DNA from: Patescibacteria group bacterium
GTDB taxonomy: Bacteria; Patescibacteriota; Microgenomatia; Levybacterales; GWA1-39-11
DNA: 64,000 nt
Assembly (NCBI GenBank): GCA_035549295.1
Contig: DASZRG010000043.1
Location: 1,910 to 65,909, forward strand
Direction: 5' to 3'
Shown here: one piece after another, positions 1-64,000 of the stretch
How the letters are laid out: every line of letters begins with the position of its first letter
Position numbering within the stretch: the first letter of the stretch is position 1
Notes under the pieces: generated by a model
Told to the model about the DNA's origin: nothing
Database searches by the model: none
Seen by the model: the letters and a program-made list of their open reading frames with translations, nothing else
Position numbers and translations under genes: made by a program

Positions 1-340
1 CTCGAGCACCATCGGCGAGTGCCTTGACTCTACCGTGGTAGCGATATGACCCTTTATCAAAGACTATTTCTTTCACTTTTTTGTCGATTGCAGCTTTTGC
101 GATCAACTTACCAACCTCAGCAGCTCTTTGGGTTTTGTTGAGCTTTTTATCCTCAATTGCTGCCTCACTTGCTGAAGCTAAAGTCGAACCTTTTTTATCG
201 TCAATTACCTGAGCATAAATATATTTATTTGATCTGAATACAGAAAGCCTAGGCAATACGCCATTTGCCAAAATTTTTCGGCGAATACGATTTTGACGTC
301 GTGATTTTCTAATTTTTTTAACTTTTTCTTCTTTTTGCAT
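1..340 (-). CDS. rplR: 50S ribosomal protein L18 (N-terminal part; gene runs off the window start)
   Basis: The reverse-strand translation starts with ATG at 338-340 and reads [48 protein letters not shown], which is typical of L18. It lies immediately upstream of L6, in the canonical spc order. Confidence 0.8.
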
Positions 341-341
341 A

Positions 342-890
342 TTATTTACCTGCAACTGCTTTTGCAGCTTTTCCAACTTTTCTTCTCAATTTTTCACCCA
401 TGTATTTTATTCCTTTTCCTTTGTAAGGATCTGGTGGGCGAACTTTTCTTATATCCGATGCGACGTCTCCAACAAGCTGCTTGTTGGCACCCGCAACAGT
501 AATAACATTTTCTGCGACTGTTATTGTAACACCTGTGACAGGAGACACCTTAACAGGAAGCGAATAACCCACATTTAAAACTAGATCTGTACCATCGACT
601 CTTGCGCGATAACCGACTCCTGTTAACTCAAGCTTTTTCTCAAAACCTTGATTAACTCCTGTCATCATGTTGGCAACAAGTGCGCGAACAAGACCTGCAT
701 ACTTTTCAACTTCTTGTGTCGCAAGAGTCTTTTTAATCCTAACACTATTATCTTCAACAACAAGCTCAATACCATCAGGCATCTTTTCTTCAAGACTACC
801 CTTTGGCCCCGTCACAACTATTTTTCCGTTTTGAACGGTTACTGTTGATCCGGTTTGAATTTGTACTAATTTTTTTGCTATGTTTGACAT
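342..890 (-). CDS. rplF: 50S ribosomal protein L6
   Basis: The 182 aa ORF has the L6 duplicated-domain sequence ([14 protein letters not shown] ... [10 protein letters not shown]). Its position between L18 and S8 matches the spc operon. Confidence 0.95.
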
Positions 891-966
891 ACTTTATATA
901 TTAAATATTAGATATTGCATATTATATTTTTTGAAATTTTATAATCTACAGTATATTATCTATTTC

Positions 967-1392
967 TTAAAAAATTTGAGCTATGAGCTCTCCCCCAACA
1001 CCAGTCTTTGTCGCTTCACGACTTGTCATAATTCCCTTGCTCGTTGATACAATTCCCATACCATGTCTTGAGACAGCAGTTTTTAGCTTCGTACGACCAA
1101 CGTAGTGATGCACTGATGGTTTTGAAACAATTTTTACGTCGACTATTGCAGGCATCCTATTTGTGTATTTAAGATCAATTTCCAAAAATTTCTTCTCAGT
1201 TGTAACTTTTGATCCAGCTCTCTTAGCCTTATCAAATTTTTCAGTTTTTGTTTTTATTTTTCCAACAAAACCTTCTTTTTCAAGAATTGCAGCAATAGAT
1301 GCAACCACGTTTGAATGTGGATAAACCAATTGCTTTTTTCGGGCTTGATACCCGTTTTTAACTTGTATTAAGAAATCTCCGATTGTATACAT
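967..1392 (-). CDS. rpsH: 30S ribosomal protein S8
   Basis: The 141 aa ORF starts MYTIGDFLIQVKNGY and ends ...GGELIAQIF, matching S8. Operon position agrees. Confidence 0.95.
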   Translation of the reverse strand: MYTIGDFLIQVKNGYQARKKQLVYPHSNVVASIAAILEKEGFVGKIKTKTEKFDKAKRAGSKVTTEKKFLEIDLKYTNRMPAIVDVKIVSKPSVHHYVGRTKLKTAVSRHGMGIVSTSKGIMTSREATKTGVGGELIAQIF

Positions 1393-1463
1393 ATTTTTTG
1401 CTTTTGGCGTTTGGCTCTTGGCGATTAGTTTCTAATTGCCAACTCCCAACCCCTAACTCCCAA
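1393..1463. repeat. Intergenic hairpin repeat, type A (a TTGGCK-rich arm facing a CTAACCCCTAA-rich arm), at the S8/S14 junction
   Basis: The junction reads TTGGCGTTTGGCTCTTGGCGATTAG-TTTCTAA-TTGCCAACTCCCAACCCCTAACTCCCAA. The two arms can pair if G-U wobbles are allowed. Confidence 0.75.
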
Positions 1464-1649
1464 TTACCAGCTGGCTTTTTTAACCCCTGGCAATTCTCCG
1501 CGTAATGCTCGCTCACGAAAACATATTCGGCAAAGACCAAATAGTCTCATGTAACCACGTGATCTACCACATAATTTACATATATTTTTTTGCCTAGTAC
1601 TAAATTTAGGCTTTCTAGAATTTTTTACTATGTTTGATAATTTGGCCAT
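1464..1649 (-). CDS. rpsN: 30S ribosomal protein S14, zinc-binding type Z
   Basis: The 61 aa ORF carries the CKLCGR ... CRIC zinc-ribbon motifs of S14 type Z. Its start is adjacent to or overlaps the L5 stop. Confidence 0.9.
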
Positions 1650-2200
1650 TAGTTCTTTGCCTCCTTTTTAAAAGGCATGCCCATTGCGCCAAGCAAAGCG
1701 CGCCCTTTTACATCATCTCCTGCAGATGTAACTATTGTTACCTGAAGACTGCGAACCTTATCAACTTTACCCGGGTCTATCTCTGCAAATACAGTTGTTT
1801 CAGTAAACCCAAGAGTTAAATTTCCTCGACCATCAAAAGCCGATGCATCAATCCCTGTAAAGTCACGAACCGCAGGAAAAATGATTTTAACAAGTTTTTC
1901 CATAAAATCATACATGCGCTTACCTCGAAGAGTAACATACATGCCTATTTCGTCTCCTTCTCGAAGCTTAAAAGTAGCAACAGATACCCTTGCTTTTGCA
2001 ATTTTTGGTGCTTGACCCGTAATAAGAGATAAATCTTCTTTCATTCTCTCAATATTCTTTTTATCAGATAGGAAATCTTTCATGGATGTATTAACCATAA
2101 TTTTCTTAATCCTTGGTATTGCCATAGGATTTTTAATAGATAATTCATCCATTAACTTCTTGACTGTTTCTGATTCAAATTGTTTTTTATAATCACTCAT
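1649..2200 (-). CDS. rplE: 50S ribosomal protein L5
   Basis: The 183 aa ORF shows L5 family sequence and lies between L24 and S14 in operon order. Confidence 0.95.
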
Positions 2201-2290
2201 AATTTTAGATATTAGTAATTAGATATTAGTTACTAGGTAATTTCCTAGTTACTAGTATCTAGTAACTATTTCCTAGCCCTGTCTCTGTTT
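2201..2290. repeat. Intergenic hairpin repeat, type B (TAGATATTAG units facing CTAGTAACTAG units), at the L5/L24 junction
   Basis: TTAGATATTAGTAATTAGATATTAGTTACTAGGTAATTTCCTAGTTACTAGTATCTAGTAACTATTTCCTAG. Confidence 0.75.
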
Positions 2291-2390
2291 GTGTTTTGGA
2301 TTTTCGCAAATTATATACAATCGTCCTCTTCTTTTAACGATTTTACATTTGTTACATCTTTTTTTTACTGACGCTTGCACCTTCATATTT

Positions 2391-2699
2391 TTAATCAATT
2401 GGCTTCAAACATTTTCTACAAATGCGAACCTTTGCTCCTTTTTCAATCTTCAAACCAATTCTTGTTGCTTTGTGACATTTTGGACAAACAATCGCAACTT
2501 TTGACGATACCATAGGCTTGGTTATCGTTATAATCTCTGACTTTTCGTTCTGAGAACGGGCTTTAACATGTCTTTTATATTCATTGATTCCCGGTACCAA
2601 AACTGTATTTTTGTCAGGATTGACAACTTCAACCTTTCCGGTTTTACCGTTGTCTCGTCCCATTAAAACTTTTATTGTATCTCCCTTTTTTATTTTCAT
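2391..2699 (-). CDS. rplX: 50S ribosomal protein L24, with the C-terminal hairpin converted to a C4 zinc ribbon
   Basis: An N-terminal KOW-like segment ([23 protein letters not shown]) is followed by CPKCHK ... CRKC in the C-terminal region. The gene lies between L14 and L5. Confidence 0.9.
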
Positions 2700-2766
2700 A
2701 TATTTTAGCTTTTAGCTCTTGGCGGTTAGTAAAAACTAATTGCTAACCCCTAAGCGCCAACCCCTT
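2700..2766. repeat. Type A hairpin repeat at the L24/L14 junction
   Basis: AGCTCTTGGCGGTTAGTAAAAACTAATTGCTAACCCCTAAGCGCCAACCCC. Confidence 0.75.
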
Positions 2767-3141
2767 TTACACTACGTGATTTGCAAGTGATGCAATTTTC
2801 GCGTAACCCAAATCTTTTATCTCTCGAGCGATAGGTCCAAAAATTCTAGTCCCCATCGGATTTTTTGATTTTTCATTTTCTACTATAACTCCAGCATTTT
2901 CAGAAAATCTGATATATGTTCCATCGTCACGTCTGTACTCTTTTCTTGTTCTAACGAGAACAACTTTTACTTTGTCTCCTTTTTTAAATTGAGTGTTTGG
3001 AAGTGCTTTCTTAACAACACATCCGAGATATGATCCAAGTTCTCCTTTTCTTCTCTTTGAACCACCATAGATATGTATAACTTGAAGGATTTTAGCCCCC
3101 GTGTTATCCGCAACTGTTAACATTGTTCTGTGCTGTACCAT
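2767..3141 (-). CDS. rplN: 50S ribosomal protein L14
   Basis: The N-terminus MVQHRTMLTVADNTGAK aligns with the L14 N-terminus MIQEQTMLNVADNSGAR. Confidence 0.95.
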   Translation of the reverse strand: MVQHRTMLTVADNTGAKILQVIHIYGGSKRRKGELGSYLGCVVKKALPNTQFKKGDKVKVVLVRTRKEYRRDDGTYIRFSENAGVIVENEKSKNPMGTRIFGPIAREIKDLGYAKIASLANHVV

Positions 3142-3215
3142 ATGTTTGCTTTTGGCGCTTGGCTTTTGGTGTTTGGTTTGCGTTTTAAAATTAACTAAAC
3201 GCTAACCCCTAAACC
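3142..3215. repeat. Type A hairpin repeat at the L14/S17 junction
   Basis: GCTTTTGGCGCTTGGCTTTTGGTGTTTGGTTTGCG ... ACTAAACGCTAACCCCTAAACCCTAAACGC. Confidence 0.75.
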
Positions 3216-3470
3216 CTAAACGCTTTTTGCTCCTTCCTTAATAATTCCTATAACCTTAAAATTTTTATCGCGACTCATTGGTCTTGTTTGTTCAATTTTT
3301 ACGTTTTGACCAACCATAAGCGCCATTCCAGCAGTATCTGCTTTTAAGTTAGTTGTTCGTCTCAACATTTTTTTGTAAATAGGATGCTTTACAAATCTTT
3401 CGATCTCAACGACAACCGTATTTTGCATTTTTGTCGATTTTACTCTTCCGATAAATGTTTTTTTAGCCAT
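3216..3470 (-). CDS. rpsQ: 30S ribosomal protein S17
   Basis: The 84 aa ORF has an OB-fold S17 sequence (GRVKSTKMQNTVVVEIER) and sits in the S17 operon position. Confidence 0.9.
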   Translation of the reverse strand: MAKKTFIGRVKSTKMQNTVVVEIERFVKHPIYKKMLRRTTNLKADTAGMALMVGQNVKIEQTRPMSRDKNFKVIGIIKEGAKSV

Positions 3471-3528
3471 ATTTATTAGAAATTAGATACTAGAAATTAG
3501 ATACTAGGAATTTCCTAGTTTCTAGTCT
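3471..3528. repeat. Type B hairpin repeat at the S17/L29 junction
   Basis: TTAGAAATTAGATACTAGAAATTAGATACTAGGAATTTCCTAGTTTCTAGTCTCTAGTGACTAG. Confidence 0.75.
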
Positions 3529-3789
3529 CTAGTGACTAGTCTCTCCTTTCGCGCGTGATTTATTTTTTACTTTTTCTTCTTCAAAAACTTGCCCCATTTC
3601 TTTCAAAGACATGAAAGTCAAAACTCTTGCTATGTCTTTATTCTTGGCGCGTCGCGCATTCATGTTTTTTGCTTTTCCAAGTTTTTCCTCAATCGATAGC
3701 TTTGAAAGCTCTTCTCTCATGTCAAGAAGCGTGCGCTTCAACTCGTCTAACGTTTTCATTTTTAAATCTGCAATATCTGTTTTTTTCAT
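3529..3789 (-). CDS. rpmC: 50S ribosomal protein L29, with a lysine-rich C-terminal extension
   Basis: At 86 aa it is longer than the usual ~65 aa. It sits in the L29 position between L16 and S17 and has an L29-like helical N-terminus. Confidence 0.8.
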   Translation of the reverse strand: MKKTDIADLKMKTLDELKRTLLDMREELSKLSIEEKLGKAKNMNARRAKNKDIARVLTFMSLKEMGQVFEEEKVKNKSRAKGETSH

Positions 3790-3792
3790 AAT

Positions 3793-4209
3793 TTATAAAT
3801 GACCCCTTTTAATAAAGCTGCTTTTGACAGGAAGCTTGTAAGCTGCAAGTCTCAATGCTTCTTTTGCTATTTCCTCTGTAATTCCACCCATTTCAAAAAG
3901 AACACGTCCACTCTTAACTGGCGCAACATATTCATGTATGTCGCCTTTTCCGCCACCCATTCTAGTCTCCGGGGGTTTTCTAGTGATAGGTCTGTCTGGA
4001 AAAATTCTTATCCAGATTCTTCCCCCACGCTTCGTAAAATGAGTGATAGACTTTCGAGCAGCCTCTATTTGTCGGCTGGAAATATTTCCTGACGCGTCGG
4101 CTCGAAGCCCAAACTCACCAAACGAAACCTTGTTGCCGGCAAATGCTATTTGGCCAGCGACCTTTGGTTTAAATTGTTTTCTATATTTTGATCTTCTTGG
4201 CGTTAACAT
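3793..4209 (-). CDS. rplP: 50S ribosomal protein L16
   Basis: The 138 aa ORF shows the L16 signature [12 protein letters not shown] ... GGGKG. Confidence 0.95.
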
Positions 4210-4276
4210 AAATTTAGCTTTTAGCGTTTAGCGTTTAGGTGTTAGTTACTAATTGCTAACCCCTAACTGCCAACTG
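4210..4276. repeat. Type A hairpin repeat at the L16/S3 junction
   Basis: TTAGCGTTTAGCGTTTAGGTGTTAGTTACTAATTGCTAACCCCTAACTGCCAACTGC. Confidence 0.75.
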
Positions 4277-4915
4277 CTACTTATTTATCCAGACTTTTAC
4301 TCCTATATATCCACTTTTTGTTAGGGCTGGATTTGATGCATAATCAATATCCTCACGAATTGTTGAAAGCGACACTTTGCCTGCCTGCAGTCTCTCGCGT
4401 CTTCCAATCTCAGCTCCTCCAATTCTTCCCGACAAAACAACTCTCACTCCCTTTGCACCTGCGCTCATAACCTTGTCAATTGTCTGCTTCATGACGCGTC
4501 TTGCAGGCATACGTCGAATAAGTTGATCCGAAATATTTGTAGCAACCAGATATGCCGAAAGATTTGGATCTTTAATAGGCTCTACTTTTAATTCAATCTT
4601 CTTTGAATTTCTCTCTTGCTTTGTTACTCCAAGCATTTTTACAATCTCACGCTTGAGATCTTCAAGACCTGAACCGCCACGACCTATTACAATTCCAGGA
4701 CGGGTAACATAAATTGTAAGCTTTATGCTTGATAGAGATCGCTCAATAATAACGTCTCCTACACCAGCCGGCTTTAGCTTTGCAAATAAAGCTTCACGAA
4801 TTTTGATATCCGAAAGAACGGTCTTTGAATATTGTTTTTTTGAATAATATCCTACGCTCTTAAAACCCTGGTGTATACCAAGACGAAGTGCTACTGGATT
4901 TACTTTTTGTCCCAT
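4277..4915 (-). CDS. rpsC: 30S ribosomal protein S3
   Basis: The 212 aa ORF starts MGQKVNPVALRLGI and carries the KH domain typical of S3. Confidence 0.95.
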   Translation of the reverse strand: MGQKVNPVALRLGIHQGFKSVGYYSKKQYSKTVLSDIKIREALFAKLKPAGVGDVIIERSLSSIKLTIYVTRPGIVIGRGGSGLEDLKREIVKMLGVTKQERNSKKIELKVEPIKDPNLSAYLVATNISDQLIRRMPARRVMKQTIDKVMSAGAKGVRVVLSGRIGGAEIGRRERLQAGKVSLSTIREDIDYASNPALTKSGYIGVKVWINK

Positions 4916-4989
4916 GATTTTTGGCTTATGGCAATTGGCTTTTGGCGGTTAGTATAAAAAACTAACTGCTAACCCCTAAACGCTAAGTG
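4916..4989. repeat. Type A hairpin repeat at the S3/L22 junction
   Basis: TTTTGGCTTATGGCAATTGGCTTTTGGCGGTTAGTATAAAAAACTAACTGCTAACCCCTAAACGCTAAG. Confidence 0.75.
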
Positions 4990-5442
4990 CTATTCGCTTT
5001 TCTCCTTTCTTACTCTTTTTGCTGCGGCTTTAATACCTGCAGTCAAACCTTTTGGCTTTGCTTCTTCGGCTGTTTCAACGGGCGCAACCGCGCGCATTGT
5101 GTCGCGAGTCTTACCATCTGCCAATATAACTCGTATGTGACTTGTTCTTCTTTTGTAGGGTCTGGTTCTTCCGCGACCAGCAAAATGAAAACGCTTCATT
5201 CCCACTCCACCGTCAACGATTATGTCTTTTATGGTCAGTTCATCTTTTTTAGCCTGAAAATTGTTGGTTGCATTAGCAACGGCTGAATCAAGTGCTTTTT
5301 TAATAGGGCCTGCAGCTCGCTTATTCATAACAGAAAGAGATGATAAAGCAACCATGAGCTTCTTCTCCTTTACGCCATCAGCAACCAAACGAACTTTTCG
5401 TGGCGATATTTTTATATTTTTTGCAATTGCTATATATTCCAT
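4990..5442 (-). CDS. rplV: 50S ribosomal protein L22, with a C-terminal Ala/Lys-rich extension
   Basis: The 150 aa ORF has an L22 core (ISPRKVRLVADGV) followed by an extra roughly 35 aa tail. Confidence 0.9.
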   Translation of the reverse strand: MEYIAIAKNIKISPRKVRLVADGVKEKKLMVALSSLSVMNKRAAGPIKKALDSAVANATNNFQAKKDELTIKDIIVDGGVGMKRFHFAGRGRTRPYKRRTSHIRVILADGKTRDTMRAVAPVETAEEAKPKGLTAGIKAAAKRVRKEKSE

Positions 5443-5518
5443 AATTCTAGATATTAGTGACTAGATATTAGATATTAGGAATTTGTTCTACTAGTTCCTA
5501 GTATCTAGTTTCTAATTA
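5443..5518. repeat. Type B hairpin repeat at the L22/S19 junction
   Basis: TCTAGATATTAGTGACTAGATATTAGATATTAGGAATTTGTTCTACTAGTTCCTAGTATCTAGTTTCTAATTACT. Confidence 0.75.
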
Positions 5519-5803
5519 CTATGTTTTACTGACCTCCCTCGCAACAACTCTCCCGTGACCTCTAAATAGTCTTGTCGGCGCGAATTCACCAAGTCTATGA
5601 CCAACCATATTTTCAACTACTTTTACAGTAATGTGATTTTTTCCATTGTGTACCAAGAAAGTAAGACCAACAAATTCTGGCGGAATTTGGCTTGCACGTG
5701 CCCAAGTCTTGATAGGTGCAACTTGCCCACTCGCGCGCTGTGCCTGAACTTTCTTCATAAGCTTCTCATCAATGTATGGTCCTTTTCTAAGTGATCTACT
5801 CAT
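5519..5803 (-). CDS. rpsS: 30S ribosomal protein S19
   Basis: The 94 aa ORF starts [12 protein letters not shown] and contains [11 protein letters not shown], matching S19. Confidence 0.95.
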
Positions 5804-5887
5804 ATTTTAAAATTAAATTGTTTAATTGCTAAAAATTGTTAAATTGTTTTAAACAATATAGCTATTCAACAATTTAGCAAATATATT

Positions 5888-6628
5888 TTACTTTCTTCTC
5901 TTAACTATATTCTTGTTTGAATATTTCTTTGGTCTTCTTGTCTTACCAACTGCCTTGCGTCCTCGGTAGGTCTTTGGTGAAGTCATACCGATTCCAGAAC
6001 GTCCTTCTCCTCCACCGTGAGGGTGAGAAGATGGATTCATCGCAACTCCGCGAACTGCTGGCCTTATACCTCGGTGTCTTGATGCTCCTGCCTTACCAAG
6101 TACTCGATCTTTCCAATCTACATTTCCGAGTTGTCCGATTGTAGCAAAATTTTTAACTAAAATCTTCCTTATTTCGCCTGAAGGCATTCTAACATATGCA
6201 TATTCACCCTCGCGAGATACTATAAAAGCTTGATTTCCTGCTGAGCGAGCAAGCTGTCCACCCCGTCCCGGGTTCAATTCGATATTGTGAATTGGCTGTC
6301 CGACCGGAATATTTGCAATCGGCATAGCGTTTCCAGGACGAATATCAACATCTACACCTGATGCAACCTTATCCCCAACCTTAAGTCCTACTGGAGCTAA
6401 TATATATCTTTTGTCTCCGTTCTTATAGTTTACCAGAGCCAGGTCAGCTGAGCGATTTGGATCATACTCTATAGCTGCAACAACACCCTCGATTCCAACA
6501 TTATTGCGCTTAAAATCAACGCTTCTGTAAAATCTTTTGTGTCGTCCACCCTGATGGCGAACAGCAACACGACCTTGCGAATCGCGCCCTGACTGTTTTT
6601 TAAGAATTGTTAGTAATTTCTTTGACAT
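5888..6628 (-). CDS. rplB: 50S ribosomal protein L2, with a shortened N-terminus
   Basis: The 246 aa ORF contains the conserved L2 motifs EYDPNRSA, GQLARSAG and HPHGGGEG. Confidence 0.95.
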   Translation of the reverse strand: MSKKLLTILKKQSGRDSQGRVAVRHQGGRHKRFYRSVDFKRNNVGIEGVVAAIEYDPNRSADLALVNYKNGDKRYILAPVGLKVGDKVASGVDVDIRPGNAMPIANIPVGQPIHNIELNPGRGGQLARSAGNQAFIVSREGEYAYVRMPSGEIRKILVKNFATIGQLGNVDWKDRVLGKAGASRHRGIRPAVRGVAMNPSSHPHGGGEGRSGIGMTSPKTYRGRKAVGKTRRPKKYSNKNIVKRRK

Positions 6629-6631
6629 GGT

Positions 6632-6976
6632 TTATTTCTTCGTTTCTTTCTCTTTTTTCTTATCTTCTTTCTTTTCTTCCCCGGTACTCTCTTCAAAAAT
6701 TGCTATTTTTTGTCCATTTGCCAGCTTTACGCGTGCTTTTTTATAATCAGCAGGAAGAATTCTGCGACCTGTTCTTGTATTTCTTGTTTTTGTTCCTTTA
6801 ATATTTGCTGTGTAAACATTTCTAACATCAACGCTAAAAAGCATCTCAACGGCATTTTTGATATCAGTTTTAGTAGCTGCTTTATCCACTAAAAATGTAT
6901 ATTTACCCGCTTTTGCCTCAGTAAATGACTTTTCAGAAATAATTGGTTTTACTAAAAAGCTTGCAAAATTTTTCAT
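6632..6976 (-). CDS. rplW: 50S ribosomal protein L23
   Basis: The 114 aa ORF has L23-like sequence and sits between L4 and L2. It has a Glu/Lys-rich tail. Confidence 0.9.
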   Translation of the reverse strand: MKNFASFLVKPIISEKSFTEAKAGKYTFLVDKAATKTDIKNAVEMLFSVDVRNVYTANIKGTKTRNTRTGRRILPADYKKARVKLANGQKIAIFEESTGEEKKEDKKKEKETKK

Positions 6977-6977
6977 A

Positions 6978-7745
6978 TTATTTTCCTAAAAATACCTTCT
7001 CAAGCGTTGGGATTGAATCCTTGGTAATAACCAAGTAGCTACTATTCAAAACTTCATAAGTGTTGATGCTGTGAGTTGGTAATACGCTCGCGCCATCAAT
7101 ATTTCTAACTGATCTAACAACACTCTTTGCGTCTGCAACAAAAAGGAATTTGTTTGTTTTATTCTTCTTTGTTACAACTTCAAGTGTTTTAAGCAATTTA
7201 TTCATTTCGGATGTTTTTCCTGATGCGCCGGTTACATCAATTGCAATAATTCGACCAGCAGCTAACTTTTGTGAAAGAGCTGAAAAAATTGCTTTTTTCT
7301 TCATTTGTTTTGATAATTTAAGCTCAAAATTGCGAGGTTTTGGACCATGTGCAATTCCTCCTCCAACAAAAATAGGTGCTTTTATCGCTCCGTGACGTGC
7401 ACGACCTGTACCTTTTTGTCTATAAATTTTTCTAGTTGAACCGATAACTTCTCCGCGAGTCTTGGTAGACGCTGTACCTTGTCTTTGGTTAACCAAATAA
7501 ACACGAATCGCCTGAGTCATAAGATCTTCATTGATCTTTGCTCCAAATATCTCTGCTGGAAGACTAATTGTTCCGCTTTTTGCACCATCTATACTAAAAA
7601 CAGGGAGTGAGAGACTTGTGCTCTTTGCAGTAACTGTCTTTTCGGCTTTAGGTGCAGCAGCACGTGAAACAGCAACAACTTTTGCCTTTTGTGTTGTTGA
7701 ACTTTTGATATTTGATTTTTGATTTTTGATCTTACTTTCCGGCAT
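6978..7745 (-). CDS. rplD: 50S ribosomal protein L4. Start placed at the internal ATG 7743-7745; the tracked ORF extends to 7835 but would overlap rplC
   Basis: The L4 core is present (QRQGTASTKTRGEV ... GPKPRNF). An AAGGAGGAGG ribosome-binding site lies just upstream of the ATG at 7745, and the L3 stop is at 7732. Confidence 0.88.
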   Translation of the reverse strand: MPESKIKNQKSNIKSSTTQKAKVVAVSRAAAPKAEKTVTAKSTSLSLPVFSIDGAKSGTISLPAEIFGAKINEDLMTQAIRVYLVNQRQGTASTKTRGEVIGSTRKIYRQKGTGRARHGAIKAPIFVGGGIAHGPKPRNFELKLSKQMKKKAIFSALSQKLAAGRIIAIDVTGASGKTSEMNKLLKTLEVVTKKNKTNKFLFVADAKSVVRSVRNIDGASVLPTHSINTYEVLNSSYLVITKDSIPTLEKVFLGK

Positions 7746-8676
7746 TTTCCTCCTCCTTTGACTCGACGGAACCTTCAGTGGAGTCGGTCTTTGTCTCGCC
7801 AGAGCTTTCAGCGTCGGCGGACTTTTCAGCTTCATTTACCACTTCAGTTGCAGTTGCTGGTGTCGCATCAGTTGGCGCCTCGACAACATCTGCTGCAGGT
7901 GCTGTCTCAACGACTTCTGCCGTTTCTTCAGTCTTTACTTCTTCTTTTCCAAGATCTGCGACTTCTGCAATCTGGGATAAATCCTCCTGAACTGTCTCTA
8001 TCTTTTCTTCTTCTTTTTTCTCAGCCCAAAGAGGAGTGAAGTTTTTGTTCTTTCGACCAACCTTATTTAAAACAACTATGCTTCCACGAGTTCCTGGGAT
8101 CAAACCTTTAACCAAAATTAAATCATCTTTGATCTCAAGAACCTCAAGGTTTTTGACAGTTACTTGCTCATTACCCATGCGACCGGCCATTTTTTTACCT
8201 TTGTAAACACGGCCTGGAGTTGTACCTGATCCGCTTGATCCGCGAGCACGCTCACGATCTGACTGTCCATGAGTTCTTGGTCCACCAGCAAATCTGTATC
8301 TCTTAACAACACCTGCAAACCCTTTTCCTTTTGAAGTTCCAGTTACGTCTACGTAGTCGCCAGCCTCAAAAACCTCATCAATTACAACTGGCGATCCGGC
8401 TGTCGCGCCTGCGACATCATCTACCCTTATTTCGCGAAAAAAGCGGGGTGTTGTTGATAATCCCGCTTTTTTTATGTGGCCGCTCGTTGGTTTGTCAGGG
8501 CGCATATTTTCTCCGAATGAGAGTTGAATGGATGAATAACCCTCTTTTTCAGGAGTTTTGACCTGAGAAACGACGTTTCCACCCACGGCGATAATCGAAA
8601 GCGGAACGCGGGTTCCATCTTCCAAAAAGCCTTGCGTTTGAGCAATTTTTTGACCAATAAGACCTGTAATGTTCAT
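7732..8676 (-). CDS. rplC: 50S ribosomal protein L3, with a roughly 110 aa acidic Glu/Thr/Ala-rich C-terminal tail. An alternative start lies at 8721
   Basis: The N-terminus MNITGLIGQKIAQTQGF matches L3. The tail runs in frame to the stop at 7732. Confidence 0.9.
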   Translation of the reverse strand: MNITGLIGQKIAQTQGFLEDGTRVPLSIIAVGGNVVSQVKTPEKEGYSSIQLSFGENMRPDKPTSGHIKKAGLSTTPRFFREIRVDDVAGATAGSPVVIDEVFEAGDYVDVTGTSKGKGFAGVVKRYRFAGGPRTHGQSDRERARGSSGSGTTPGRVYKGKKMAGRMGNEQVTVKNLEVLEIKDDLILVKGLIPGTRGSIVVLNKVGRKNKNFTPLWAEKKEEEKIETVQEDLSQIAEVADLGKEEVKTEETAEVVETAPAADVVEAPTDATPATATEVVNEAEKSADAESSGETKTDSTEGSVESKEEENAGK

Positions 8677-8791
8677 GTTTTTTAAGGCAACAAAAAAGCG
8701 ACATCGAGTCGCTCCATTCACGTCCCAGGGATTGAACTCGTAGCATCATGTAACTAAAGAACCTATCAATAGTTTGGACATGTAAGATAGA

Positions 8792-8820
8792 ATTATATAC
8801 TGTTTCGGCCTTAATTGCAA
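8792..8820 (-). promoter_or_regulatory. Putative sigma70-type promoter for the rplC operon (TTGCAA, 17 nt spacer, TATAAT read on the minus strand)
   Basis: On the plus strand, the reverse complement of TATAAT lies at 8792-8797 and the reverse complement of TTGCAA at 8815-8820. It lies upstream of rplC in the gap opened by the CDF/NUDIX insertion. Confidence 0.4.
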
Positions 8821-8867
8821 CACGCACGAAATACGCTCCAAAAAATCATATCTGATATACTAAAATC

Positions 8868-9797
8868 GTGGAAAAACGAGAGGTAAAAAATACACCTCCA
8901 TCATCAAAAAAAGTAATTTTGGCATCTTTTTTGGTCGATCTTTCTGATGTTCTGCTGAGCCTTTTCGCTGCGACCACCTCCGGAAGCATCATCATGTTTA
9001 TCGAGCTAATTGAGGCTATTGCTGACCTTTCAGCATCCGGACTACTTGTAATTGGTGCCAACCGAGCAAAACTACCCGCAAATAAAGCCTTCCCATTTGG
9101 TCACGGCCGTGAAGTCTACTTCTGGAGCTTCATTTCGGCGATTTTGATAATAGGGATCGCATCAACATTTTCGATATATTTTGGCTGGCAAAGACTCACA
9201 AACCCGCATGAAATTAAAAATATTCAGTTAACTTTTCTTATACTTCTTATAACAACCTGCACCAATGGGTATGCGTTCTACATAAGCCTAAAGCGTCTTC
9301 GTGGCAAAATACACTCAAGAAGCATTTTAAATTCATTCCTGAGATCGTCACTGGTCGAAATTAAAACCACTTTTGTACTCGATCTAATGGGAACTGTTGC
9401 ATCAATTCTGGGATTTTTCGCATTACTAATATATGTTGCAACAGGCGACTTACGATTTGATGGAATTGGAGGAATTACGGTTGGATTCACACTTGCTACG
9501 CTCGGAATACTTCTGATTCTTGGAATACGAGACCTCTTAGTTGGTAAAAGCGCATCAAATGAGACTTTGGAACTTCTCAAGAAAATTGCCCTCACAATAC
9601 CTGAAGTAAATGATGTTTTGGAAGTAAAAACAATGCACATTGGGTCAGAAAGGCTTCTTGTAAACATGAATGTTACGATGAAAAATAACCTCACGACACA
9701 AGAAGTCGCAAAAACTATAGATGAAATCGAAAGAAGAATAAGAATAGAGATGCCAGCCGTAAAACATATTCAGGTCGAACTTGACCTTCCAGAATAG
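8868..9797 (+). CDS. Cation diffusion facilitator (CDF) family metal efflux transporter; GTG start
   Basis: The 309 aa ORF has six predicted TM helices (HGREVYFWSFISAILIIGIA) plus a C-terminal cytoplasmic CDF domain. It is encoded opposite to the flanking ribosomal genes. Confidence 0.8.
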   Translation: MEKREVKNTPPSSKKVILASFLVDLSDVLLSLFAATTSGSIIMFIELIEAIADLSASGLLVIGANRAKLPANKAFPFGHGREVYFWSFISAILIIGIASTFSIYFGWQRLTNPHEIKNIQLTFLILLITTCTNGYAFYISLKRLRGKIHSRSILNSFLRSSLVEIKTTFVLDLMGTVASILGFFALLIYVATGDLRFDGIGGITVGFTLATLGILLILGIRDLLVGKSASNETLELLKKIALTIPEVNDVLEVKTMHIGSERLLVNMNVTMKNNLTTQEVAKTIDEIERRIRIEMPAVKHIQVELDLPE

Positions 9798-9808
9798 TAA
9801 TTTATAAT
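9781..9808 (+). promoter_or_regulatory. Putative promoter TTGACC (9781-9786), 16 nt spacer, TATAAT (9803-9808), placed 8 nt before the NUDIX ATG, consistent with a leaderless mRNA
   Basis: The hexamers are read directly. There is no Shine-Dalgarno sequence between the -10 element and the ATG at 9817. Confidence 0.45.
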
Positions 9809-9816
9809 CACAATAT

Positions 9817-10239
9817 ATGAATCAGCGAGTCGTCATGGGCGGATTTATTGTCCGAGATAAAAAATTTTTGATTGTAAAACGATCCAAAAATGATAGTTTT
9901 CTTCCAGGATTTTGGGAAATACCAGGCGGCAAACTCGAGCATGGAGAATCTCCAGAATCTGGTTTGTATCGGGAGCTCCTGGAAGAAACAGGATTGAAAG
10001 TAAAGCCTATTAGCGCACTTTCTTCGTGGACTTATGGAAATGTAGACAAAACACAGTTCATTCAAATAGACTATTTATGCGAAATAGAGCAAGATGCACA
10101 AGTTATTTTAAGCGAAGAACACGAAGAATATAGATGGGTTGATTTTGAAGAGGCTAAAAAAATGGATATAACAAGTCCTATGAAAACTGAAATTTTGAAA
10201 TTTGAACAAAATCCGCTAGTGAGAACTTACTTCTCCTAG
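9817..10239 (+). CDS. NUDIX hydrolase (MutT-like)
   Basis: The Nudix box GGKLEHGESPESGLYRELLEETGL (G-x5-E-x7-REUxEExGU) is present in a 140 aa ORF. Confidence 0.85.
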   Translation: MNQRVVMGGFIVRDKKFLIVKRSKNDSFLPGFWEIPGGKLEHGESPESGLYRELLEETGLKVKPISALSSWTYGNVDKTQFIQIDYLCEIEQDAQVILSEEHEEYRWVDFEEAKKMDITSPMKTEILKFEQNPLVRTYFS

Positions 10240-10242
10240 AAG

Positions 10243-10554
10243 CTACATTTTAATTTCAACATCAACTCCGGCTGGAAGATCAAGGTGAATAAGAGACTCA
10301 ATTGTCTTTTCAGTTGGCGAAATAATATCTATGAGTCTTTTGTGAGTCTTGAGTTGGAAGTGTTCACGAGCATCTTTGTCGATAAAAGGTGACTTATCAA
10401 CTGTAAAAACGCTTCTTTTTGATGGTAGCGGTATAGGACCTGCAATTTTTGCTCCAGTTCTGATAGCCGTATCAAGGATTTGTTGACACGTTGAATCTAT
10501 GATCCTTGAATCATATGATTTTAGTCTAACTCTGATTCTTCCTTTTTGTGCCAT
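10243..10554 (-). CDS. rpsJ: 30S ribosomal protein S10
   Basis: The 103 aa ORF starts [15 protein letters not shown] and carries the S10 fold sequence. Its stop codon lies 3 nt from the convergent NUDIX stop. Confidence 0.95.
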
Positions 10555-10570
10555 GACTTCCTTTTTAAAA

Positions 10571-10605
10571 TAAAAAAACCTACCGCTTTCAGCGCAGTAG
10601 GTTTA
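10571..10605 (-). terminator. Intrinsic terminator after tuf
   Basis: On the minus strand, a CCTACTGCGC / GCGGTAGG stem-loop is followed by a 7-U run. It sits between the tuf stop (10678) and the rpsJ start. Confidence 0.55.
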
Positions 10606-10677
10606 CACATGCTTTTCTAACCAAAATTGTAAAATGTGCTACCAGAGATCCCGGATCAAGTCCGTGATGACCAAATG

Positions 10678-11859
10678 TTATTTGGTCACTTTAGTAATAA
10701 CTCCGGCTCCTACTGTTCGGCCACCTTCACGAATAGCAAATCTCATTCCTTCTTCAAGTGCGATAGGTACAATAAGCTTTGCACTCATCTTGGTGTTGTC
10801 TCCTGGCATAACCATCTCAACACCCTCACCAAGGAATATTTCACCAGTTACATCAGTCGTTCTGATATAAAACTGTGGTCGGTATCCTTTGAAGAATGGA
10901 GTGTGACGTCCACCTTCTTCTTTGGTAAGAACATAAACTTCAGCTTCAAATTCTGTGTGAGGAGTAATAGATCCTGGTTTTGCTATAACCATTCCACGCT
11001 CAACATCAGCTTTTTCGATACCTCGAAGAAGAAGTCCAGCATTATCTCCTGCTTGAGCATCTTCCAATGTCTTTCGGAAAGCCTCAATTCCTGTGATAAC
11101 TGTTGATTTAGTAGGTTTGATACCAACTATTTCGATTGTGTCGTTAACTTTTGTAATACCGCGTTCTACGCGTCCAGTAACAACTGTTCCGCGACCCTTG
11201 ATTGAGAAAACGTCCTCAACAGGCATAAGGAATGGCTTGTCTGTATCACGAACTGGAGTTGGAATGTACTCATCAACCTTGTCCATGAGCTCCATGATTT
11301 GAGCTTCAGCCTCAGCATCACCTTGAGTTGCTTTAAGAGCTGAACCCTTGATGATTGGTACCTCTGCACCAGGATATTGATATTTTGAAAGAAGTTCACG
11401 AACTTCCATTTCAACGAGATCAATAAGTTCAGGATCTGAAACCATATCAATTTTGTTAAGGAAAACAATAATTGAAGGCACTCCAACCTGGCGAGCAAGA
11501 ACGATGTGTTCACGAGTTTGAGGCATTGGTCCGTCAGCTGCTGAAACAACGAGGATTGCTCCATCCATCTGAGCAGCACCTGTGATCATGTTCTTAACAT
11601 AATCAGCGTGTCCAGGAGCGTCAATGTGAGCGTAGTGTCTTTTGTCTGTTTCGTATTCTTGGTGGGAAATGTTAATCGTAACTCCACGAGCTTTTTCCTC
11701 AGGTGCGTTATCGATATCTTCATATTTTCTTGCTTCTGCGTAACCTTTTTTAGCAAGAACCATTGTGATAGCGGATGTCAAAGTTGTCTTACCATGGTCG
11801 ACGTGACCAATGGTTCCAATGTTGACGTGCGGTTTGTTGCGGTTAAATACTCCAGCCAT
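10678..11859 (-). CDS. tuf: Elongation factor Tu
   Basis: The 393 aa ORF contains [10 protein letters not shown], the DAPGHADY switch region and the NKID motif, and matches EF-Tu along its full length. Confidence 0.97.
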
Positions 11860-12156
11860 TTTTGTAAAAAATAAACCCTTCGTTTAACTCAGGGTGAAAT
11901 ACATGATACAAAACTTTTTAAAAATCGTCAAGAGGTAAATTGCATGCAAATACTCTACAAATATAAATCGTGCGAATATCTACAAATAATAACGGTTTGG
12001 TAATAAGTCTGCGCTACACGAATAAACCCGAATGTAAACGAATGAAATCCGAATAATTTAGTCATCAAGACTAAAGGAGTTAATGATTAGTCTGATGTCT
12101 TAATGATTGATCACTAATTCTTTTAATCCTAATCACTAAAAGGGATTGCTTAATAC

Positions 12157-14625
12157 TTACTTACTGATGGCGCCGAGTTCGACAATTGTTAATCCGTCTC
12201 GTTTTATTTTTTGCAAAACGGGATAATTTTTAACTTCTTTATTTGATGATGAAACTTTTAATATCATTCTAAAAGTATTCTGTGGTGCTGGATCAACCAA
12301 AATTGGAAGCTTATTGCTCATCTCATCTTGCGAAACAAGCGATATTGACAGGAATTTTTCTTTTGGCAAATTGCTGATTACACCTTGCGTGTCAGATATG
12401 AGTGCGTTTGTTTCAGAATTATTTAGGCCAAGAGGTTTTGAAAATTTATCTATGATTTCATCCCTCCAATTGCCAGCATCAATAGTAAACTCTCCTTCAC
12501 TATTCAAATGGATTTTCTTCGGATCAAATTCATAATATATATTTGAATAATTAATATCATTACTAAACTTCAGATTACTATTGCTGCTAACAGTAAAATT
12601 CCATAGTGGATTATTTGAGCTGTAAGACGGCGATGTATATGTAGTTTGGAAATCAGTCGTTAGACTTAGTTGCATTGGTTTTTGAGAGTAGACAAAAATG
12701 TGAGGAGATACTCCTGTAATATAACAATTTCCTACTGAGCCTTGAGATAAGAACAGATTCTGAATAGTATCAACCGTTGATGACGGAAATAGATCGGGTT
12801 TCTTTACCCAATCCGAATACTGATAGTGCTCCATCGCGTCATTTAGAATTGATTTTGTATCGCTAAGTACTTGTGACACGTATTTTGTTTCGAACGAAGC
12901 ACCCCCATCAAGACCTCCATATTGTTTCATGCAACTACTCGTCATAGGTGCTGGCATCGCATAAGTTGAACAGTTTTTATTCATCGTATCAAATAGCTGG
13001 TCAAGATCTGTACCATAGGTTAAGCTGGGATTCGCGCGAGCAACATTAATTGCATATTGCTGTGCAACAACTTTAAAAAATGCATCTCGAACCGCATCGA
13101 TGTTTATATCACTTGGATTATCAGAATAAACATAATAAGAATGTGTAGTTCCTGACGGTGCAACTACTAGTTGTCCATATCCTTCTACATCAAACTCAAT
13201 AAGATTATTTATGTCTCCACCATTCTCATCTATACATGCGTCAGCAGGCGGAGTACTAGAATACTGAGGGGCTGGTGAATTTGTTTGTTGGGCAATGCTT
13301 GGTTGAGACGTTGGGGTTACTTGGGTAATAGAGGGACTAAATGATCGCATCTGAATCGTTTGCTGACCGAGAACTTGCTCACCACTTGCAGTATTTGATG
13401 CTAAATCATTTTCATTTGAAACCATACTTAGATCTGATCTCAAGGCAGGAACTACCTGGGCAAATTTAACATTATAGCCTGAATCCAACTCGACACTACC
13501 TCTTACGAGGTAATATGGAACGTATGTATCCTGTGCCACATCAGTAGGTTTATCAAGATAGATAAGACCCACATCATAAATCACGGCATTGTTATATGTA
13601 GCTTTTGCTTGATCATCTGGATAAACTTTGCTCAGGTCAGTTGCTCCCGATCCGTCAGGGACCGTAAAGCTATAAAGTGCTTTATGGCTCTTTAACGAAG
13701 CTAGAGCTTCATCGGTTGAAATAATCTCATCGGCAGACGCACTACTTTTTATTTGCTCAGAGTTTAATATCCAACGAATATTTGAATCGATTGACAACAG
13801 TGACCCATCTGAAGTTACTGCAATTGTTATAGTGTTAAATGAATTTGGTCGAGCAAGCCCATCAAGACCGGAACTTTCAGATATTATATTTTTGTCTTGC
13901 GGTGAATCAGCATTTTCAACAACGCCCGGCAGAATTTGCGAGATAGGTTTGTTAACAGGCAGATTCAATGCCCCTCCCAAGTTTACAACAGGCAAGCCAA
14001 GGCTTGTTCTATGACACTCTACAAAAGTAACAGATGAGGGATAGCCTGTTTTTTTATAGGTATGCTGACAAGAAAGGAATGAATCTGCTAACCCTATACT
14101 CTTTATTACACTCTGTGCCATGTCAATCGGAGTCGAAGAGGAAATATTATCTGAGTTAATTGTGCTTATTTTAAAGTCTCCATACGAACGATAGTTAAAT
14201 TCTCCCGACGATTTGTTAAATTGCATTATTCCACGCTTCTCGGGATCTACTAAATTGTCAAACACCACGTTTGGGTCACCCGCTGTTTCTTTAAGCTGGT
14301 CAAGACCGAATTTATTTCCAAAGGCAAACGCTTCGGCGGTCGTAAAATTGGATTTGAGAATATATTTTGAAACAGATACAGGAGCAACTGAACTACTAGG
14401 CTGTTTTTCAGTGTAATAATTAAAATACACTTTTTGGCTCGGTGTTTCTGCCGTTTTTGAGGTTTTATTTCCCTTAGCTGGTTCGTTTTGTGCGACTTTT
14501 GGTTTGTTTAGTAGTAAAAATATTGCTAGCACCAAAGTAATGAATATAGCAATTCCGCAAGCTATAAAAATCCAGTTCTTTTTGAAGTTAAAATTTTGAA
14601 ATAAATTCCTGATCTTTTGGATCAT
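12157..14625 (-). CDS. Large hypothetical extracytoplasmic protein (822 aa) with an N-terminal membrane anchor
   Basis: An N-terminal TM helix (NWIFIACGIAIFITLVLAIFLLL) is followed by Ser/Thr/Asn-rich, low-complexity domains. I do not recognise any family. Confidence 0.6.
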   Translation of the reverse strand: MIQKIRNLFQNFNFKKNWIFIACGIAIFITLVLAIFLLLNKPKVAQNEPAKGNKTSKTAETPSQKVYFNYYTEKQPSSSVAPVSVSKYILKSNFTTAEAFAFGNKFGLDQLKETAGDPNVVFDNLVDPEKRGIMQFNKSSGEFNYRSYGDFKISTINSDNISSSTPIDMAQSVIKSIGLADSFLSCQHTYKKTGYPSSVTFVECHRTSLGLPVVNLGGALNLPVNKPISQILPGVVENADSPQDKNIISESSGLDGLARPNSFNTITIAVTSDGSLLSIDSNIRWILNSEQIKSSASADEIISTDEALASLKSHKALYSFTVPDGSGATDLSKVYPDDQAKATYNNAVIYDVGLIYLDKPTDVAQDTYVPYYLVRGSVELDSGYNVKFAQVVPALRSDLSMVSNENDLASNTASGEQVLGQQTIQMRSFSPSITQVTPTSQPSIAQQTNSPAPQYSSTPPADACIDENGGDINNLIEFDVEGYGQLVVAPSGTTHSYYVYSDNPSDINIDAVRDAFFKVVAQQYAINVARANPSLTYGTDLDQLFDTMNKNCSTYAMPAPMTSSCMKQYGGLDGGASFETKYVSQVLSDTKSILNDAMEHYQYSDWVKKPDLFPSSTVDTIQNLFLSQGSVGNCYITGVSPHIFVYSQKPMQLSLTTDFQTTYTSPSYSSNNPLWNFTVSSNSNLKFSNDINYSNIYYEFDPKKIHLNSEGEFTIDAGNWRDEIIDKFSKPLGLNNSETNALISDTQGVISNLPKEKFLSISLVSQDEMSNKLPILVDPAPQNTFRMILKVSSSNKEVKNYPVLQKIKRDGLTIVELGAISK

Positions 14626-14667
14626 ATTTCAGGTTACACATAAGCTGAACTTTATTCAAGCAAGAGG

Positions 14668-15333
14668 CTACTTTTGTTTAACTAAGAAGTATTCTTCGCG
14701 AGGCAAACCTTCTCTGAGCTTTAAAATTCTTTCGTAATCATGTTTTTGAGACTTGTGGGCTGCCATCGCTGCAAGCTTTGTGTCCCAAACACTTGAAACA
14801 TCGACAACCTCATCTATATCTTCCATCTTGTATCCATCTGGCCTGTAGACAAAATATGGCTGACCTTTTTGTCGATCCGTCATTTGTCTAGTATTTGCCG
14901 TATACATGATCTTTTTAATAAAAGGTGACCTTTCAAAGACGAATGACGAAACCATGGACATAACTATGTGATCTATATGACCTGATCCGCCATTGGGATT
15001 GGAAGTGAGTATCAATTCGGGTTTTATTTTCTCAAGATGCTTCTCAATTGAATCGGCTATTTTATGATAGATCGAATTGGAAAGCGTGCCGTCAACAAAA
15101 CCTAGGAAAAAAACTTTTTTGATTCCCAAAATTTTTGCGGATTTTCTAAGTTCGTCGGCACGAACTTCGGATAATGGTTTACCATTTCTTAAACTATCCT
15201 TCCCTATTTCTCCCTTAGTAGCACAAAGCAAATATAGATCGTATTTTTGGGCAAGAAGCGCTATCGTCCCGGCCGGCCCGAAAGCCTCGTCATCCGGGTG
15301 GGCGAAAATACATACTGCGGTGCGGTTTTTCAC
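14668..15333 (-). CDS. PIG-L / LmbE family N-acetylglucosaminyl deacetylase
   Basis: The N-terminal AVCIFAHPDDEAFGPAGT motif (HPDDE) is characteristic of PIG-L. It lies upstream of, and co-directional with, the 822 aa gene. Confidence 0.75.
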   Translation of the reverse strand: MKNRTAVCIFAHPDDEAFGPAGTIALLAQKYDLYLLCATKGEIGKDSLRNGKPLSEVRADELRKSAKILGIKKVFFLGFVDGTLSNSIYHKIADSIEKHLEKIKPELILTSNPNGGSGHIDHIVMSMVSSFVFERSPFIKKIMYTANTRQMTDRQKGQPYFVYRPDGYKMEDIDEVVDVSSVWDTKLAAMAAHKSQKHDYERILKLREGLPREEYFLVKQK

Positions 15334-15374
15334 AACTGTATTTTATCACTAATGTATCCGAATGGTTAGTCCGA

Positions 15375-15809
15375 ATGAACCGAATGCACTATACTTTAAT
15401 TATGCCCAATATCGTTTATCCGGAACTTTCATATAAGTTAATGGGTATTCTATTTCAAATACATACAGAATTAGGTAATAGATATCAAGAAAAATATTAT
15501 CAACGAGCAATTGAATTATCTCTTAAGAAAAATGGAATTATATATAAAAAGGAACTACCAGTAGATTTAATCTTTGAGGGAGAGAAAATTGGTAAATATT
15601 ATCTCGATTTTTTGGTTGAGAATAAAATTATTTTAGAAGTAAAAGCAGTCGAGAGAATCTTACCTAAAGATTTTACTCAATTACTTGCATATTTAAAGGC
15701 AAACAACCTAGAGCTAGGAATTCTAGTAAACTTCAGGACTAATAAATTATTTTCTCGAAGAATTTTAAACTCGGATTTTCAAAGAGACAATTCGGGTCAT
15801 TTGGAGTAA
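15375..15809 (+). CDS. GxxExxY family protein
   Basis: The sequence YLDFLVENKIILEVKAVERILPKDFTQLLAYLKANNLELGILVNF matches the GxxExxY (TIGR04256-like) family. The start may instead be the second ATG at 15384. Confidence 0.65.
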   Translation: MNRMHYTLIMPNIVYPELSYKLMGILFQIHTELGNRYQEKYYQRAIELSLKKNGIIYKKELPVDLIFEGEKIGKYYLDFLVENKIILEVKAVERILPKDFTQLLAYLKANNLELGILVNFRTNKLFSRRILNSDFQRDNSGHLE

Positions 15810-15834
15810 AAATTCGGATTTATTCGTGATACCG

Positions 15835-16374
15835 CTACGCGGTGCCTAGTTGTTCCAGTTTTTCTACCATATGGTCATCACTAATATTTGATACATCAAC
15901 ATTTTGCTGATGCATAAGGATGAGGCCTTGGATGATTTTTCTAGCTTTCGCAGCATCTGCTTTTCTTAGATATGGCACAGAGACTGTATTATCGGCAAAT
16001 GACTGGTCAACAATCTTGAGCGTTGAAAAAAACGGACCCTCATCAAGAAAAACATCAAGAATATTTTTTACATATATGCAGTGGACATTAAAAGATGAAA
16101 AGAACTCTTTTGTAATGACATTTACCTTGAGAGGGTCTATCGTTATCTTATCGGGAAAAAGTGCAAAAGGAAAAACAGATTTTGTTTTGAAAAGAACATG
16201 ATTGGATTTGGAAATGATGAGATTAAATTTTCTCGTATTCTCTGCGACTTTTTTGACATATTCTTTGGCCGCATCTTTGAGTCCCTCTTTGTTGGCTTCA
16301 TCTATAAATTTCTGGCGAGCGGGATCGCTTCTGATCTGACCGTTTTTTGGGTATGATGAAAGTTGATTATCCAT
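15835..16374 (-). CDS. Hypothetical protein (179 aa)
   Basis: A clean ORF with no recognisable motifs. It is convergent with the GxxExxY gene. Confidence 0.5.
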   Translation of the reverse strand: MDNQLSSYPKNGQIRSDPARQKFIDEANKEGLKDAAKEYVKKVAENTRKFNLIISKSNHVLFKTKSVFPFALFPDKITIDPLKVNVITKEFFSSFNVHCIYVKNILDVFLDEGPFFSTLKIVDQSFADNTVSVPYLRKADAAKARKIIQGLILMHQQNVDVSNISDDHMVEKLEQLGTA

Positions 16375-16610
16375 AGCTATCTAAGTTACACAAGAGGGTT
16401 TAAGTTCACACAAAGATTGGCGAAGAAAAGGGTAAGAACTTATCGAGAATATCTAGATCAATACTACAAATAAGCAAATGAATTAAGAAACTCTAAAATG
16501 AATTAATATATAAATATTATTTCGAATTTATATATTTAACAATTTATAATTCATTTGAACTTTATCATTTGCATATTTGCTTATTAAAGCATGGCTCACC
16601 CTCATCCTAA

Positions 16611-16653
16611 CCTTCTCCCCTCAAGGGAGAAGGAAATCAAGGTTTTTTGATTT
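16611..16653 (+). promoter_or_regulatory. Two consecutive hairpins in the msrB upstream region (CCTTCTCCC-CTCAA-GGGAGAAGG, then AAATCAA-GGTTTT-TTGATTT)
   Basis: Perfect inverted repeats are read directly. They overlap the -35 region of the extended -10 promoter at 16663-16671. Confidence 0.35.
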
Positions 16654-16662
16654 GCGATCTCC

Positions 16663-16671
16663 TGATATAAT
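16663..16671 (+). promoter_or_regulatory. Extended -10 element TGATATAAT, 6 nt upstream of the msrB ATG (leaderless configuration)
   Basis: TGnTATAAT lies at 16663-16671 and the ATG at 16678, with no intervening ribosome-binding site. Confidence 0.45.
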
Positions 16672-16677
16672 GTCTAT

Positions 16678-17070
16678 ATGAAATATAATGACCTTACGGA
16701 TGAAGAGAAACACGTTATTGAGGATCGGGGCACTGAGCGCGCGTTTACGGGTGAATATGACGACTTCTATGTTCCGGGGACTTTTATATGTCGTAAATGC
16801 AATCTCCCTCTATTCTCATCAAAAGCAAAATTTGATGCTGGATGTGGATGGCCGGCGTTTGATGATAATTTTCCAAATGCAATTCGTCGCATGGCTGACC
16901 CTGATGGTGAGCGCACTGAAATAGAATGCGCGAATTGCGGAGCACATCTTGGACATGTTTTTGAAGGTGAGCAGATGACTGAGAAAGATACTAGGCACTG
17001 TGTAAATTCACTTTCTATTCGCTTTGTTAAAGAAGGCGATAAAATACCTCCCACAATAACTGAAGAATAG
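16678..17070 (+). CDS. msrB: Peptide-methionine (R)-S-oxide reductase MsrB, cytoplasmic form
   Basis: The ORF carries two CxxC pairs (CRKC, CANC), the motif GCGWPAF and the catalytic RHCVNS. Confidence 0.9.
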   Translation: MKYNDLTDEEKHVIEDRGTERAFTGEYDDFYVPGTFICRKCNLPLFSSKAKFDAGCGWPAFDDNFPNAIRRMADPDGERTEIECANCGAHLGHVFEGEQMTEKDTRHCVNSLSIRFVKEGDKIPPTITEE

Positions 17071-17098
17071 TTGATATAATTTTTCTCCCAGGTCTTTT

Positions 17099-17662
17099 TT
17101 GTTTATGAAGAAGAAAATGTCGTATGGCAAGTTGTTTTCTATATTTCTCGCTGCCGGCTGGGCCTTTGGAGGCGGCTTGGGAGTAATTTTTGAGATGGAA
17201 AAACAACTCGTACACAAGCACCATTTCCTAAGTAAAAAAGAATTTATGTCTCTTTTTGCAATAGGACGCGTCGTTCCAAGTGGAACAGTCACGGCCATTG
17301 CGATCGCCGTCGGCTACAAATACAAAGGGCTTCTCGGAACTTTAGTTGCGCTTCTCGGGGTCATGATTCCAGGTTTTACAATAACTTTGATACTCGCCGC
17401 GCTCTATACTGTTTTTAAACAAAATAATTATTTTGAAATAATAAATGCCAGCATTATGCCAGCGGCAGTAGGCCTCATATTCCTCGCAGCAGTAAATATG
17501 GGAAAAGACGTTTTTCATTCACCGCTTCTTATTGCGTTCGCTCTAGCAGCATTTCTCGCGACCATGCTTGGCATGAGCGTTACACTTGTCATTGGACTCG
17601 GAGCACTACTTGGAATTGTTCTTTTCTCACAAATAAAGGAGGGTCATGATCTCCCTTATTAA
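17099..17662 (+). CDS. chrA: Chromate transporter ChrA family, N-terminal-half homolog (short-chain CHR)
   Basis: A 187 aa polytopic membrane protein with ChrA-like sequence. It is paired with a second half-size paralog immediately downstream. Confidence 0.75.
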   Translation: MFMKKKMSYGKLFSIFLAAGWAFGGGLGVIFEMEKQLVHKHHFLSKKEFMSLFAIGRVVPSGTVTAIAIAVGYKYKGLLGTLVALLGVMIPGFTITLILAALYTVFKQNNYFEIINASIMPAAVGLIFLAAVNMGKDVFHSPLLIAFALAAFLATMLGMSVTLVIGLGALLGIVLFSQIKEGHDLPY

Positions 17663-18179
17663 TCTCCTTTGGATATTTGTAGTCGATACAGTCATAACTT
17701 TTGGAAATGGCCCAGTCATACTACCGCTTCTCAATCAATCCCTAGTTCAACAGCTTCATGTTATCTCAAGCGATCAACTTCTTTATGCATATGCAATAGG
17801 AAGAGTAACACCCGGGCAGGTAAATCTTTATATTGCAGCTGTTGGATATTTTCTTTTTGGACCAGTGGGTGCAGTTTTATCCTCTATCTCAATAATTCTT
17901 CCTGGATTTTTGATGATTCCAATGGTCGCATGGTATGAAAAATTTCACAAAGTATCGATCATCAACAATCTAATAAAAGGAATAACAGTTGTATCAATCG
18001 GACTGATATTTACAGCAACAGTTGCCATCGGTCAGGATGTTTTGAAAGGAGTTAACACCTGGATCGTTTTCCTATCAGTTATTGTTTTTAACAGAGTATT
18101 TAAAATAAACGGCTTCCTGAGCTTCATCGCCGGAAGCGTACTGGGAATAGCAATCTATTTCTTCCCCCTCCACCACTAA
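17646..18179 (+). CDS. chrA: Chromate transporter ChrA family, C-terminal-half homolog (short-chain CHR)
   Basis: A 177 aa polytopic membrane protein. It overlaps the upstream partner by 17 nt, as is typical of short-chain CHR pairs. Confidence 0.75.
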   Translation: MISLINLLWIFVVDTVITFGNGPVILPLLNQSLVQQLHVISSDQLLYAYAIGRVTPGQVNLYIAAVGYFLFGPVGAVLSSISIILPGFLMIPMVAWYEKFHKVSIINNLIKGITVVSIGLIFTATVAIGQDVLKGVNTWIVFLSVIVFNRVFKINGFLSFIAGSVLGIAIYFFPLHH

Positions 18180-18236
18180 ATTACCCAAGCTTGACAACTA
18201 CCACTAAGAATTGCAATCCGATATAATTCATTTCAA

Positions 18237-18794
18237 ATGGATTCATCACCTGACTTAAAAGAAGGAAGAGGCTTAACCAGTTCTATTGATTTCTCCAGGG
18301 CACCGACTGAAATTCACGGCTATAGCTTCGGCGAACCTATTGATAGAAGTAATTATACAAGCTTTCTTATTGACGATTTCAAAAGATCAAGAGGAAAAGC
18401 TGCAGCACAAGTATATTCGTGGGAATGGATGAAAAACCACACTGGTGTAGATATTCCACGTTTATTAACACAATTTGTGCAAAGTGGTGGATTAAGCGTA
18501 TTGACCCCCGAAGAATCTTCAAGAGTTTTACAAGAATTTAGTAGAGAAGGTAGACACAAAAGAACAATAAATCAAATATCATATGAGGAAGATAAATCTT
18601 TTTCATCTCATCTATCCAAACAAATAATGGATGTTGTAAAAATACATAATAATCAAGGGAAAGCAATTATATTAAACGGACAAGATCATCAGGTCGGAGT
18701 AATTGATGAGAGCGTAATAGGAATGAGCAGAGATGACTTTCTGAAATGGCAGGCCACGGATGCTCAAAAAGATGAGAGCCTCTTAAGAGGATGA
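18237..18794 (+). CDS. Hypothetical protein (185 aa)
   Basis: Clean ORF with no recognised motifs. Confidence 0.5.
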   Translation: MDSSPDLKEGRGLTSSIDFSRAPTEIHGYSFGEPIDRSNYTSFLIDDFKRSRGKAAAQVYSWEWMKNHTGVDIPRLLTQFVQSGGLSVLTPEESSRVLQEFSREGRHKRTINQISYEEDKSFSSHLSKQIMDVVKIHNNQGKAIILNGQDHQVGVIDESVIGMSRDDFLKWQATDAQKDESLLRG

Positions 18795-18805
18795 CCCCAT
18801 AATCT

Positions 18806-18850
18806 TAATTGATGTAGACTTAATTTTTGTCGGGGACAAATTTGAGGGCT
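18806..18850. repeat. Direct repeat copy 1: duplicated msrB 3' end (last 9 codons, ALKFVPDKN-stop, plus about 15 nt of 3' UTR)
   Basis: The 31 nt core at 18820-18850 matches 19849-19879 with one mismatch, and similarity extends back to 18806 and 19834. Confidence 0.8.
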
Positions 18851-18856
18851 GATTTT

Positions 18857-19753
18857 TTATTGTTCATTTGCAACTCTTTCAAGATCTTGACCATTAATCT
18901 TGCCCATTTTAATACTATCTGTTACAAGTCTATTTGAAGGATTTGCTGTTTCTAGGATCACTTCTTCAGTTACGCGCACACCGAATTGACCTAATTTATC
19001 GGTTAGGTTTCTGTGAGTATCTCCTATTGTAATTAGAACCTTTAGCTGTCCCAAACTTAATTTTTGAAGTAAATCTGGATCTTTTTCGACTAAGGACGCT
19101 ATTTGTTGACCAAATTGACCTACCATAAACCATTCCCTTAAAGACTCAAATGCAACTGTATTTATAATTTTAGCCTTTTCCACTTCTGAGCCTTGTCCAG
19201 TAATTCCATAAATAACATCTCCTTGCTCTATCATCCCGCTTCTTAACTCATCTCCCTCTTCATTATCTACATCAAAAAAGCTTACTCTTGTCTGTGTGCC
19301 AGAAATTGCATCTGCAATTCTGCGATTAAAGGGGTACTGAACAAAATCTTGAACATCCCTATTATCCTGTGCCGATTCACCCGTATCTGCAAGAAAATCT
19401 AAACCTTCTTGTAAATTTTTAGTCCAGCCAAGTCCTTCAAGTAAATAGATATCTGCATCGCTAACTTGCTGCTCATAGCTTTGGTCGCCTAATTCCTCAG
19501 GCGTAGCATGTCTTCCGTATCTAATATGAGTATGGATACCTTGACCAAATTCACTTAAGAACTGGTAACCCTGGCCTAATTCTTCATCTTCTTGCAATCT
19601 ACTAGGAGGCACCAAAGGCGAAATTCTCTCTTTCTTTTGTGGTTCTTGAATAACATAATCTCCGTTTTCCTTAAAAAAGGAATTATTATGCCATGCCACT
19701 TGCGCATCAAGTCTACTATGTATACCTTGCTCAGCTGTATCGTCAATACTCAT
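18857..19753 (-). CDS. Hypothetical acidic protein (298 aa), flanked by the msrB 3'-end direct repeats
   Basis: Clean ORF. A TGTTATATT -10-like element lies 5 nt upstream of its ATG. Confidence 0.5.
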   Translation of the reverse strand: MSIDDTAEQGIHSRLDAQVAWHNNSFFKENGDYVIQEPQKKERISPLVPPSRLQEDEELGQGYQFLSEFGQGIHTHIRYGRHATPEELGDQSYEQQVSDADIYLLEGLGWTKNLQEGLDFLADTGESAQDNRDVQDFVQYPFNRRIADAISGTQTRVSFFDVDNEEGDELRSGMIEQGDVIYGITGQGSEVEKAKIINTVAFESLREWFMVGQFGQQIASLVEKDPDLLQKLSLGQLKVLITIGDTHRNLTDKLGQFGVRVTEEVILETANPSNRLVTDSIKMGKINGQDLERVANEQ

Positions 19754-19833
19754 GTTCTCAATATAACATAGGTTTTATATAAAGATTTAAAAATTCTAGA
19801 ATTTAGCTTAAAATTGTAACACTAAAGGAATTT

Positions 19834-19879
19834 GAATTGATTTATATATTAATTTTTGTCGGGGACGAATTTGAGGGCG
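19834..19879. repeat. Direct repeat copy 2: the functional 3' end of msrB2
   Basis: See copy 1. This copy encodes the actual C-terminus of the 19849..20397 gene. Confidence 0.8.
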
Positions 19880-20397
19880 ATGGAATTCATGCAATAGCGC
19901 TTGCCTGTGGGCTGTGGGCCATCGTCAAAGACGTGGCCCAAGTGGCCGCCGCATTTATCAAGAACTTCTATTCTTGGCTCGCCAGGAATACTATCATCTT
20001 CGCGAAGGACTAATGCATCAAGCTTAATAGGTGCCCAAAATGATGGCCAGCCAGTACCGGAGTCATATTTTTGCTCAGAGCGGAAAACAGGCTCGTTACA
20101 ACCAACGCTGTAATATGTTCCTTTTCGAGTCTCGTGATCTAGCGCTCCAGTAAAGGGCACTTCTGTCCCGGCCTGCCTGAGTATATTGAACTGCTCAGGA
20201 GTCAAGATTTTTTTCCACTCGGCGTCAGACTTGAACTCTGATTTGTCGAAGGATCCGGAGATGATCTTGGCGGTGCTCGCTGAGTTAGAGGTATTAGGAA
20301 TGTTAGTATTGTTAGAAACGAACCTTAGATAAACTAAAACACCGATAAGTACGAAAGCGACTGCGATAAAGGGTAGCTTGTTTTTCATGATGAGCAT
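19849..20397 (-). CDS. msrB: Exported or membrane-anchored MsrB (peptide-methionine (R)-S-oxide reductase)
   Basis: An N-terminal TM or signal segment ([17 protein letters not shown]) is followed by an MsrB domain ([24 protein letters not shown]). Confidence 0.85.
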
Positions 20398-20615
20398 TTA
20401 CCTCCTGGTGCGCAAACGCCCCGGGGCATACTTGATGGCGATGCATGCGAACAATTTTCAACATTATCACACAAAAGCTTGGGTTTGCTGTGAATGAGGG
20501 CTTGTCTGTTGTTTATCTTCTGACTTAGAAAGAATAAAACCAAAGCAGAAAATATGATTAGAAGAAATAAAAATAAGTTGTTGTTTGATTTATTTTTTTC
20601 CTGCTTTTTCGTCAT
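20385..20615 (-). CDS. Possible small membrane protein (76 aa) with a Cys-rich C-terminal tail
   Basis: The ORF lies between the CcdA-Trx gene and msrB2, with one TM segment and a CDNVENC ... CAPGGKC tail. It overlaps the msrB2 start by 13 nt and has no homology support. Confidence 0.25.
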
Positions 20616-20649
20616 GTATAGAGTATACCAATAAACAAATGTTAAAGGG

Positions 20650-20700
20650 TTAACGAATAAATTGTCTGATTCTGGACTTCCTCATTGCTTCGCAATGAGT
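20650..20700 (-). terminator. Long imperfect hairpin downstream of the CcdA-Trx gene (core CTCATTGC-TTC-GCAATGAG, with flanking ATTCTGGAC / GCCAGAAT)
   Basis: The inverted repeat is read directly. It has only a weak U tract, so it is a candidate terminator or stability element. Confidence 0.35.
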
Positions 20701-20800
20701 CGCCAGAATGACAATTCGACTAGAGCACATCGATACCCCAATCTCGACCCGACTCTCAAGAATTCGGCAAAACGGAGTGAATATTACGAATACAGAAGAA

Positions 20801-22582
20801 TCAGCCAAATGTAAAAGCAAACACTTGAATTCCTGGGGAGAATTCGAGATGCAGTAAGTGTTGGCCAGGTTTACCATGAAGATTGATCAAATCGTAAAGG
20901 CGATCTTGATCTATTGTCACAGTACCGTTTTTAACATCCGCGCCTGAACTCGAATCATCGACTACCTTACCATCCATCAGCACCTTAACGGATCCATTTC
21001 CGCTCGCCGGCTTGTGCATGACAAGATATACATGTTCTGCGGAAAACTTGTATTCCAAAACTGCATTATTACCGGTAGTTGAGTCTTCATCAGCAACTTG
21101 CCAGTTTCCACCAAAATTAAATGAATTAACCGGAATATCAGGTGCAAGATTTAAGTTTTTTTGATTGCCATTATTTATTGATCCATTTGGATAATAGTAT
21201 TCCATTCTTGAGGTACCAACATAAGTCTCAGGTGAAATCTCCTCAGTCGGGGTCTGGTCGGGCATATTAGATAGAGAGCCAGATATTTTTGCTCCCGATT
21301 CTTTTAGAAGCTCACGTATCGCTTCTTCTGACTGGTCATATTCTCCTTCACCAAAATGAGTTCTTCTGACTACTCCATTTTTGTCTATTAGATATTCCGC
21401 TGGCCAATATTGATTTGAGAAAGCATTCCAAGTCGCATAATCGTTGTCCTGAGCAACTGGATAGTGAATATTGTATTGCTTTATTGCATTTGCGACGTTT
21501 GTCGTATCATGCTCAAATGCAAATTCTGGGGTATGAACACCTATTACAACAAATCCATCATCTTTATATTTGTCATACCACGAAGTGACAAATGGCAGTG
21601 TGCGAATACAATTTATACAGGTGTATGTCCAGAAATCTATAAGAACAACTTTTCCTCGAAGATCTTTGAGTGACAGTACCTGCCTGCCGGCAGGCAGGTT
21701 CAGCCAATGATTTATACCAGTTATTTCTGGTGCCGGATAATTTTCATTGAGCAGACCATTAGTGCTTGGAGAAGTTGGCATCGGACTAAAAGGTTGTCCC
21801 ACAATATTTTTGTTTTGACTATTCCCTTTTATACTGTTCAGCTGAGATGTAACCGCAGAGTTGCTTTCGATACTAGTTATGAAGTTTGAATATGAAGGAA
21901 TAGCATTTAGAAGGTTTGCTTCAAGAACTTTGTCATAATTTGAAAATATGAGGAGTGCTGTCGCAATAATTATTACTCCAAAAATTTTCTGGAGATTTCC
22001 TGTATATTTATTAAGTGATCTACTCTTTTGCACAAATCTTTGTCCGGCGTATGAGAAAAGAAACAGTGGAATTCCAACACCTACAAGATAAACAAAAGTT
22101 ACAAGAATAATACTTGCCCCAACTGTGCGAGTCGCAGAAAGCGTTGCAATAGTTGCAAGAATTGGACCTGCACATGGAGCCCAAACAACACCTAGCGCAA
22201 GACCCGAAATAAAACCAGGTAAAAAGCCTCCCGCGAAGCGGGATCCGGCTCCGCCGGATAATTTTCCTGCAAACCCAGACACAAATCCCTCGACAATTCT
22301 AGTCAAGCTTGGAATAACCATTGTTGCACCCAAAAATAGAAGTATTAGAACAGCAACAATTCTTAAAATATTTGGATCAAAACCAAATAATTTAACAAGA
22401 TACGAAATTGATAAAGTTATAAAACCGAAAGAAAGAAGTATTCCAAGTGTTAAACCGAACGGTCTTCTGTGATCACCTCCGGCTGCCGCAGATGAGAGAA
22501 CAATAGGAAGGAGAGGCCATATACATGGGGCAGCAATCGTTACCAGACCAGATAGAAATGCAAAAAACAAAAGAATAACCAT
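20801..22582 (-). CDS. Fusion of a CcdA/DsbD-type thiol-disulfide transporter with a TlpA/ResA-like thioredoxin domain
   Basis: The N-terminal polytopic region has a conserved Cys (AAPCIWPLLP, WAPCAGP), as in CcdA. A thioredoxin fold (LIDFWTYTCINCIRTLP) follows, then an Asn/Ser-rich C-terminal domain. Confidence 0.8.
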   Translation of the reverse strand: MVILLFFAFLSGLVTIAAPCIWPLLPIVLSSAAAGGDHRRPFGLTLGILLSFGFITLSISYLVKLFGFDPNILRIVAVLILLFLGATMVIPSLTRIVEGFVSGFAGKLSGGAGSRFAGGFLPGFISGLALGVVWAPCAGPILATIATLSATRTVGASIILVTFVYLVGVGIPLFLFSYAGQRFVQKSRSLNKYTGNLQKIFGVIIIATALLIFSNYDKVLEANLLNAIPSYSNFITSIESNSAVTSQLNSIKGNSQNKNIVGQPFSPMPTSPSTNGLLNENYPAPEITGINHWLNLPAGRQVLSLKDLRGKVVLIDFWTYTCINCIRTLPFVTSWYDKYKDDGFVVIGVHTPEFAFEHDTTNVANAIKQYNIHYPVAQDNDYATWNAFSNQYWPAEYLIDKNGVVRRTHFGEGEYDQSEEAIRELLKESGAKISGSLSNMPDQTPTEEISPETYVGTSRMEYYYPNGSINNGNQKNLNLAPDIPVNSFNFGGNWQVADEDSTTGNNAVLEYKFSAEHVYLVMHKPASGNGSVKVLMDGKVVDDSSSGADVKNGTVTIDQDRLYDLINLHGKPGQHLLHLEFSPGIQVFAFTFG

Positions 22583-22647
22583 AACTACGTAATACCCTCT
22601 GATAATCCCGCGTCATAACGATCGGCGGTCGGGATCATCGCAAAATA

Positions 22648-23148
22648 TTATTTTGCAACGTGCCATATACCACCAATTCCGTCACCATATGCATCGCCAG
22701 AATCTTTGTCTTTTTCGTAGTAATACAATGGCTTTCCATCCCATGCATATTGGGTAGATCCATCGTCACGCTTGATAGTTGATAGATGTACTGGCATAGG
22801 AGATGGAGCGGCTCCAGTCATAAGATATGGCGGCCAAATTGTCGCGCATTGACCGGTACAATTACTCTTTGTGGCAGTATCTTTATCATATGTATAAAGA
22901 GTCATGTTTTTTGAGTCTGCTGCGATCTCGCCGAGCTTAGCATCCTTCTTCATCATTACAGCACTTTCCTGTGGAACTGCAGTGGGAGTCGGCTGCGCTG
23001 TCATTTTTGCATCTTCAACCATTTTCTGAGCTTCCATCTTGTAGGCTTCCATCTTGTCGGTTGCTCTCTGCCTTTCAACCAAAAAACCGACAAGACCACC
23101 TATCAAAAATGCAACAACGACCAATATCCAAGTTGTTGTTTTATTCAT
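22648..23148 (-). CDS. Secreted or membrane-anchored protein with a COG4315-like repeat (LYTYDKD ... C..C..WPP; secreted repeat of unknown function)
   Basis: An N-terminal TM helix is present. The paired motifs LYTYDKDTATKSNCTGQCATIWPP and LYYYEKDKD match that repeat family. Confidence 0.55.
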   Translation of the reverse strand: MNKTTTWILVVVAFLIGGLVGFLVERQRATDKMEAYKMEAQKMVEDAKMTAQPTPTAVPQESAVMMKKDAKLGEIAADSKNMTLYTYDKDTATKSNCTGQCATIWPPYLMTGAAPSPMPVHLSTIKRDDGSTQYAWDGKPLYYYEKDKDSGDAYGDGIGGIWHVAK

Positions 23149-23297
23149 ACTAATTCACCTCCCATCTGAGAGAATTATTTTTTAAAAATATCACGGGCAG
23201 GAAGAATGACCTTAGTAAAGCAAAATAGGCACGATATGTCAACTTGCAAATCAGTGTTTAAAACGTTATAAACAAGAATAATACAAATCAGATATAC

Positions 23298-23681
23298 ATG
23301 ATAAAAGGCATTGATTCAATACTTATAGGAAGCAGTAACGCAGCAAAACTTGCTGAATTTTATCGCGAAGTAGTTGGGCTCAAACAAACAATGGAATTTG
23401 AAATGGGCGAAAATGGTGAAAGCGGATTTTCATTTCAAGTAGGCGACCAATCTCTTGCGATCCTTGATCATTCTGAAGTTGTCGGTAAAAACAAAGCTCC
23501 TGGAAGACTTATCATCAACTTTGAAGTAAGCGATATTGAAAAAGAAGTTGCACGACTTGAAAGGCAGGATGTAAAGAAACAACAGGATATATATCATGTA
23601 GAAGGATATGGACTTATTGCGACATTTATAGATCCCGATGGCAACTATTTTCAAGTTGTTCAAATAAAAGCCGCGAATTAG
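23298..23681 (+). CDS. VOC / glyoxalase-family protein
   Basis: A 127 aa beta-alpha-beta-beta-beta module with glyoxalase-like sequence (IDSILIGSSNAAKLAEFYREVVGL). Confidence 0.65.
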   Translation: MIKGIDSILIGSSNAAKLAEFYREVVGLKQTMEFEMGENGESGFSFQVGDQSLAILDHSEVVGKNKAPGRLIINFEVSDIEKEVARLERQDVKKQQDIYHVEGYGLIATFIDPDGNYFQVVQIKAAN

Positions 23682-23745
23682 TTGAAAATTAATTCAAAAT
23701 CTTCAATACTGTGCTTGCAAAATATGATTTAGATGTTATTATATT

Positions 23746-24381
23746 TTGTGTCCTATGGAAGAAGATCAACCTAGTGAAATTTTTCAGGCCCCCCCAGAAT
23801 ACCAAAGCAGACTCTCGCGTCAAAATTCCGGCGGATCTGGCAAACGCTATCTTATAATCATAATCTTTATTGTTGTCCTTGTTGTAATAATTTTAGGAGT
23901 ATTTAAATTCTTACGAGGAGGAAAAAATACAGACGCAGATATTATGCCAACGCCAACCTCTGAAATTGCTCCTTCAGATACTCCTTCACCAACTCCTATT
24001 AACGGCAGTCCAACACCAACTGGTGCAGTTTCGACCACCCCAAGCCCTTCCACTACTCCGGGCGCATCATCAAGTATCGACAAAGCTACAGGTCTTGATA
24101 GAAGCAAACTAGCAATACATGTCCTAAATGGAAGCGGCGTGTCTGGTGCGTCAAAAAAAGCTAGCGATTTCCTGGAAGGACTTGGCTATAACGTTGTCGA
24201 ATCAGGAAATGCGGAGAATTTTGACTACGACAACTCGGAAATACAAATAAAGGCAAGCGATAGTAAATATCTTGCTCTTTTGAAAAAAGATGCTTCCTCA
24301 AAATATACGATTGGAAGCACTTCAGCAACCCTGAAAGAATCCGGACGAGACGACGCCGTATTCATCGTTGGAAAAGAGTAA
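23746..24381 (+). CDS. Membrane-anchored LytR_C (LytR/CpsA/Psr C-terminal) domain protein
   Basis: A TM helix is followed by a Pro/Thr/Ser-rich linker and a LytR_C-like domain (LAIHVLNGSGVSGASKKASDFLEGLGYNVVESGNAENFDY). Confidence 0.65.
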   Translation: MCPMEEDQPSEIFQAPPEYQSRLSRQNSGGSGKRYLIIIIFIVVLVVIILGVFKFLRGGKNTDADIMPTPTSEIAPSDTPSPTPINGSPTPTGAVSTTPSPSTTPGASSSIDKATGLDRSKLAIHVLNGSGVSGASKKASDFLEGLGYNVVESGNAENFDYDNSEIQIKASDSKYLALLKKDASSKYTIGSTSATLKESGRDDAVFIVGKE

Positions 24382-24387
24382 TTGCAA

Positions 24388-24498
24388 GGGTATCACGGGT
24401 ACCATGGGTATCACGAGTATCACAAGCTATTCATTTTTCAGCAATAACTGTCCACTATAGCACGTGATACTCTTGATACTTGTGATACACTTGATACC
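24388..24498. repeat. Inverted pair of four-unit 9-mer arrays (GTATCACGG-like units) separated by a 33 nt spacer
   Basis: Left arm GGGTATCACGGGTACCATGGGTATCACGAGTATCACAAGC. Right arm GCACGTGATACTCTTGATACTTGTGATACACTTGATACC, which is the reverse complement at about 75% identity. It starts 7 nt after the LytR_C gene stop. Confidence 0.85.
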
Positions 24499-24510
24499 TC
24501 TCATATAACC

Positions 24511-25116
24511 ATGTACACTCTTGCCCTTGATCACTTCGAAAAGAATGACCCCATATTATTTGAGGTTTCAAAAAACACAGAACCTTTTGAACTTGAAATA
24601 CATCCATACCCTTTTATCAGACTTCTCAGATCTATAGTTGGACAACAGCTTTCTGTAAAAGCGGCGAGTACTATTTTTGGCCGATTTGAAAATCTTTTTG
24701 AAAACAAAAATATTACACCCACCGGTTTATTAAAAATCACAGATGACAATTTAAGATCGGCGGGAATTTCTTATCAAAAAATTTCTTACCTTAAAGACTT
24801 TGCAAATAAAATAGTTGACGGCGAAGTGGTCCTTGAAAAATTTGCATTACTTGAAAATGAGGAAGTTATCGTAGAACTCACCAAAATAAAAGGCGTAGGC
24901 CGATGGACGGCGGAAATGTATTTGATGTCAACACTTGCGAGACCCGATATTTTTTCATATGGGGATTTGGGACTGCAAAATGCGATAAAAAAACATTATG
25001 GCATGAAGAATAAACCAACGATAAAACAAATGGAAAAACTTTCAAAAAAATGGTCGCCATTTAGAACTTACGCAGCAAGAATTTTGTGGAAAAGTCTTGA
25101 AAATAATCCAATATAA
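24511..25116 (+). CDS. alkA: HhH-GPD family DNA glycosylase (AlkA-like DNA-3-methyladenine glycosylase II)
   Basis: The helix-hairpin-helix GPD motif IKGVGRWTAEMYLM ... SYGDLGL is present. Confidence 0.75.
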   Translation: MYTLALDHFEKNDPILFEVSKNTEPFELEIHPYPFIRLLRSIVGQQLSVKAASTIFGRFENLFENKNITPTGLLKITDDNLRSAGISYQKISYLKDFANKIVDGEVVLEKFALLENEEVIVELTKIKGVGRWTAEMYLMSTLARPDIFSYGDLGLQNAIKKHYGMKNKPTIKQMEKLSKKWSPFRTYAARILWKSLENNPI

Positions 25117-25120
25117 TGTC

Positions 25121-25678
25121 TTAACTGATTTTTGCAACAATACCCTTAAATTGCATATAAATAACCTGAGCGAGAACTGAAAAGATTAAAACCATTGCCA
25201 TAAGCTCCCAAGAACGAAGCTCGAAAAATCCGTAATAAGCAACCTTTTTTGTATTTGTTACAATTTCCCAGGAATTGATTCTTAATATTCGCCCAAGCAC
25301 CATACCAAATCCGACTAAAAAATTTACAAAATATATAACCTTCATACTATTTTTTTTCTTAAATTTTTCCGCAATCATTCTTTCAAAAGGGTTTAGAGCT
25401 AAAACGAATGTAATAATTCCAAGCACGACGAGCACAAGATACATAAATAAATCCAACAATATATATACCCCACTTATTTTTTGCATATCTTCGAAAAAGT
25501 GATAAATATCGGTCAGCAAATATACTGTATTGGGCAAAAAACCCAACCAAACAACTCCTAAAATAACTCGTGTGATAAGTGACTGAGACTTATACATCAC
25601 TACGGCGATTACGACGGGGAGAAGTGCTAGGAGGATGTTAAAAGACATCCACTGCAAATTAAAAGCTAAAACATCCAT
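25121..25678 (-). CDS. Hypothetical polytopic membrane protein (185 aa)
   Basis: About six hydrophobic helices; no recognised motif. Confidence 0.5.
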   Translation of the reverse strand: MDVLAFNLQWMSFNILLALLPVVIAVVMYKSQSLITRVILGVVWLGFLPNTVYLLTDIYHFFEDMQKISGVYILLDLFMYLVLVVLGIITFVLALNPFERMIAEKFKKKNSMKVIYFVNFLVGFGMVLGRILRINSWEIVTNTKKVAYYGFFELRSWELMAMVLIFSVLAQVIYMQFKGIVAKIS

Positions 25679-25757
25679 TCAGAGTATCCTGCGAGATCTG
25701 CCAGTTTCGAGGTACATTATATTAGCAGGATTATGTGGATCAGTCAAATTAGCCAAT

Positions 25758-26408
25758 TCAGATCTGGCCGTTTTTTAGTCTTTTTGAAAAATCTTCAAGA
25801 AGCTGCTCGAACGAATTAACAGGAATAACGTTTGCCGGAAGTTCAAGTCCCGCCCAATGCCTAAACACAGCGTTGTTAGTGAAATTTTTCATAACATATG
25901 CCAATACATTAGACGGCAAATTCATACTTACTGCCAAATCATCATCCACCTCAACTACTGAGTAGCCTTCGTCAACTTTAGTTTTAACAGTATTTACCTT
26001 ATATGGCAATGAATGCTTACGACCATCATGGGGATTTAAGTTAAAGTCGTCAATCACACTTCTGTAGCCCCACTTATAAAACCATTGTCTTGTTGTCTCA
26101 TGGTGCCGTGGTTCCCTTCCAGATAGAATATCAACACTTACCGCGCGACCTTCCTGGGCTACAATATTTCTAAAACTCCTAACCATCTCTGCTCCTCCGG
26201 GTTTTGGCATTCTATGTTCATATTTTGAATCGCCATCACCCTGAACTGTCGTTGCACTTAGAGTGTCATGTGCGGTTAATATTGGAACTATTAAATTTGA
26301 TCTTCGGATGAGTTTCCAGGCAGTTGGACCTGGCAACGGAGCATTAACGTGCACTCCATCGGCGTCGTTTTGAAATGAAATAGGACTTGGTAATTCACCG
26401 CTTGGCAT
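25758..26408 (-). CDS. Hypothetical protein (216 aa)
   Basis: Clean ORF; no recognised motif. Confidence 0.45.
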   Translation of the reverse strand: MPSGELPSPISFQNDADGVHVNAPLPGPTAWKLIRRSNLIVPILTAHDTLSATTVQGDGDSKYEHRMPKPGGAEMVRSFRNIVAQEGRAVSVDILSGREPRHHETTRQWFYKWGYRSVIDDFNLNPHDGRKHSLPYKVNTVKTKVDEGYSVVEVDDDLAVSMNLPSNVLAYVMKNFTNNAVFRHWAGLELPANVIPVNSFEQLLEDFSKRLKNGQI

Positions 26409-26445
26409 TTCCGGATGGTAACAGAGTCGACTTTAAAAGTCAAAG

Positions 26446-27399
26446 CTAGCTTACAATTTCCACCTCAACTTCCGGCGTAAAGTTGAATGTCTCGACGAAT
26501 TTTTCCTGAATTGCCTTAATTATTGAAAGTACGTCTGTTGCTTTTGCGCCGCCTAGATTGACAATAAAATTTCCATGCTTTGACGAGACCATCGCATTAC
26601 CTACTCTATATTCTGAAAAATTGAGTCTTTTTATCAAATAACCCATAGCAACTTTTCCATACCAATCGCGCTTTATTTTATCTTCTAGATCAGGAAACAC
26701 TTCAATTATTGACTGAGTGTGTTCGGGGTCTGAGATATTTTTGAAAACACTTCCGCAATTTGGATATTCCAGGGGATGGCGAACTCTTCTATACTCCATG
26801 TTGTTAACATAAGTCTGTCTTGCTTTGAGAACCGTTGCATCATCTACTTTTGTAAGTCTGAATTGCGCCGAAATAACTCCAAGTTTTTTCATTTTTACTA
26901 ATGAATTGCGATAAGAAAATTTAAGTTCAAATCTTTTTAAAACTTTGAATTTTGGTTTACCATTTATCACCTCAAATATCTCTACCTCTTTTACGCTATC
27001 CTTTATTTCTCCTCCAAATGCGCCGACATTGCCGCGAATTGCAGCACCTACATCCCCAGGAAGGCCACCTGCCCATTCAAGACCAACGAGGTTATTATTT
27101 AGTGCAAACTTTACAAGATCATCAAGCACAACACCCGCATCTGCCTCTATGATATGTGGTTTTAAGAGTCTTATTTTGCCGGGAACAAAACGAATAACAG
27201 CTCCATCAAAATATTCATCTGTGAAAATGAGATTTGAACCAGTCCCAAGAAAAAATGTTTTGGTAATCTTTTCTCGTTTTAACAACTCAAATACCTTTTT
27301 GATATCATCCTTATTTTCGACATCATATAGATATTTAACTAGTCCACCAATTCGATAGTAAAGGATATCCGATATTTTAAAGTCTGAATAAAGTTTCAT
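26446..27399 (-). CDS. murB: UDP-N-acetylenolpyruvoylglucosamine reductase
   Basis: An FAD-binding domain is followed by the MurB C-terminal domain (GLEWAGGLPGDVGAAIRGNVGAFGGEI). Confidence 0.85.
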   Translation of the reverse strand: MKLYSDFKISDILYYRIGGLVKYLYDVENKDDIKKVFELLKREKITKTFFLGTGSNLIFTDEYFDGAVIRFVPGKIRLLKPHIIEADAGVVLDDLVKFALNNNLVGLEWAGGLPGDVGAAIRGNVGAFGGEIKDSVKEVEIFEVINGKPKFKVLKRFELKFSYRNSLVKMKKLGVISAQFRLTKVDDATVLKARQTYVNNMEYRRVRHPLEYPNCGSVFKNISDPEHTQSIIEVFPDLEDKIKRDWYGKVAMGYLIKRLNFSEYRVGNAMVSSKHGNFIVNLGGAKATDVLSIIKAIQEKFVETFNFTPEVEVEIVS

Positions 27400-27489
27400 A
27401 TCTAGGAAATTCTAGTGCTATTCCTAATCAAGCACCAAATTCAAAATAACAAGATCCAAATAATTTTTCAAATATAAATTTTCAAACTA

Positions 27490-27849
27490 TTAAGATTTAT
27501 TTGCTATTGCTGCAAAGATTTTAACAAATTCACTCGCCTCCTGCATTAGAGGTTCCAATTCACGTCTGAAGTCTAAATTTGCGTCTATGAGCAGGTCAAA
27601 CCAATAAACAGTTTCCTTCGACTCTTTTCTACAGATTCTTATCCTAAAAAAGAAATCCTTTTTTGTTTCTGTTTCATTTGCTTCTCGATAATTTGCACCG
27701 ATTGAGGTCGCTGATCTTACAAGTTGATCTATTAGTTTAAAATTAACGGTATTCTTGGGTAAAGAGCTTAAAACTTTAATCGTTTTCTTGCTGAACTCTA
27801 AAGTTCTATCTTCTAAGTCATACTTTTTAATGTTTGATGCTTGAGACAT
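27490..27849 (-). CDS. Four-helix-bundle protein (23S rRNA intervening-sequence protein / bAvd-like family)
   Basis: The sequence LIDQLVRSATSIGANYREANETETKKDFFFRIRICRKESKETVYWFDL matches the TIGR02436-type four-helix-bundle family. Confidence 0.75.
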   Translation of the reverse strand: MSQASNIKKYDLEDRTLEFSKKTIKVLSSLPKNTVNFKLIDQLVRSATSIGANYREANETETKKDFFFRIRICRKESKETVYWFDLLIDANLDFRRELEPLMQEASEFVKIFAAIANKS

Positions 27850-27881
27850 TATTTGGAACTTGGAATTTGGAATTTGATGCT

Positions 27882-29675
27882 TTAGTCTCTTGTTGCGTCG
27901 GCAACATGTTCTTCTTCCAGGCGGAAGATACCTTCATCAAGTCTTTTTTGATCAAGGAAATGGGAGATAAATCCAATTGAGCGGGATGCGACAAAAATTG
28001 CGTTAAAGAATTCAATATCTACAAGCTGCTTTAATTCATCAACTGAATAGCCTTCCTTTTCTGATAATAAATCAAGAAGTACCGCAGCTATTGATCCATC
28101 TATATTGAGAATGAGATTTCCCTTTTTCGCAACTGTTACTTTTTCTATTTCTTTTGCAAATTTTGTGTACTTGGCATCAAGTCCTTCTGTGAAAGACAGA
28201 ACTTCAGCAACACGCGGATCTGGAATATCAACTCTATATTTTCTGTGACCTATTCCTGAAATATATTTTTTATTTGCCGCAAATTCTTCAACAAACTTTG
28301 ATGCATCAACATCTCGTTCAACACCCATCACAAAATTTGCTGCTGCTTCATTTATGGCCCCTCCAAATCGTGGACCTATTGTTAAAATTCCTGTAGCTAG
28401 TGACGACACAAGATCGCGTCCTGCGCGTGCTGTAATAATGGTATTAACTGCACCTGATACATATGGACCATGGTCAACAAGAAGTTTGAGAACAAAATTC
28501 ATAAAATCTTCGAGTTCTTGTGACTTGATTTTTTTTCCAAGAAACATTGAGGCAACAACGTACCCAAACGAGTGATTTTTTGAAAAACTCAAAAGTTCTT
28601 CACCCACTATTTTGACACTTCCACCATCATCCCTTGAAATACTTGTTGATATAAGTCCATGTTTTCGACTGTCCATATCATCTATTATAGCCTGTTTCTC
28701 ATCATTTTCTTCCGATAACTCCTGAGGTATCTCGCTCATCATTTGCACAAATTCAGAAAAGCTTTCTGCGACATGAACTCCGGCGTCCCTCAGAGCATCT
28801 CGTTTGGCGCGAGCTGTCTCGCGCGCGTTTGCCGCCATTGCTTTCGCATGACCAAATTGCGGAGCTGTTGGGAAAATTTCAGCAACGGTTCCCGCAATAT
28901 AACAATAAACAGGTTTTGTAAGTTTTCCGCTTTGTATAAGTTCACAAACTCCATATTCATCCGTTCCACCTAGCTCTCCAAAATAAACTATATACTCAGT
29001 TGCCGCATCATTTTCAGCCGCAAGGAATGCTTCTTTTGGTGGAGTTGCAGGAAATCTTTCACCTCCGAAATGGAGCGCAAATGAAATATTTTTCTTGTGT
29101 TGTGCAAGAATGTTTATAAGCTCATTCGTTGTCCCACCTGATGCTGAAAAAACCGCAATGTTACCTCGCTTAAATAAGCGTGCATCAACCAGTTGTCTAT
29201 GCGTAACTCCTCCGATAGCACCAAGTTTTACAATATTCGGAATAATAAGTCCCACCGATGCTGGACCGATGATAAATATATTTTTCGCATCGGCAAGAGT
29301 CTTAAGATCTATCGCATGTTTTTCTGGAACACCTTCTGCAAAAACAGTACCGCCAATAATCGACGGTAATTTTTCAATCGCGTCAGCCGATGAAACAAAA
29401 GCGCGTCTACCCGATGAAACATTTATAAAATATGTGATAGCCTCACGAAGATCACTTGGGATTTTTGCAACTTCAGAATAGACGGGAATTAAAATTTCTT
29501 TTTTTCCAAAAAAGTATCTCTCAAATCGACGGCCCGCAGCAACAATTCCAATAATCGATGGTTTAGTATTTCCCGATGTAAATTCAAAATCTAGAATTGA
29601 TTGAATTATCGACGGATAAGATCCGATGAATAATATTTTTTTGTCTGAACTGATTATTTTGTCTATGCTGATCAT
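27882..29675 (-). CDS. aclA: ATP-citrate lyase subunit A-like protein (succinyl-CoA-synthetase-alpha-like CoA-binding domain plus citrate-synthase-like citryl-CoA lyase domain)
   Basis: Alignable blocks to ATP-citrate lyase include KEILIPVY, IIGPASVGLI, the phospho-His loop QFGHAKAMAA, HGPYVSGAVNTIITARAGRDLVSSLATGILTIGPRFGGA, GIGHRKYRVDIPDPR, KKGNLILNIDG and FISHFLDQKRL. Confidence 0.85.
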   Translation of the reverse strand: MISIDKIISSDKKILFIGSYPSIIQSILDFEFTSGNTKPSIIGIVAAGRRFERYFFGKKEILIPVYSEVAKIPSDLREAITYFINVSSGRRAFVSSADAIEKLPSIIGGTVFAEGVPEKHAIDLKTLADAKNIFIIGPASVGLIIPNIVKLGAIGGVTHRQLVDARLFKRGNIAVFSASGGTTNELINILAQHKKNISFALHFGGERFPATPPKEAFLAAENDAATEYIVYFGELGGTDEYGVCELIQSGKLTKPVYCYIAGTVAEIFPTAPQFGHAKAMAANARETARAKRDALRDAGVHVAESFSEFVQMMSEIPQELSEENDEKQAIIDDMDSRKHGLISTSISRDDGGSVKIVGEELLSFSKNHSFGYVVASMFLGKKIKSQELEDFMNFVLKLLVDHGPYVSGAVNTIITARAGRDLVSSLATGILTIGPRFGGAINEAAANFVMGVERDVDASKFVEEFAANKKYISGIGHRKYRVDIPDPRVAEVLSFTEGLDAKYTKFAKEIEKVTVAKKGNLILNIDGSIAAVLLDLLSEKEGYSVDELKQLVDIEFFNAIFVASRSIGFISHFLDQKRLDEGIFRLEEEHVADATRD

Positions 29676-29747
29676 TTTTTTTCCTTGTCATTCTTAAGGA
29701 GCAACGCGACTGAAGAATCTTTGTTAAAGATCCTTCGAGCTTCGCTC

Positions 29748-30935
29748 TCAGGATGACAAACTTATAATTGCTTCACCTACAATATCTGACACCACAAATT
29801 CCGGGCCATGAACTGCACCTAGTAGCTTATTTTCATCTAAGAATTTTCTCATAATCTCAAGGCCTTCTTTCTGATGTGGACCACCGCGTCTTACAAAAAC
29901 TTTAACTCCTTGCTCTTGAAGATCTGGTACGACATCCGATATAGCACGAATAACTCCCAAAAAAGTCGTTCTAATATCTGTAAAGTTTGCAACTCCTCCA
30001 CCGATAATTAACACCTTTTTCTTCGCCTGAGATTTTAAAAGTAGAGAAAGTAAATTTTTTGCATAGAGAAATGTCTCCTCTTCAGTCGGATTTCCAGAAT
30101 ACTCTCCATAGTTTGCAAGTTCTCCACCATATCCAAGACTCTGGACTTCATCTGCCAGCATTACACTCACTCCTCCACCTGAGAGCAACATAAAAATAGA
30201 ACCATTAGGATTGAGAACAGTTAGCGTAAGCGACGATGAACTTTTCTCGGCAACTTTTGCAATATTTTTCTCTTCCTCAGTTTTATCAAGCTTTGCGGAT
30301 CGGATATCGTGACTACTCCAGTTATCGACAAAAAATTCAGCAGCCGAATCTACTTCACTTGCTATATCAAGCATGAACGGTGTCTTAAAAGAAATAACAA
30401 GAGGATTTATCTCAAGGAATGAAAAATAATTTATTTCAAAAACTTCAATTATTTTGGTAAGAAAGTCAGGACTTAATTCTATTTTTGACGCGACTTCTTC
30501 TATATCTTTTGGATCTGTAATCAGATGTTTTTTTACTTCATGCTCATACGCTTCAACATCAACTCCACCCTTACTTGAGTAATAAAGGACAGTCCCCTCC
30601 CCCGCTCTCTCAAGTGCAAGATAGTGTTCTTCTGAATCTTCATGAGCTATCATTTCCTCAATCAAAAAATGAGAATATCCTTTTTTACTCAGTTCTGAAA
30701 CTGCATCTATTATGTCGTTTGCTTTTTCAAGATCAAGTTTTATAAGTCCTTGTTTAAATCTCTTTTTAATTCCTTGATCAACTTTAACAACGTATTTTTT
30801 ATCGGTCTTTACTGAATCTTCGATCTTTGAAATTGGATCATGATCTATCGTGAAAGGGAAACCAGAATATGGTGTTTTGAGATGATTGTTGACGATAGTT
30901 TTTGCGCGAAATTCGGATAACTTTACTCGTGGCAT
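29748..30935 (-). CDS. aclB: ATP-citrate lyase subunit B-like protein (ATP-grasp, succinyl-CoA-synthetase-beta-like)
   Basis: Blocks matching the ACLY N-terminal half include YLEINPLV, LTVLNPNGSIFMLLSGGGVSVM, ELANYGEYSGNPTEEETFLYAKNLLSLL, KVLIIGGGVANFTDI and VFVRRGGPHQKEGLEIM. Confidence 0.85.
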   Translation of the reverse strand: MPRVKLSEFRAKTIVNNHLKTPYSGFPFTIDHDPISKIEDSVKTDKKYVVKVDQGIKKRFKQGLIKLDLEKANDIIDAVSELSKKGYSHFLIEEMIAHEDSEEHYLALERAGEGTVLYYSSKGGVDVEAYEHEVKKHLITDPKDIEEVASKIELSPDFLTKIIEVFEINYFSFLEINPLVISFKTPFMLDIASEVDSAAEFFVDNWSSHDIRSAKLDKTEEEKNIAKVAEKSSSSLTLTVLNPNGSIFMLLSGGGVSVMLADEVQSLGYGGELANYGEYSGNPTEEETFLYAKNLLSLLLKSQAKKKVLIIGGGVANFTDIRTTFLGVIRAISDVVPDLQEQGVKVFVRRGGPHQKEGLEIMRKFLDENKLLGAVHGPEFVVSDIVGEAIISLSS

Positions 30936-30992
30936 ACTAGTATCAAGTATAAGGTATTAGGTATAAAGTATAAAGAGGCAGCGGCAATAAGA

Positions 30993-31766
30993 TTAAACTT
31001 CAATTCTCATCATATCTTCGCCAACAATGACTTCGCAATTGGCAATATTTTTGATGGTTGCGATCATCTCCTCTTCGCGACCCACGCATTGAGGACCAAT
31101 ATGAGTTAAAACTACTTTCTTAAATCCGCCAATTTTTGCCAAGTTACCAATATCCTCGGGACATAAATGATTACCTATCAATGACTTTTTATCCGGGAAG
31201 GAACATTCAAGTATTGCTATATCGGCATTGCGACCTAGCTCACATATTGTTTCGTCATAACCCATATCTCCTGAATAGACAATGGATTTATCTGAAAAAT
31301 CCAATCGATATGCAAGACTATCTGCGGTGTGTTTTATGCGTGAAGTTGTTACTTTAAAATCAGATGAAGCAATAACAGTACCATCATTAATACTTTGAAT
31401 ACTAAATACATCTTCTAATTTGAAATCTTCTTTATACAATTTCCAAACATTCAACATAATGTCTTGCACACTTGGTGGAACGTTAACTAAAACTTTTTCA
31501 AGTTTTCTATTACGAGTCTCCACGCATCGTCCCTGCATAAATTGGATAAGATCCACATTGTGGTCTATGTGATGATGAGTAATAAAGATATGAGTTGGTT
31601 TAACAAATATATCCATCCCACTCGAGAGCATTTTATGTAACACGCCACCGCCCATATCAAATAATAAATACGAGTCTCCAATTTCAATTCCCCAACCGGA
31701 ATACGATCTAAGCGGTTTATTAGGGGACGGCGCACAGAATCCGGTGCCGTAGAGAGTTAATTGCAT
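30993..31766 (-). CDS. MBL-fold metallo-hydrolase
   Basis: An HxHxDH motif (ITHHHIDHNVD) with downstream His/Asp ligands in a 257 aa ORF. Confidence 0.75.
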   Translation of the reverse strand: MQLTLYGTGFCAPSPNKPLRSYSGWGIEIGDSYLLFDMGGGVLHKMLSSGMDIFVKPTHIFITHHHIDHNVDLIQFMQGRCVETRNRKLEKVLVNVPPSVQDIMLNVWKLYKEDFKLEDVFSIQSINDGTVIASSDFKVTTSRIKHTADSLAYRLDFSDKSIVYSGDMGYDETICELGRNADIAILECSFPDKKSLIGNHLCPEDIGNLAKIGGFKKVVLTHIGPQCVGREEEMIATIKNIANCEVIVGEDMMRIEV

Positions 31767-31912
31767 GAGGATATTATATCAGTAAGGAGAGTTGGGGGAG
31801 TAAGGTAAGTTAGGGGTTAGTAATGACGTTGGGATACGGAAGAGATTCTGAAACAAGTTCAGAATGACGACGTTGGATGGTCAATTGTCAGTTGTTAATT
31901 GTCAATTGTAAA

Positions 31913-34060
31913 TTACTGGGCTGTAATGCGGCCTGTGAATGTGGATTTTGCGAGCATTGCTTGGACAATGTTCTGTGGAACTTCTTCATAGTGTGATGGC
32001 TCCATGTAGTAAGTTGCGCGACCCTGTGACATAGACCTGAGAGTTGTTGCATAACCTGAAAGCTCTGATAGTGGAACCATTGCAAGAATAATTCTTGCAT
32101 TTCCACGCTCTTCAGATCCTGAAATCTGTGCACGCTTTGAAGAAAGATCTCCAATAACATCTCCCATAAACTCCTCAGGTGTTGTGACTTCAACTTTCAT
32201 GATTGGCTCAAGAAGTTTCATGTCACCTTTTTTAGCTGCTGCTTGAAGTGCCATAGATGCAGCAATCTTAAATGCGATATCTGACGAATCGACATCATGA
32301 TATGAACCATCGTAAACAGTAACTTTCAAATCAACAATTGGATACCCTAATAGAATTCCTTTCTCGAGAGTTTCAGCAACTCCCTTACTGACTGATGTTA
32401 CAAATTCCGCTGGAATCGCACCACCCTTAATTGCATTTACAAACTCATATCCTTCACCGCGTGGATTTGGCTGAATTCTCAACCAACAATGTCCATATTG
32501 TCCTCGTCCTCCTGTTTGCTTAATATACTTACCCTCCCCTGTTGCTTCAATTCCAAATGTCTCTTTGTATGCAACTTGAGGAGCACCAACATTTGCAAGC
32601 ACATTAAATTCTCGCTTCATACGGTCTACCATGATCTCAAGTTGAAGCTCTCCGACTCCAGAAATAATAGTCTGGTTGGTCTCGTGGTTGGTCTTAACTG
32701 TAAATGTTGGATCTTCTTCCATGAGACGCTTTAGAGCAAGCCCCATTTTTTCTTGGTCTGATTTGGTCTTTGGCTCAATGGCAAGTGAAATAACAGGTTC
32801 TGGGAAGGTAATCTTTTCAAGAACAATTGGTTTTGTTTCATCACAAATTGTATCTCCGGTTATTGTGTCTTTAAGCCCTACTACAGCAACTATTTCTCCA
32901 GCATAAGCTTCCGCTATCTCTTCTCTCTGATTGGAGTGCATCAGAAGAAGTCGACCTACACGCTCTTTTACATCGCGAGTTGAATTGTAAGCGTAAGAAC
33001 CGGATACCAACTTACCAGAATATATACGAACGAAAGTAATTTTTCCGACGTGCGGATCAATTTGGACCTTAAATGCAAATCCTGTAAATGCCTCTTCAGG
33101 AACTAATTTTCTTGTTTCATCAGTATTTGTCTTTGGATTGATACCCTTAACTTCACCAAGATCAGCAGGAGATGGAAGGTAGTCAACAACTGCATCAAGA
33201 AGTGGCTGAACTCCTTTGTTGCGAAGCGATGTACCTGCATAGATTGGAACTAATTTATATCCGACAACTGCTTTGCGAAGTCCTTGTTTCAACTCTTCAT
33301 TTGAGATCTCTTCACTGTTGAGGTATTTTTCAAGAAGTGTGTCGTCATTTTCTGCAATCTTTTCGATCATCTTGTGACGATATTCCTCAACTTGTGCCTT
33401 CATATCAGCAGGAATTTCATCTGAAATATCGTACTTTGCTCCAAGCTCTTCCCCGCCCCAAGTAAGTGCTTTCATATTGAGAAGATCAACAACTCCTTTA
33501 AAATCGTTCTCAGCACCAATCGGAAGAACCATAATGCATGGGTTTGCACCGAGTCTATCCTCAATTGATTTAACGGTCTTTAGAAAGTCAGCACCGAGCT
33601 TGTCCATTTTGTTAACAAAACAAATTCTTGGAACATGATATTTATCAGCCTGACGCCATACAGTCTCTGACTGTGACTGTACACCTTCTTCTGCATCAAG
33701 AACAGTTACGGCTCCATCTAAAACACGAAGTGAACGCTCAACCTCTGCTGTAAAGTCGACGTGCCCGGGAGTATCAATAAGATTTATTCTGTATGGGATA
33801 TCTTGCCCTTCTGAACGTCCAAGTGGTGTATGTGTCCAAAAAGTGGTAGTTGCCGCAGAAACGATAGTAATACCTCGCTCTCGCTCTTGGTCCATCCAGT
33901 CCATTACTGTATTTCCATCGTCGATATCTCCAATTTTGTATGACTTTCCAGTATAGTAAAGAATACGTTCTGAGGTGGTTGTTTTACCTGCATCAATATG
34001 CGCAATAATTCCAATGTTGCGAATTTTATCGAGTGGTACTTGTCGTGATGTGTCTGCCAT
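31913..34060 (-). CDS. fusA: Elongation factor G
   Basis: The 715 aa ORF has the N-terminus [22 protein letters not shown] and matches EF-G along its full length. Confidence 0.97.
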
Positions 34061-34204
34061 AAATAAAAATAAACTCGAGCTACTTGCCTCGAGGTTTATA
34101 TTCTATCAAAAATTTCCTCCCCCTGCAATAATGCGCAGTGGCTGAGTTGGATCATCACTGATTGTAAACTGATTCACGCTGATTTAATTTCACAAAATGA
34201 TTTT

Positions 34205-34213
34205 TGCTATAAT
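34205..34213 (+). promoter_or_regulatory. Extended -10 element TGCTATAAT, 6 nt upstream of the pepP ATG (leaderless configuration)
   Basis: TGnTATAAT lies at 34205-34213 and the ATG at 34220. Confidence 0.45.
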
Positions 34214-34219
34214 CGTCCA

Positions 34220-35302
34220 ATGAGTGGAAACAGAATTAAAATTCTTCAGGAGAATTTGGTGGATTATAAGATTGATGCGCTCCTTGTTTCATCGGCTATT
34301 AATATTCAATATCTAACAGGTTACTCGAACTTCTCAAAAGATGAGAGGGAGGCGTATCTTTTTGTTACGGGAACATCCGCAACTCTTTTTACTGACTCAA
34401 GATACATTGAGGCGGTCGAAAAAATCATTCCTAAAAATGTTAATGCCACAACCAAAAGACCAATTTCTGATGAAATAAACAAAATCGTAAAAGAAGAAAA
34501 CGTTGAAAAAATTGGTTTTGAAAATAACTTTACATATGATGAGCATTCGCGATTTAAAAAGAAAATATCTGCAAAACTTGTTTTGGTCGACAGCCTAATT
34601 GAAGAACTTCGAAGCGTAAAGGATGATTCAGAAATTGAATCAATTAAAAAAGCTGCAGCACTAACCGACAAAACGTTTACATTTATTAAAAATCAAATAA
34701 AGATCGGTTCTACAGAAAAACAAATTGCGTGGGAAATGGAGAAATATATTCGAGAAAATGGTGGCATCTTGGCTTTCGATACTATAGTAGCTTTCGGTGC
34801 AAATTCTTCGGTGCCGCATCACTTAACATCAGATAAAAGACTTAAGACTGAAGATGAATTTGTTTTACTTGATTTCGGATCGAGAGTCGACGGATACTGC
34901 TCTGACATGACGCGGACTATTCTCACAGAAAGCGCATCGGATCGCGCAAGAAAAATTTATGAAGCAGTTTTAGAAGCTCAAGAGTCATCCGCTCAATTGA
35001 TTAATCAATTAATCAAAGCGTCAAAACCTGTTGATGGAGCAGTTATTGCTCGACGCGCAAATGAAGTATTAAAACAACATGGGTTTGCCGACGTTCCACA
35101 TGGGCTCGGCCATGGGATAGGACTTGAAGTACATGAGCTACCTCATCTTCATCCAAAATTGACAGACGAAATACTTGTTGAGGAGAATTATTTCTCAATA
35201 GAACCAGGAATATATATACCAGGATTTGGTGGAGTTAGAATTGAGGATGATTATTTGATGACAAAGAATGGGCTTGAGCAAGTAACAAAATCACCGAAGT
35301 AA
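34220..35302 (+). CDS. pepP: Xaa-Pro aminopeptidase / M24 family metallopeptidase
   Basis: The pita-bread fold carries metal ligands in the motifs HGLGHGIGLEVHE and DGYCSDMTRT. Confidence 0.85.
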   Translation: MSGNRIKILQENLVDYKIDALLVSSAINIQYLTGYSNFSKDEREAYLFVTGTSATLFTDSRYIEAVEKIIPKNVNATTKRPISDEINKIVKEENVEKIGFENNFTYDEHSRFKKKISAKLVLVDSLIEELRSVKDDSEIESIKKAAALTDKTFTFIKNQIKIGSTEKQIAWEMEKYIRENGGILAFDTIVAFGANSSVPHHLTSDKRLKTEDEFVLLDFGSRVDGYCSDMTRTILTESASDRARKIYEAVLEAQESSAQLINQLIKASKPVDGAVIARRANEVLKQHGFADVPHGLGHGIGLEVHELPHLHPKLTDEILVEENYFSIEPGIYIPGFGGVRIEDDYLMTKNGLEQVTKSPK

Positions 35303-35429
35303 TCGAGATACTAGATATTAGAAACAAGTAACTACTTAAGGATTAAGTTAAAAAAAGTTTAAAGTTATTATTCAAATATATTGATCCAAATCACATACAA
35401 CTCGCATAATTCATGATTAAATTCGCATT

Positions 35430-36596
35430 ATGAGAAAGTTTTTTGCAATATTTATCGCACTATTTTTACTTCTTTCTATCTTTCCTGTACCGACATTTGC
35501 TGCTGAACCTCAAAAAATTGTTGTTCTTGCAAGAGGGAAAACGGTTGACAGTGATTACTTTGGCGCAGGAAACGAAGTTAGAATTTCAGGAACTGTAAAT
35601 GGAGATGCATATGTTGCAGGAGGAACTGTAGTAGTCGATGGTACGATTAACGGAGATTTACTTGTAGCCGGTGGCAATATAACTGTCACAGGAACAGTAA
35701 GAAATAATATTAGAAGCGCTGGTGGAAATATAAGCATATCAGGCGCAACCGTCGGAGGAAATATCACAGCTTTAGGAGGTCAAATTAACATCGATAGTGC
35801 AAACCGACTTCAAGGCAGCATTGTTGCAGGAGGAGGAAATATCCAGATTTTTGCCACCGTCCCACGAGGAGTTACACTTGGAGGAGGAAATGTCGTGTTA
35901 GGAAGCGTTGTTGGAAAAGATGTTTTTGCTGGTGTTGGTAATTTAACAATAACTCAGAATGCGCAAATTAACGGAAATTTAACTTATTTATCTGATCAGA
36001 ACGCTAATATCGCGGAGGGTGCATCAATTTCAGGTCATGTCAAACACGAAATACCTCAGAGAAATCAAGTAAGAGCGAGCCAAATAGGTCGAACTACCGC
36101 ACATGCCGCGGCAGGATTTCTGGGAATACTCAAGATATTTGATTTAGTAATAATTATAATTTGGGGATTATTCTTCATAACGTTCTTCCCTGTATATACA
36201 ACCAATGTTTCAAATTATATTAGAACCAATTTTTGGACCAGCTTAATTACTGGACTAGCAGTCCTAGTACTTACTCCTATTATCGGAATATTATTGTTTG
36301 TATCTATACTTGGGATTCCTTTTGCGCTACTGTTGTTTGTTCTATATATGATACTAATTTGGATTTCAAAAATATTTGTCATCAACACTTTTGGACAATT
36401 TATTCTAGCTCGAACAAATAATAAAACAGGCGCTATTACTACTTTTATAGTCGGAGTTGTCGCCTACTTAATACTAACTCTCATTCCAATAATTTCATTT
36501 CTAACTCATTTGATTATTACACTGGTAGGAGTTGGCGCAGTTGCTGCTCAAAAACAAAAATATTACTCCGATCTCCGAGCAAAGAAGTTGATATAA
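35430..36596 (+). CDS. Secreted bactofilin-like (polymer-forming, beta-helical repeat) protein with a C-terminal polytopic membrane domain
   Basis: A signal peptide (AIFIALFLLLSIFPVPTFAA) is followed by about eight degenerate G-x-V/I-x-G-D/N repeats (GTVNGDAYVAGGTVVVDGTINGDLLVAGGNITVTG...) and then four or five TM helices. Confidence 0.55.
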   Translation: MRKFFAIFIALFLLLSIFPVPTFAAEPQKIVVLARGKTVDSDYFGAGNEVRISGTVNGDAYVAGGTVVVDGTINGDLLVAGGNITVTGTVRNNIRSAGGNISISGATVGGNITALGGQINIDSANRLQGSIVAGGGNIQIFATVPRGVTLGGGNVVLGSVVGKDVFAGVGNLTITQNAQINGNLTYLSDQNANIAEGASISGHVKHEIPQRNQVRASQIGRTTAHAAAGFLGILKIFDLVIIIIWGLFFITFFPVYTTNVSNYIRTNFWTSLITGLAVLVLTPIIGILLFVSILGIPFALLLFVLYMILIWISKIFVINTFGQFILARTNNKTGAITTFIVGVVAYLILTLIPIISFLTHLIITLVGVGAVAAQKQKYYSDLRAKKLI

Positions 36597-36663
36597 GATA
36601 AAAAGTCACATTAAATCAAAGAAGGTTGATAATAGAAAATATTTGTTTTATTCTTGAGGATGA

Positions 36664-38154
36664 TTGGAATTTATCAAATTGGAACAATTACTAAGCTCTA
36701 AATTTTACAAAAAACATAGCTACGAAATCATGGTCGTAGCAATAATTCTGCTCGCCATTTTTCTTCGCTTCTACAACTATTCAGGCCGCTTACTACTTGC
36801 TGGAGATCAAGCACGCGACGCAATAATTGCCCAAGAAATAGTAAACGAACACAAGATTCCTGCTGTTGGTCCATTTTCATCAGTCGGTAACTTCACAACC
36901 GGAAACATTTGGTACATATGGCTTGGATTTTCAGCGGCTCTTATTCCTACTTTCGAAGGACCTTGGATAATTCTTACCCTGTCCTATATCACGATAGTAA
37001 TTTTGATGATAATTATTGCAAGAAACATAGGCGATAAGTCCTTTTCACTGATAGTCGGACTTTTGGCGGCAGTTTCACCAGCCGAAGTTGCCCAAAGTAC
37101 CAATCTTACTAACCCATCTCTTGTAGCAGTATTTTCGGTTTTAACGCTACTGTTTGCACTGCTTTATTTAAAAAAGGGTACAAATTTATTTTTGTTTTTG
37201 GTTGCCTTCTTTATAGGAGAAGCGATAAGTACGCATTTTCAAGCAGTCTATCTTCTTGTATTAATTCCAATAGTTCTTGTTGTTAAAAGACCAAAGTTAT
37301 CTGGATTTGTTTATTTAGCAATTGGACTTATTATTCCATTCATTGCCTATTTTTATTTTGACTTCAATCACAACTTCTACAATATTCGTGGAATCATTGA
37401 CTATGTAAGATTCGGCCAATATAGAATATACATTGCAAATCGATGGCTTACATACGCAGCCGTTTTTTGGCCCGACATGTGGGGAAAAATAATCGGTGGG
37501 AACAAACTATTCGGCTATTTGTTTATGGCCCTTGTAACGCTCTCCACAATCTATTCACTTCTTAAAAAACAAATTAACAAACAATTGCTATCCGTCGTTG
37601 CAACTTTTGCAATCGTTTTTGTTGCGCTTCGATTTTATCGCGGAGAAAGATTTGATGGATATTTTGTATTTTTACATCCATACGTATTGTTATTGTCTGC
37701 ATTCGTAATCTATTTTATTTACAAGTTAAACAAATATTTAGGACTGCTTATTTTATTTCTTGTATTAATCTTTAGCATAAATGCAAGTTTACCTGCTCTT
37801 TTCGATAAACAAACAGAAGTAAATAAAGGCGAGTATTGGAGCAACGTTTTTATAAAAGATTTTCCTGATAAAAAATTTGAGTTTTATCAATTCACAAATA
37901 GCAATGAATCGCTAAGTCTTCCAATAGTTATTAATCTTTATAAAAAAGGCAAAATTCAAGATGGTGGATATCGAATTGGTTTTGGAGGTCCAAAACCTGC
38001 GGACAGAAAAAATTATGTTTATCTAAAAGACAATAAGTTAGGATTTGACCTATGGAGTCTAAATAGTAGTAGTTCTGCGCAGCTCATAAAATCCGGCTGG
38101 CACAAAGCAAATCCTTCCTCAATATATAAGGTGTCGGCGGAGTGGTATAAATAA
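36664..38154 (+). CDS. Polytopic membrane glycosyltransferase-like protein (GT39 / ArnT / PMT-like fold)
   Basis: The 496 aa ORF has more than 10 TM helices. An extracytoplasmic-loop motif AGDQARDAIIAQEIV resembles the DE/DD loop of GT-C mannosyltransferases. Confidence 0.5.
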   Translation: MEFIKLEQLLSSKFYKKHSYEIMVVAIILLAIFLRFYNYSGRLLLAGDQARDAIIAQEIVNEHKIPAVGPFSSVGNFTTGNIWYIWLGFSAALIPTFEGPWIILTLSYITIVILMIIIARNIGDKSFSLIVGLLAAVSPAEVAQSTNLTNPSLVAVFSVLTLLFALLYLKKGTNLFLFLVAFFIGEAISTHFQAVYLLVLIPIVLVVKRPKLSGFVYLAIGLIIPFIAYFYFDFNHNFYNIRGIIDYVRFGQYRIYIANRWLTYAAVFWPDMWGKIIGGNKLFGYLFMALVTLSTIYSLLKKQINKQLLSVVATFAIVFVALRFYRGERFDGYFVFLHPYVLLLSAFVIYFIYKLNKYLGLLILFLVLIFSINASLPALFDKQTEVNKGEYWSNVFIKDFPDKKFEFYQFTNSNESLSLPIVINLYKKGKIQDGGYRIGFGGPKPADRKNYVYLKDNKLGFDLWSLNSSSSAQLIKSGWHKANPSSIYKVSAEWYK

Positions 38155-38266
38155 GAGTATCACGAGTAATTACAATCGTTTAAAGTTATTGGGTAACGAA
38201 ACCCGTATCGGTGAAGTTTTACGTTTAACATACCCCATTGACGAAACGGGCATCGTAACCGATTAA
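38155..38266 (+). repeat. Roughly 110 nt dispersed element, copy A. It starts with GAGTATCACGAG and directly abuts the stop codon of the GT39-like gene
   Basis: About 85% identical to the reverse complement of 53462-53573, including an identical 18-mer CAATCGTTTAAAGTTATT and an identical 22-mer ACGAAACGGGCATCGTAACCGA. Confidence 0.85.
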
Positions 38267-38276
38267 CTTAGATAGT

Positions 38277-38924
38277 CTACTGGGTGGTGATGTCTATTCC
38301 GAGGATTTTTGTTCCTACGACCACTTGATCAACTACATCAAGACCGTTTGTAACTTTTCCAAATATTGTATATGCGTGCGGCAGTGGGGTATCTTTTTTC
38401 AAAATAAAGAATTGACTTCCATTTGTGTTAGGACCTCGATTGGCCATAGCAAGAACCCCTCTTATATATCCCGCTTGGTATGAGGGTGTGTTAGGATTTA
38501 GCTCATCTTCAAATGTTGGTCCATAGATTGATGTACCGCCAGATCCATTACCGCTTGGATCACCACCCTGAATAACCCAATCCTCTACTCGATGGAAAGT
38601 AAGATTATTATAGTATCCTCGTTTTGCCAGAGTTGCAAAGTTAGTTACAGTCTTTGCAGCTTCTGATGCGTAAAGATCAACCGTGATGTCTCCTTTATCG
38701 GTTCTAATAGTTGCGGATTTTGCATTTGTTACTTCATCTGTTGAGTTTGTAACCTGCTGACTTTCTCCGCCAGGTGTTGGTGTATTTATGGATACTGTTG
38801 GAGATGCCGTAGGTGTCAAAAAATTTGGTGTCTGAGACTGTTGATTGGTACTTTGATTTGTCATAAAGTAAATTCCTAAAAACGCAACAAGAACTATTAA
38901 ACCGAAAACCACTGCCGTTTTCAT
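38277..38924 (-). CDS. ppiB: Cyclophilin-type peptidyl-prolyl cis-trans isomerase with an N-terminal membrane anchor
   Basis: Cyclophilin motifs include FHRVEDWVIQGGDPSGNGSGG and MANRGPNTNGSQFFI. A TM helix is present at the N-terminus. Confidence 0.85.
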   Translation of the reverse strand: MKTAVVFGLIVLVAFLGIYFMTNQSTNQQSQTPNFLTPTASPTVSINTPTPGGESQQVTNSTDEVTNAKSATIRTDKGDITVDLYASEAAKTVTNFATLAKRGYYNNLTFHRVEDWVIQGGDPSGNGSGGTSIYGPTFEDELNPNTPSYQAGYIRGVLAMANRGPNTNGSQFFILKKDTPLPHAYTIFGKVTNGLDVVDQVVVGTKILGIDITTQ

Positions 38925-39003
38925 GTGACATTTATTCTAATCATTTCTGATCATTTTTTCAAGCACAAATACGCCTGAGCTGGTTGGAAGATTGGAGAGA
39001 CTA

Positions 39004-39483
39004 TTACCAGCGGAAGTGAGAGAAGGCTTTGTTAGCCTCTGCCATGCGGTGTGCAACATCGCGCTTTTTAATAGCTTCACCTTCATTTTTTGTCGCTGCG
39101 ATAAGTTCTGCGGCAAGTTTTTCAGAAAAAGTCTTGAATTCTGCTGTTGGTCTTTTTTTGGCTGCTTCTAGAATCCAGCGAATAGCAAGAGCTGTTTTTC
39201 GTGCACCTCGGACTTCTGTTGGAACTTGATAAGCAGCACCACCGATGCGTCGTGCTTTAACTTCTACTTTTGGTCCAACCGCCTCGAGAGCACCCTCAAA
39301 TATCTCAACAGGATTACCTTCTTTTTTGAGAATTTCAAAAGCATCCATCATGACTTTCTGAGCAATGGTCTTTTTACCATCAACCATAAGTCTGTTGGTG
39401 AACATAGACACTAAAATATTTCCGTAGACCGGATCACCTTTTATTTCGTGTCTTTTTATTTTTTTACTTACTCCACGTGCCAT
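39004..39483 (-). CDS. rpsG: 30S ribosomal protein S7
   Basis: The 159 aa ORF matches S7 sequence. Confidence 0.95.
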   Translation of the reverse strand: MARGVSKKIKRHEIKGDPVYGNILVSMFTNRLMVDGKKTIAQKVMMDAFEILKKEGNPVEIFEGALEAVGPKVEVKARRIGGAAYQVPTEVRGARKTALAIRWILEAAKKRPTAEFKTFSEKLAAELIAATKNEGEAIKKRDVAHRMAEANKAFSHFRW

Positions 39484-39520
39484 AAATTTAGATATTAGAT
39501 ACTAGTAACTAGATATTAGG
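39484..39520. repeat. Type B repeat at the rpsG/rpsL junction
   Basis: AAATTTAGATATTAGATACTAGTAACTAGATATTAGG. Confidence 0.7.
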
Positions 39521-39943
39521 TTATGCGGCGGCGGCGGCTGGTCGCTTTGAACCATATCTACTTCTTGATGTTCTTCGTGTCTCAACCCCTGCAAGATCGA
39601 ATTTACCACGAACCAAGTGATATTTAACTCCTGGTAAATCTTTTACACGACCACCACGAACCAAAACGATACCGTGTTCTGCTAAATTGTGACCAATACC
39701 CTGTATGTATGCTGTTACCTCTTCTCGGTTGGACAACTTAACACGGGCAACTTTACGAAGTGCTGAATTAGGTTTTTTAGGAGTCATTGTACGGACGAGC
39801 GTTACAACTCCACGCTTTTGAGGCGAAGGAACCTCAGAATAAGTACGAAGTTTGGCATTAAAAATAGTACGCAAACCTGTTGCTTTTATTTTCTTTGATT
39901 TTTTCGAACGACCTTTTCTTATTAACTGATTAAGTGTAGGCAT
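39521..39943 (-). CDS. rpsL: 30S ribosomal protein S12
   Basis: Starts [12 protein letters not shown] and contains the PNSALRKV region. It has a short Ala-rich C-terminal tail. Confidence 0.95.
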
Positions 39944-40108
39944 TGTCGTATTGTACTATAAATCGTGCTCAAATACCAGTATTTAAACAAATTGACCAAG
40001 AACCAAATTCCAAATTCCAAACCAAATTTAAAAGTTAAATTTTAAATTGTTTAAACATTGATGATTTGTTAATAGGTGCTTGGTGAATTGATTATTAGGA
40101 AGTGAGAA

Positions 40109-43100
40109 TTAGGCAGCTGAGGCAGCCTCAACTACAGGCTCTGCTTCTTCTTTTTGTGCTCCGACGTTTGCTTCCATGAATTCACCACGAACTGGGATAA
40201 GACGACCAACGATGACATTTTCTTTAAGCCCAATAAGATGGTCTATTCTACCTTCAAGTGCTGCATCTGTTAGAACCTGAGTTGTCTCCTGGAAGGAGGA
40301 TGCTGACAACCATGAATCTGTAACGAGTGATGCTTTTGTTATACCAAGTACAATCTCTCGTGCAGATGCTGGCTCTCCACCTTCTGAGATAATATTTGCA
40401 TTTTCTTCCTCAAATCTGAGCTTTGAAACGAGGTCGCCAGGCATAAGAGCTGTGTCGCCTGGTGTCTCAATCATAACTTTATCAGACATTTTTCGAATGA
40501 TAGTCTCAAAATGCTTGTAGTGAATAGCAATACCCTGTGACTCGTAAACGTTCTGAATCTCATCAATAAGATATTGTTGTGACGCACGAAGACCTGAAAT
40601 CTTTAAGATATCGCGTGGATCAAGGTAACCCTCACAAAGCTGTGTTCCTGCAACAACATTTTCACCTTCCTCAACGAGAATTGTTGAAGTAAGAGGTACA
40701 AAATATTCACGCTCATCAACTGGCTTTGATTTGGTATTTCTAACTCTTATGATATACCCATCTTCAACCTTGGTAACTTCAACTTTTCCTGCGATTTCAG
40801 CAACAGGTGCAAGAACCTTTGGACGTCTTACCTCGAAAAGCTCCTCAACACGTGGTAGACCCTGGGTAACGTCAGACATAACGACTCCTCCAAAATGACG
40901 AACACGCATGGTAAGCTGGGTTCCAGGCTCTCCAATCGACTGAGCTGCTATAACTCCAACTGGTGTACCTTGATCTGCTCGCTTGTAAGCTGAGAGGTCC
41001 CATCCGTAACACGCTGCACAAAGACCGTATTTAAGTCTACAGAAAAGTGGTGAGCGAACAATAATCTCAGCAATTGAGTCATCTGCTAGAATTTGTGCAA
41101 GCATTTCGTAGTTAACCTCATCTCCTTTTTTAACGAGAGTCTTTTTGTCGCGCTTTGAAACAACGTCTTTTAGAACTACACGACCCAAAATCATGCTTGT
41201 CATGTATGTTTCGTTGTCGCGCTTTTCCATCTCGACTGGAATACCCTCGTCAACTCCACAATCCTCTTCGCGGATAATAACATCGTGGGCAACGTCAACA
41301 AGTCTTCTAGTCAAATATCCTGCGTCTGCTGTCTTAAGAGCTGAATCGGTCAATCCTTTTCTTGAACCACGAGCTGAGTTAACGTATTCGAAAATTGAAA
41401 GACCTTCTCTAAAGTTTGACTTAATTGGAAGTTCAACGATTCGTCCCATTGGATCGAAAATAAGACCACGCATTGCAGCAAGCTGCTTAATCTGATCTTT
41501 TCCAGCACGAGCTCCTCCTGACTCAGCAATAATGCGAACAATATCGTTTTTGTCAAACAGATCCCATGTAAGATTTGCCATCTTTTCAGTTGCTTCAAGC
41601 CATACGTCATTTGAAAGACGTCGCTGCTCAGAATGAGTTATAAGACCGTTTTGGTATTCCTGCTCAATCTCAGAGATCTTCGCTTCTGCTTCATCAATAA
41701 GCTTGTCTTTGTTATCAAGTCTCTTCAAATCAAAGGTTGAAACTGAAATACCAGATAAGGTTGCTGCATAAAATCCAATACCTTTTATATTGTCGATCAA
41801 GTGTGCAACCTCTTCCTCTGAACAAATTACCATTGCTCGTGTAATAAGTTCTTTAATAGTTGATGCTTTAACTTCGCGATTAACAAATTTGAGTGACTCA
41901 GGAAGTCTTTCGTTGAAGAGAATTCTTCCAATCGAAGTCTCAATGAGTGCTCCGCTCAGTCGAACCATAATAGGTTCACGAACCTGAATTTTCTTAAGTG
42001 AGAATGCGAGATGCGCCTCTTCTTCGCTTGAGAATGTAGGAATAGTTTCGCGTCTTGTTCTCTCATCGATTGATGTGAGGTAGAAAACACCAAGAGCCAT
42101 TTCTTTGTTTGGAAGAGTAATAGGTGCACCATCTGCTGGCTTGAGCAAGTTGTGCTGCGGCATCATAAGACTGATTGCCTCCTCTTGTGCTTTCTGTGAA
42201 AGAGGAATGTGAATTGCCATCTGATCTCCATCAAAGTCAGCATTGTATCCAGCGCAGACACAAGGATGGATCTTTATAGCCGATCCTTCAACGAGAACTG
42301 GGTAAAATGCCTGAATACCTAGCTTGTGAAGAGTTGGAGCACGATTCAGGAGAACTGGGTGGTTACGTGTAATTTCTTCCAAGATATCAAATATCTCAGG
42401 TGAGCGGCGCTCAATAAATCTCTTTGCAGCTTTGACATTGGGGGTCGTGAGACCTCGTGCTATAACTTCACGAATAACAAACGGTTTGAAAAGCTCAAGT
42501 GCCATTTCTTTTGGAAGACCACACTGGTTAAGAGTGAGCTCTGGACCAACGATGATAACTGATCTACCTGAATAATCGACTCTTTTTCCAAGAAGATTCT
42601 TTCTAAATCGACCTTGTTTACCTCGCAAAATATCTGAAAGTGATTTGAATTGCTTTTGAGTTTGTGAAGTTCTTATTGAGGTATCAATAAGGTAATCAAC
42701 TGATTCTTGAAGCATTCTTTTTTCGTTTCTCAAAATAATCTCAGGTGCACCAAGTGAAATAAGGTGCTTCAAGCGGTTATTTCGGTTAATAACACGGCGG
42801 TAAAGATCGTTTAAGTCAGATGTCGCAAATCGTCCACCGTTAAGCTGAACCATAGGACGAAGATCTGGTGGAAGAACTGGAAGGACTTCGAGAACTAATG
42901 ACTCTGGTGAGAATCCTGCCTTGTTAACTGACTCGATCAAGTGTTGACGCTTGAGAAGCTTGAGCTGTTTTTGACCTGATGACTTTTGCACTTCTTCACG
43001 AAGATCACCGATAAGTTTTGTGAAATCAACTGACTGAATAGCATGCAGTATTGCAGCAGCACCTGTCTCAACTTCGAAGAAGATTGGGACATCATATTCA

Positions 43101-43939
43101 ATAAGTCTTACGTACTCTTCCTCAGAGATAACATCCCAAAGCTTAAGACCTTTAATAATGTCGCCAACTCTTGAGAAAATTTCCTCAGTTCTTGAAATTT
43201 CTGTCTCAAGTCTTTTGTCGAGTGCAATCTTTTTCTGGCGATATACAACATCAGTCTCCTCAAGGATAAGTTCTTTCTGCTCATCTGGAAGTTTTCCCTT
43301 TACGCCTTTTACCTTTTCTTTTTCTTCCTCACCAAGTGCCTTTAGTTCCTCTTCAACTTGTGCTTTAAGATTCTTAACCCTTTCTTCTTTTATGTCATTT
43401 ATTGTCTTTTGAGCATCTTTTCTCTTATCCTCATCAATCTTTGTAACAAGATATGAAGCAAAGTAAACAACTGACTCTAGATCTTTTTGTGCTATATCAA
43501 GAAGCGTTGAGAGCTTTGAAGGGCTTCCCTTTGAAAACCAGATGTGAACTACTGGACATGCAAGTGATATGTGACCCATGCGCTCACGTCTTACTCTTGA
43601 ATAAGTGACCTCGACTCCACATCTATCACAAACTATACCCTTGTATCGAATTCTTTTGTATTTTCCACAGTAACATTCGAAATCGCGCGTAGGACCAAAA
43701 ATACGCTCATCAAAAAGTCCGTCTTTTTCAGGTCGGTATGTTCTATAGTTTATGGTCTCAGGCTTTGTGATCTCACCGTATGAGTAAGTTTTTATATCCT
43801 GTGACTCTGCAACCAATACCTTAAGACCTTTAAAGTCTGAAATATTAATTGCGTCAAATTTTTTATCTTTTCGTGTTTTTGGCTCCATAAATATTAATTG
43901 AGGTCGTTTATTATACGCCTGTTTCCTCCTTTGCTGCAA
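40109..43939 (-). CDS. rpoC: DNA-directed RNA polymerase subunit beta-prime. An alternative start lies at 43888
   Basis: The 1276 aa ORF contains the zinc-binding CYCGKYKRIRYKGIVCDRCGVEV and the catalytic NADFDGDQM. The annotated start overlaps the rpoB stop by 29 nt. Confidence 0.97.
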   Translation of the reverse strand: MQQRRKQAYNKRPQLIFMEPKTRKDKKFDAINISDFKGLKVLVAESQDIKTYSYGEITKPETINYRTYRPEKDGLFDERIFGPTRDFECYCGKYKRIRYKGIVCDRCGVEVTYSRVRRERMGHISLACPVVHIWFSKGSPSKLSTLLDIAQKDLESVVYFASYLVTKIDEDKRKDAQKTINDIKEERVKNLKAQVEEELKALGEEEKEKVKGVKGKLPDEQKELILEETDVVYRQKKIALDKRLETEISRTEEIFSRVGDIIKGLKLWDVISEEEYVRLIEYDVPIFFEVETGAAAILHAIQSVDFTKLIGDLREEVQKSSGQKQLKLLKRQHLIESVNKAGFSPESLVLEVLPVLPPDLRPMVQLNGGRFATSDLNDLYRRVINRNNRLKHLISLGAPEIILRNEKRMLQESVDYLIDTSIRTSQTQKQFKSLSDILRGKQGRFRKNLLGKRVDYSGRSVIIVGPELTLNQCGLPKEMALELFKPFVIREVIARGLTTPNVKAAKRFIERRSPEIFDILEEITRNHPVLLNRAPTLHKLGIQAFYPVLVEGSAIKIHPCVCAGYNADFDGDQMAIHIPLSQKAQEEAISLMMPQHNLLKPADGAPITLPNKEMALGVFYLTSIDERTRRETIPTFSSEEEAHLAFSLKKIQVREPIMVRLSGALIETSIGRILFNERLPESLKFVNREVKASTIKELITRAMVICSEEEVAHLIDNIKGIGFYAATLSGISVSTFDLKRLDNKDKLIDEAEAKISEIEQEYQNGLITHSEQRRLSNDVWLEATEKMANLTWDLFDKNDIVRIIAESGGARAGKDQIKQLAAMRGLIFDPMGRIVELPIKSNFREGLSIFEYVNSARGSRKGLTDSALKTADAGYLTRRLVDVAHDVIIREEDCGVDEGIPVEMEKRDNETYMTSMILGRVVLKDVVSKRDKKTLVKKGDEVNYEMLAQILADDSIAEIIVRSPLFCRLKYGLCAACYGWDLSAYKRADQGTPVGVIAAQSIGEPGTQLTMRVRHFGGVVMSDVTQGLPRVEELFEVRRPKVLAPVAEIAGKVEVTKVEDGYIIRVRNTKSKPVDEREYFVPLTSTILVEEGENVVAGTQLCEGYLDPRDILKISGLRASQQYLIDEIQNVYESQGIAIHYKHFETIIRKMSDKVMIETPGDTALMPGDLVSKLRFEEENANIISEGGEPASAREIVLGITKASLVTDSWLSASSFQETTQVLTDAALEGRIDHLIGLKENVIVGRLIPVRGEFMEANVGAQKEEAEPVVEAASAA

Positions 43940-46900
43940 TCAGATCTTCCTCAGTTGGCTCAGCTGTCTCATCAAGTGATGCTGCAACTTCCTCTTCTCC
44001 TCCAAATGCTTCCTCAACTTCTTTTTCCGTGGCGACATCAACACCCTCAAGGCTCTCTTTTAACTCTTCTGCTTCTTGCTTCAATTCTTCTTGCTTCTCA
44101 GATGTGTCTTCTGCATCGTCTGCAACTATTGCCTGCATAGGAACAATATTAAGCGATAACGACTGTAGCTCACGAATAAGAACTTTAAATGACTCAGGAA
44201 CGCGAGGCGTTGGAATATCAACACTCTTAATTATAGCCTCAAAAGCCTTTGCGCGACCTGAAACGTCATCTGACTTGATGGTCAACATCTCCTGAAGAGT
44301 GTATGCTGCACGATGCGACTCAAGTGCCCAAACCTCCATCTCTCCAAGACGCTGTCCTCCCATTTGCGCTTTTCCTCCAAGCGGCTGTTGAGTAACAAGT
44401 GAGTATGGTCCAGTTGATCTTGCGTGTGCTTTATCCTCAACCATGTGGATAAGCTTCATGATGTAACCAATACCAACAACGACATCATTCTCATATGGAT
44501 CACCAGTTCGAGCATCATATAGCTTCATTTTTCCATTGTCAGGCATTCCAGCATCTTTCATAAGACCCATGTATCGATCCTCGTCCATCTTTTCAAAAAC
44601 AGGAAGAGCAAGCTTGAGACCAAGTCTTTTTGCAGCGAGTCCAAGGTGAGCCTCAAGAAGCTGACCTAAATTCATACGTCCGAGTACTGAAATTGGGGAA
44701 ATAATGATATCGACTGGAGTACCATCTTCAAGATAAGGCATGTCTGAATCTGGAACTATCTTTGAAATAACTCCTTTATTTCCGTGACGTCCAGCGAGTT
44801 TATCTCCAACAACAACGTGACGAATCTGTGCAACTTCAACTTGCATCTTTTTGATCGTTCCAGGTTCAAGCTCATCACCACGTTCTCGGTCAAGAACCTG
44901 TACGCTTGTGACTATTCCGTGCTCACCATGAGGCATGCGAAGCGATGTGTCGCGAACTTCACGTGCTTTTTCACCAAAGATTGCACGAAGAAGTCTTTCT
45001 TCTGCGGTAAGCTCTGTCTCGCCCTTTGGAGCGATTTTACCGACTAAAATGTCGCCTGGTTTTACTTCAGAACCAACAACAACTACACCCTCGTCATCAA
45101 GATTTGCCAAGTCTTCCTCTGCGACATTTGGGATATCGCGTGTTGTCTCCTCAGGTCCAAGCTTAGTATCAACAACAGTTGCCTCATATTTTTCGATGTG
45201 AACTGAAGTCAGCGAATCGTCACGGACCAAACGGTCTGAAATAACGATAGCATCCTCATATCCAAGCCCATCAAATGATGCGTATGCGATGACCAAATTT
45301 TTACCAAGCGCGAGTTCTCCAAGCTCTGATGCAGGACCATCAATAAGGATATCGCCTTTTTTGATTTTTTGACCAGCAGTTACGACAGGTGCCTGATTGA
45401 AGAAAGTATTTTGAGCTGTTCTTTTGAATTTCTCAATCTTGAATGTTTGGGTCTCACCGCGACCATTCCCTTTTATAGTAACTTTGTTGGCATCGACAAA
45501 TATAACTTCCCCGTCATATGGAGCTGTTATAACGCGTGCCATAGCAGAACTTACAGAGCCTTCCATACCTGTTCCAATGATTGGACTTTCACTTTTAATA
45601 AGTGGAACAGCCTGACACTGCATGTGGGTACCCATAAGAGCACGGTTTGCTTCATCGTGATCGACAAAAGGAATAAGAGCCGCTGATGTTCCAACGACCT
45701 GGCGTGGAATAATATCTATGTATTCAACTTTTTCGCGTTCGACTTCAAGATATTCACCCTTGTAGCGAACTGGAAGAAGCTCGTCTGTGATATATCCATC
45801 TTTATCGATTCTGATATCTGCATGAGTGATGTAGTGCTCAAGTTCTGTGGCTGCATCCATATATACAACTTCATCAGTTACTCGAAGTTTGGACTTCTCG
45901 TGGACAACCTTTTTGTATGGAGCCTCCAAAAATCCATACTCATTGACTTTTGTGTAAAGAGCAAGATAGGTAACAAGTCCAATGTTTGGACCCTCAGGAG
46001 AGCGAACTGGACAAATTCTTGAATACTGAGATGAGTTAATATCACGAATCGAGAAGGAAGCACGCTCACGTGAAATACCACCGGTTCCCATAACAGTTAG
46101 ACGTCTGACGTTATCTATTTCTGAGAGTGGATTTGTCTGGTCAAGAATTGCTGAAAGCTGTGATGTTCTGAAGAATTCGTTAATTGCAGCTATTATTGGA
46201 TGAGCGTTTATAAAGTGTGATGGAGCATATTGTTCTTCAACTGATGCAAGACTCATTTTTTCTTTAATGATTCTTTCAAGTCTTAGTGCACCAACACGAA
46301 AAGCTGTTGTCTGAACGAGTTCTCCGATTGAGCGAATACGTCTGTTTGAAAGATGATCTATATCGTCGATATTTCCTTTACCGTTTTGGAGATTTATAAG
46401 GTATGACATGATACCAATTACGTCGTCGATTGTGAGTGTGAACCCGTCTGGAGCGTTGAATGTTGGGATTGCAGATAGCTTCTGGTTAACCTTATAACGA
46501 CCGACGCGAGATAGATCGTAGCGTCTTCTATCAAAGAATGAATCACGGAAATTTTGGCGGATAGTGTCGATAACCACAGGCTCTCCAGGATTCATTTTCT
46601 TGAAGATCTCAATAAGAGCATCAGTACCACCCTTTGTTTCATCTTTTTCGATAGTGTTCTTTATAAATATCTCGGCTGCTTCAACCCCTTTGAATTTCTC
46701 ATAAATCTCTTCATTTGTCTCTATTCCGAGCGCTTTAAGAAAAACAGATGCGAGGAATTTCTTGCGGCGATCAACTCTGACAACAACCATATCTGTTCTT
46801 GTAGTTGAAAATTCAAGCCATGAACCATGAACAGGCCTCATTTCAGCCGTGTAGAGAGTCTTACCAGTAATTGGATCTTCAACTGCTGTGAAGAAAACAC

Positions 46901-47315
46901 CAGGCGAGCGAACAATCTGTGAGACGATAACTCTTTCTATACCATTAACAATAAATGTACCGCGGTCGGTCATTTTTGGTACTTCACCCAGAAAAACATT
47001 TTGCTTTGTGCTTTTTCCAGTCTTTTTGTTAACAAGAGTTGCTTCAACTGTAAGAGGAGTAAAGTATGTAAGACCTTTGTTGAGTGCTATTTCTTCAGTA
47101 ATTTTAGGATCTCCGAGCTTGTAGTCGCCAAGTGCGAGTTCCCAATTTTTACCAGTGAAGTCTTCGATAGGAGATATTTCGTCAATTACTTCTTTGATAC
47201 CTTCTTCGATAAACCACTTATAGGACTCTTTCTGGATAGAAAGGAGATCTAACTCTGGTAGTGCTTTTTCAATTTTTCCCCAGTACTGCCTTGGGCTGCC
47301 AACTTTTTTTGTCAT
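43911..47315 (-). CDS. rpoB: DNA-directed RNA polymerase subunit beta, with a roughly 90 aa acidic C-terminal tail
   Basis: The 1134 aa ORF carries conserved beta-subunit blocks. The terminal 90 aa are Glu/Ala/Thr-rich and low in complexity. Confidence 0.97.
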   Translation of the reverse strand: MTKKVGSPRQYWGKIEKALPELDLLSIQKESYKWFIEEGIKEVIDEISPIEDFTGKNWELALGDYKLGDPKITEEIALNKGLTYFTPLTVEATLVNKKTGKSTKQNVFLGEVPKMTDRGTFIVNGIERVIVSQIVRSPGVFFTAVEDPITGKTLYTAEMRPVHGSWLEFSTTRTDMVVVRVDRRKKFLASVFLKALGIETNEEIYEKFKGVEAAEIFIKNTIEKDETKGGTDALIEIFKKMNPGEPVVIDTIRQNFRDSFFDRRRYDLSRVGRYKVNQKLSAIPTFNAPDGFTLTIDDVIGIMSYLINLQNGKGNIDDIDHLSNRRIRSIGELVQTTAFRVGALRLERIIKEKMSLASVEEQYAPSHFINAHPIIAAINEFFRTSQLSAILDQTNPLSEIDNVRRLTVMGTGGISRERASFSIRDINSSQYSRICPVRSPEGPNIGLVTYLALYTKVNEYGFLEAPYKKVVHEKSKLRVTDEVVYMDAATELEHYITHADIRIDKDGYITDELLPVRYKGEYLEVEREKVEYIDIIPRQVVGTSAALIPFVDHDEANRALMGTHMQCQAVPLIKSESPIIGTGMEGSVSSAMARVITAPYDGEVIFVDANKVTIKGNGRGETQTFKIEKFKRTAQNTFFNQAPVVTAGQKIKKGDILIDGPASELGELALGKNLVIAYASFDGLGYEDAIVISDRLVRDDSLTSVHIEKYEATVVDTKLGPEETTRDIPNVAEEDLANLDDEGVVVVGSEVKPGDILVGKIAPKGETELTAEERLLRAIFGEKAREVRDTSLRMPHGEHGIVTSVQVLDRERGDELEPGTIKKMQVEVAQIRHVVVGDKLAGRHGNKGVISKIVPDSDMPYLEDGTPVDIIISPISVLGRMNLGQLLEAHLGLAAKRLGLKLALPVFEKMDEDRYMGLMKDAGMPDNGKMKLYDARTGDPYENDVVVGIGYIMKLIHMVEDKAHARSTGPYSLVTQQPLGGKAQMGGQRLGEMEVWALESHRAAYTLQEMLTIKSDDVSGRAKAFEAIIKSVDIPTPRVPESFKVLIRELQSLSLNIVPMQAIVADDAEDTSEKQEELKQEAEELKESLEGVDVATEKEVEEAFGGEEEVAASLDETAEPTEEDLIAAKEETGV

Positions 47316-47624
47316 TAGAAATAACTTCTAGGAAGGGCTGCCTTTAGAACAAAAAAAACGGAAGGTACAGTGTACCCCCTCATTCAAAAGGCTCGATAAT
47401 TTATATACTATGGCTCGTGCTTTGTCAAGCACCAGTTTTGAGTAAAGTATCGTGTATGGTTGCGAGTTAACGGGTTTGCGGGTTAATGAGTTAATTTCCA
47501 GTTATTATTTACTATTTTTTGCTTAATACTCTTCCCGCAACTATTACTTTGGGACTAGATCAGACCTGTTACCGCTTGGCTTAAACTAACAGCTAAAAGC
47601 TAACTGCTAAACGCTTGCTTAGAC

Positions 47625-48578
47625 CTAGAGGTACTTTTGGATATTGGCGGCGTGGCCTTCTGAGGTCTTTGCCGGGTGAATGTGGCCTTCCTTATCAGAT
47701 ATATAGTACATATAGTCTGTTGTTGCCGGATTTAGAGCTGCTTGAATTGCCTGAACACCAGGGTTATCAATCGGTCCTGGGGGAAGTCCTACATGCTGAT
47801 AAGTATTGTAAAGCGAGTTAACTTTTAGATCATCAAATGTCAATTCCTGCTTCCACCACTTACCAGTATCGCTCTGATAACCAAGAGCATAAGCAACTGA
47901 TGGGTCAACCTGAAGCGCCATCCCATCATCAAGTCTATTGTGAATAACTGATGAAACGATTGGAAAATCAGCTGCAAACTTTGCTTCTTTTTGAATAATG
48001 GAGGCGATAATAACCGCATTCATAAAACCTGTGTTGCTTTCCGAAATACCTGATTCTTGCATTCTCTTATCAAAATTGTTCTTCATCATCACAATAACCT
48101 GATCAACGCTTGCGTCTCGAGGAATAAGATAAGTATCTGGAAAAAGATAGCCTTCCTGAGCATCAAGCTTGGGTCTCCATGAGTCATCATATGAAGGAAG
48201 GTTCTTTTTGAAAACGTCTGCAATTTCCTCAGCTCGAAGTCCTTCTGGAATTGTTACCCAGCGGTCAAGTGTCCCATGATTTAGAGTCTCAATGATCGCT
48301 GCAAGACTCATAGATGGCGAAAGCCTATAATCCCCCGCTTGAATCTGCTTGTCTTGGTCATTGAGCTTTACATATATAAAAAATGCAACGGCGTCTTTTA
48401 TGAGGCCGTCTTTTTTGAGGTTATTTCCAACTTCGCGAATTGCTTCACCGCGATTTATCACGAAAATTTTCTGACTCTTATCATGCGGATTTACCGGTGC
48501 GTTGCCAGATATCCAGTACATAATCCCGGCTAAAACAACAATACCTACAATAATTAGAGCTATTAAAGGCTTCTTCAT
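47625..48578 (-). CDS. mltG: Endolytic murein transglycosylase MltG (YceG family)
   Basis: A single N-terminal TM helix is followed by YceG-like domain sequence in a 317 aa ORF. Confidence 0.8.
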   Translation of the reverse strand: MKKPLIALIIVGIVVLAGIMYWISGNAPVNPHDKSQKIFVINRGEAIREVGNNLKKDGLIKDAVAFFIYVKLNDQDKQIQAGDYRLSPSMSLAAIIETLNHGTLDRWVTIPEGLRAEEIADVFKKNLPSYDDSWRPKLDAQEGYLFPDTYLIPRDASVDQVIVMMKNNFDKRMQESGISESNTGFMNAVIIASIIQKEAKFAADFPIVSSVIHNRLDDGMALQVDPSVAYALGYQSDTGKWWKQELTFDDLKVNSLYNTYQHVGLPPGPIDNPGVQAIQAALNPATTDYMYYISDKEGHIHPAKTSEGHAANIQKYL

Positions 48579-48696
48579 AACATGCTATTTTACCATATTG
48601 TTATCAGTCAGAAAATCGAACGGCTAAACAATATACATTTGACCTTTGACATGTGACTAAAAAGGTCAATTGTCAATTGTTAAATGTCACATGTTA

Positions 48697-49980
48697 TTAC
48701 TCGATTTCAAAAATCGGAAATAGTGAAAGTGAGTCGATTGACTCACTTATCAAATTCTCGTGACTAGTATAAAGAGTCATCAAATCATCACCGTGTTTTA
48801 CCTCATCGCCCAAGATGTGGTTAAGATATATACCTGATTTTTTATCAGCAGGCGCACCAAGAATCTTTGCAATAACTGTCAAGTTAATATTTTGAAGCTT
48901 TTTGATTTTACCTGACTTTGACGCTTTAACTATATGCGTATGTGCTGCTGGGTGCATTTTACTTGATGAAATATCCTCATCTCCGCCTTGAGCTTTTACG
49001 ATTTGTCTAAATTTTTCAAAAGCTTTTCCGGATGTTAATAAGTCTGTGGCCCAATTTTCAGTATTTTGATAATTCTTCTTTACCATATCTTTCAAATGAA
49101 CCGGTGAATCCTCAAGACATAGATCTAAAAGCTTTGCCGACGCATCTATTGCAAGTTTTTCAAGATGCATTGGCCTGTCTTCGATCTGCTCAAGAACTTT
49201 TACTGAGTCACGTGCTTCAAGAAGTGGACCCACACCAAAACCCGCTGGCGCATCCATTTTATGAATAAATGTCCTAACTTTCACCCCAAATCGCTTTCCA
49301 AGATATTTGAATTTGCGACCCAAAACCTCCGCATCTTCTTCTTTATGTAATTTAACGGTTGGTCCATATGGAAGATCTATTACAACGTGCGTTGAACCAA
49401 ATGCAATTTTTTTTGCCATAACAGAAACGACGATCTTATCATATGATTCAAAAAGAAGAGGCTCTTCTATCTTTATTATGTCATCATCAGCAGGAGCAAT
49501 TCTAAATCCCCCACCCCACACAATGCATCCCCCAGTCTCATCGACTATTTTATATATCTGATCTTTTGTAAATGTAACGTCTGAGATCGACTCCATGCAA
49601 TCTGCAGTTCCCGCAGGAGTTGTAATTGCACGGGATGAACTCTTTGGAATTTTAAACCCAGCCGCTGCAATTATCGGAACGAGTATCAAGGTTACACGAG
49701 TACCGGGTACTCCACCTATTGAATGCTTGTCGGCGACTATACCCTTGAACTCGAGTTTTTCGCCTGTCTCAACCATTGCCCGGGTCAAATAATAGAGTTC
49801 TTCATCAGAAAAACCTTCTGAATATCCAGATGCAACAAAATAAGTTGTCAAAACGTCTCCAAGTTTTTTCTTTGCAATTTCATCCATAATTGCAAAAATT
49901 TCTTTGTAGTTAAGAGTTTTACCAACTAATTTTTTTCTTATCCCTTCAAGCGCTAATTTCTTTTCGTCCTTGTCATCCAT
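48697..49980 (-). CDS. Pyrimidine-nucleoside / AMP phosphorylase family protein (glycosyl transferase family 3 fold), resembling archaeal-type AMP phosphorylase
   Basis: DKHSIGGVPGTRVT and SSSRAITTPAGTAD resemble the AMP-phosphorylase phosphate-binding loops rather than the GRGLGHTGGTLD loop of DeoA. At 427 aa it lacks the archaeal N-terminal domain. Confidence 0.75.
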   Translation of the reverse strand: MDDKDEKKLALEGIRKKLVGKTLNYKEIFAIMDEIAKKKLGDVLTTYFVASGYSEGFSDEELYYLTRAMVETGEKLEFKGIVADKHSIGGVPGTRVTLILVPIIAAAGFKIPKSSSRAITTPAGTADCMESISDVTFTKDQIYKIVDETGGCIVWGGGFRIAPADDDIIKIEEPLLFESYDKIVVSVMAKKIAFGSTHVVIDLPYGPTVKLHKEEDAEVLGRKFKYLGKRFGVKVRTFIHKMDAPAGFGVGPLLEARDSVKVLEQIEDRPMHLEKLAIDASAKLLDLCLEDSPVHLKDMVKKNYQNTENWATDLLTSGKAFEKFRQIVKAQGGDEDISSSKMHPAAHTHIVKASKSGKIKKLQNINLTVIAKILGAPADKKSGIYLNHILGDEVKHGDDLMTLYTSHENLISESIDSLSLFPIFEIE

Positions 49981-50377
49981 GTTTTATAAAATAACAAAAT
50001 TACAAATTCCAATTTCCAAATAAATTCTAAATTTTCAAATTACAAAATCTATAAACAATTGTGCTTTTAGCTTTCTGAATTTGCGAAAGTAACACTTTTT
50101 TGATTTTTTAAATTTGATATTTGTTTGGAATTTGGTGCTTGGTGATTGGTACTTAAACTTATATGTCCTTTCCCATTGCCATTTTGAATATTGCTGAAAT
50201 AAATGATTTGACAAAACGAAGTGTGTAATAAAAAACCATGTTAAATATCTTAACGATTGTGGGCTCAATTTTTTCGAAATAATATTTTATGCGGGAGAGA
50301 AATGCAGAACGATTGTAATCTTTAATATCTTGATCGGTCATCAGACTCGAATTTTGATCGTCTTGCATAGATTAAGT

Positions 50378-51115
50378 TTACGTTGATGCGTTAAGTGTTT
50401 CAAGTGAAGCGTGTATTATAAGTCTTTTCCAAATTGTTCCAGGTGGTGTACATGTAACCAAAGTTATATATGAATGATCAAAACTTTGAGATAGTATGTT
50501 GGTATCATCTGGTGAAGTAATTACTATTGAAAATATTTTGTATTTAAACTGTGTACCTTGAACAGTAATGTTTATTTCATCCCCAACTTTTATAGTGTGA
50601 AGTGTAGCGAAGATAGTTTTATAATTTTTTTGGTCAAACCAAGCAGGAATAGTCGAATGTCCAAATATCACGGCTGTTCCATTCTGACCCGGAATGGCAG
50701 TACCGAGGTACTGAACAAGATGATGATCGAGATCATAGTCACGTGTTGAAACTGTAGCGTTATCTATCCCTAGTTTTGGAATAGATAGGAGATATGAATC
50801 CACCTTTGAGTGTTTAACTGTATTTGATGGAAGACTCGGGTACCAATTTCTTGCATCATTATAATCAGACGTTAAAGACGATATTCCCTGACTAATAAGT
50901 CCTCCAAAGTCCATCCCTCCATTTAAAACCATGTACTTGGGTATCGGAACTTCAAGATTGGTTTGAATATAGTCACCCAGAAAAACCTGATAAGCGATAA
51001 CTGGAAATAAAAAGTAAAGAAATATTCCAAGTCCAATAGTTATTAATATTACTCCGGCGATTTTTTTGTAGATTTTTTTGTCTACTCGTTCATTTTTTTC
51101 GTAGTATTCGGGCAT
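50378..51115 (-). CDS. Sortase family transpeptidase
   Basis: An N-terminal TM helix is followed by a catalytic His (AVIFGHSTIP), the catalytic Cys in the TLVTC motif, and a downstream Arg. Confidence 0.8.
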   Translation of the reverse strand: MPEYYEKNERVDKKIYKKIAGVILITIGLGIFLYFLFPVIAYQVFLGDYIQTNLEVPIPKYMVLNGGMDFGGLISQGISSLTSDYNDARNWYPSLPSNTVKHSKVDSYLLSIPKLGIDNATVSTRDYDLDHHLVQYLGTAIPGQNGTAVIFGHSTIPAWFDQKNYKTIFATLHTIKVGDEINITVQGTQFKYKIFSIVITSPDDTNILSQSFDHSYITLVTCTPPGTIWKRLIIHASLETLNAST

Positions 51116-53388
51116 TAGTTTCTAATTTCAACACTTATATTCTTTGGGTTGGCAGAAAGCATCGCGGGAAGACCAGGAATTTTGTTTTTGAATGAGATGA
51201 CAACATCTGTCACACCCGTCATATCTCGCAATTTTTTATCTGCATCATTGACGCTTTTGCCACGAACATCGCTAATTAATTTTGCCGTATCGATTTGAGG
51301 CGAGAAAACAGCATTTATTTTGAGAGTTGCCGAAGCAGAATCTCCATTCGATCCTGGCTTAACGTCTGTAATATCTATTTTTGAATTCTGGGTTTGAAAT
51401 ACATAGGACCCAGGAACGTCATTTTTAGAAAGTTTTTGGACATAGTCATCAAGATCAGACTTGCTATATGTTCCAACGTTATAGTCAATTGTTGCTGTCA
51501 AACCAACGGTTCCGGCTTCATCTCCAGATTTTTTAGTATACGACTTGTCCTTTACTTCTGATGAAAGAGCTTGGGGAAACGTTACCTCACTTGAGTCAGA
51601 ACTTTGGGCTTTTGAAACCGCATCACCTTCGAGTTTTTGCGTCACAAGAGTTAATAAGTCTTTTAGATCTGTGTCCGAAACAACTGTTGTTGTTTTACTC
51701 GTTCCACCAGTTATTGCATCTGAATTTTTCGCTATAACATCAGATGATGAGACACCTTTTACTGTAAAATTCGAAGCAGATGGTAAATTGTACTCTTTAC
51801 CAAATTTGGAAGCTTGAACTTTTACCGATGCTGATGAAAGGGTCGTTGAAAACGATGAAGTTGAGGCTATATTAACGTCATCTTGCAACTGGAACTCCAA
51901 GCCATTGGGCCCGACAATAGTTGAACCATCAAGAAAAGTTTTACTGTCTTCTGTTTTGTTGTAAATAGTAACTGACCCAGTTGCCTTATCTCCTGTCTCT
52001 TTTTTACCTGTCGCATTTTTACTCTCATCTCCCTTCACTTCTTCTGTTGAAACAGACATTTTGATCTCGTTATCTCCCGTCGGATCTTTTGAAAATGAAA
52101 TCGGGACCGACTTATCAACTGCCTTTTTATCAGCAAATATTATAATTTGCGATTGGAGAAGAACGTTATAATAAAAATACAAAAATCCTGCGATTAAAAT
52201 TATTGCTCCGACAGCAAAAAATATCCCTTTTGATTTGATGAAGTTACCGCCCGAGACCGATGGAACCGTAGGAATACTTGGAATTTTAAGACCCTTTAGT
52301 TTAGACAGAACAGCCGAAACATCAATCGGTACGGGAAGAAGTGCCTTCTTCTCATCAGCAGCTTCCTCGTCTGGCTCATAATCCTCGTCTGTTTCTTTGA
52401 AGTATTTAACGTTTGGTTCTTCTTCAAAACCTGCAAAATCGCCCACTTTTGCAACGTCTGATTTTTCAGTGTTTTTAAGTGACTCTTCAAAAGCGTCTTC
52501 TTTTTCATCCATCTCAGGTGCCGCCTCAATCGCAATATCTTTTTCTTTCAGAAATCCAAACTCCTCAGAAGTTGCCGTATCAAGGATAACTTCCTCATCG
52601 TCGACTAAAGCTCCGCTGTTCGTTCTCACGTCAGACAAAACCTCAAGCTCCATTTGCGTTGCAACTCCATTTATAGTTGCCTCGTTCTCAACGCCTTTCT
52701 CGAGAACAACAACCTGAGGAACATGAAGAAATGGAATTGATTGTGGCCATTTATGAGAAATAAATTCCTGCTGCATTTGTGCAGCATTGTCATAATCAAG
52801 AAGAACGAGTTTTGCGGGAAGTACGTCAACACTATCCATCTTTTTGAATAGCTCTTCCGCCGTTTCAATTACACCCTCACTTACAGAACTTGATTGCGCT
52901 TCCAAAATTTTGCCTGCGCGAACCAGGTAGGCAAATACGTGATTTTTTGTAACTTCAATGAACATTGCAGATACTGGAGCTCCTTCTTTTTTCTCAATGA
53001 AATGAACAATCGCCTCAATAGATGTGAGATATCCTATCGGAGTTAGACCAAGAGACTTACAAACAGTTTTGAGACGATCAAGATAATCAGGTTTTATTTT
53101 ATTCTCAACAATCCAATCATATGGAAGAGAAAAAATTGTTTTATCAACTGTTGCGCCTTCCGGAAGACTTGATTCCAGGAAGCTAATTGAGCGATCGGCC
53201 GCTTTGAGAAGTTCTTCGGAGGATATTTCATCAATGTCTGTTTCGAGGTGATCTTCGTGGCTTGCAAGAATAAAAAGCTTATCACCATGCTCTTCAAAAA
53301 GAATTGCCCCAACCTTATTCGGCTTAATTAAAAGTGATAGAAAATAATTTTTTTCTACTTTTTTGTTCTTTAAAAAAGGCAGCTGCAT
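51115..53388 (-). CDS. Hypothetical bitopic membrane protein (757 aa), translationally coupled to the sortase gene
   Basis: A cytoplasmic N-terminal domain of about 370 aa is followed by a TM helix (GIFFAVGAIILIAGFLYFYY) and a roughly 360 aa Ser/Thr-rich extracytoplasmic domain. Its stop overlaps the sortase ATG by 1 nt (TAATG). Confidence 0.55.
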   Translation of the reverse strand: MQLPFLKNKKVEKNYFLSLLIKPNKVGAILFEEHGDKLFILASHEDHLETDIDEISSEELLKAADRSISFLESSLPEGATVDKTIFSLPYDWIVENKIKPDYLDRLKTVCKSLGLTPIGYLTSIEAIVHFIEKKEGAPVSAMFIEVTKNHVFAYLVRAGKILEAQSSSVSEGVIETAEELFKKMDSVDVLPAKLVLLDYDNAAQMQQEFISHKWPQSIPFLHVPQVVVLEKGVENEATINGVATQMELEVLSDVRTNSGALVDDEEVILDTATSEEFGFLKEKDIAIEAAPEMDEKEDAFEESLKNTEKSDVAKVGDFAGFEEEPNVKYFKETDEDYEPDEEAADEKKALLPVPIDVSAVLSKLKGLKIPSIPTVPSVSGGNFIKSKGIFFAVGAIILIAGFLYFYYNVLLQSQIIIFADKKAVDKSVPISFSKDPTGDNEIKMSVSTEEVKGDESKNATGKKETGDKATGSVTIYNKTEDSKTFLDGSTIVGPNGLEFQLQDDVNIASTSSFSTTLSSASVKVQASKFGKEYNLPSASNFTVKGVSSSDVIAKNSDAITGGTSKTTTVVSDTDLKDLLTLVTQKLEGDAVSKAQSSDSSEVTFPQALSSEVKDKSYTKKSGDEAGTVGLTATIDYNVGTYSKSDLDDYVQKLSKNDVPGSYVFQTQNSKIDITDVKPGSNGDSASATLKINAVFSPQIDTAKLISDVRGKSVNDADKKLRDMTGVTDVVISFKNKIPGLPAMLSANPKNISVEIRN

Positions 53389-53461
53389 ATTTGATTACTA
53401 TCAGACTACGAGTAACTAGATACTAGAGAATAGTAACTAGAAGTCTCCAGTTATTAGTTAG

Positions 53462-53573
53462 TCGGTTACGATGCCCGTTTCGTTTTTGGGTTACGTTAAA
53501 CGTAAAGACTTAACCGATACGGGTATCGTTACCAAATAACTTTAAACGATTGGAATCGCCCTTGATACCCTTA
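53462..53573 (-). repeat. Roughly 110 nt dispersed element, copy B. It is inverted relative to copy A and directly abuts the alaS stop codon
   Basis: The reverse complement aligns with 38155-38266 at about 85% identity. On the alaS strand it begins GGGTATCAAGGG immediately after the TAG stop. Confidence 0.85.
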
Positions 53574-55502
53574 CTAGGCAACCGTTGCGTAAATGCGACG
53601 GTTACTCTTCCCTAGGCTTTCCTCTTTTAATATTTTAAACTCTTTTAGTATGCCTGTAAAATCAACATGAGGCCCCCCGCAAAACTCGATCGAATAGACA
53701 GCGTCCTTTTGACCTCTCTTATGTGTTTTTGAATAAGGATTTGAACCTCCAATAAAATAAACTTTTACATCTTTTGCATATTTATCCTCGAATAGGCCAA
53801 TTGCACCGATTTTTTTTGCCTCTTCGATAGGCAAAATTTCAAAATGTACAGGTAAATTTTCGTTAATTTTTTCATTTACAATTGTCTCGATTTTTTTTAT
53901 CTCTTCATCAGTTAATTTACGATCAAAATTGAAATCAAATCTGACTCTCTCTGATGTGATATTTGAACCCGTCTGATGAACCTCGTCTCCCAGAATATCG
54001 CGTATTGCCTGATGCATGAGATGAGTCGCAGTATGTCCCATAATCGTCTTTTCACTGTGATCTGCAAGACCACCCTTGAACTTCCCGGCTGATGCAGTCC
54101 TTGAATTTTTAGAATGCTCTTCCATTTTTGTCGCAAACGCTTGTAGATCAAAAGTGTATCCAAGACTTTTTATTTGTGTCGGAGATAAACCATGAGTGGT
54201 ATATAAAATAAACGCATCATCAGCTGATATCTCAGTTACGCCCAGCAATTCATCGCCAATTTTTTTATACTTTTTAGCTATAAAACGTTTCGCTTCTCTT
54301 AAAGTGTTTCTGTATTTTTGATCTTCTTCAAGGATGGTATTTTTTATATGCTCATATCTCTCTAAAAGCTTTTCGTCTGTTACCTTATACTGATCGACAA
54401 TTCTATCTAATACCTCAACTATTGATTCACCCCCAAGAGCATAAAAATTATCAAATCCACGACGAAGAAACCGTCTCAAGACATATCCTTGTTCTTTATT
54501 TGAAGGGATAACACCATCTGCTGTAATAAATACTGAAGCAAGCATATGATCAAGGACGATTCTCATCTCTCGCGAATTTGCTTCATACTTTTTTGCAGTA
54601 ACATTTTCAATTGTTGAAATAATTGGAGAGAATAAAGACGTTCTGAAGACATCCTGCTGGTTTTCAATTGCCATCAAAAGGCGCTCAAGTCCTCCGCCAA
54701 AATCAACGTTTGGTTTGGAAAGTGGCGCAAGTCGGCCATCTTCTTGCTTTTTATAAGCCATAAAAACACTATTCCCAATTTCAATAAATCTTCCACAGTC
54801 GCAATTTGGATGACAGTTTTCATCTGCAAATTTACTTTGTTCATGAATTCTCAAATTTTCCCCGAAATCGTAAAATACTTCAGTGCTTGGTCCACCCGGT
54901 TCACCTGCTGGCATCTTGTCAGGAGTTCCAGATCTAGACCACCAATTTTTCTCAGCTCCGTAATATGAAATATGAGACCTGGAATCAATACCTGATGATT
55001 CAAACAAACCTTCCCAAATTGATTCTGCCTCATGATCCAGCTCTAAGTCTTCAAAGCCTTTAAATACTGTTACGTAAAGTTTTTTTGGATCAATGTTTAA
55101 CTCGCGGGTTAAGAATTCAAAAAACCATGGAATTTGGTCTGTTTTGAAATAATCACCGAGTGACCAGTTACCAAGCATTCTAAAAAATGTTGTGTGGCGA
55201 TTGTCTCCTACTTCATCTATATCTTGCGCACGAAAACAGTTCTGAACATTAACAAGCCTTGATCCTTGAGGGTGAGTTTCGCCCAGGAGATATGGAACGA
55301 GTGGCTGCATACCTGAGGAGGTAAACAATGTAGTTGGATCATTGAGTGGAACAAGAGACGAATTTTGAATCATAATATGTCCACGTTGTTCAAAAAACTG
55401 TATATATTTGTTGATTATTTCTTTGGCCGTCATAGCCTCATCATTATAACATGTGCCATCGGAGTAATGGGCATTTGGTAGAAAGTAGTAAGTATTAAGC
55501 AA
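53574..55502 (-). CDS. alaS: Alanine--tRNA ligase, short form lacking the C-terminal C-Ala domain
   Basis: The class II catalytic core (LFTSSGMQP, FRAQDIDEVGDNRHTTFFRMLGNWSLGDYFK) is present, as are the editing-domain HxxxH and CGGPH zinc motifs. At 642 aa it is shorter than the usual roughly 870 aa. Confidence 0.9.
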   Translation of the reverse strand: MLNTYYFLPNAHYSDGTCYNDEAMTAKEIINKYIQFFEQRGHIMIQNSSLVPLNDPTTLFTSSGMQPLVPYLLGETHPQGSRLVNVQNCFRAQDIDEVGDNRHTTFFRMLGNWSLGDYFKTDQIPWFFEFLTRELNIDPKKLYVTVFKGFEDLELDHEAESIWEGLFESSGIDSRSHISYYGAEKNWWSRSGTPDKMPAGEPGGPSTEVFYDFGENLRIHEQSKFADENCHPNCDCGRFIEIGNSVFMAYKKQEDGRLAPLSKPNVDFGGGLERLLMAIENQQDVFRTSLFSPIISTIENVTAKKYEANSREMRIVLDHMLASVFITADGVIPSNKEQGYVLRRFLRRGFDNFYALGGESIVEVLDRIVDQYKVTDEKLLERYEHIKNTILEEDQKYRNTLREAKRFIAKKYKKIGDELLGVTEISADDAFILYTTHGLSPTQIKSLGYTFDLQAFATKMEEHSKNSRTASAGKFKGGLADHSEKTIMGHTATHLMHQAIRDILGDEVHQTGSNITSERVRFDFNFDRKLTDEEIKKIETIVNEKINENLPVHFEILPIEEAKKIGAIGLFEDKYAKDVKVYFIGGSNPYSKTHKRGQKDAVYSIEFCGGPHVDFTGILKEFKILKEESLGKSNRRIYATVA

Positions 55503-55670
55503 TTGTTTTTTAGTGATTAAGACTAAAGTAGTTAGTGATTAAGAAAATTAACTAATCACTTTAATCTTTTAATCCTAATCACTAGCATCTAATCTGATTG
55601 ACAATTGAGCGTAATATTTATATAATTATAGGCTATATCTTCCTCTGCCCATGGGAAAAATAAAATCGCC

Positions 55671-57173
55671 ATGGCCAGAAAAAAACCTAACTTATTTAAT
55701 TCGGTTAAATCAAATCTTTTCAGAACAATCAGTTTGATATTTCAACGTGTACGTTCAGCTAAACTAAAGGATAGATATAAATCTTTAGTTAGCCAGGCAA
55801 ATAAAACAATTGAGAAAAAACCATTTACAGTATTTTTTACACTACTTGGCGTTATTCTTCTTTTAATTATCGTCGGAAGCATAATAAGAAAGCCAAAAGC
55901 TGCTGAGAAAATCACACCCCCTATAAAAACAGTTGAAGTCTATAGAATAGGTACTGCTCCAAGAATCCATGTTCAAGCACAGGTTGAAAAATCGCAAGTC
56001 GCAAAAATAGAAGCTCTATCAGGCGGAGTCGTATCTCAAATTAATGTAGTTGAGGGTCAAACTGTTGAACAAGGCACACCATTGGTCTCCTTAGCATCAA
56101 ATTATAGTGGTGGAAATATGGCAAGTCTTCAAAGACAATTGGCCCAAAACCAATATCAGAATGTTCAAGATACGTATGATGCTCAAAAAGATATCATACA
56201 AAAACAACGACAAGCAGCAGATGAAAACAGGACTAATGAAGACAAAATGCGAGATATTGCAAACGTTTCTGTAACTGATACGCAAGTTTTGGTAAATCTT
56301 GATAACGATATACTATCAACCCTAAATACCAATCTACAGAATTTAGAAAACACTAATACGGGTGGGGTTAATGACCAGATGATACTCTCAACAAAAGAAC
56401 AAATAAGTCAATTCCAAGCAGCTATTGCCCAAGCTGATGCAACACTTCATCAGACAGGATATCAAGCTGATCAAGCAAATCCGCCGTATCAACTTGCGAC
56501 AATTACACACGACGAGACAATCGAGCAACTCAATATTCAAGAAAAAACTCTCGACCTATCACTTGAGGCAAGTAAAATAAATCTTTCTATAGCCCAGGTT
56601 GCTGAGGCAGCTATGTATCCCGTTGCACCGTTTGCTGGAGTGGTTGAGCGAATTTATGTAACAGCTGGACAAAATGTAACTTCAGGCACACCTCTTGTAC
56701 TGATACACGGAGCTGGAGACTTTAAGATAGTTGCGAAATTGCCTGCAAAAACTGCAAAAACAGTTTCAAAACTTGAAACCAGTCAAATTCACATAACCGA
56801 CAAGAAAACGATTAGTGAAAATCCTTCATATATTTCAAATGAAGCAACCGATGGATCTTTGTATGCGGTAATTTTTACAATGGATGCTGCTTACCAAAAC
56901 GATCTATCAGATCAAGGGTTTGTAGATGTTGATATACCTGTTGGATATGCAAATACATCTGAAATTTCACCGTTTATACCTCTTGATTCGGTTTATCAAA
57001 CTCAGAATAATTCTTATGTTTTCGTGAATGATCACGGACATGCAAAAAGCAAAAATGTTACTCTTGGGACAGTTTTTGGACAGTACGTAGAAGTTGAACA
57101 CGGATTGTCGCGCGGCGATGAAATAGTTGTATCAAGAAACGTACTAAATGGTGACCCCCTCAAAACTGAATAA
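55671..57173 (+). CDS. RND efflux membrane-fusion (periplasmic adaptor) subunit
   Basis: An N-terminal TM helix is followed by a biotinyl/lipoyl-like hairpin (VSQINVVEGQTVEQGTPLVSL), a coiled-coil region and a beta-barrel domain. Confidence 0.75.
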   Translation: MARKKPNLFNSVKSNLFRTISLIFQRVRSAKLKDRYKSLVSQANKTIEKKPFTVFFTLLGVILLLIIVGSIIRKPKAAEKITPPIKTVEVYRIGTAPRIHVQAQVEKSQVAKIEALSGGVVSQINVVEGQTVEQGTPLVSLASNYSGGNMASLQRQLAQNQYQNVQDTYDAQKDIIQKQRQAADENRTNEDKMRDIANVSVTDTQVLVNLDNDILSTLNTNLQNLENTNTGGVNDQMILSTKEQISQFQAAIAQADATLHQTGYQADQANPPYQLATITHDETIEQLNIQEKTLDLSLEASKINLSIAQVAEAAMYPVAPFAGVVERIYVTAGQNVTSGTPLVLIHGAGDFKIVAKLPAKTAKTVSKLETSQIHITDKKTISENPSYISNEATDGSLYAVIFTMDAAYQNDLSDQGFVDVDIPVGYANTSEISPFIPLDSVYQTQNNSYVFVNDHGHAKSKNVTLGTVFGQYVEVEHGLSRGDEIVVSRNVLNGDPLKTE

Positions 57174-60100
57174 TGGCAATCAAATCTTATCTGTCAAATT
57201 TAAAATTTGACCCAAAACTTCGAGATTCTTTTAAAGCCAAATATCTAAACAATATACGGCTTGTTATTTTGTTTGTGTTGTTTCTATTTGTAGTTGGAAC
57301 ATCAAGTTTTTTGAGACTTCCAAAAAGACTCAATCCAGAAATTAAAATTCCTATTGTCTCAGTAACTACTGTTCTTCCTGGAGCTGGTCCAAATGATATT
57401 GAATCATTGGTAACGATACCGATAGAAGATGGTCTAAACGGACTGCCCAACAAAACTGATATTGACTCCACTTCGAGTGAATCGGTCTCAAATATTACTA
57501 TCCAATTTACATCTGGAACAGACTCAGAAAAAGCAAAGCAGGATGTTAAATCAGCTCTTGATAGTGTTACGACGCTGCCTACAGATGCGACAGCACCCAC
57601 TATCCAAACCTTTGATATTGAAAATCAACCCGTATGGATATTTGCAATAAAAACAAATGCTGATCCTGCAACCTTATCCCGTTTTGCAACTTCGCTTCAA
57701 GACAAACTTAAATCAAACTCAAATATAGATCACGTTGATATCTCAGGAATCGATAAACAAGAATTTCAAATATTGTTAAAACAAGATACCCTCTCCAACT
57801 ACAATGCCAATCCCATGCAAATTGCTTCTGCTGTTAAAGCGGCTTTGAAGTCATATCCTGCGGGGGATGTCGATACGGAAAATTCTTCTTTTCCAATCGG
57901 AATTGATGCACCAATAACATCTGCGGCTGATATAAGAAACTTAAATATCAATCTCTCGGGAGAAATTTTAAAACTTGGAGATATTGCGACAGTCTCAGAA
58001 AAAACTGCACCTAATGCTCAACAAGCGTACTATGCGGATTCCAATTTTTCAGCGCAAAAAGTTGTGACGTTTTCTGTTTTTAAAACCAAAAGCGCTGATA
58101 TAACAGACGCAGCTGCGGATGCAAAAAAAATAACAAACCAAACAATCTCTTCTTACCAAAATGTTTTTCAGGTGGTAAATGTTCAAGATACTGCAACCGA
58201 AGTTAACAAGCAATTTAACGACCTAATATCCAATTTTATCAGTACAATTATCTTGGTATTTATAACTTTTCTTGTTTTCTTGGGAGTTAGACAAGCCTTA
58301 ATTGTTTCGATAACCATTCCGCTAACATTTTTATCTGCATTTACAGTTATGTATTATGCGGGACTATCAATAAACTTTTTGTCGCTATTTTCACTACTTT
58401 TATCGCTTGGGCTACTCGTTGATGACTCAATCGTTATTATTACTGGAATAACCTCCTATTACAAAACCAAAAAGTTCACACCTCAGGAAGCGGGACTTCT
58501 TGTATGGCGAGACTTTATTGTTCCGATTTGGAGCACGACAATTACAACCGTATGGGCATTTATTCCACTACTTCTTGCAACAGGAATAATTGGTGAATTT
58601 ATCAAAACAATTCCTATTGTTGTAGCCGCTACTCTATACTCTTCAACAACAATTGCCGTTCTTATAACTCTTCCTCTTATGATGGTTACACTTCACTTGA
58701 AAATGCCTAAAAGAGTAAAACTTCTCCTTGTGGCACTTGGAGTTATTTTTCTAATAATGCTTATTTCTCCATTTACATCAGGAAATGCTTTTGGTGGGCT
58801 AATACTTATTCTGTATCTCGCATTTATTTTTGTGACATTTAAGATCAGATATCGAATAGCGGAGAAGATTGCTGAAAGAATTCAACCATCGAATAGAAAA
58901 AGAGTGTCTCAATTCTTTAACCAGTTCCTAAATCGCGGAATAATCGATCTTGAAATAATCGGAGAACGATATAAAGGAATCATCTCAAGAATACTGGAAA
59001 ATAAAAACTCGAGAAGAAAAGTTATTGCTGCCATCATAATCTTCACAGTCTTTGCATATCTTCTAGTTCCAACAGGTTTTGTTGTGAATGAGTTTTTTCC
59101 GAAAGAAAATGCAAACATATTATATGTAACAGAGGAACTTCCGGCTGGAACAAAAATAGAAACTACCAATAGAGAAGCACTGGACTTGGCTAACTTACTC
59201 AGAAAAACGAATGGCGTAAATCATGTTACATCCCAAGTTGGATCAGCAATTGACGAGACGGGAAATAGTTTCGTTTCGGGAAACAACATACTACAGGTAA
59301 CACTCGACCTACCGGATCCTGATAAACAAAAGATCACATCAATTGACATGGCAACCGCGTTACGCGAAAAATTTAAGTCTTACACCAAAGGCAAAATTGC
59401 GGTTGTTGAAGAAAGCGGTGGACCACCTGCTGGCGCTGATGTACAAATACAAATTCTAGGAGATGACTTGCAAAAACTTGATGGCTATGCTGACCAGATA
59501 TCTGCATTTCTTAACAAACAGTCAGGCGTTGTTAACGTAAATAAATCGATAAAACCTGGAGTTAGCAAGATAACTTTCGTTCCAGATTTTGCAAAAATAT
59601 CCCAAAACGGTCTGACAATTGATACCGTAGGTTTTACATTAAGAACATATATCAGTGGAAATAAAATTGACACCGTTAAATTTAACAATTCGACTGATTC
59701 AGAAGATATTGTCCTAAGACAAAATGGAGTAAATGCAAGTCCTGAAGAACTAGGCGCAATAAACATTACAAACCAGCAGGGAGCAGTTATCCCGCTTTCT
59801 GATCTGGGACAGTTCGCCCTAAAAACCAATCCTACCCAAATCACAAGACATAATAACAAGAGGACAATAACAATTTCAGCTGGTGTTTCGGCTGGATATT
59901 CTGTAACGACGATAAATAAAAAACTTGAAGATTTTGCGAATACGAAACTAGGTCTTCCGGATGACTACACATGGCAAACAGGCGGAGTAAATGATGAGAA
60001 TAATAAGTCGGTTCAGTCAATTCTACAAGCCATGCTTTTGGCAGGGATATTAATCTTCGGAACAATGGTCATACAGTTTACATCGTATAGACAAGCTCTC

Positions 60101-60499
60101 CTTGTAATGCTTATTATTCCAATTGCTGTTTCCGGTGTATTTGTAATTTTTGCACTTACTGGAACTCCGCTTTCATTCCCAGCTCTCATTGGAATTCTTT
60201 CACTTTTTGGAATTGTCGTAACTCATGCGATGGTCCTAGTCGATAGAATTAATCTAAATAGAAAATCAGGACTTCCTTTCTCAACTTCTATCGCCGATGC
60301 TGCAGCAGCCAGACTTGAACCAATATTCTTGGGATCATTTACTACTATCGTCGGACTCGTACCAATAACAATTTCAAACCCTCTCTGGCGCGGACTCGGT
60401 GGAGCAATTGTCGCGGGTCTCTCATTCTCAATATTTATAATGCTTTTCTTCGTACCGACAGTATACTATATGTGGTTCAAGCCGAGTTCGGAGAAGTAG
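57173..60499 (+). CDS. RND superfamily efflux transporter permease
   Basis: The 1108 aa ORF has a 12-TM architecture with two large extracytoplasmic loops. Its start overlaps the adaptor stop by 1 nt. Confidence 0.8.
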   Translation: MAIKSYLSNLKFDPKLRDSFKAKYLNNIRLVILFVLFLFVVGTSSFLRLPKRLNPEIKIPIVSVTTVLPGAGPNDIESLVTIPIEDGLNGLPNKTDIDSTSSESVSNITIQFTSGTDSEKAKQDVKSALDSVTTLPTDATAPTIQTFDIENQPVWIFAIKTNADPATLSRFATSLQDKLKSNSNIDHVDISGIDKQEFQILLKQDTLSNYNANPMQIASAVKAALKSYPAGDVDTENSSFPIGIDAPITSAADIRNLNINLSGEILKLGDIATVSEKTAPNAQQAYYADSNFSAQKVVTFSVFKTKSADITDAAADAKKITNQTISSYQNVFQVVNVQDTATEVNKQFNDLISNFISTIILVFITFLVFLGVRQALIVSITIPLTFLSAFTVMYYAGLSINFLSLFSLLLSLGLLVDDSIVIITGITSYYKTKKFTPQEAGLLVWRDFIVPIWSTTITTVWAFIPLLLATGIIGEFIKTIPIVVAATLYSSTTIAVLITLPLMMVTLHLKMPKRVKLLLVALGVIFLIMLISPFTSGNAFGGLILILYLAFIFVTFKIRYRIAEKIAERIQPSNRKRVSQFFNQFLNRGIIDLEIIGERYKGIISRILENKNSRRKVIAAIIIFTVFAYLLVPTGFVVNEFFPKENANILYVTEELPAGTKIETTNREALDLANLLRKTNGVNHVTSQVGSAIDETGNSFVSGNNILQVTLDLPDPDKQKITSIDMATALREKFKSYTKGKIAVVEESGGPPAGADVQIQILGDDLQKLDGYADQISAFLNKQSGVVNVNKSIKPGVSKITFVPDFAKISQNGLTIDTVGFTLRTYISGNKIDTVKFNNSTDSEDIVLRQNGVNASPEELGAINITNQQGAVIPLSDLGQFALKTNPTQITRHNNKRTITISAGVSAGYSVTTINKKLEDFANTKLGLPDDYTWQTGGVNDENNKSVQSILQAMLLAGILIFGTMVIQFTSYRQALLVMLIIPIAVSGVFVIFALTGTPLSFPALIGILSLFGIVVTHAMVLVDRINLNRKSGLPFSTSIADAAAARLEPIFLGSFTTIVGLVPITISNPLWRGLGGAIVAGLSFSIFIMLFFVPTVYYMWFKPSSEK

Positions 60500-60537
60500 A
60501 GTATCAAGGGTATCAGGAGTATCAAGAGTATCACGAG
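60499..60537 (+). repeat. Tandem array of four 9-mers (GTATCAAGG GTATCAGGA GTATCAAGA GTATCACGA) starting at the RND gene stop codon
   Basis: Read directly. It has the same unit as the 24388-24498 arrays and as the 5' end of the 110 nt element. Confidence 0.85.
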
Positions 60538-60556
60538 CTGATTTCCAATTTACATT

Positions 60557-60603
60557 TGACAATTGACCATTGACCCCGATTGAATCGGGGCTGACAATTG
60601 ACC
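60557..60603. repeat. GC hairpin CCCCGATTGAATCGGGG flanked by direct repeats TGACAATTGACC
   Basis: Read directly. The GTCAATTGAC palindrome motif recurs at 31879-31912, 48664-48690 and 55598-55608. This instance lies between the convergent RND gene and the 60725..61468 gene. Confidence 0.7.
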
Positions 60604-60724
60604 GATAAAACTCGTTAACTCGTAGCTTTGCTTAATACTTACTACAGAATACTTTATACAGGAGATAACCTGGGGACTACGCTATGAATTCTCGGAGTGG
60701 GCAATCTGTTGTTTACACGAAGCT

Positions 60725-61468
60725 TTAATAAGCATAAGAGGGATTCGTGTGTACTTTCTTAAGATTTATATTCATATCATATTCAATTGCATATTTGATG
60801 TTTTCAGCAGGTATATCGGGTATTGTAATTTCCTCCTCATCTACTTGTTTAAATGCCTTACTCCCAACATCAACAATACTATAAGGATCGATAATATAAA
60901 CAAATCGACTGATAGTATTATTGGGTATATTAATCTCCTCTGGATAACGTACTGCTATATCTAAAAATGGAGTATTATAAATTACGTCCGTATCCGCGTT
61001 GTCTGGATCCTGCATTGCCTTAAATCCTGTTGTAAACATTCCCCCGTCTCCCTCTGGACGTCTCAAATCACCGCGGAATAAAAAGTCCATATCAATAGAT
61101 TCTTTTATTATCTCTTCCAGTCCCCTACTTAATTCTTCTGGTTCAGCAATACTATCAACCCTAGAAGAGAAAACACCACCATCTCCACTACTTCTCATTT
61201 CGTCGATGATACCTTTTATTCTTCTATCTATAAGTCTTTGTTTTTTAATCTTTTCTTCTTCTTTTGCTTTTCTAAAATTATCCTGAAATCTTGCGGCTGG
61301 AAACTTACTGATAAATGCACCCATATCAACGACTATATAGTCATCTTCGCCTCTTCTTTCGAACCCATTAACTGTTCCTATCATTCCTTTCTTATTTGCA
61401 ACCCTATCTCCAGGAGAAAAAACTGGTGTTCCATCATTTATCTCTATAGATGAAGTATCTTCCGCCAT
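60725..61468 (-). CDS. Hypothetical acidic protein (247 aa)
   Basis: Clean ORF; no recognised motif. Confidence 0.45.
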   Translation of the reverse strand: MAEDTSSIEINDGTPVFSPGDRVANKKGMIGTVNGFERRGEDDYIVVDMGAFISKFPAARFQDNFRKAKEEEKIKKQRLIDRRIKGIIDEMRSSGDGGVFSSRVDSIAEPEELSRGLEEIIKESIDMDFLFRGDLRRPEGDGGMFTTGFKAMQDPDNADTDVIYNTPFLDIAVRYPEEINIPNNTISRFVYIIDPYSIVDVGSKAFKQVDEEEITIPDIPAENIKYAIEYDMNINLKKVHTNPSYAY

Positions 61469-61472
61469 ATGC

Positions 61473-62147
61473 TTACATTACAATAAATTCTCTTAGAGGG
61501 CAATCTGCGTGTTTACATGAAGCTTTACAATAAGTTCTACCATACCAAATAAGTCCCAAGCCAAATTCTCGCCAGTCTTTTTGTGGAACAATTTCCATAA
61601 GATCTTTTTCAATTTTTACAGGATCTGAATTTTTTGAAAGACCAAATAGATTTGATAAACGCTTAACGTGAGTATCAACTACTACACCTTCTGATTTACC
61701 AAAGGCTTCTTGCAAAATTACGTTTGCAGTTTTGCGACCGATAAAAGGAAGCTCTAATAATTCCTCCATCGTCTCAGGCATTTTTCCTTTGTATTTTTCC
61801 GCAACAATATCTGCTGCATTTTTGATAGCTTTTGATTTTCCTTTATGAAAATTTATACTCTTAATATCAGTGTCAAATTCTTCAAGCGATGCTGTTCGAT
61901 AGTCTTCAAGCTTTTTATATTTCTTAAACAACGACTCAGTAACTTTATTCACACCAACGTCTGTCTGTTGAGCCGAAAGTGCTACAGCAACATATAACTC
62001 CCACGGATTACTATGATTAAGTGGTGTTTTGGCGTGAGGAAAAAGTTTTTTTAATTGAGCACTTATCTTTTCAGCCTTTTGTTTCTTGTCCATATCGCAA
62101 TTGTCATTCTGAACTTGTTTCAGAATCTCGTCTAGGTCCTGAATCAA
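61473..62147 (-). CDS. nth: Endonuclease III (HhH-GPD DNA glycosylase/lyase with a 4Fe-4S cluster)
   Basis: The helix-hairpin-helix motif LPFIGRKTANVIL is followed by the C-terminal cluster ligands C-x6-C-x2-C-x5-C (CKASCKHADCPLREFIV). Confidence 0.9.
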   Translation of the reverse strand: MIQDLDEILKQVQNDNCDMDKKQKAEKISAQLKKLFPHAKTPLNHSNPWELYVAVALSAQQTDVGVNKVTESLFKKYKKLEDYRTASLEEFDTDIKSINFHKGKSKAIKNAADIVAEKYKGKMPETMEELLELPFIGRKTANVILQEAFGKSEGVVVDTHVKRLSNLFGLSKNSDPVKIEKDLMEIVPQKDWREFGLGLIWYGRTYCKASCKHADCPLREFIVM

Positions 62148-62165
62148 GTTCAGGACGGCGTGGTT

Positions 62166-63161
62166 TTACTCTCCAATAATCTCTCCAAACACTTTTGCAA
62201 GTCGCTTCGGGTCGTGTCGAATCATGCTTCTTTTAACTATATCTCCCTGCTGTGCCTCTATCTCTTTTCTAAACAAAATTGGAGCTCTTATAACTTTCAT
62301 GGCAGGCGGCAAATCTTTATATGAATCAAGATCATCAACTACAGGAATTGAGAATTCGTCTTTATACTTTTCAATAGTACTCGCGGGGAATTTAGTATCA
62401 TTGTTTATGAGAACAATATTTATTCTATCAATAGGCATGTATTGCTTCAGATCCTCGAGATATTGTGACGCAGTATAGTTGTACGCCTCTCCATATTTTG
62501 TCATGAGATTCATAACAAATACAATTTTGCCACCCGATGCATTGAGAGCATCAACCACTCCATTAATAACAAGATTTGCCACAGTATTGGTATAGAAATC
62601 ACCGGGACCAAGAATAATTGTGTCAGCTTCAAGAATTGCTTCACGTGCCTTCTCAGTCACAGTAGCGTCAGGTCTTGTAAAAAGCTTTGTGATTTTGAGC
62701 TTTCCATCATGTTCTGGCTCATCAATAAGATGCTCCCCTACTACTTCTGAGCCGTCTTCGTAATGCGCTACAAGTCTCACATCTTCATGAGATATCGGAA
62801 GAATACGACCCTTAACCTTTAAAATTTCTGACGTCTGCTCAATCGCTTTCTCTTGTGACCCAACAATATCCGTAACGGCTGCTAGAAAAAGATTACCAAA
62901 CGTCATTCCAGAAATTCCCTGACCTTTGTTATAACGATACATGAAAAGCTCACGAAGAAGAGATGGCTTTGAAGAAAGAGCTGCCAAAGCAAGCCTAACA
63001 CCCGACGTGGGAAGAAGACCAAATTCGTCGCGGAGAACCTTGTTGGAGCCTCCATCATCAACCATCGTTAAAAGGGCTGTTAGATCATAACCCTTATTAT
63101 GAAGCGACGAAAGGACAGTATAGGTACCCGTTCCACCACCTATAACTACGACTTTTTTCAT
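62166..63161 (-). CDS. YvcK / CofD-like (UPF0052, gluconeogenesis-factor family) protein. The tracked ORF extends to 63224
   Basis: The N-terminus MKKVVVIGGGTGTYTVLSSL is followed by the DDGGS motif typical of the YvcK/CofD family. The upstream in-frame ATG at 63224 would add 21 non-conserved residues. Confidence 0.8.
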   Translation of the reverse strand: MKKVVVIGGGTGTYTVLSSLHNKGYDLTALLTMVDDGGSNKVLRDEFGLLPTSGVRLALAALSSKPSLLRELFMYRYNKGQGISGMTFGNLFLAAVTDIVGSQEKAIEQTSEILKVKGRILPISHEDVRLVAHYEDGSEVVGEHLIDEPEHDGKLKITKLFTRPDATVTEKAREAILEADTIILGPGDFYTNTVANLVINGVVDALNASGGKIVFVMNLMTKYGEAYNYTASQYLEDLKQYMPIDRINIVLINNDTKFPASTIEKYKDEFSIPVVDDLDSYKDLPPAMKVIRAPILFRKEIEAQQGDIVKRSMIRHDPKRLAKVFGEIIGE

Positions 63162-63365
63162 GCGTGATCGTATTATAGCATCATGAATGCTCTCATGCGA
63201 GCCTATAGAATTGCAATTGAACACGCTTCCCCAATTTACCCGAATACAATCGAATAAACCCGAATGCCCGGTTTGAATAATATTCTTTAGATAAACACAA
63301 GCGTTCGTTAATCATAGTACTATTCGAGAGTCATTCGGGGCATTCGGGAAAATTAGGGCACAGAG

Positions 63366-63746
63366 TTACTTCTTCTTAATCCCTCTAAATAGGCGTTTTT
63401 TAGAGCTGGAACTTTTTGTGGCAGTCACTTCTTTAACTGGCTCATCAGGCTCTGCTTCGTCAATTTTCTCATCAATAACATCTTCCTCAACAATTTCAGA
63501 TTTTATATCCTCAGCTGCCTGAATTTCATCTTCTTCGTCAAGAATCGTGACAGGAGGCTTGACTTTTTGAGTATGTTTTTTCTCCTCAATAAAGTCCTCG
63601 ACCATTTCAAGGCCAAGACCGGTAATTTCTTTGAGAATCCTTCTACCCTTTTTTGTAACAAGCAAAGAGGCAAAAATGGCGCCTAATATAAAGCCCCACA
63701 GAAATGCGTTGGTTCCGTTTTTAGCATGCTTATTCGTCTCCATCAC
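63366..63746 (-). CDS. Small membrane protein (126 aa, YtxH/DUF948-like N-terminus) with an acidic tail
   Basis: A single TM helix (AFLWGFILGAIFASLLV) is followed by a Glu/Asp-rich region. Confidence 0.4.
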   Translation of the reverse strand: MMETNKHAKNGTNAFLWGFILGAIFASLLVTKKGRRILKEITGLGLEMVEDFIEEKKHTQKVKPPVTILDEEDEIQAAEDIKSEIVEEDVIDEKIDEAEPDEPVKEVTATKSSSSKKRLFRGIKKK

Positions 63747-63999
63747 TTTCCTTTACACGCTTTAAAATTTTTGAGATCGTGGAAAGGGATTTTGAAGAAA
63801 AAAGAAGGCCTGACAGAAACGACATAGGCTCAGATACTGATTCTGTGATATTCTCAGTGTTTTCAAGAATTTTTGTCGCGTGAAAAAGAGTTTGCTTCAA
63901 CTCCCGAAGTATGAAGAAGACTTGCACACCAAGTACAAGAAGAAGTAGAGTCAGTAAAACAATCACGACAAGCAAAACTGCCTGGACAGGGTCGATCAT
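63730..63999 (-). CDS. Small membrane protein (89 aa)
   Basis: A single TM helix (AVLLVVIVLLTLLLLVLGVQVFFIL). It overlaps the downstream gene by 17 nt. Confidence 0.35.
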   Translation of the reverse strand: MIDPVQAVLLVVIVLLTLLLLVLGVQVFFILRELKQTLFHATKILENTENITESVSEPMSFLSGLLFSSKSLSTISKILKRVKESDGDE

Positions 64000-64000
64000 G

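Follow-up and report, generated by a model that had tools for sequence, protein, structure and literature searches.

In the stretch of DNA analysed here (64 kb, hereafter the window), from an uncultured Patescibacteria (CPR) bacterium, the wide junctions of the S10/spc ribosomal-protein operon hold elements built from inverted arrays of 7-nt units. They are probably STRR-like repeat palindromes, dispersed by events at the level of DNA and retained because they leave polycistronic expression unharmed, and we regard these heptamer hairpins as more likely to be tolerated genomic passengers than conserved regulators.

Heptamer-repeat hairpins in the S10/spc operon

The operon lies on the minus strand, and all its genes were assigned by Pfam, including rpmJ (L36, 2273-2386), which sits between L24 and L5 and was overlooked in a preliminary description of this DNA. 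The bimodal spacing claimed there was borne out: junctions are either tight, from -1 to 4 nt (L4/L23 1 nt, L23/L2 3, L16/L29 3, L24/L36 4, L5/S14 -1), or 58-84 nt wide, the latter class comprising ten junctions. The further claim that every wide junction carries a member of one hairpin family holds for five of the ten (type A); the others contain three type B elements (CTAG-based), one decayed type B and one AATTG type. The observation is real, yet over-generalised.

The five stretches put forward as related (1393-1463, 2700-2766, 3142-3215, 4210-4276, and 4916-4989) do belong together: they align with 70% mean column identity and share the core TTAGGGGTTAGCAATTAG-loop-ACTAACCGCCAA. A covariance model built from them scores its own five members at 72-88 bits. 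The search for additional copies proposed in the preliminary description has a mixed outcome: many relatives have related elements, but of type A itself there is none in the other 58 kb of the 64-kb window, and its 5 copies there lie within 5 kb, all in this highly expressed operon. On the minus strand, the S14/S8 element (1393..1463, 84.5 bits) ends 7 nt before the S8 ATG; read on the mRNA strand, its 5' arm is TTGGGAG TTAGGGG TTGGGAG TTGGCAA TTAG, its loop AAA and its 3' arm CTAATCG CCAAGAG CCAAACG CCAAAAG C, and it folds at -19.6 kcal/mol in the sense orientation (z -3.07; antisense z -3.65). The L14/L24 element (2700..2766, 78.1 bits) has z -1.33 sense and -3.45 antisense. At S17/L14 (3142..3222, 71.8 bits), the array continues in register through the last codons of S17 and its TAG stop (GCGTTTAG GGTTTAG GGGTTAG CGTTTAG). 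The TAG stops of S3 (4277-4279) and L22 (4990-4992) are also in register, with the arrays AAGTAG CAGTTGG CAGTTAG GGGTTAG CAATTAG of the S3/L16 element (4210..4279, 80.8 bits) and GAATAG CACTTAG CGTTTAG GGGTTAG CAGTTAG of the L22/S3 element (4916..4992, 87.5 bits; -13.8 sense versus -20.6 antisense).

Type B hairpins (units NNNCTAG / CTANNNN), on the same strand, have wide-gap limits proper of 2201-2272, 3471-3528, and 5443-5518. The L36/L5 element (2201..2275; -20.5 sense, -27.3 antisense) has the L36 stop TAG in register and scores 31 bits with the type A model. The L29/S17 element (3471..3545, 20.2 bits) extends into the final four L29 codons (GAG ACT AGT CAC TAG = ..ETSH*), and the S19/L22 element (5443..5521, 20.3 bits; -16.0 sense, -24.1 antisense) again has the upstream stop, the TAG of S19, in register. 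Since the type A model weakly detects type B (20-31 bits), the two types have a common architecture. The L2/S19 junction carries a type C hairpin (5804..5887, minus strand) of AATTG-based, ~8-nt units (AAATTGTT / AACAATTT), and the S8/L6 junction a decayed type B array (891..966, minus strand) with period 7 at 894-924 (+ strand TATATAT TAAATAT TAGATAT TGCATAT), whose folding is lost (-4.9 kcal/mol, z about 0). No Rfam family matched the elements in our search, and neither a terminator nor a small ORF fits them.

Period 7 across the window

The repeat unit is 7 nt long (CNNTTRG / CYAANNG), not the hexamer first described: within the operon gaps, identity is 0.59 at lag 7 and some 0.28 at other lags. 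Over the whole window, lag-7 identity is 0.374 in intergenic and 0.26 in coding sequence, and no other short period is as prominent in the intergenic sequence. At a stringent threshold there are 12 period-7 arrays, 11 of them in non-coding DNA (roughly 9% of the window), compared with one period-9 array and none for periods 5, 6, 8, 10, and 11; TRF agrees.

Arrays outside the operon take several forms. A one-armed type B array, TTAGATA x4.6 (39484..39520, minus strand), fills the S12/S7 junction. Another one-armed array, upstream of rpoB and just downstream of a YceG-family gene (47586..47615, minus strand), consists of CTAANNG x4 (+ strand CTAACAG CTAAAAG CTAACTG CTAAACG); the surrounding stretch, 47561-47624, had been listed as a related copy; it scores 14.9 bits (E 0.28) with the type A model and does not fold, its z values of +0.8 and +1.2 being no better than shuffles. 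The window's longest inverted repeat is a hairpin of ~9-nt GGTATCACG units between two + strand genes (24385..24498; -47.5 / -49.9 kcal/mol). Heptamer arrays include ATTTGGA x3.7 in a 32-nt gap (27849..27878), AGTATAA x5.3 (30937..30976) and GTCAATT x5 (31880..31914), the last unit recurring at 48665-48694, within a hairpin of ACATTTG / GTCAATT heptamers (48627..48694), and at 60546-60576. Type B-like CTAG arrays lie upstream of a 757-aa gene (53389..53450), GTGATTA / TAATCAC units form a hairpin in a divergent spacer (55503..55596), and a convergent spacer has arrays of AGAGTATCA x4.4 and CAATTGA x4.1 (60498..60576). The inverted-array architecture is found in promoter, convergent and divergent intergenic regions, and on balance we take type A to be one local family in a genome-wide population of heptamer-repeat palindromes.

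An AT-rich genome (38% GC) is prone to simple repeats, and low-complexity sequence arising by chance, an assembly artefact or unannotated small genes might be invoked. This reading is refuted and its probability practically nil: the period-7 excess is intergenic and absent at other periods, the type A family is recovered at 72-88 bits, and the architecture appears in independent assemblies from many projects. The suggestion that the gaps encode small proteins is excluded by stops in most or all frames, the longest open run being 25 codons (in the decayed S8/L6 gap).

Fold, strand and reading context

Each element consists of two inverted heptamer arrays that form an interrupted hairpin filling the gap: the conserved 4-5 nt of the units pair (TTRGC with GCYAA), and the 2-3 variable nucleotides make periodic internal loops. 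Of 68 elements, 60 form one hairpin each, which takes up a median 82% of the gap. The fold starts a median 3 nt past the stop and ends about 10 nt short of the ATG, thus bringing stop and start together; the nucleotides left unpaired in front of the ATG are rich in A and poor in G (the last 25 nt of hairpin gaps are 38% A and 12% G). The arms co-vary, with double changes in 11/17 pairs and 85.9% of cells paired versus 75.8% in shuffles.

These properties are what one would expect of selected cis-acting mRNA hairpins whose folded RNA serves the operon, by blocking 3'-5' decay of upstream segments, by providing a site at which RNase III or an endonuclease makes the stabilities of the cistrons independent of each other, or by coupling translation, in that a ribosome terminating at the stop at the hairpin base would melt the 5' arm and free the 3' arm and the start region. 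The limitation of type A to the operon within the window points the same way, as do the STRR hairpins between cyanobacterial hupS and hupL, for which transcript stabilisation or translational coupling has been suggested (PMC2670836). We nevertheless hold this explanation to be unlikely. The G-U wobbles through which the arms were said to pair exist on the + strand, antisense to the operon; the mRNA strand has A.C mismatches in their place. The antisense fold is the stronger in 47/68 elements, by a mean of 3.8 kcal/mol (Wilcoxon p = 2e-4), a count that, like the stop-register and Shine-Dalgarno counts below, takes in paralogous copies and related genomes and is therefore not fully independent. 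Relative to dinucleotide shuffles, z ranges from -1.1 to -3.1 on the mRNA strand and from -1.2 to -3.7 on the antisense strand; two of the five type A elements (-1.1 and -1.3) are no better than shuffles on the mRNA strand. One-armed (39484-39520) and decayed (891-966) copies stand at equivalent junctions, and arrays also occur in convergent, divergent and seemingly non-transcribed spacers.

The stop codon of the upstream gene is often the first repeat unit. It is in register with the array in 23/45 cases, where 1/7 is expected (p = 6e-9, over partly non-independent copies), and TAG serves as the stop at 19/34 junctions with TAG arrays versus 44/340 compact ones. A Shine-Dalgarno motif at -20..-4 of the ATG is present in 2% of hairpin and 29% of compact junctions, again with related copies included. 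In the window, only 12 of the 64 genes (about 19%) have a Shine-Dalgarno sequence.

A strict 7-nt period with a conserved 4-5 nt core per unit, and 3' arms that directly precede start codons lacking a Shine-Dalgarno sequence, could also describe arrays of binding sites, each module of 6-7 nt being read by a factor in post-transcriptional or nucleoid-level control; candidates would be a DNA binder or a single-stranded RNA binder such as S1 or the cold-shock OB folds, as proposed for TAACTGA repeats. Related units (TTGTCAG, TTGTTAG, ATTGCGA, and the TAACTGA-like CTAACTG) recur in cyanobacteria, Beggiatoaceae and CPR, and CspB has been reported on heptamer repeats with one protein per heptamer, as cited in PMC4679880. 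We judge this very unlikely: one genome holds many cores (TTAG, CTAG, AATTG, GTATCA, CGAAT, CCAAAT), which argues against a single specific reader, and presence is not conserved among relatives.

Turnover among relatives

Heptamer hairpins are a genome-wide and lineage-wide phenomenon. Where the present genome holds 60-80 nt elements, relatives whose S3 is 70-85% identical have compact junctions, and the reverse also occurs; compared with these compact junctions, the elements are insertions. In some genomes the junctions are mostly compact (L001, L002, L007, L012, L013), and in others occupancy is heavy and a given junction carries different units from genome to genome (L004, L005, L006, L014). 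Distant CPR lineages share the architecture (L021-23, L026, L032, L033, L042, L045). Between L004 and L005, identity is 43-82% at orthologous junctions and 76-86% in the flanking genes, which shows that element turnover outpaces that of the genes; relatives often differ by whole-heptamer indels. Within one genome copies are 85-98% identical (L004, L032, L040, L045), the best reaching 96-98%, and whole elements are copied or homogenised among its junctions.

The preliminary suggestion of inserted, REP/MITE-like structured elements is upheld by these empty and occupied junctions and by the near-identical intragenomic copies. Its other suggestions, processing sites or a conserved RNA that regulates translation of ribosomal proteins, are not supported, given the lack of conservation at orthologous junctions, where close relatives do without elements and different sequence families swap, and further by the missing Rfam match, the weaker operon-sense fold and the spread to other kinds of spacer. 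Across genomes, certain junctions (S19/L22, L22/S3, and S17/L14) are occupied again and again and others almost never; this counts in favour of cis-acting hairpins, though selection and tolerance could each produce the pattern.

Near-identical copies also suit true MITEs, comparable to Correia and RUP or resembling REP/PATE, inserted by a transposase encoded elsewhere and acting in trans at TA/TAG/TAA targets beside stop codons. The two arms behave as terminal inverted repeats, the stop lies in the array register beyond chance, and at S19/L22 and S3/L16 the TA..TA flanks fit a TA duplication, excision restoring the relative-like junction AAG TAA ATTT ATG. The other three type A copies do not fit such a duplication, one-armed arrays occur, the whole-heptamer indels are those predicted by slippage, and dozens of unrelated units share the 7-nt period alone, which one end-specific transposase does not explain. 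Among the genes of the 64-kb window there is no recognisable transposase or RAYT-like gene, nor any other mobilising enzyme or copy mechanism. We consider true MITEs a decidedly doubtful account.

Origin and persistence

The STRR-like palindromes that we favour would arise and multiply as DNA: slippage during replication would gain or lose whole heptamers, template switching or recombination would maintain arm complementarity, and a putative copy mechanism would disperse the elements. They may persist at cistron junctions because their build spares the polycistronic mRNA. With a TAG or TAA every 7 nt, the 5' arm has stops in all three frames, and it often furnishes the stop codon of the upstream gene; the unpaired A-rich leader before the ATG would suit an organism with so few Shine-Dalgarno sequences, and on the mRNA the A.C mismatches weaken the hairpin. 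If the elements influence the stability or processing of the mRNA or the coupling of translation, that influence would be secondary and dispensable, since relatives do without them. The arm co-variation could equally reflect selection on an RNA or a DNA hairpin, and the restriction of type A to a highly expressed operon, as seen in the window, could hint at a role tied to its genes.

Comparison with known repeats

REP/BIME sequences, the Correia elements of Neisseria and the RUP elements of pneumococcus are short, non-coding, hairpin-forming dispersed repeats that are co-transcribed between operon genes and, in studied cases of REP/BIME and MITEs, affect mRNA stability or processing. REP/BIME and MITEs have a fixed, non-periodic sequence, and defined ends (GTAG/CGTC heads, or terminal inverted repeats with a duplicated TA), and their transposases are known or inferred. 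The present elements share with them their small size, non-coding nature and dispersal as hairpins between operon genes, but are defined by a 7-nt period rather than by sequence, and the 64-kb window lacks a transposase (REP super-families are treated in PMC3733652).

Heptanucleotide repeats are in general excess among prokaryotes (Mrazek et al. 2007, as cited elsewhere), and heptameric long simple-sequence repeats, GGGAATC and GGGGAYT, are described in Xanthomonas and Nostoc (PMC4692102). As in our arrays, these are over-represented intergenically, vary in length and sequence between close relatives at the same sites and are occasionally inverted, with polymerase slippage as the proposed origin; unlike ours, they are G-rich and quadruplex-forming, and since three G3+ tracts are present in only one type A copy, no quadruplex is expected here. 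Marine Beggiatoaceae, some cyanobacteria and Bacteroidetes have intergenic TAACTGA direct repeats that lie a few nucleotides upstream of starts lacking a Shine-Dalgarno sequence, also in ribosomal-protein operons (MacGregor 2015, PMC4679880). They are alike in these sites, in placing stops in all three frames and in overlapping upstream stop codons, and the unit resembles our CTAACTG / CTAACCC. TAACTGA never occurs in tandem in the window, however, and is a single unit in nearly always direct repeats (one indirect set among 170), where we find inverted pairs and many unit families.

The elements also resemble the STRR (short tandemly repeated repetitive) heptanucleotide sequences of heterocystous cyanobacteria, reportedly first described by Mazel et al. 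in 1990. Both have a 7-nt unit, lie scattered in intergenic DNA, fall into several unit families within a genome, vary greatly between close relatives, and can form hairpins from inverted arrays between co-transcribed genes, as at hupS and hupL (PMC2670836). Some units are common to both: ttgtcag, ttgttag and attgcga of Nostoc (PMC2408588) agree with the array at 31880-31914 in the window and with those of L032, L040, and L042. Tandem copies of the canonical CCCCAGT, TTGGTCA and CAACAGT, by contrast, are absent from the window. The host here differs in being a small-genome CPR bacterium, and its arrays are short (3-5 units per arm), nearly always paired, and fill most junctions of the ribosomal-protein operon, often with the upstream stop codon included. 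For STRR, as here, roles in transcript stability or translational coupling have been proposed, and the heptamer hairpins of this genome probably belong to a known, functionally unexplained kind of repeat.

The wide junctions of the ribosomal-protein operon

The S10/spc ribosomal-protein operon lies on the minus strand in the first 8.5 kb of the window, in the order L3, L4, L23, L2, S19, L22, S3, L16, L29, S17, L14, L24, L36, L5, S14, S8, L6 (each confirmed by Pfam). Its gaps are bimodal, as the preliminary description had observed: five junctions measure -1 to 4 nt and ten measure 58-84 nt. That description had also placed a single hairpin family at every wide gap. This holds for five of the ten (1393-1463, 2700-2766, 3142-3215, 4210-4276 and 4916-4989), which form a genuine family, called type A, with 70% mean column identity, covariance-model scores of 72-88 bits and the alignment core TTAGGGGTTAGCAATTAG-loop-ACTAACCGCCAA. 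The other five are of different types. Three (2201-2272, 3471-3528 and 5443-5518) hold CTAG-based elements (type B), a fourth (891-966) holds a decayed type B that has lost its folding, and the last (5804-5887) is built of AATTG-type 8-mers. The type A covariance model picks up the type B elements weakly (20-31 bits), and the two therefore have a common architecture though their sequences differ.

The repeat unit had been taken for a hexamer. In the operon gaps, identity is 0.59 at lag 7 and about 0.28 at the lags on either side, which shows that the unit is a heptamer, CNNTTRG on one arm and CYAANNG on the other. A related copy reported upstream of rpoB does contain an array of four CTAANNG units, but it is one-armed, scores 14.9 bits (E 0.28) and folds no better than shuffles. 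The feature first described is thus real and was partly mis-described.

The window has a G+C content of 38% and carries an unsplit rpoC. The nearest genomes are MAGs of uncultured Patescibacteria (CPR), several of which carry the label Candidatus Levyibacteriota, and the highest S3 identity to any relative is 85%. The collections contained no identical genome, and an exact look-up of the L14 protein, aimed at a strain-level comparison, gave no match. The S10 operon is broken in the window, because S10 (10243-10554, minus strand) is split from L3 (7732-8505, minus strand) by two opposite-strand genes (region 8868-10554), a cation-efflux transporter (8868-9797) and a NUDIX hydrolase (9817-10239). 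The gene rpmJ (L36, 2273-2386, minus strand, Pfam E 4e-21) lies between L24 and L5, not near the end of the spc operon; the same position is found in the relatives L001-L017 and not in L018-L020 or L058 (three-digit handles denote the compared loci, genomes and metagenome contigs). At its C-terminus, L24 (2391-2699, minus strand) is extended by a stretch that holds two CxxC pairs (CPKC...CRKC) and, from its sequence, looks like a zinc ribbon.

Anatomy and folding of the elements

Each element consists of two short tandem heptamer arrays, inverted relative to each other. The consensus structure pairs the conserved core of a unit with its partner unit and leaves the one to three variable positions as internal loops at regular intervals. 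CNNTTRG has CYAANNG as its reverse complement, so that the two strands of type A read alike and both fold. Type A hairpins are moderately stable relative to dinucleotide shuffles, the z-scores ranging from -1.1 to -3.1 for the mRNA strand and from -1.2 to -3.7 for the antisense strand. Across 68 elements, the antisense strand is the more stable in 47, by a mean of 3.8 kcal/mol (Wilcoxon p = 2e-4), and the A.C mismatches of the mRNA strand are G.U pairs on the opposite one. The wobble pairing first proposed is present, but it had been read on the plus strand, antisense to the operon; the mRNA strand has A.C mismatches at these positions.

The arms co-vary. Among 24 model-aligned elements, 11 of the 17 pairs show changes on both sides, and paired cells amount to 85.9% against 75.8% in shuffles, with no shuffle or slid control coming near, in an alignment that leans towards structure because it was fitted to the model and holds both strands of some elements. 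Our reading is that complementarity is made or kept on the DNA, or on either strand, and that the mRNA is not favoured to pair strongly. A G-quadruplex in the G-rich 5' arm was also considered and dropped, because the S14/S8 copy is the only one of type A with three G3+ tracts.

Fit between stop and start codons

A single-hairpin fold is found in 60 of 68 periodic junction elements from 23 genomes. In these 68 elements, the hairpin opens a median 3 nt past the stop codon, closes a median 10 nt short of the ATG and covers 82% of the gap. In 23 of 45 arrays, the upstream stop is in register with the TAG, TAA or TGA that recurs along the 5' arm, where 1/7 would be expected (p = 6e-9). TAG serves as the stop at 19 of the 34 junctions with TAG arrays and at 44 of the 340 compact junctions, where the genes nearly abut. 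The window arrays take in the stop codons of S19, L22, S3, S17, L29 and L36, and encode the final codons of S17 (..SV*) and L29 (..ETSH*). At the other end, the final heptamer stands 1-3 nt ahead of the ATG, and the elements as a whole end 1-10 nt ahead of it.

The leader left before the start codon is rich in A and poor in G (38% and 12% of the last 25 nt of hairpin gaps). A Shine-Dalgarno (SD) motif between positions -20 and -4 from the ATG is present at 29% of compact junctions and at 2% of those with hairpins. We considered a split SD, in which the hairpin would bring an AAGGAG in the tail of the upstream gene next to the ATG. The idea was dropped because SD-like motifs are not commoner in these tails (33% at hairpin junctions, 38% at compact ones) and some 20-30 single-stranded nt would still part the SD from the ATG. 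In the window, 12 of 64 genes use an SD. Many first genes have a TATAAT-like box 6-10 nt ahead of the start codon (e.g., upstream of 16678, 34220, 31766, 18237, 39943 and 20615), which suggests leaderless mRNAs.

The stop-to-start geometry, together with the co-variation of the arms, speaks for a selected function in the mRNA, be it in stability, processing or coupling. Such a function would sit poorly with the weaker fold of the mRNA strand and with the lack of conservation among relatives (see below), and we consider it possible but unlikely.

Period-7 arrays across the window

Heptamer arrays extend genome-wide, beyond the operon. Identity at lag 7 over the whole window is 0.374 in intergenic and 0.26 in coding DNA. 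A stringent search returned 12 arrays of period 7, a single one of period 9, and nothing at periods 5, 6, 8, 10 or 11; the period-7 arrays were also called by TRF, and 11 of the 12 lie in non-coding DNA, about 9% of the window. Seven or more unit families are found repeatedly in the 64 kb. Those outside the operon are of the GTATCA, CAATTG/GTCAATT, CCGAAT, TAATCAC and CCAAATT types; their arrays often form hairpins and occupy co-directional, convergent or divergent spacers. Type A itself was found by the covariance-model scan only in the operon within the window, and related heptamer hairpins occur in many CPR relatives, a mixed outcome for the check proposed at first. An array of binding sites for a putative factor reading 7-nt modules might also show such a period, a reading we hold to be highly improbable.

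The sole stringent period-7 array in coding DNA is (ATCAAAA)x4, on the coding strand of the L4 5' region (7700-7735; ..KIKNQKSNIKSS..). The true start of L4 is uncertain because its longest ORF overlaps L3 by 104 nt. Elsewhere, an ATP-citrate-lyase-like gene pair (29748-30935 and 27882-29675, in the region 27490-30935), unexpected for a CPR genome, adjoins a 23S-rRNA-IVP-family gene (27490-27849) that is preceded by a heptamer array. An element of about 120 nt, not built of heptamers, is present in two copies of opposite orientation (38155-38276 and 53440-53573) that are 88% identical; it matches no Rfam family and carries palindromic GGTAACGA.ACCCGTATCGG motifs in its interior.

Turnover among relatives

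We compared the operon with that of 21 genomes having 58-85% identical S3 and of 39 more distant CPR genomes. Occupancy differs junction by junction among the 21 relatives: L001, L002, L007, L012 and L013 are mostly compact, and L004, L005, L006 and L014 carry elements of 60-120 nt at many junctions. The elements are therefore inserted and structured, as had been proposed, relative to the compact junctions of relatives. The unit family found at a given junction changes from genome to genome. Within one genome, copies from separate junctions are 85-98% identical in L004, L032, L040 and L045 (with maxima of 96-98% in the first three) and 61-78% identical in the window; elements are copied or homogenised within genomes. 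Between L004 and L005, orthologous junctions are 43-82% identical and the genes 76-86%. Taken together, the occupancy, the swaps of units and the identity within genomes show that elements have been gained, lost, replaced and copied faster than these species diverged.

A lag-7 excess is found in about one third of the 60 loci. Parcubacteria-type genomes have the same architecture with other units (GCACTAG/CCTAGAG, CGTTTAG/CTAACCG, GCTACAC and TGCGAAT). They also share a structured element of 107-165 nt (S19/L22 in L032; L22/S3 in L045; S3/L16, S17/L14 and S8/L6 in L040), whose conserved terminal motif, with the consensus GATTTTCAAAAACTCGC.GACTCGTTAAGAAAATCA..C, immediately precedes the downstream ATG. 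This element may represent a conserved RNA. Two further families, in L009, L010 and L011, occupy the same ribosomal junctions and are not heptameric (TATACCGTTAACTCTTGGCGCGC... and GTGACCC...GGGTGACA.AGTGAATT...); unlike the heptamer hairpins, several of their copies have AAGGAG or AAGGA about 10 nt before the ATG.

A metagenome scan with the type A core TTAGGGGTTAGCNNTTAG returned at least 120 contigs, with a G+C content of 0.33-0.71. The matches listed include many unrelated NNTTAGN arrays, some of them as hairpins, and no contig of the same species; the scan is useful only as a sign that TTAG-type heptamer arrays are widespread. Array hairpins of the GATTAGC/GGTTAGG type were seen in contigs of 42-66% G+C from human-gut and environmental samples (L065, L067, L070, L098 and similar gut loci; L081, L108 and L145), and TTAG-type palindromes are therefore not restricted to CPR.

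Identity and origin of the elements

Several known identities were excluded. The ribosomal-protein regulatory RNA first suggested, whether an autoregulatory leader or another curated RNA family, found no support: the Rfam scan of the 64 kb gave no match at the gathering score, a search of positions 1-9000 with E up to 1 gave a single chance-level match inside the L22 coding region, and the elements are not conserved at the orthologous junctions of the 21 relatives. Intrinsic terminators combine a G+C-rich stem with a U-tract behind it on the transcribed strand. The terminator scan reports no type A element, and what follows the hairpins on the operon strand is rich in A. No type A copy contains a promoter scoring above chance, with counts at the level of shuffles. 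Small proteins, raised at first as an alternative, were ruled out, since the longest peptide that any gap could encode has 25 residues and most frames contain several stops.

The most likely explanation, which we favour with moderate confidence, is that the elements are heptamer-repeat palindromes resembling the short tandemly repeated repetitive (STRR) sequences of cyanobacteria. Slippage would alter the length of the arrays in whole units, and template switching or recombination would keep the arms complementary and spread copies. The elements would persist at cistron junctions because they close every reading frame, fold weakly as RNA and keep the stretch ahead of the ATG unstructured and poor in G, as a landing zone.

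A broader proposition is that a single process shared across phyla, not independent accidents of slippage, makes the heptamer palindromes. It could act on DNA, through a mechanism with a 7-nt step preferring TTAG/TCAG/CTAG-type cores, or through a trans-acting factor that reads 7-nt modules and establishes SD-independent initiation at internal cistrons. Either version seems to us quite improbable. If it held, CPR would have reshaped the majority of the intercistronic junctions in their ribosomal-protein operons around this process, and function would explain both the co-variation of the arms and the recurrence of units in cyanobacteria, Beggiatoaceae, gut bacteria and CPR.

The case is useful because the repeats sit in tiny CPR genomes, within the most conserved and most highly expressed operon, as stereotyped paired inverted arrays that extend from the stop codon almost to the start codon. 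Many relatives lack elements at the same junctions and provide natural with/without comparisons, which could make the origin and effect of heptamer repeats testable, including the reason for the period of 7 and any effect on SD-less internal starts or mRNA processing. The elements lengthen intergenic distances, shift stop codons and reshape the C-terminal codons of ribosomal proteins, a caution for annotators and for phylogenomic pipelines that use ribosomal marker genes in CPR genomes.

Comparison with known repeats

REP/BIME elements are imperfect palindromes of 20-40 nt with a conserved GTAG or CGTC head and a cognate RAYT (Y1 transposase). The elements described here are longer (58-84 nt) and periodic, the type A alignment has no conserved GTAG/CGTC head, and no RAYT-like gene was found among the proteins of the window (64 kb of the genome). 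MITEs of the Correia/RUP type have terminal inverted repeats flanked by a TA target-site duplication. True MITEs, mobilised by a transposase encoded outside the window, would account for near-identical copies at many loci (85-98% in L004, L032, L040 and L045; 61-78% in the window). The TA..TA flanks fit a duplication in the S19/L22 and S3/L16 copies only, counted as 2 of 5, and do not fit it in the other three type A copies. Pfam identified no transposase, and hence no associated mobility gene, among nearly all window proteins. We regard MITEs as distinctly improbable.

Heptamer tandem repeats have reportedly been known from cyanobacteria since 1990, with later reports from Xanthomonas, Burkholderia and Beggiatoaceae; to our knowledge, they have no accepted origin or function. 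As related by papers citing the original work, among the long simple repeats of prokaryotes it is heptamers that are most over-represented, and slippage of the polymerase has been proposed as the cause. In filamentous cyanobacteria, the 7-base STRR repeats form hairpins between hupS and hupL; they were called "highly variable but structured" between close relatives, with function unknown (PMC2670836). The window elements share the 7-nt tandem unit, the intergenic and dispersed distribution, the presence of several unit families per genome and the hairpins between co-transcribed genes (single folds in 60 of 68 junction elements). They differ in host, a Patescibacteria instead of a heterocystous cyanobacterium, and in that the canonical STRR1-3 units CCCCAGT, TTGGTCA and CAACAGT never form tandem dimers in the window. 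The Nostoc units ttgtcag, ttgttag and attgcga (PMC2408588) are identical to units in the window and its CPR relatives. In Beggiatoaceae, TAACTGA heptamers, which carry stops in all frames, lie just upstream of SD-less starts, also within ribosomal-protein operons (PMC4679880). The window elements likewise end a few nt upstream of SD-less start codons, but they are inverted array pairs, and TAACTGA occurs in the window 15 times singly and never in tandem. We found no description of CPR heptamer elements in the literature searched, itself an incomplete sample. The kind of element is already known; what is new here is the host lineage, the density of elements in a ribosomal-protein operon and their inverted pairing from stop to start codon.

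Follow-up and report, generated by a model that had tools for sequence, protein, structure and literature searches.

The window, the whole 64 kb stretch of DNA analysed here, comes from a Patescibacteria (Levybacteria-like) genome, a candidate phyla radiation (CPR) host. Gaps between its ribosomal protein genes are filled by hairpin-forming inserts of 60–80 bases made of tandem 7-base units (type B), with three full elements (B1–B3) and one half element (B4), all four between co-transcribed minus-strand ribosomal protein genes. These and the other heptad-periodic features are:

2201–2276, minus strand: B1, type B, L36/L5 junction; dG −21.5 (mRNA strand) and −29.0 (antisense) kcal/mol
3471–3546, minus strand: B2, type B, L29/S17 junction; dG −28.9 (mRNA strand) and −29.1 (antisense) kcal/mol
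5443–5521, minus strand: B3, type B, S19/L22 junction; dG −16.0 (mRNA strand) and −24.1 (antisense) kcal/mol
39484–39520, minus strand: B4, type B half element, 3′ arm only (profile positions 38–73 only), rpsL/rpsG spacer
53404–53464, no strand assigned: weak but significant type B-like copy (profile E 2.5e-5 on the plus and 0.0039 on the minus strand)
35303–35345, plus strand: marginal fragment, two or three units resembling type B (profile E 0.045)
891–966, minus strand: A/T-rich heptad-periodic array (ATATTNN), S8/L6 spacer (p7 0.61)
1393–1463, minus strand: type A, S14/S8 junction (periodicity, fold, motif, profile)
2700–2766, minus strand: type A, L14/L24 junction (periodicity, fold, profile)
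3142–3215, minus strand: type A, S17/L14 junction (periodicity, fold, profile)
4210–4276, minus strand: type A, S3/L16 junction (periodicity, fold, profile)
4916–4989, minus strand: type A, L22/S3 junction (periodicity, fold, profile)
47549–47616, no strand assigned: type A-like array of CTAAAAG/CTAACAG heptads, spacer 5′ of rpoB (E 3e-6)
7703–7730, minus strand: solo heptamer array, ATCAAAA ×4 on the mRNA strand, L3/L4 junction, directly 3′ of the L3 stop
27850–27881, minus strand: solo heptamer array, AATTCCA ×3–4 on the mRNA strand (p7 0.72), filling the spacer ahead of a 23S-rRNA-IVP-family gene
30936–30992, minus strand: solo heptamer array, TATACTT-like on the mRNA strand (periodicity), stopping 3 nt ahead of an ATP-citrate-lyase-like gene start
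48635–48696, minus strand: heptad palindrome of another family (TTTGAC/GTCAATT; p7 0.50), upstream of a 427-aa glycosyl transferase family 3/pyrimidine-nucleoside-phosphorylase-like gene (48697–49980)

Both arms of type B are tandem arrays of 7-nt units, consisting of CTAG, CTAA or TTAG followed by three mostly A/T bases, and the period-7 self-identity of these spacers is 0.61–0.67, compared with about 0.25–0.3 in ordinary spacers. On the mRNA strand, B1 has a 5′ arm of four to five CTAG-NNN units, the loop GGAAATTACC, and a 3′ arm of five CTAR-WWW units ending in AAATT, directly followed by the L5 ATG at 2200; the L36 stop (2273–2275) lies within the stem base. The B2 stem reaches into the final codons of L29 and includes the L29 stop (3529–3531), and its 3′ end AATAAAT is followed by the S17 ATG at 3470, while B3 extends from the S19 stop (5519–5521) to 4 nt short of the L22 ATG at 5442. 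B1, B2, and B3 are 79–83% identical to each other over 72–82 nt, and each forms a long imperfect hairpin with about 18–27 predicted pairs depending on the strand (dG −16 to −29 kcal/mol; folding z −3.8 to −7.6, or −3.8 to −6.9 for the mRNA strand alone).

The preliminary description had placed type B repeats at these sites, and their presence is far above chance expectation: the window contains 33 matches to YTAG-N3-YTAG-N3-YTAG (0.04 expected) and 25 to TAGATATTAG at up to one mismatch (5.2 expected). Although TAGATATTAG-like sequences had been correctly recognized, this motif spans about 1.4 units; the true unit is the heptamer, whose tandem arrays had been overlooked. Similarly, the junction first labelled L5/L24 is in fact L36/L5, as a 37-aa L36 gene (2273–2386, PF00444 match) lies between L24 and L5, and the S17/L29 copy is real but continues beyond position 3528 to approximately 3546. 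The proposed imperfect palindromes are found in B1–B3 but not in B4, where five direct CTAR-WWW heptamers fill the spacer, ending in AAATTT ahead of the rpsG ATG, and no mRNA-strand hairpin forms (dG −0.5). Among the three suggested degenerate copies, the one at 53404–53464, just 5′ of the start of a 757-aa gene and adjoining a separate 118-nt repeat, is retained; that at 35303–35345, directly 3′ of the stop of an M24 peptidase gene, remains marginal and has no hairpin (z about +1); and the spacer at 891–966 is dismissed, as it has no match to the type B profile and no significant hairpin (z about 0). Types A and B are indeed interleaved along one operon. They share both their architecture and a YTAG-N3 heptad core, and in the type A element at 1393–1463 the heptads of the two arms are TTRGGNN and CYAANNG. 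We read type B as one sequence family within a wider class, here named heptad palindromes, which are 60–100 nt long and have arms of short tandem 7-nt arrays inverted around a short loop.

The placement of these elements was analysed in 60 related operons, comprising 621 intergenic regions of 30–200 nt and 4108 coding chunks. Seven was the best period in 224 of these spacers, and a strict heptad-periodicity test was passed by 117 of the 621 intergenic regions but by only 6 of the 4108 coding chunks. Co-directional ORF calls flank 110 of the 117 periodic spacers; most of the other seven lie inside ribosomal protein operons, beside probably spurious opposite-strand ORF calls. A complementary arm and a fold are present in 79 of 110 elements, with stems starting at a median of 3 nt past the stop and ending at a median of 8 nt ahead of the next start. 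TAA, CTA, TAG, and TTA are the most frequent periodic cores, and 55% of the elements, versus 16% of shuffles, close every reading frame within 35 nt. In the window, 9 of 15 spacers in ribosomal protein and RNA polymerase operons contain elements, compared with 3 of 29 elsewhere (p = 9e-4, an optimistic value because copies within a genome are not independent). The preliminary description had named random orientation together with copies within genes as evidence against itself. Instead, the polarity of the four main copies is uniform, with the CTAG-rich arm 5′ and the CTAA-rich arm adjoining the start codon, and coding sequence is essentially free of elements, so it stands on this point. Its view of the repeats as RNA structures rather than random insertions holds only in part: they are insertions, but confined to stop–start junctions and hence not random, and they do not behave as conserved functional RNA.

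Such a function would require stem-loops under selection on the mRNA, which might serve as RNase barriers or RNase III sites cutting the transcript into stable units, or as coupling devices that hide the following start region until translation of the upstream cistron. The strong mRNA-strand stems of B1–B3 and their exact reach from stop to start are in line with this idea, as are the enrichment in highly expressed operons, the skewed orientation relative to transcription (43:18), and 2 of 25 pairs that differ between B1, B2, and B3 yet are complementary within each element. However, pairing is not better preserved on the mRNA strand than on the antisense strand. The antisense strand is the more stable one in 49 of 79 elements and the sense strand in 23 (p = 8e-4, likewise optimistic), and arm mismatches comprise 206 A·C versus 136 G·U, close to the ratio of 1.36 computed from element base composition. 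RNAalifold gave a covariation term of +0.56 for B1–B3, which lends no support, albeit from three sequences only, and searches against Rfam found no match for the elements even at E ≤ 1. Non-Watson–Crick stem positions recur at a lag of 7 (335, versus about 250 at lag 6 and 212 at lag 8), as expected if the arms evolve as arrays and not as pairing partners. Moreover, half elements without a stem occur at equivalent junctions, namely B4 and the S3/L16 and S17/L14 junctions of genome L062. Together with the turnover described below, these results make a conserved regulatory role of the stem-loops unlikely. Intra-operon terminators or attenuators are scarcely credible: the hairpins are located in intergenic DNA and a loose terminator scan listed two short inner stems of B2, but the stems are A/T-rich and no U-tract follows them on either strand, unlike the canonical terminator downstream of tuf (10576–10604), which is G+C-rich and has a T-run. 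The same holds for an assembly artefact, as different studies have yielded dozens of independent MAGs with this architecture.

The phylogenetic distribution of the elements is patchy. Junctions are filled in the window and in L004, L005, L006, L014, and L062, whereas those of several of the closest sampled relatives (L001, L012, and L061; S3 74–87% identical) are 1–20 nt long and lack an element, which argues against a conserved function. Replacement is seen even between the near-identical genomes L021 and L022, whose flanking genes are 91–97% identical while elements at the same junction share only 53–58% identity and belong to different families. Conversely, elements of some families show higher identity between genomes (88–95%) than the S3 genes of those genomes do (75–86%). 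Near-identical copies, including their unique loops, also occupy different junctions of one genome (L004, L045, and L026), with similarity ending at the stop and start codons, and paralogous copies are distinguished by exact 7-nt indels.

These indels would also be expected of plain heptanucleotide microsatellites that arise by replication slippage in place, without copying between sites, and whose palindromy would follow incidentally from a core that is self-complementary (CTAG; reverse-complementing the YTAR class returns the same class). A CTAG-N3 array indeed self-pairs at 4 of 7 positions, and perfect (CTARWWW) arrays of at least five units are found in more than 120 viral contigs. Heptamers are also the commonest class of long prokaryotic simple-sequence repeats according to Mrazek 2007, as reported in PMC4679880. 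Yet the arms of B1 are 5 nt out of phase (counted by hand) and pair at about 6 of 7 positions, beyond the core; in type A and many other families, the second arm is complementary although the units are not self-complementary; and the viral arrays are long, perfect, and non-palindromic. Non-repetitive loops and flank-proximal sequence common to copies further weigh against a purely in-place origin, which we consider very doubtful.

Alternatively, the arrays could be binding sites for a protein reading approximately 7 nt per subunit or domain, with candidates including a cold-shock-domain protein, ribosomal protein S1, or a HutP-like ring. HutP binds UAG-N4-UAG-N4-UAG, a pattern of UAG every 7 nt that, by analogy, the spacing in the elements would match. 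By binding just 5′ of start codons, such a protein could control translation initiation without a Shine–Dalgarno sequence, and the complementary arm would then act as an anti-sequence. Solo arrays and 3′ arms mostly end 0–10 nt ahead of the ATG, none of 71 filled junctions has a Shine–Dalgarno site within 22 nt of the start, and near-identical (CTAATAT)4 arrays precede start codons in Levybacteria-like and Taylorbacteria genomes. A comparable mode of initiation was proposed for the TAACTGA direct repeats of marine Beggiatoaceae, which are also present in some Cyanobacteria and Bacteroidetes (MacGregor 2015, PMC4679880). These stop-triplet heptamers occur in two to six direct copies a few nt upstream of starts, in place of a recognizable ribosome-binding site and also within ribosomal protein operons, and their distribution among relatives is patchy (PMC4679880). 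This description fits both the 3′ arms of type B and B4, the solo copy (39484–39520), and the type B 3′-arm unit TAACTAA differs from TAACTGA by one base. However, BOGUAY contains 169 direct-repeat sets and only one indirect repeat, with no predicted RNA structure (PMC4679880), whereas in the class described here 79 of 110 elements possess a complementary arm and fold, many unrelated units occur side by side, and turnover is directly visible between close genomes. The units (TTGAC, GCTACAC, TGATTA, GCCTAGA, and others) are too diverse within and between genomes for any single sequence-specific reader, 18 of 61 oriented elements are reversed, elements turn over rapidly, and no candidate binding protein is encoded near elements in the window. 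Thus, a protein-binding array appears improbable.

The nearest known precedents are these Beggiatoaceae repeats and the short tandemly repeated repetitive (STRR) heptanucleotide sequences of cyanobacteria. The STRR of heterocystous cyanobacteria and long prokaryotic simple-sequence repeats resemble the window in their tandem 7-nt intergenic units with several unit families per genome. In the hupS–asr0689 spacer of Nostoc PCC 7120, three copies of ttgtcag and ctgac-type arrays place complements close together (PMC2408588), and a TTGTCAA/TTGTCAG array is present at 31880–31914 in the window. Here, in contrast, the host belongs to the CPR, arrays are short (three to five units), and they are usually paired as a compact palindrome exactly filling an intra-operon stop–start junction. 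In the literature searched, such elements had not been described for Patescibacteria. The heptad palindromes are likewise comparable to the REP/BIME/REPIN sequences of Proteobacteria, co-transcribed short imperfect extragenic palindromes that lie mostly between co-directional or convergent genes and occur as multiple near-identical, lineage-specific copies per genome. REPs, however, lack tandem heptads and are associated with both a RAYT transposase gene and a flanking tetranucleotide that is conserved, while no transposase, RAYT, or other candidate mobilizing gene was found in the 64 kb window. REPINs are reportedly miniature mobile DNA (PMC3116915). With MITEs, the elements share small size, lack of coding capacity, inverted-repeat arms, dispersed similar copies, and variable presence between relatives, but neither a target-site duplication nor a related autonomous element was found; furthermore, their arms are internally periodic and their boundaries lie at stop and start codons.

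Overall, the type B elements behave like a fast-turnover selfish or neutral DNA repeat and not like a conserved regulatory RNA. We give a probability of roughly one half to the reading that they are REP/MITE-like DNA repeats made of STRR-like heptamer arrays, tolerated because their fold-back keeps stop and start codons adjacent. According to this reading, whole elements with their non-repetitive loops would be copied among the stop–start junctions of co-transcribed genes, while slippage would add or remove exact 7-nt units in the arms and homogenization would act within an arm. Gain, loss, and replacement proceed much faster than change in the flanking genes, and certain families seem to have spread from genome to genome. 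The operon enrichment is not obviously expected of a purely selfish element and could reflect function or a junction-specific or transcription-linked mechanism. Some selection on the mRNA-proximal arm would be in line with the orientation bias and with the CTAATAT-type arrays that directly precede start codons in distantly related CPR classes.

In the polycistronic mRNA, such an insert would fold into an imperfect stem-loop reaching from the stop codon, or about 3 nt past it, to about 4–8 nt ahead of the next AUG. Its stop triplets, one every 7 nt, close all three frames, and the arm beside the start codon is A-rich, G-poor, and free of a Shine–Dalgarno site. A comparable geometry is known from the coupling hairpins of phage T4 gene 38 and MS2 coat–replicase, in which a stem joins the end of one frame to the next start and may make that start depend on upstream translation. 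These hairpins are an analogy of mechanism only, being single, conserved, and gene-specific, unlike the heptad palindromes. With the stem closed, the Shine–Dalgarno-like motif close to the 3′ end of the upstream gene would still be an estimated 25–30 nt from the AUG, making bridging of this motif unlikely and stop–start proximity plausible as the sole effect of this kind. A ribosome terminating at the upstream stop would melt the stem base and end up a few nt from the next start, such that translational coupling may survive the insertion. This stop-to-start geometry is probably why the inserts are tolerated in an essential and tightly coupled operon.

The two junction repeat families that interleave in the ribosomal protein operon, types A and B, are built from 7-nt units (heptads) in every one of their spacers, a feature that the preliminary description overlooked. 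On the mRNA strand, type B elements read (CTAG-NNN)n, a GGAAATTCC-like loop, (CTAR-WWW)n, A/T, and ATG; type A is laid out likewise, its units being TTRG-GNN and CYAA-NNG, and the YTAG-N3 heptad is common to both families. The repeat sequences are present as previously described, with counts far above those of shuffles: three YTAG at 7-nt spacing match 33 times in the window (0.04 expected from shuffles), and, allowing up to one mismatch, TAGATATTAG has 25 matches (5.2 expected). Period-7 self-identity is 0.57-0.70 in the repeat spacers, type A included, vs. approximately 0.25-0.3 in ordinary spacers. The type B elements comprise three copies, pairwise 79-83% identical over 72-82 nt, and one half element.

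Type B elements of the window, with folding energies (dG) and the tracts assigned period 7 by TRF
2201-2276, minus strand: element B1, L36/L5 junction; dG -21.5 on the mRNA strand, -29.0 antisense; period 7 at 2245-2268
3471-3546, minus strand: element B2, L29/S17 junction; dG -28.9 on the mRNA strand, -29.1 antisense; period 7 at 3475-3544
5443-5521, minus strand: element B3, S19/L22 junction; dG -16.0 on the mRNA strand, -24.1 antisense; period 7 at 5448-5478
39484-39520, minus strand: half element, rpsL/rpsG spacer; period 7 at 39488-39519

B1, B2, and B3 each form the long imperfect hairpin that had been claimed for them (dG -16.0 to -29.1, z -3.8 to -7.6 vs. shuffles). A single continuous array of one self-complementary unit is ruled out for B1, where a 5-nt phase shift separates the arms and the spacers pair too (hand count), and a G-quadruplex reading of the G-rich type A arm was set aside because the G-tracts vary between copies. 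The coordinates reported earlier are largely right. The copy placed at the L5/L24 junction is real but lies between L36 and L5, as a 37-aa L36 gene (2273-2386) intervenes; the S17/L29 copy is also real, but its end had been misplaced, since B2 runs to approximately 3546 and includes the last L29 codons and the stop; and the rpsL/rpsG copy is present, but only as a 3' arm (profile positions 38-73) that forms no hairpin on the mRNA strand (dG -0.5). Among the copies described as degenerate, 53404-53464 gives a weak but significant profile match (E = 2.5e-5) and 35303-35345 a marginal one (E = 0.045), whereas 891-966 neither matches the profile nor folds, although it is heptad-periodic all the same.

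The host sequence (approximately 38% G+C, standard genetic code) encodes L3-L4-L23-L2-S19-L22-S3-L16-L29-S17-L14-L24-L36-L5-S14-S8-L6-L18 on the minus strand at 1-8721 (identities checked with Pfam) and rpoB-rpoC-rpsL-rpsG at 39004-47315, with an unsplit rpoC of 1276 aa. The genomes closest to it are MAGs of Patescibacteria, several carrying the label Levybacteria, with S3 protein identities of at most 85-87% when the source record itself is set aside; exact look-ups with L14 and with the 100%-identical S3 matched no recorded contig, and a metagenome scan with L29 as query found no relative. The L36 gene, rpmJ, sits between L24 and L5 and not near infA/rpsM, and the same small ORF is present in the L24-L5 gap of Levybacteria-like relatives. 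Between S10 and L3, the S10 operon is split by opposite-strand genes for a cation-efflux transporter and a NUDIX hydrolase (8868-10239); the relative locus L061 has a cation-efflux transporter gene at the same place. Upstream of L3 (8695-8800), a conserved stretch of approximately 60 nt ending in GAGTTCAATCCCTGGGAC resembles a tRNA T-arm plus acceptor, is followed by a terminator-like hairpin (8715-8695), and is kept in the loci L002, L006, and L007 of other genomes. ARAGORN and Rfam returned nothing for this stretch, which may represent a tRNA, intron-containing or degenerate, or else the leader of L3. Two neighbouring genes with ATP-citrate lyase domains (27882-30935; citrate-binding plus ATP-grasp, and CoA-ligase plus citrate synthase C-terminal) represent metabolic content that is unusual in a genome of the candidate phyla radiation (CPR).

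In alignments of near-identical paralogous copies with their flanks, similarity starts at or just inside the upstream stop codon, which is often provided by the outermost unit, and ends a few bases short of the next ATG. Stems start at a median of 3 nt past the stop and end at a median of 8 nt before the start, in spacers with a median length of 81 nt; in the window, 3-7 nt separate the ends of the type B 3' arms and of the solo copy from ATG. A makes up 42% and G 6% of the final 8 nt upstream of the start. As the commonest periodic cores are TAA, CTA, TAG, and TTA, stops recur every 7 nt, and the first 35 nt close all three frames in 55% of the elements vs. 16% of shuffles. Within 22 nt of the start, a Shine-Dalgarno-like site was found in none of 71 filled junctions (those carrying an element) vs. 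24% of 285 tight junctions. Near the end of the upstream gene, such a motif is present in 37% of filled and 29% of tight junctions in the same region; its bridging by the hairpin is unlikely, since the closed stem would still leave an estimated 25-30 nt to the AUG. A terminator role was rejected: unlike the G+C-rich stem and U-tract of an intrinsic (Rho-independent) terminator, the stems are A/T-rich and continue into AAATT-ATG or similar with no U-tract. A terminator scan picked up only two weak inner stems of B2 among the elements, and a canonical terminator after tuf (10576-10604). A known RNA family is ruled out by searches with the Rfam 15 covariance models, which gave no match at gathering thresholds in the whole window and, at E <= 1, a single unrelated chance match in positions 1-9000. 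No tRNA or tmRNA lies near the elements.

The preliminary description interpreted type B as RNA structures between cistrons rather than random insertions, a functional reading that is only partly supported although the feature itself is real. We compared 79 palindromic elements with their respective reverse complements in pairwise alignments that gave the two kinds of transition mismatch the same score. Read on the mRNA strand, these stems contain 1719 Watson-Crick, 136 G.U, and 206 A.C pairs, a trend opposite to the G.U enrichment by which selection for an mRNA hairpin might have been recognized. This A.C excess arises because the sense strand is A-rich, the A.C to G.U ratio of 1.5 being near the 1.36 computed from element base composition. 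The fold is more stable on the antisense strand for 49 elements and on the sense strand for 23 (Wilcoxon p = 8e-4); together with the near-compositional ratio, this indicates that pairing is not preferentially preserved on the transcribed strand. Applied to B1-B3, three sequences and hence too few to decide, RNAalifold gave a covariation term of +0.56, with 2 of 25 pairs changed on both sides. Positions in the stems that are not Watson-Crick paired recur most often at lag 7 (335, vs. 253 at lag 6, 212 at lag 8, and 205 at lag 14), as expected if the arms homogenise as tandem arrays and not by base-by-base upkeep of pairing partners. With the folding of B1-B3 on one side and these strand and mismatch patterns on the other, we regard selected RNA structures as a doubtful explanation.

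For a wider view, we surveyed spacers of 30-200 nt from 60 ribosomal protein operon loci of other CPR genomes and from the window, testing periods of 4-12. The best period was 7 in 224 of 621 spacers, and 117 spacers passed a strict heptad test, vs. 6 of 4108 coding chunks of 70 nt. Co-directional ORF calls flank 110 of these 117; the remaining seven lie mostly within ribosomal protein operons, beside probably spurious opposite-strand ORF calls. The units vary strongly among genomes (TTAGG/CTAA, TTGAC/GTCAA, TGATTA/TAATCA, GCTACAC, GCCTAGA, and others). Type B-like CTAR-WWW arrays, usually ending 0-10 nt before ATG, are found in 11 sampled CPR genomes (20 matches vs. 0-1 in shuffles), among them near-identical solo (CTAATAT)4 arrays at two Taylorbacteria loci and, in L062, another CPR locus, a 3' arm resembling that of B2. 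A viral scan for five consecutive CTARWWW units yielded more than 120 matches, but these are long, perfect, non-palindromic microsatellites and hence uninformative as a clue to a vector.

Within the window, heptad spacers account for 9 of 15 junctions of the ribosomal protein and RNA polymerase operons vs. 3 of 29 elsewhere (Fisher p = 9e-4). Further heptad arrays with unrelated units lie at 7703, 27850, 30936, 31880, 40003, 47586, 48635, 49997, 50132, and 60546, and the unit families include CTAG/TTAG, TTGGC, TTGAC, AATTCCA, and ATCAAAA, among others. One solo heptamer array directly precedes a small gene of the '23S rRNA intervening sequence protein' family (PF05635; 27490-27849). Repeats of other kinds are present as well. 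One family, of 9-nt periodicity (GGGTATCAC / GTGATACNN), occurs as a long palindrome in the spacer of two plus-strand genes (24382-24510), recurs inverted at approximately 60500-60539 (90% identity over 39 nt), and is also found at 38155-38170 and 53560-53573. A non-periodic 118-nt repeat is present in opposite orientations at 38152-38268 and 53456-53573 (86% identical); both copies adjoin a gene end, and one abuts the weak type B-like copy at 53404-53464. Spacer hairpins of the TTAATCACTAA / TTAGTGATTAA type occur inverted at 12059-12161 and 55487-55584 (72% identity over 105 nt). Arrays of CCGAAT / ATTCGG motifs at approximately 10-nt spacing (11990-12060, 15334-15374, 15810-15834, and 63225-63365) constitute another periodic family and flank several genes, including a small PD-(D/E)XK_3 family gene (PF13366; 15375-15809). 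The L2/S19 spacer (5804-5887) contains a hairpin of AATTG-containing units at approximately 8-nt spacing (dG approximately -14 to -15, z approximately -3), so the junction hairpins of the operon are not all heptad-periodic.

Junction content differs markedly among genomes. Most junctions are filled in the window and in the loci L004, L005, L006, L014, and L062, junctions measure 1-20 nt throughout in L001, L012, and L061, and this split recurs in distant CPR classes. Between L021 and L022, flanking coding sequence is 91-97% identical, and the L2/S19 and S17/L14 elements are unrelated sequences of similar length (53-58%). Conversely, genomes with S3 genes of only 75-86% identity share elements of one family that are 88-95% identical. 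Sixteen within-genome copy pairs show 85% identity or more over 50 nt or longer, non-repetitive loops included, and copies differ by exact 7-nt indels. Purely local microsatellites would be in keeping with such indels, but not with copies that share their loops, and we consider them very unlikely. We find it most economical to assume a DNA-level repeat that spreads by copying from junction to junction, grows and shrinks by 7-nt slippage, and turns over quickly. The contig of L061, the closest relative (Logan SRR29230219_5637), ends 9 nt past the S3 stop codon; a repeat element, if present, would lie at this spot, which may mark an assembly break.

Several observations pull the other way: the operon enrichment, the recurrence of the start-proximal unit in distant lineages, and the orientation relative to transcription, with the G/T-rich arm 5' and the A/C-rich arm start-proximal in 43 elements, the reverse in 18, and an ambiguous arrangement in 18. 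To these are added the lack of a transposase or other mobilising enzyme among the proteins scanned in the 64-kb window, and of target-site duplications in alignments of near-identical copies with 30-nt flanks, where similarity stops at the stop and start codons. A DNA-level repeat would be tolerated at stop-start junctions because it supplies stops of its own in each of the three frames, offers an A-rich, unstructured stretch before the AUG, and, by folding back, would leave only a few nucleotides between the stop upstream and the start downstream. A terminating ribosome, having melted the stem base, could then reinitiate at the next start, a coupling step suggested by analogy with known coupling hairpins. 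It may also be, improbable as we consider it, that an active, putative CPR-borne mechanism (re)writes heptad-periodic palindromes at stop-start junctions of highly expressed operons. The arrays would then serve in coupling or initiation independently of Shine-Dalgarno sites, a protein or the ribosome reading them with a 7-nt footprint, and the heptamer repeats of cyanobacteria and Beggiatoaceae would belong to the same system.

The closest precedents are the cyanobacterial STRR heptamers and the TAACTGA repeats of Beggiatoaceae, Cyanobacteria, and Bacteroidetes. In the STRR of the Nostoc hupS-asr0689 spacer, ttgtcag arrays have ctgac-type partners (PMC2408588). As in STRR, the 7-nt units are arranged head-to-tail in tandem (for type B by TRF and a period-7 identity of 0.61-0.67), are non-coding, and belong to several families per genome; unlike STRR as first defined, with a cyanobacterial host, they reside in a Patescibacteria/Levybacteria-like host with an unsplit rpoC. 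TAACTGA repeats lie just upstream of start codons, without ribosome-binding sites, inside ribosomal protein operons (PMC4679880). Like these repeats (MacGregor 2015), the direct heptamers described here end a few nucleotides before the start in a stop-carrying orientation with no canonical ribosome-binding site, and the type B 3'-arm unit TAACTAA is one base from TAACTGA. TAACTGA repeats are made up of exactly that heptamer, with related heptamers seldom repeated, whereas the units here are TAACTAA, TATCTAA, TTACTAA, and the like, and one and the same genome repeats many unrelated heptamers. In the HutP antiterminator site, which precedes a terminator, a HutP hexamer recognizes three UAG triplets spaced by 4 nt. 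UAG-N4 spacing is found in both arms of the elements, with no HutP gene in the window and no terminator after the elements. Sites for a heptad-reading protein, as suggested for TAACTGA repeats (PMC4679880), would match the regular 7-nt spacing, less so the many unrelated units, and we judge them unlikely. REP/REPIN and MITE are behavioural analogues of the elements, which, like REP/REPIN, are short, imperfect, extragenic palindromes in multiple similar copies (seen within the 64-kb window). REP/REPIN are accompanied in their genome by a cognate RAYT (Y1 transposase) gene, which REPs usually flank. MITE have terminal inverted repeats with flanking target-site duplications and a related autonomous element with a transposase; unlike these, the elements here show no target-site duplication. 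No such autonomous element or transposase is present within the 64-kb window.

We found no description of such elements in Patescibacteria in the literature. New are the CPR host, the compact palindromic form exactly filling stop-start junctions, the coexistence of many unit families, and the direct evidence for replacement between near-identical genomes and for arm-wise homogenisation. Heptanucleotide repeats in bacterial intergenic DNA, such as cyanobacterial STRR and TAACTGA repeats, have been known for decades; to our knowledge, their origin and function are still unexplained. This question is more tractable now that the same kind of repeat is abundant in CPR as a compact palindrome that reaches precisely from stop to start codon in the genome's most conserved operon, with close genome pairs in which elements are replaced and flanking genes barely altered, and with a mismatch pattern indicating that the arms evolve as arrays. 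Since every genome contains an alignable ribosomal protein operon, this operon provides a natural assay for rates of gain, loss, and slippage, and also permits phylogenetic profiling for the responsible enzyme or binding protein. The contig end of L061 is compatible with breakage of short-read assemblies at such repeats within ribosomal protein operons, without showing it; marker-gene recovery in MAGs would be affected by such breaks. The interest of these elements would be greater still if their junction-specific enrichment reflected an active mechanism or a Shine-Dalgarno-independent initiation device.

What the first reader, a model, noticed from the sequence alone, without database searches (positions are those of the whole stretch)
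8722..10245. The S10 operon is split: rpsJ is separated from rplC by an opposite-strand CDF transporter plus NUDIX pair, with stop codons converging 3 nt apart
The otherwise universal order rpsJ-rplC is interrupted by 1.5 kb encoding a GTG-initiated CDF metal exporter and a MutT-like NUDIX hydrolase on the other strand. The NUDIX stop (10237-10239) and the rpsJ stop (10243-10245) are 3 nt apart with no room for terminators. Transcription of the insert must therefore run antisense into rpsJ, and rpsJ/tuf transcription into NUDIX. rplC has acquired its own candidate TTGCAA-17-TATAAT promoter (8792-8820).
Basis: partly seen in the sequence, partly recalled or inferred. Interest (0 to 1): 0.5.

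Follow-up and report, generated by a model that had tools for sequence, protein, structure and literature searches.

The report
Old ribosomal-operon break with conserved leader
In this candidate-phyla-radiation bacterium, the S10 gene is separated from the L3 gene by two opposite-strand genes, but relatives show this is an old, tolerated insertion into a pre-existing operon boundary marked by a conserved, undescribed promoter and leader with an attenuator hairpin in front of L3.

Summary
rplC (7732-8676, -), a GTG-started CDF transporter (8868-9797, +), a NUDIX hydrolase (9817-10239, +) and rpsJ (10243-10554, -) are all there. The stop codons lie 3 nt apart, and TTGCAA-17-TATAAT sits at 8820-8792.

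- rpsJ-rplC adjacency is not universal. Plastids and a cyanobacterium in my own sample keep rps10 with tuf.
- The insert is not recent. Five further genomes or contigs (tuf 91-93% identical where present) carry the orthologous CDF at the same site. In two of them the stops are 1 and 8 nt apart.
- The rplC promoter was not acquired because of the insertion. It belongs to a roughly 130-nt module found in 16 distinct sequences, including relatives where rpsJ sits directly upstream on the same strand.

The module consists of a promoter, an 11-codon near-leaderless uORF, an invariant box, and a covarying hairpin plus U-run immediately before rplC. It has no Rfam match. Different cargo genes sit at this junction in other relatives, so it acts as an insertion hotspot.

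Convergent read-through is plausible but untested, and tightly convergent gene pairs occur elsewhere in this genome. Overall interest is modest. The leader is the more novel element.

The parts
7732..8676 (-). rplC (ribosomal protein L3, 314 aa with a long acidic C-terminal tail); first gene of the rplC-rplD-rplW-rplB... cluster
   Evidence: ORF. Pfam Ribosomal_L3 1.4e-16. The N-terminus MNITGLIGQK matches relatives.
8692..8715 (-). Terminator-like hairpin (GGAGCGAC-loop-GTCGC) followed by U6, ending 15 nt before the rplC ATG; proposed attenuator
   Evidence: Found by the scan. Conserved in 15 distinct sequences, with 3 pairs showing compensatory GC<->AU changes and 95.8% of cells paired.
8722..8735 (-). 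Invariant leader box TCAATCCCTGGGAC
   Evidence: It is invariant, apart from a single A-to-G change in L082, in the five loci found through CDF homology, independently of the DNA pattern. Part of the box (CAATCCCTGG) was required by the metagenome search pattern.
8746..8781 (-). 11-codon upstream ORF (MSKLLIGSLVT*) whose ATG lies 10 nt after the -10 hexamer, so it is near-leaderless
   Evidence: same length in 16 distinct sequences, stop codons TGA/TAA/TAG, no indels, and synonymous changes in codons 7-9.
8792..8820 (-). rplC promoter TTGCAA-17-TATAAT
   Evidence: TTGCA and TATAAT are conserved in all related leaders, and also in L001 and L002.
8853..8861 (+). Extended -10 (TGaTATACT) of the CDF gene, 6 nt before the GTG start; implies a leaderless mRNA
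   Evidence: Invariant in alignment A1. Present in all six CDF-bearing loci, 6-10 nt before the start codon.
8868..9797 (+). CDF-family cation transporter, 309 aa, GTG start
   Evidence: Pfam. NCBIfam TIGR01297 scores 110.6 against a cut-off of 82.35. N-terminal conservation.
9781..9808 (+). TTGACC-16-TATAAT inside the 3' end of the CDF gene, 8 nt before the NUDIX ATG; likely the NUDIX gene's own near-leaderless promoter
   Evidence: 11 of 12 matches. A -10 element 6-8 nt before the NUDIX ATG is also present in L082 and L102.
9817..10239 (+). NUDIX hydrolase, 140 aa, with a complete Nudix box (GKLEHGESPESGLYRELLEETGL); substrate unknown
   Evidence: Pfam NUDIX 4.9e-22. Below all NCBIfam equivalog cut-offs.
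10240..10242 (.). 3-nt spacer between the convergent stop codons
   Evidence: Sequence. The equivalent spacers are 8 nt in L083 and 1 nt in L087.
10243..10554 (-). rpsJ (ribosomal protein S10/NusE), 103 aa
   Evidence: Pfam Ribosomal_S10 9.1e-33.
10566..10604 (-). Hairpin (11 pairs) plus U7 between tuf and rpsJ, ending about 18 nt before the rpsJ ATG; the tuf terminator, which rpsJ transcription must read through
   Evidence: Conserved with changed stems in L082, L083, L085 and L087. No promoter-like site lies between it and rpsJ.
10678..11859 (-). tuf (EF-Tu)
   Evidence: Pfam.
11903..11931 (-). TTGACG-17-TATCAT, candidate promoter of the tuf-rpsJ unit
   Evidence: Conservation not tested.

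Best explanation
In this Patescibacteria lineage the S10 'operon' was already two transcription units before anything was inserted.

The first unit is tuf-rpsJ. It has a promoter upstream of tuf, and a terminator-like hairpin between tuf and rpsJ that polymerase must read through to reach rpsJ.

The second unit is rplC and the genes after it. It is driven by its own promoter and gated by a roughly 110-nt conserved leader. The leader contains a near-leaderless 11-codon uORF, an invariant box, and an intrinsic-terminator-like hairpin plus U-run 8-45 nt (mostly 8-20) before the rplC start.

The short stretch between the rpsJ stop and the rplC promoter is a permissive landing site. In an ancestor of the window's clade it received a CDF transporter, and then or later a NUDIX hydrolase, on the opposite strand. 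Each has its own extended -10 promoter and a leaderless mRNA. Other relatives carry different cargo there, or have lost it.

Shown: the gene map, the age and conservation of the arrangement, the conservation of the promoter and leader, covariation in the hairpin, and the fact that the leader predates the insert.

Inferred:
- The hairpin acts as a regulated attenuator. The most likely mechanism is autogenous control by an operon-encoded ribosomal protein with NusA, by analogy with L4 control of the E. coli S10 leader, with the translated uORF possibly contributing.
- Convergent CDF/NUDIX and rpsJ transcripts overlap, and this is simply tolerated in a compact genome.
For: Conserved arrangement:
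- rplC<- ->CDF [NUDIX | none | 123-aa ORF] <-rpsJ<-tuf is found in L082, L083, L085 and L087.
- The short contig L104 has the CDF divergent from the rplC leader, and L102 has a NUDIX divergent from it. rpsJ and tuf lie outside both contigs.
- CDF homologues at or below 54% identity lie elsewhere in their genomes.

Phylogeny:
- The clade {window, L082, L083, L085, L087, L094, L100} has 100% bootstrap support on concatenated tuf+S10+L3+L4.

Leader:
- It is present in 16 distinct sequences and always lies just before rplC.
- There is one copy per genome.
- It is present where rpsJ is directly upstream on the same strand with no insert.
- The hairpin shows covariation.
- There is no Rfam match at E<=1 or at gathering thresholds.

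Wider relatives and lineage specificity:
- L001 and L002 keep a promoter, a short uORF and a hairpin plus T-run before rplC, with a different leader sequence. L004 keeps the hairpin plus T-run.
- A hairpin plus T-run within 70 nt of rplC occurs in 4 of 79 sampled genomes, all of them Patescibacteria.

Junction cargo:
- Other cargo at the same junction includes a 219-aa ORF (L001), DinB-like plus NUDIX (L002), Fic plus NUDIX (L102) and a Fic C-terminal remnant (L099).

Leaderless style and tight packing:
- About 16-18 of 59 ORFs have a -10 element 6-10 nt before the start codon.
- Tight convergent pairs occur elsewhere in the window and in L087.
Against: - No transcript data exist. Promoters, leaderless starts and terminator function are inferred from sequence only.
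- The leader helices P1 and P2 are invariant or change only by wobble, so the upstream structure has no covariation support.
- The leader does not fold unusually stably (z = -1.43).
- No conserved antiterminator pairing was found.
- There is no similarity to E. coli rRNA above a shuffled null, so mimicry of a ribosomal-protein binding site is unsupported.
- Thirteen of the leader sequences were retrieved with a pattern that fixed 23 leader bases, which inflates apparent invariance.
- Relationships inside the clade are unresolved, so one gain plus losses cannot be separated from other histories.
Confidence: 0.7

Rival explanations
1. A recent insertion of a CDF and NUDIX cassette broke a continuous rpsJ-rplC operon, and rplC then evolved a compensating promoter.
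For: The gene map itself. Most sampled bacteria have rpsJ and rplC about 100 nt apart (median of 79 loci).
Against: The same promoter and leader lie between rpsJ and rplC in relatives without any insert. The CDF at this site is shared by genomes only 59-64% identical in the CDF protein. The promoter-hairpin architecture extends to more distant relatives that carry other cargo or none.
Confidence: 0.05
2. The operon is not really split at the RNA level. Strong tuf-rpsJ transcription reads through the 1.4-kb insert in antisense and re-enters the rplC leader. This transcription collides with and silences the CDF and NUDIX genes during growth, and conversely CDF/NUDIX transcripts are antisense to rpsJ. 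The result would be an excludon-like reciprocal switch between ribosome synthesis and the two accessory genes.
For: - There is no room for a terminator between the stops.
- No terminator-like site is found even where relatives have 75-238 nt of space.
- On the minus strand, only weak terminator-like sites lie between rpsJ and the rplC leader.
- The opposite-strand orientation and tight convergence are kept in five genomes.
Against: - Nothing here bears on RNA.
- The second gene of the insert is variable or absent, and the whole insert has been lost in close relatives. That argues against an essential regulatory role.
- Equally tight convergent pairs of unrelated genes occur elsewhere in the window.
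- Rho-dependent termination was not assessed.
Confidence: 0.15
3. The conserved element before rplC is not a ribosomal-protein-sensing attenuator. One alternative is a ribosome-sensing leader-peptide attenuator, in which uORF translation alone sets read-through. Another is a DNA operator or small-RNA gene that happens to end at a terminator.
For: - The uORF keeps its length, frame and a stop codon (TGA, TAA or TAG) in 16 sequences.
- Its ATG sits at the distance from the -10 element that is typical of this genome's leaderless genes.
- L001 and L002 also have short uORFs at the same place despite different sequence.
- A direct repeat TTACATG...TTACATG is visible in the alignment.
Against: - Codons 1-5 and the post-uORF box are invariant at the nucleotide level, including synonymous sites. 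This holds even in the five loci found independently of the pattern and points to RNA-level recognition rather than peptide coding.
- The uORF stop lies about 35 nt before the hairpin, too far for a terminating ribosome to mask it.
- The hairpin stem covaries while upstream sequence does not, so no conserved antiterminator exists.
- The only route for polymerase into rplC passes through the hairpin, so the element cannot be a stand-alone small-RNA gene without also acting as an attenuator.
Confidence: 0.25
4. The arrangement is an assembly chimera or mis-join.
For: The source is a metagenome-assembled contig.
Against: An independent assembly from a sequencing run (L081) is 100% identical across rplC-CDF-NUDIX-rpsJ-tuf. 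Four other genomes share the layout.
Confidence: 0.01

Closest known systems
E. coli S10 operon leader (L4-interacting RNA, with L4/NusA-mediated transcription attenuation and translational repression)
   Same: Both have a promoter-proximal structured leader of about 100-170 nt that ends in a terminator hairpin just before the first gene of the L3-L4-L23-L2... cluster (background in PMC3616713, and PMC2965389).
   Different: The E. coli leader precedes rpsJ, whereas this one precedes rplC, with rpsJ in another unit. There is no sequence or structure match to any Rfam family. This leader carries a conserved near-leaderless uORF. The effector is unknown. The E. coli element is itself restricted to Gammaproteobacteria (PMC3616713).
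Cyanobacterial and plastid str cluster (rps12-rps7-tufA-rps10) separate from the rpl3 cluster; archaeal EF-1alpha-S10 linkage (the archaeal case is from my own knowledge)
   Same: S10 travels with tuf and is transcriptionally and physically detached from L3 (PMC6330054; cyanobacterial locus L042).
   Different: Here rpsJ and rplC remain neighbours (1.7 kb apart), separated by an opposite-strand insert or by the leader alone. tuf is itself detached from rpsL, rpsG and fusA.
Leader-peptide transcription attenuators (trp, his; erm-type translation sensors)
   Same: A short ORF at the 5' end of a leader, followed by an intrinsic terminator before the structural genes.
   Different: No run of regulatory codons. 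No conserved alternative antiterminator pairing. The uORF ends about 35 nt before the hairpin. The uORF appears to be leaderless.
Tightly convergent or overlapping 3' ends in compact genomes; bidirectional terminators; excludons
   Same: Convergent genes with stops 1-8 nt apart and no dedicated terminator between them.
   Different: No hairpin spans the junction. The nearest palindromic hairpin (10576-10604) lies beyond rpsJ and has a good U-run only on the minus strand. No evidence of regulation.

Membership tests
Cation diffusion facilitator (CDF) transporters | Cation_efflux transmembrane domain plus C-terminal dimerisation domain, scoring above curated cut-offs | tested here: met
   Pfam PF01545 73.5 bits (cut-off 26.6) and PF16916 30.7 bits (cut-off 26.7). 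NCBIfam TIGR01297 110.6 bits (cut-off 82.35).
Cation diffusion facilitator (CDF) transporters | Canonical metal site A (D/H-x3-D in TM2 and H/D-x3-D in TM5), which defines metal specificity | tested here: inconclusive
   The alignment shows E-x3-D in TM2 and a conserved ETKTTFVLD in TM5 with no His. No specific equivalog (FieF, ZitB, MntE, DmeF) reaches its cut-off.
NUDIX hydrolases | Nudix box G-x5-E-x7-R-E-U-x-E-E-x-G-U and a Pfam NUDIX domain | tested here: met
   The sequence GKLEHGESPESGLYRELLEETGL fits the box. PF00293 scores 78.8 bits against a cut-off of 21.1.
MutT (8-oxo-dGTP diphosphatase) | Score above the NCBIfam equivalog cut-off | tested here: not met
   NF008044 scores 61.8 against a cut-off of 148, and TIGR00586 scores 49.4 against 97.9. 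'MutT-like' is only a superfamily resemblance.
Canonical bacterial S10 operon (rpsJ-rplC-rplD-... under one promoter and leader) | rpsJ immediately followed by rplC on the same strand | tested here: not met
   1.7 kb with two opposite-strand genes lies between them.
Canonical bacterial S10 operon (rpsJ-rplC-rplD-... under one promoter and leader) | [quoted passage not shown] | tested here: met
   ORFs in the window and Pfam-annotated relatives.
Known ribosomal-protein leader RNAs (Rfam) | Match to a curated covariance model | tested here: not met
   No hit on the leader at E<=1 and no gathering-threshold hit anywhere in the window.
Intrinsic (Rho-independent) terminator or attenuator | G+C-rich hairpin directly followed by a U-run, with the pairing maintained in evolution | tested here: met
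   Eight pairs, 95.8% of cells paired, and 3 pairs with compensatory changes across 15 sequences.
Intrinsic (Rho-independent) terminator or attenuator | Demonstrated termination and regulated read-through | not testable with these tools
   Needs Term-seq or in vitro transcription.
Leader-peptide attenuators | Short translated ORF in the leader | tested here: inconclusive
   An 11-codon ORF is conserved in length and stop codon and is positioned like this genome's leaderless genes. Translation has not been shown.
Leader-peptide attenuators | Mutually exclusive antiterminator and terminator pairings controlled by ribosome position | tested here: not met
   The terminator stem covaries while the upstream sequence is invariant, so no conserved complementary segment exists. 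The MFE and centroid structures keep the hairpin.

The most novel reading that the evidence does not exclude
The conserved element before rplC may be a new, Patescibacteria-specific class of ribosomal-operon attenuator. In this reading, translation of a leaderless 11-codon uORF, together with recognition of the invariant RNA box, lets the cell gauge free ribosomes or a free ribosomal protein. That signal sets read-through of an intrinsic terminator into the whole downstream ribosomal-protein cluster. The rpsJ|rplC boundary it creates would be a modular junction that repeatedly captures and loses accessory genes.
Probability: 0.2. Interest if true: 0.6.

Novelty: new member of a known kind. Interest (0 to 1): 0.4.

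Why it matters
The S10-spc gene string is used as a syntenic marker block for phylogeny and binning of uncultured bacteria, and as a textbook case of conserved operon structure. This case shows that in one CPR lineage the rpsJ|rplC joint is a long-standing regulated boundary and an insertion hotspot. That explains why a 'broken' operon is tolerated. It also cautions against reading such breaks as recent or disruptive.

The analysis also yields a concrete, testable candidate cis-regulator for ribosomal-protein synthesis, made up of a promoter, a leaderless uORF, an invariant box and an attenuator hairpin. No such regulators are described in the group. In addition, it points to widespread leaderless expression in the genome.

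Tried and rejected
- **Rfam and tRNA searches.** Rfam on the region at E<=1, Rfam on the whole window and ARAGORN found nothing on the leader or anywhere else.
- **Literature.** Searches for ribosomal leaders or leaderless translation in Patescibacteria found no papers.
- **Other copies of the leader.** A covariance model of the leader found none in the window or in 23 loci. L001 and L002 gave only weak hits (E 0.04 and 0.18) at the homologous position.
- **rRNA mimicry.** The best local alignments of the leader to E. coli 16S and 23S scored below the shuffled null mean. This is a weak test, because the organism's own rRNA was not available.
- **A second overlapping ORF.** An ORF starting at the ATGA overlap with the uORF stop (part of the 92-aa ORF 8549-8827) was rejected. 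Its ATG is absent in L087 and L090, and indels break the frame.
- **The leader as a plus-strand promoter for the CDF.** Reading the conserved leader as a TGGACA -35 was rejected because the leader is equally conserved in genomes without the CDF.
- **Leader helices P1 and P2.** RNAalifold proposed them, but they have no covariation, and an alternative MFE pairing exists.
- **Remnants of the insert.** tblastn at 1e-4 found no CDF or NUDIX remnants in the insert-free spacers.
- **Chance hit.** One metagenome hit, L095, falls inside a coding region and was discarded.
Full report
**1. What is there**

| Gene | Coordinates | Strand | Evidence |
|---|---|---|---|
| rplC | 7732-8676 | - | true ATG at 8676 |
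| CDF transporter | 8868-9797 | + | GTG start; Cation_efflux and ZT_dimer |
| NUDIX hydrolase | 9817-10239 | + | complete Nudix box |
| rpsJ | 10243-10554 | - | Ribosomal_S10 |
| tuf | 10678-11859 | - | EF-Tu domains |

- The NUDIX stop (10237-10239) and the rpsJ stop (10243-10245) are 3 nt apart.
- TTGCAA-17-TATAAT lies at 8820..8792 on the minus strand.
- An independent assembly from a sequencing run (L081) is identical over the whole arrangement, so this is not a mis-join.
- The CDF meets the CDF superfamily cut-off but no metal-specific equivalog.
- The NUDIX protein is below every equivalog cut-off, including MutT. 'MutT-like' is therefore only a superfamily resemblance.
- The GTG start is supported by conservation of residues 1-42 (TM1) in homologues. 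It is also supported by a conserved extended -10 just upstream (below).
- The deposited 267-aa gene model (P0001) looks truncated.

**2. Relatives: the arrangement is old**

The closest CDF homologues (59-64% identical) come from four other Patescibacteria genomes whose tuf is 91-93% identical to the window's. In all four, the CDF lies on the opposite strand between rplC and rpsJ (L082, L083, L085, L087).

- The second gene of the insert varies. L082 has a NUDIX (52% identical), L083 and L087 have nothing, and L085 has an unrelated 123-aa ORF.
- Where the CDF is last, its stop lies 8 nt (L083) or 1 nt (L087) from the rpsJ stop. Tight convergence is therefore a lineage habit, not a peculiarity of this genome.
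- The short metagenome contig L104 also has the CDF divergent from the rplC leader. L102 has a NUDIX divergent from it, plus a same-strand Fic gene upstream. rpsJ lies outside both contigs.
- CDF homologues at 52-54% identity lie in unrelated contexts.

**3. The rplC promoter and leader predate the insert**

Aligning the rplC-CDF spacer of the five genomes showed an unexpectedly conserved stretch. It runs, in order:
- the TTGCAa-17-TATAAT promoter;
- 9-10 nt later, ATG TCC AAA CTA TTG and onward, an 11-codon ORF;
- an invariant box TCAATCCCTGGGAC;
- a hairpin followed by T6-9, 8-45 nt (mostly 8-20) before the rplC start.

A metagenome scan with a pattern taken from this leader returned 18 loci. 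Seventeen have the element immediately upstream of rplC, and L095 is a chance hit.

In L093/L100, L094, L101/L103 and L105, rpsJ lies directly upstream on the same strand. The rpsJ-to-rplC gaps are about 165-345 nt and hold only non-coding sequence plus the promoter and leader. In the L090/L097/L099/L106/L107 group the gap is about 680 nt and also holds a 74-aa Fic remnant.

So the boundary with its promoter existed first, and the CDF landed between the rpsJ stop and that promoter.

A concatenated tuf+S10+L3+L4 tree places the five CDF-bearing genomes and two insert-free genomes (L094, L100) in one clade with 100% bootstrap support. The inside of the clade is unresolved, apart from window+L083 at 89.5%. 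The simplest history is one insertion in the clade's ancestor followed by losses, but this is not proven.

**4. The junction is an insertion hotspot**

More distant relatives (tuf 77-80% identical) show other contents at the same place:
- L001 has a same-strand 219-aa ORF plus 650 nt of non-coding DNA.
- L002 has a same-strand DinB-like gene plus a different NUDIX.
- L004 has nothing.
- L102 has a Fic-domain gene. The L099 group retains a 74-aa remnant of that gene's C-terminal domain (58% identity, E 2e-25).

Among 79 species-representative genomes with both genes, the median rpsJ-rplC gap is 100 nt. Only three exceed 500 nt, and all three are Patescibacteria. One cyanobacterium has no rplC within 2.4 kb of tuf-rpsJ. 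Plastids likewise keep rps12-rps7-tufA-rps10 apart from the rpl3 cluster (PMC6330054). In archaea, S10 follows EF-1alpha (my own knowledge). 'Otherwise universal' is therefore an overstatement.

**5. Anatomy of the leader**

There are sixteen distinct sequences.

*The uORF*
- It always has 11 codons (MSKLL-x4-[VI]T) and ends in TGA (14 sequences), TAA (1) or TAG (1).
- Its variable middle has no indels and shows synonymous changes (GGT/GGC, GTA/GTT/GTC, TCT/TCA, TTA/CTA).
- Its ATG lies 9-10 nt after the -10 hexamer. About 16-18 of the window's 59 long ORFs have a -10 element, often TGnTATAAT, at the same distance from their start codons, while only 11 show a Shine-Dalgarno-like sequence. The uORF is therefore probably translated from a leaderless or near-leaderless mRNA.
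- However, codons 1-5 and the downstream box are invariant even at synonymous sites in the five loci found independently of the pattern. This argues for recognition at the RNA level.

*The hairpin*
- It is well supported: 8 pairs, 95.8% of cells paired, and three pairs with compensatory GC<->AU changes.

*The upstream helices*
- P1 (CAUGUCC/GGACGUG) and P2 (AUUGA/UCAAU) are invariant or change only by wobble, so they remain unproven.
- The fold is not unusually stable (z = -1.43), and an alternative pairing of the two TTACATG repeats competes with P1.

*Distribution*
- No Rfam family matches.
- A covariance model finds one copy per genome, always before rplC.
- L001 and L002 share a promoter, a short uORF (17 and 12 codons) and a hairpin plus T-run before rplC, with unrelated leader sequence. 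L004 shares only the hairpin plus T-run.
- A hairpin plus T-run within 70 nt of rplC occurs in only 4 of 79 sampled genomes, all Patescibacteria.

**6. How it most likely works**

Shown: polymerase can reach rplC and the genes after it only by passing the hairpin and U-run. This holds whether it starts at the conserved promoter or arrives by read-through.

Inferred: the hairpin is an attenuator that sets or regulates expression of the ribosomal-protein cluster. I rank the options as follows.
- About 40%: autogenous control by an operon-encoded ribosomal protein, helped by NusA, acting on the invariant RNA. This would be analogous in function to L4 control of the E. coli S10 leader, but it is not a member of that family (PMC3616713; PMC2965389).
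- About 25%: control through uORF translation.
- About 25%: a constitutive partial terminator that simply sets dosage.
- About 10%: something else, such as a DNA operator.

No conserved antiterminator exists, and there is no similarity to E. coli rRNA.

A second conserved hairpin plus U7 (10566-10604) lies between tuf and rpsJ, about 18 nt before the rpsJ ATG, with no promoter after it. rpsJ is therefore probably expressed by read-through from tuf, which would give less S10 than EF-Tu.

**7. The insert and convergent transcription**

- The CDF has a conserved extended -10 (TGnTATACT) 6-10 nt before its start codon in all six CDF-bearing loci.
- The NUDIX has its own -10 element 6-8 nt before its ATG in the window, L082 and L102.
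- Both genes therefore look like independent leaderless units pointing at rpsJ.
- No terminator-like site separates them from rpsJ, even in relatives with 75-238 nt of space.
- On the plus strand, the first hairpin after the NUDIX stop is the tuf-rpsJ hairpin, which has a poor T-run in that orientation.

Overlapping convergent transcripts are thus plausible but unproven. Their significance is doubtful for three reasons. An unrelated HhH-GPD/DUF1361 pair has stops 4 nt apart in the window, and the same two gene families sit 0 nt apart by the called gene coordinates in L087. The second insert gene is variable. The whole insert is dispensable in close relatives. An excludon-like reciprocal switch remains a minority possibility.

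**8. Verdict**

The split is an old, conserved insertion into a pre-existing regulated boundary. It is a further instance of S10 being detached from L3, and is not exceptional in itself. The more interesting product is the undescribed rplC leader with its attenuator and leaderless uORF, which is a new member of the known class of ribosomal-protein operon leaders. Interest is 0.4.

Noticed in passing
window, many genes, e.g. 16678 (+), 30993-31766 (-), 34220 (+), 18857-19753 (-), rpsL 39521-39943 (-), 14668-15333 (-): About 16-18 of 59 long ORFs have a -10-like hexamer, often an extended TGnTATAAT, ending 6-10 nt before the start codon. Only 11 of 59 have a Shine-Dalgarno-like sequence. Leaderless mRNAs therefore appear to be a major expression mode in this genome.
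   Followed up: partly
window, the 20 nt upstream of the starts at 1392, 2699, 3141, 4209, 4915, 2200, 5442 and 39483 (all minus strand): Inside the ribosomal-protein cluster, many start codons are preceded by a tandem 7-mer. Examples are GCCAAAAGCAAAAA, GCTAAAAGCTAAAA/T and GCCATAAGCCAAAA, or CTAATATCTAAAAT, CTAATATCTAGAAT and CTAATATCTAAATT. This could be a non-Shine-Dalgarno translation-initiation or coupling signal.
   Followed up: no
window 10566-10640 (-): The tuf-rpsJ spacer holds a conserved hairpin plus U7. Upstream of it lies a conserved GCAC(T/A)TTTTA(C/A)AA(T/C)TTT motif containing a -10-like TACAAT. Both are shared with L082, L083, L085 and L087. Whether the motif is an rpsJ promoter is unknown.
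   Followed up: partly
window 24511-25116 (+) and 25121-25678 (-): An HhH-GPD glycosylase and a DUF1361 protein converge with 4 nt between their stops. In L087, the called gene coordinates place an HhH-GPD/DUF1361 pair 0 nt apart.
   Followed up: partly
window 12157-14625 (-): An 822-aa ORF with no Pfam match lies between tuf and the PIG-L gene (14668-15333). In L083, PIG-L sits directly upstream of tuf with no such ORF. In L082 and L085, PIG-L lies close upstream of tuf (one small ORF or a His_Phos_1 gene between them) and no 822-aa ORF is present. The ORF therefore looks like a window-specific insertion.
   Followed up: no
window 31913-47315: The str cluster is dispersed. rpsL and rpsG (39004-39943) sit next to the large ORFs at 40109-47315, which are presumably rpoB and rpoC. 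A 715-aa ORF, possibly fusA, is at 31913-34060. tuf is 20 kb away with its own promoter-like site. These gene identities were not checked with Pfam.
   Followed up: no
window 6978-7835 (-) and 7732-8676 (-): L3 carries an acidic C-terminal extension of about 110 aa, as do its relatives. The longest rplD ORF overlaps rplC by 104 nt. Relatives overlap by 14 nt, so the real L4 start is probably the internal ATG near 7745.
   Followed up: no
window 8868-9797 (+): This CDF subfamily lacks the usual His in the TM5 metal site, having a conserved ETKTTFVLD instead, and has E-x3-D in TM2. Its metal specificity may be atypical.
   Followed up: no
L102 (Fic gene at 95-1063 in leader orientation) and L099 5590-5814: A Fic/DOC-domain gene sits at the rpsJ|rplC junction in L102. 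A 74-aa remnant of its C-terminal winged-helix part sits at the same junction in the L099 group. The NUDIX gene in L102 appears to be interrupted.
   Followed up: partly
L085 7834-8163 (-): A 109-aa ORF with no Pfam match is inserted between the tuf hairpin and rpsJ in L085. The tuf|rpsJ joint also accepts insertions. L002 has a GNAT acetyltransferase fragment there, and L041 has a 2.5-kb gap.
   Followed up: no
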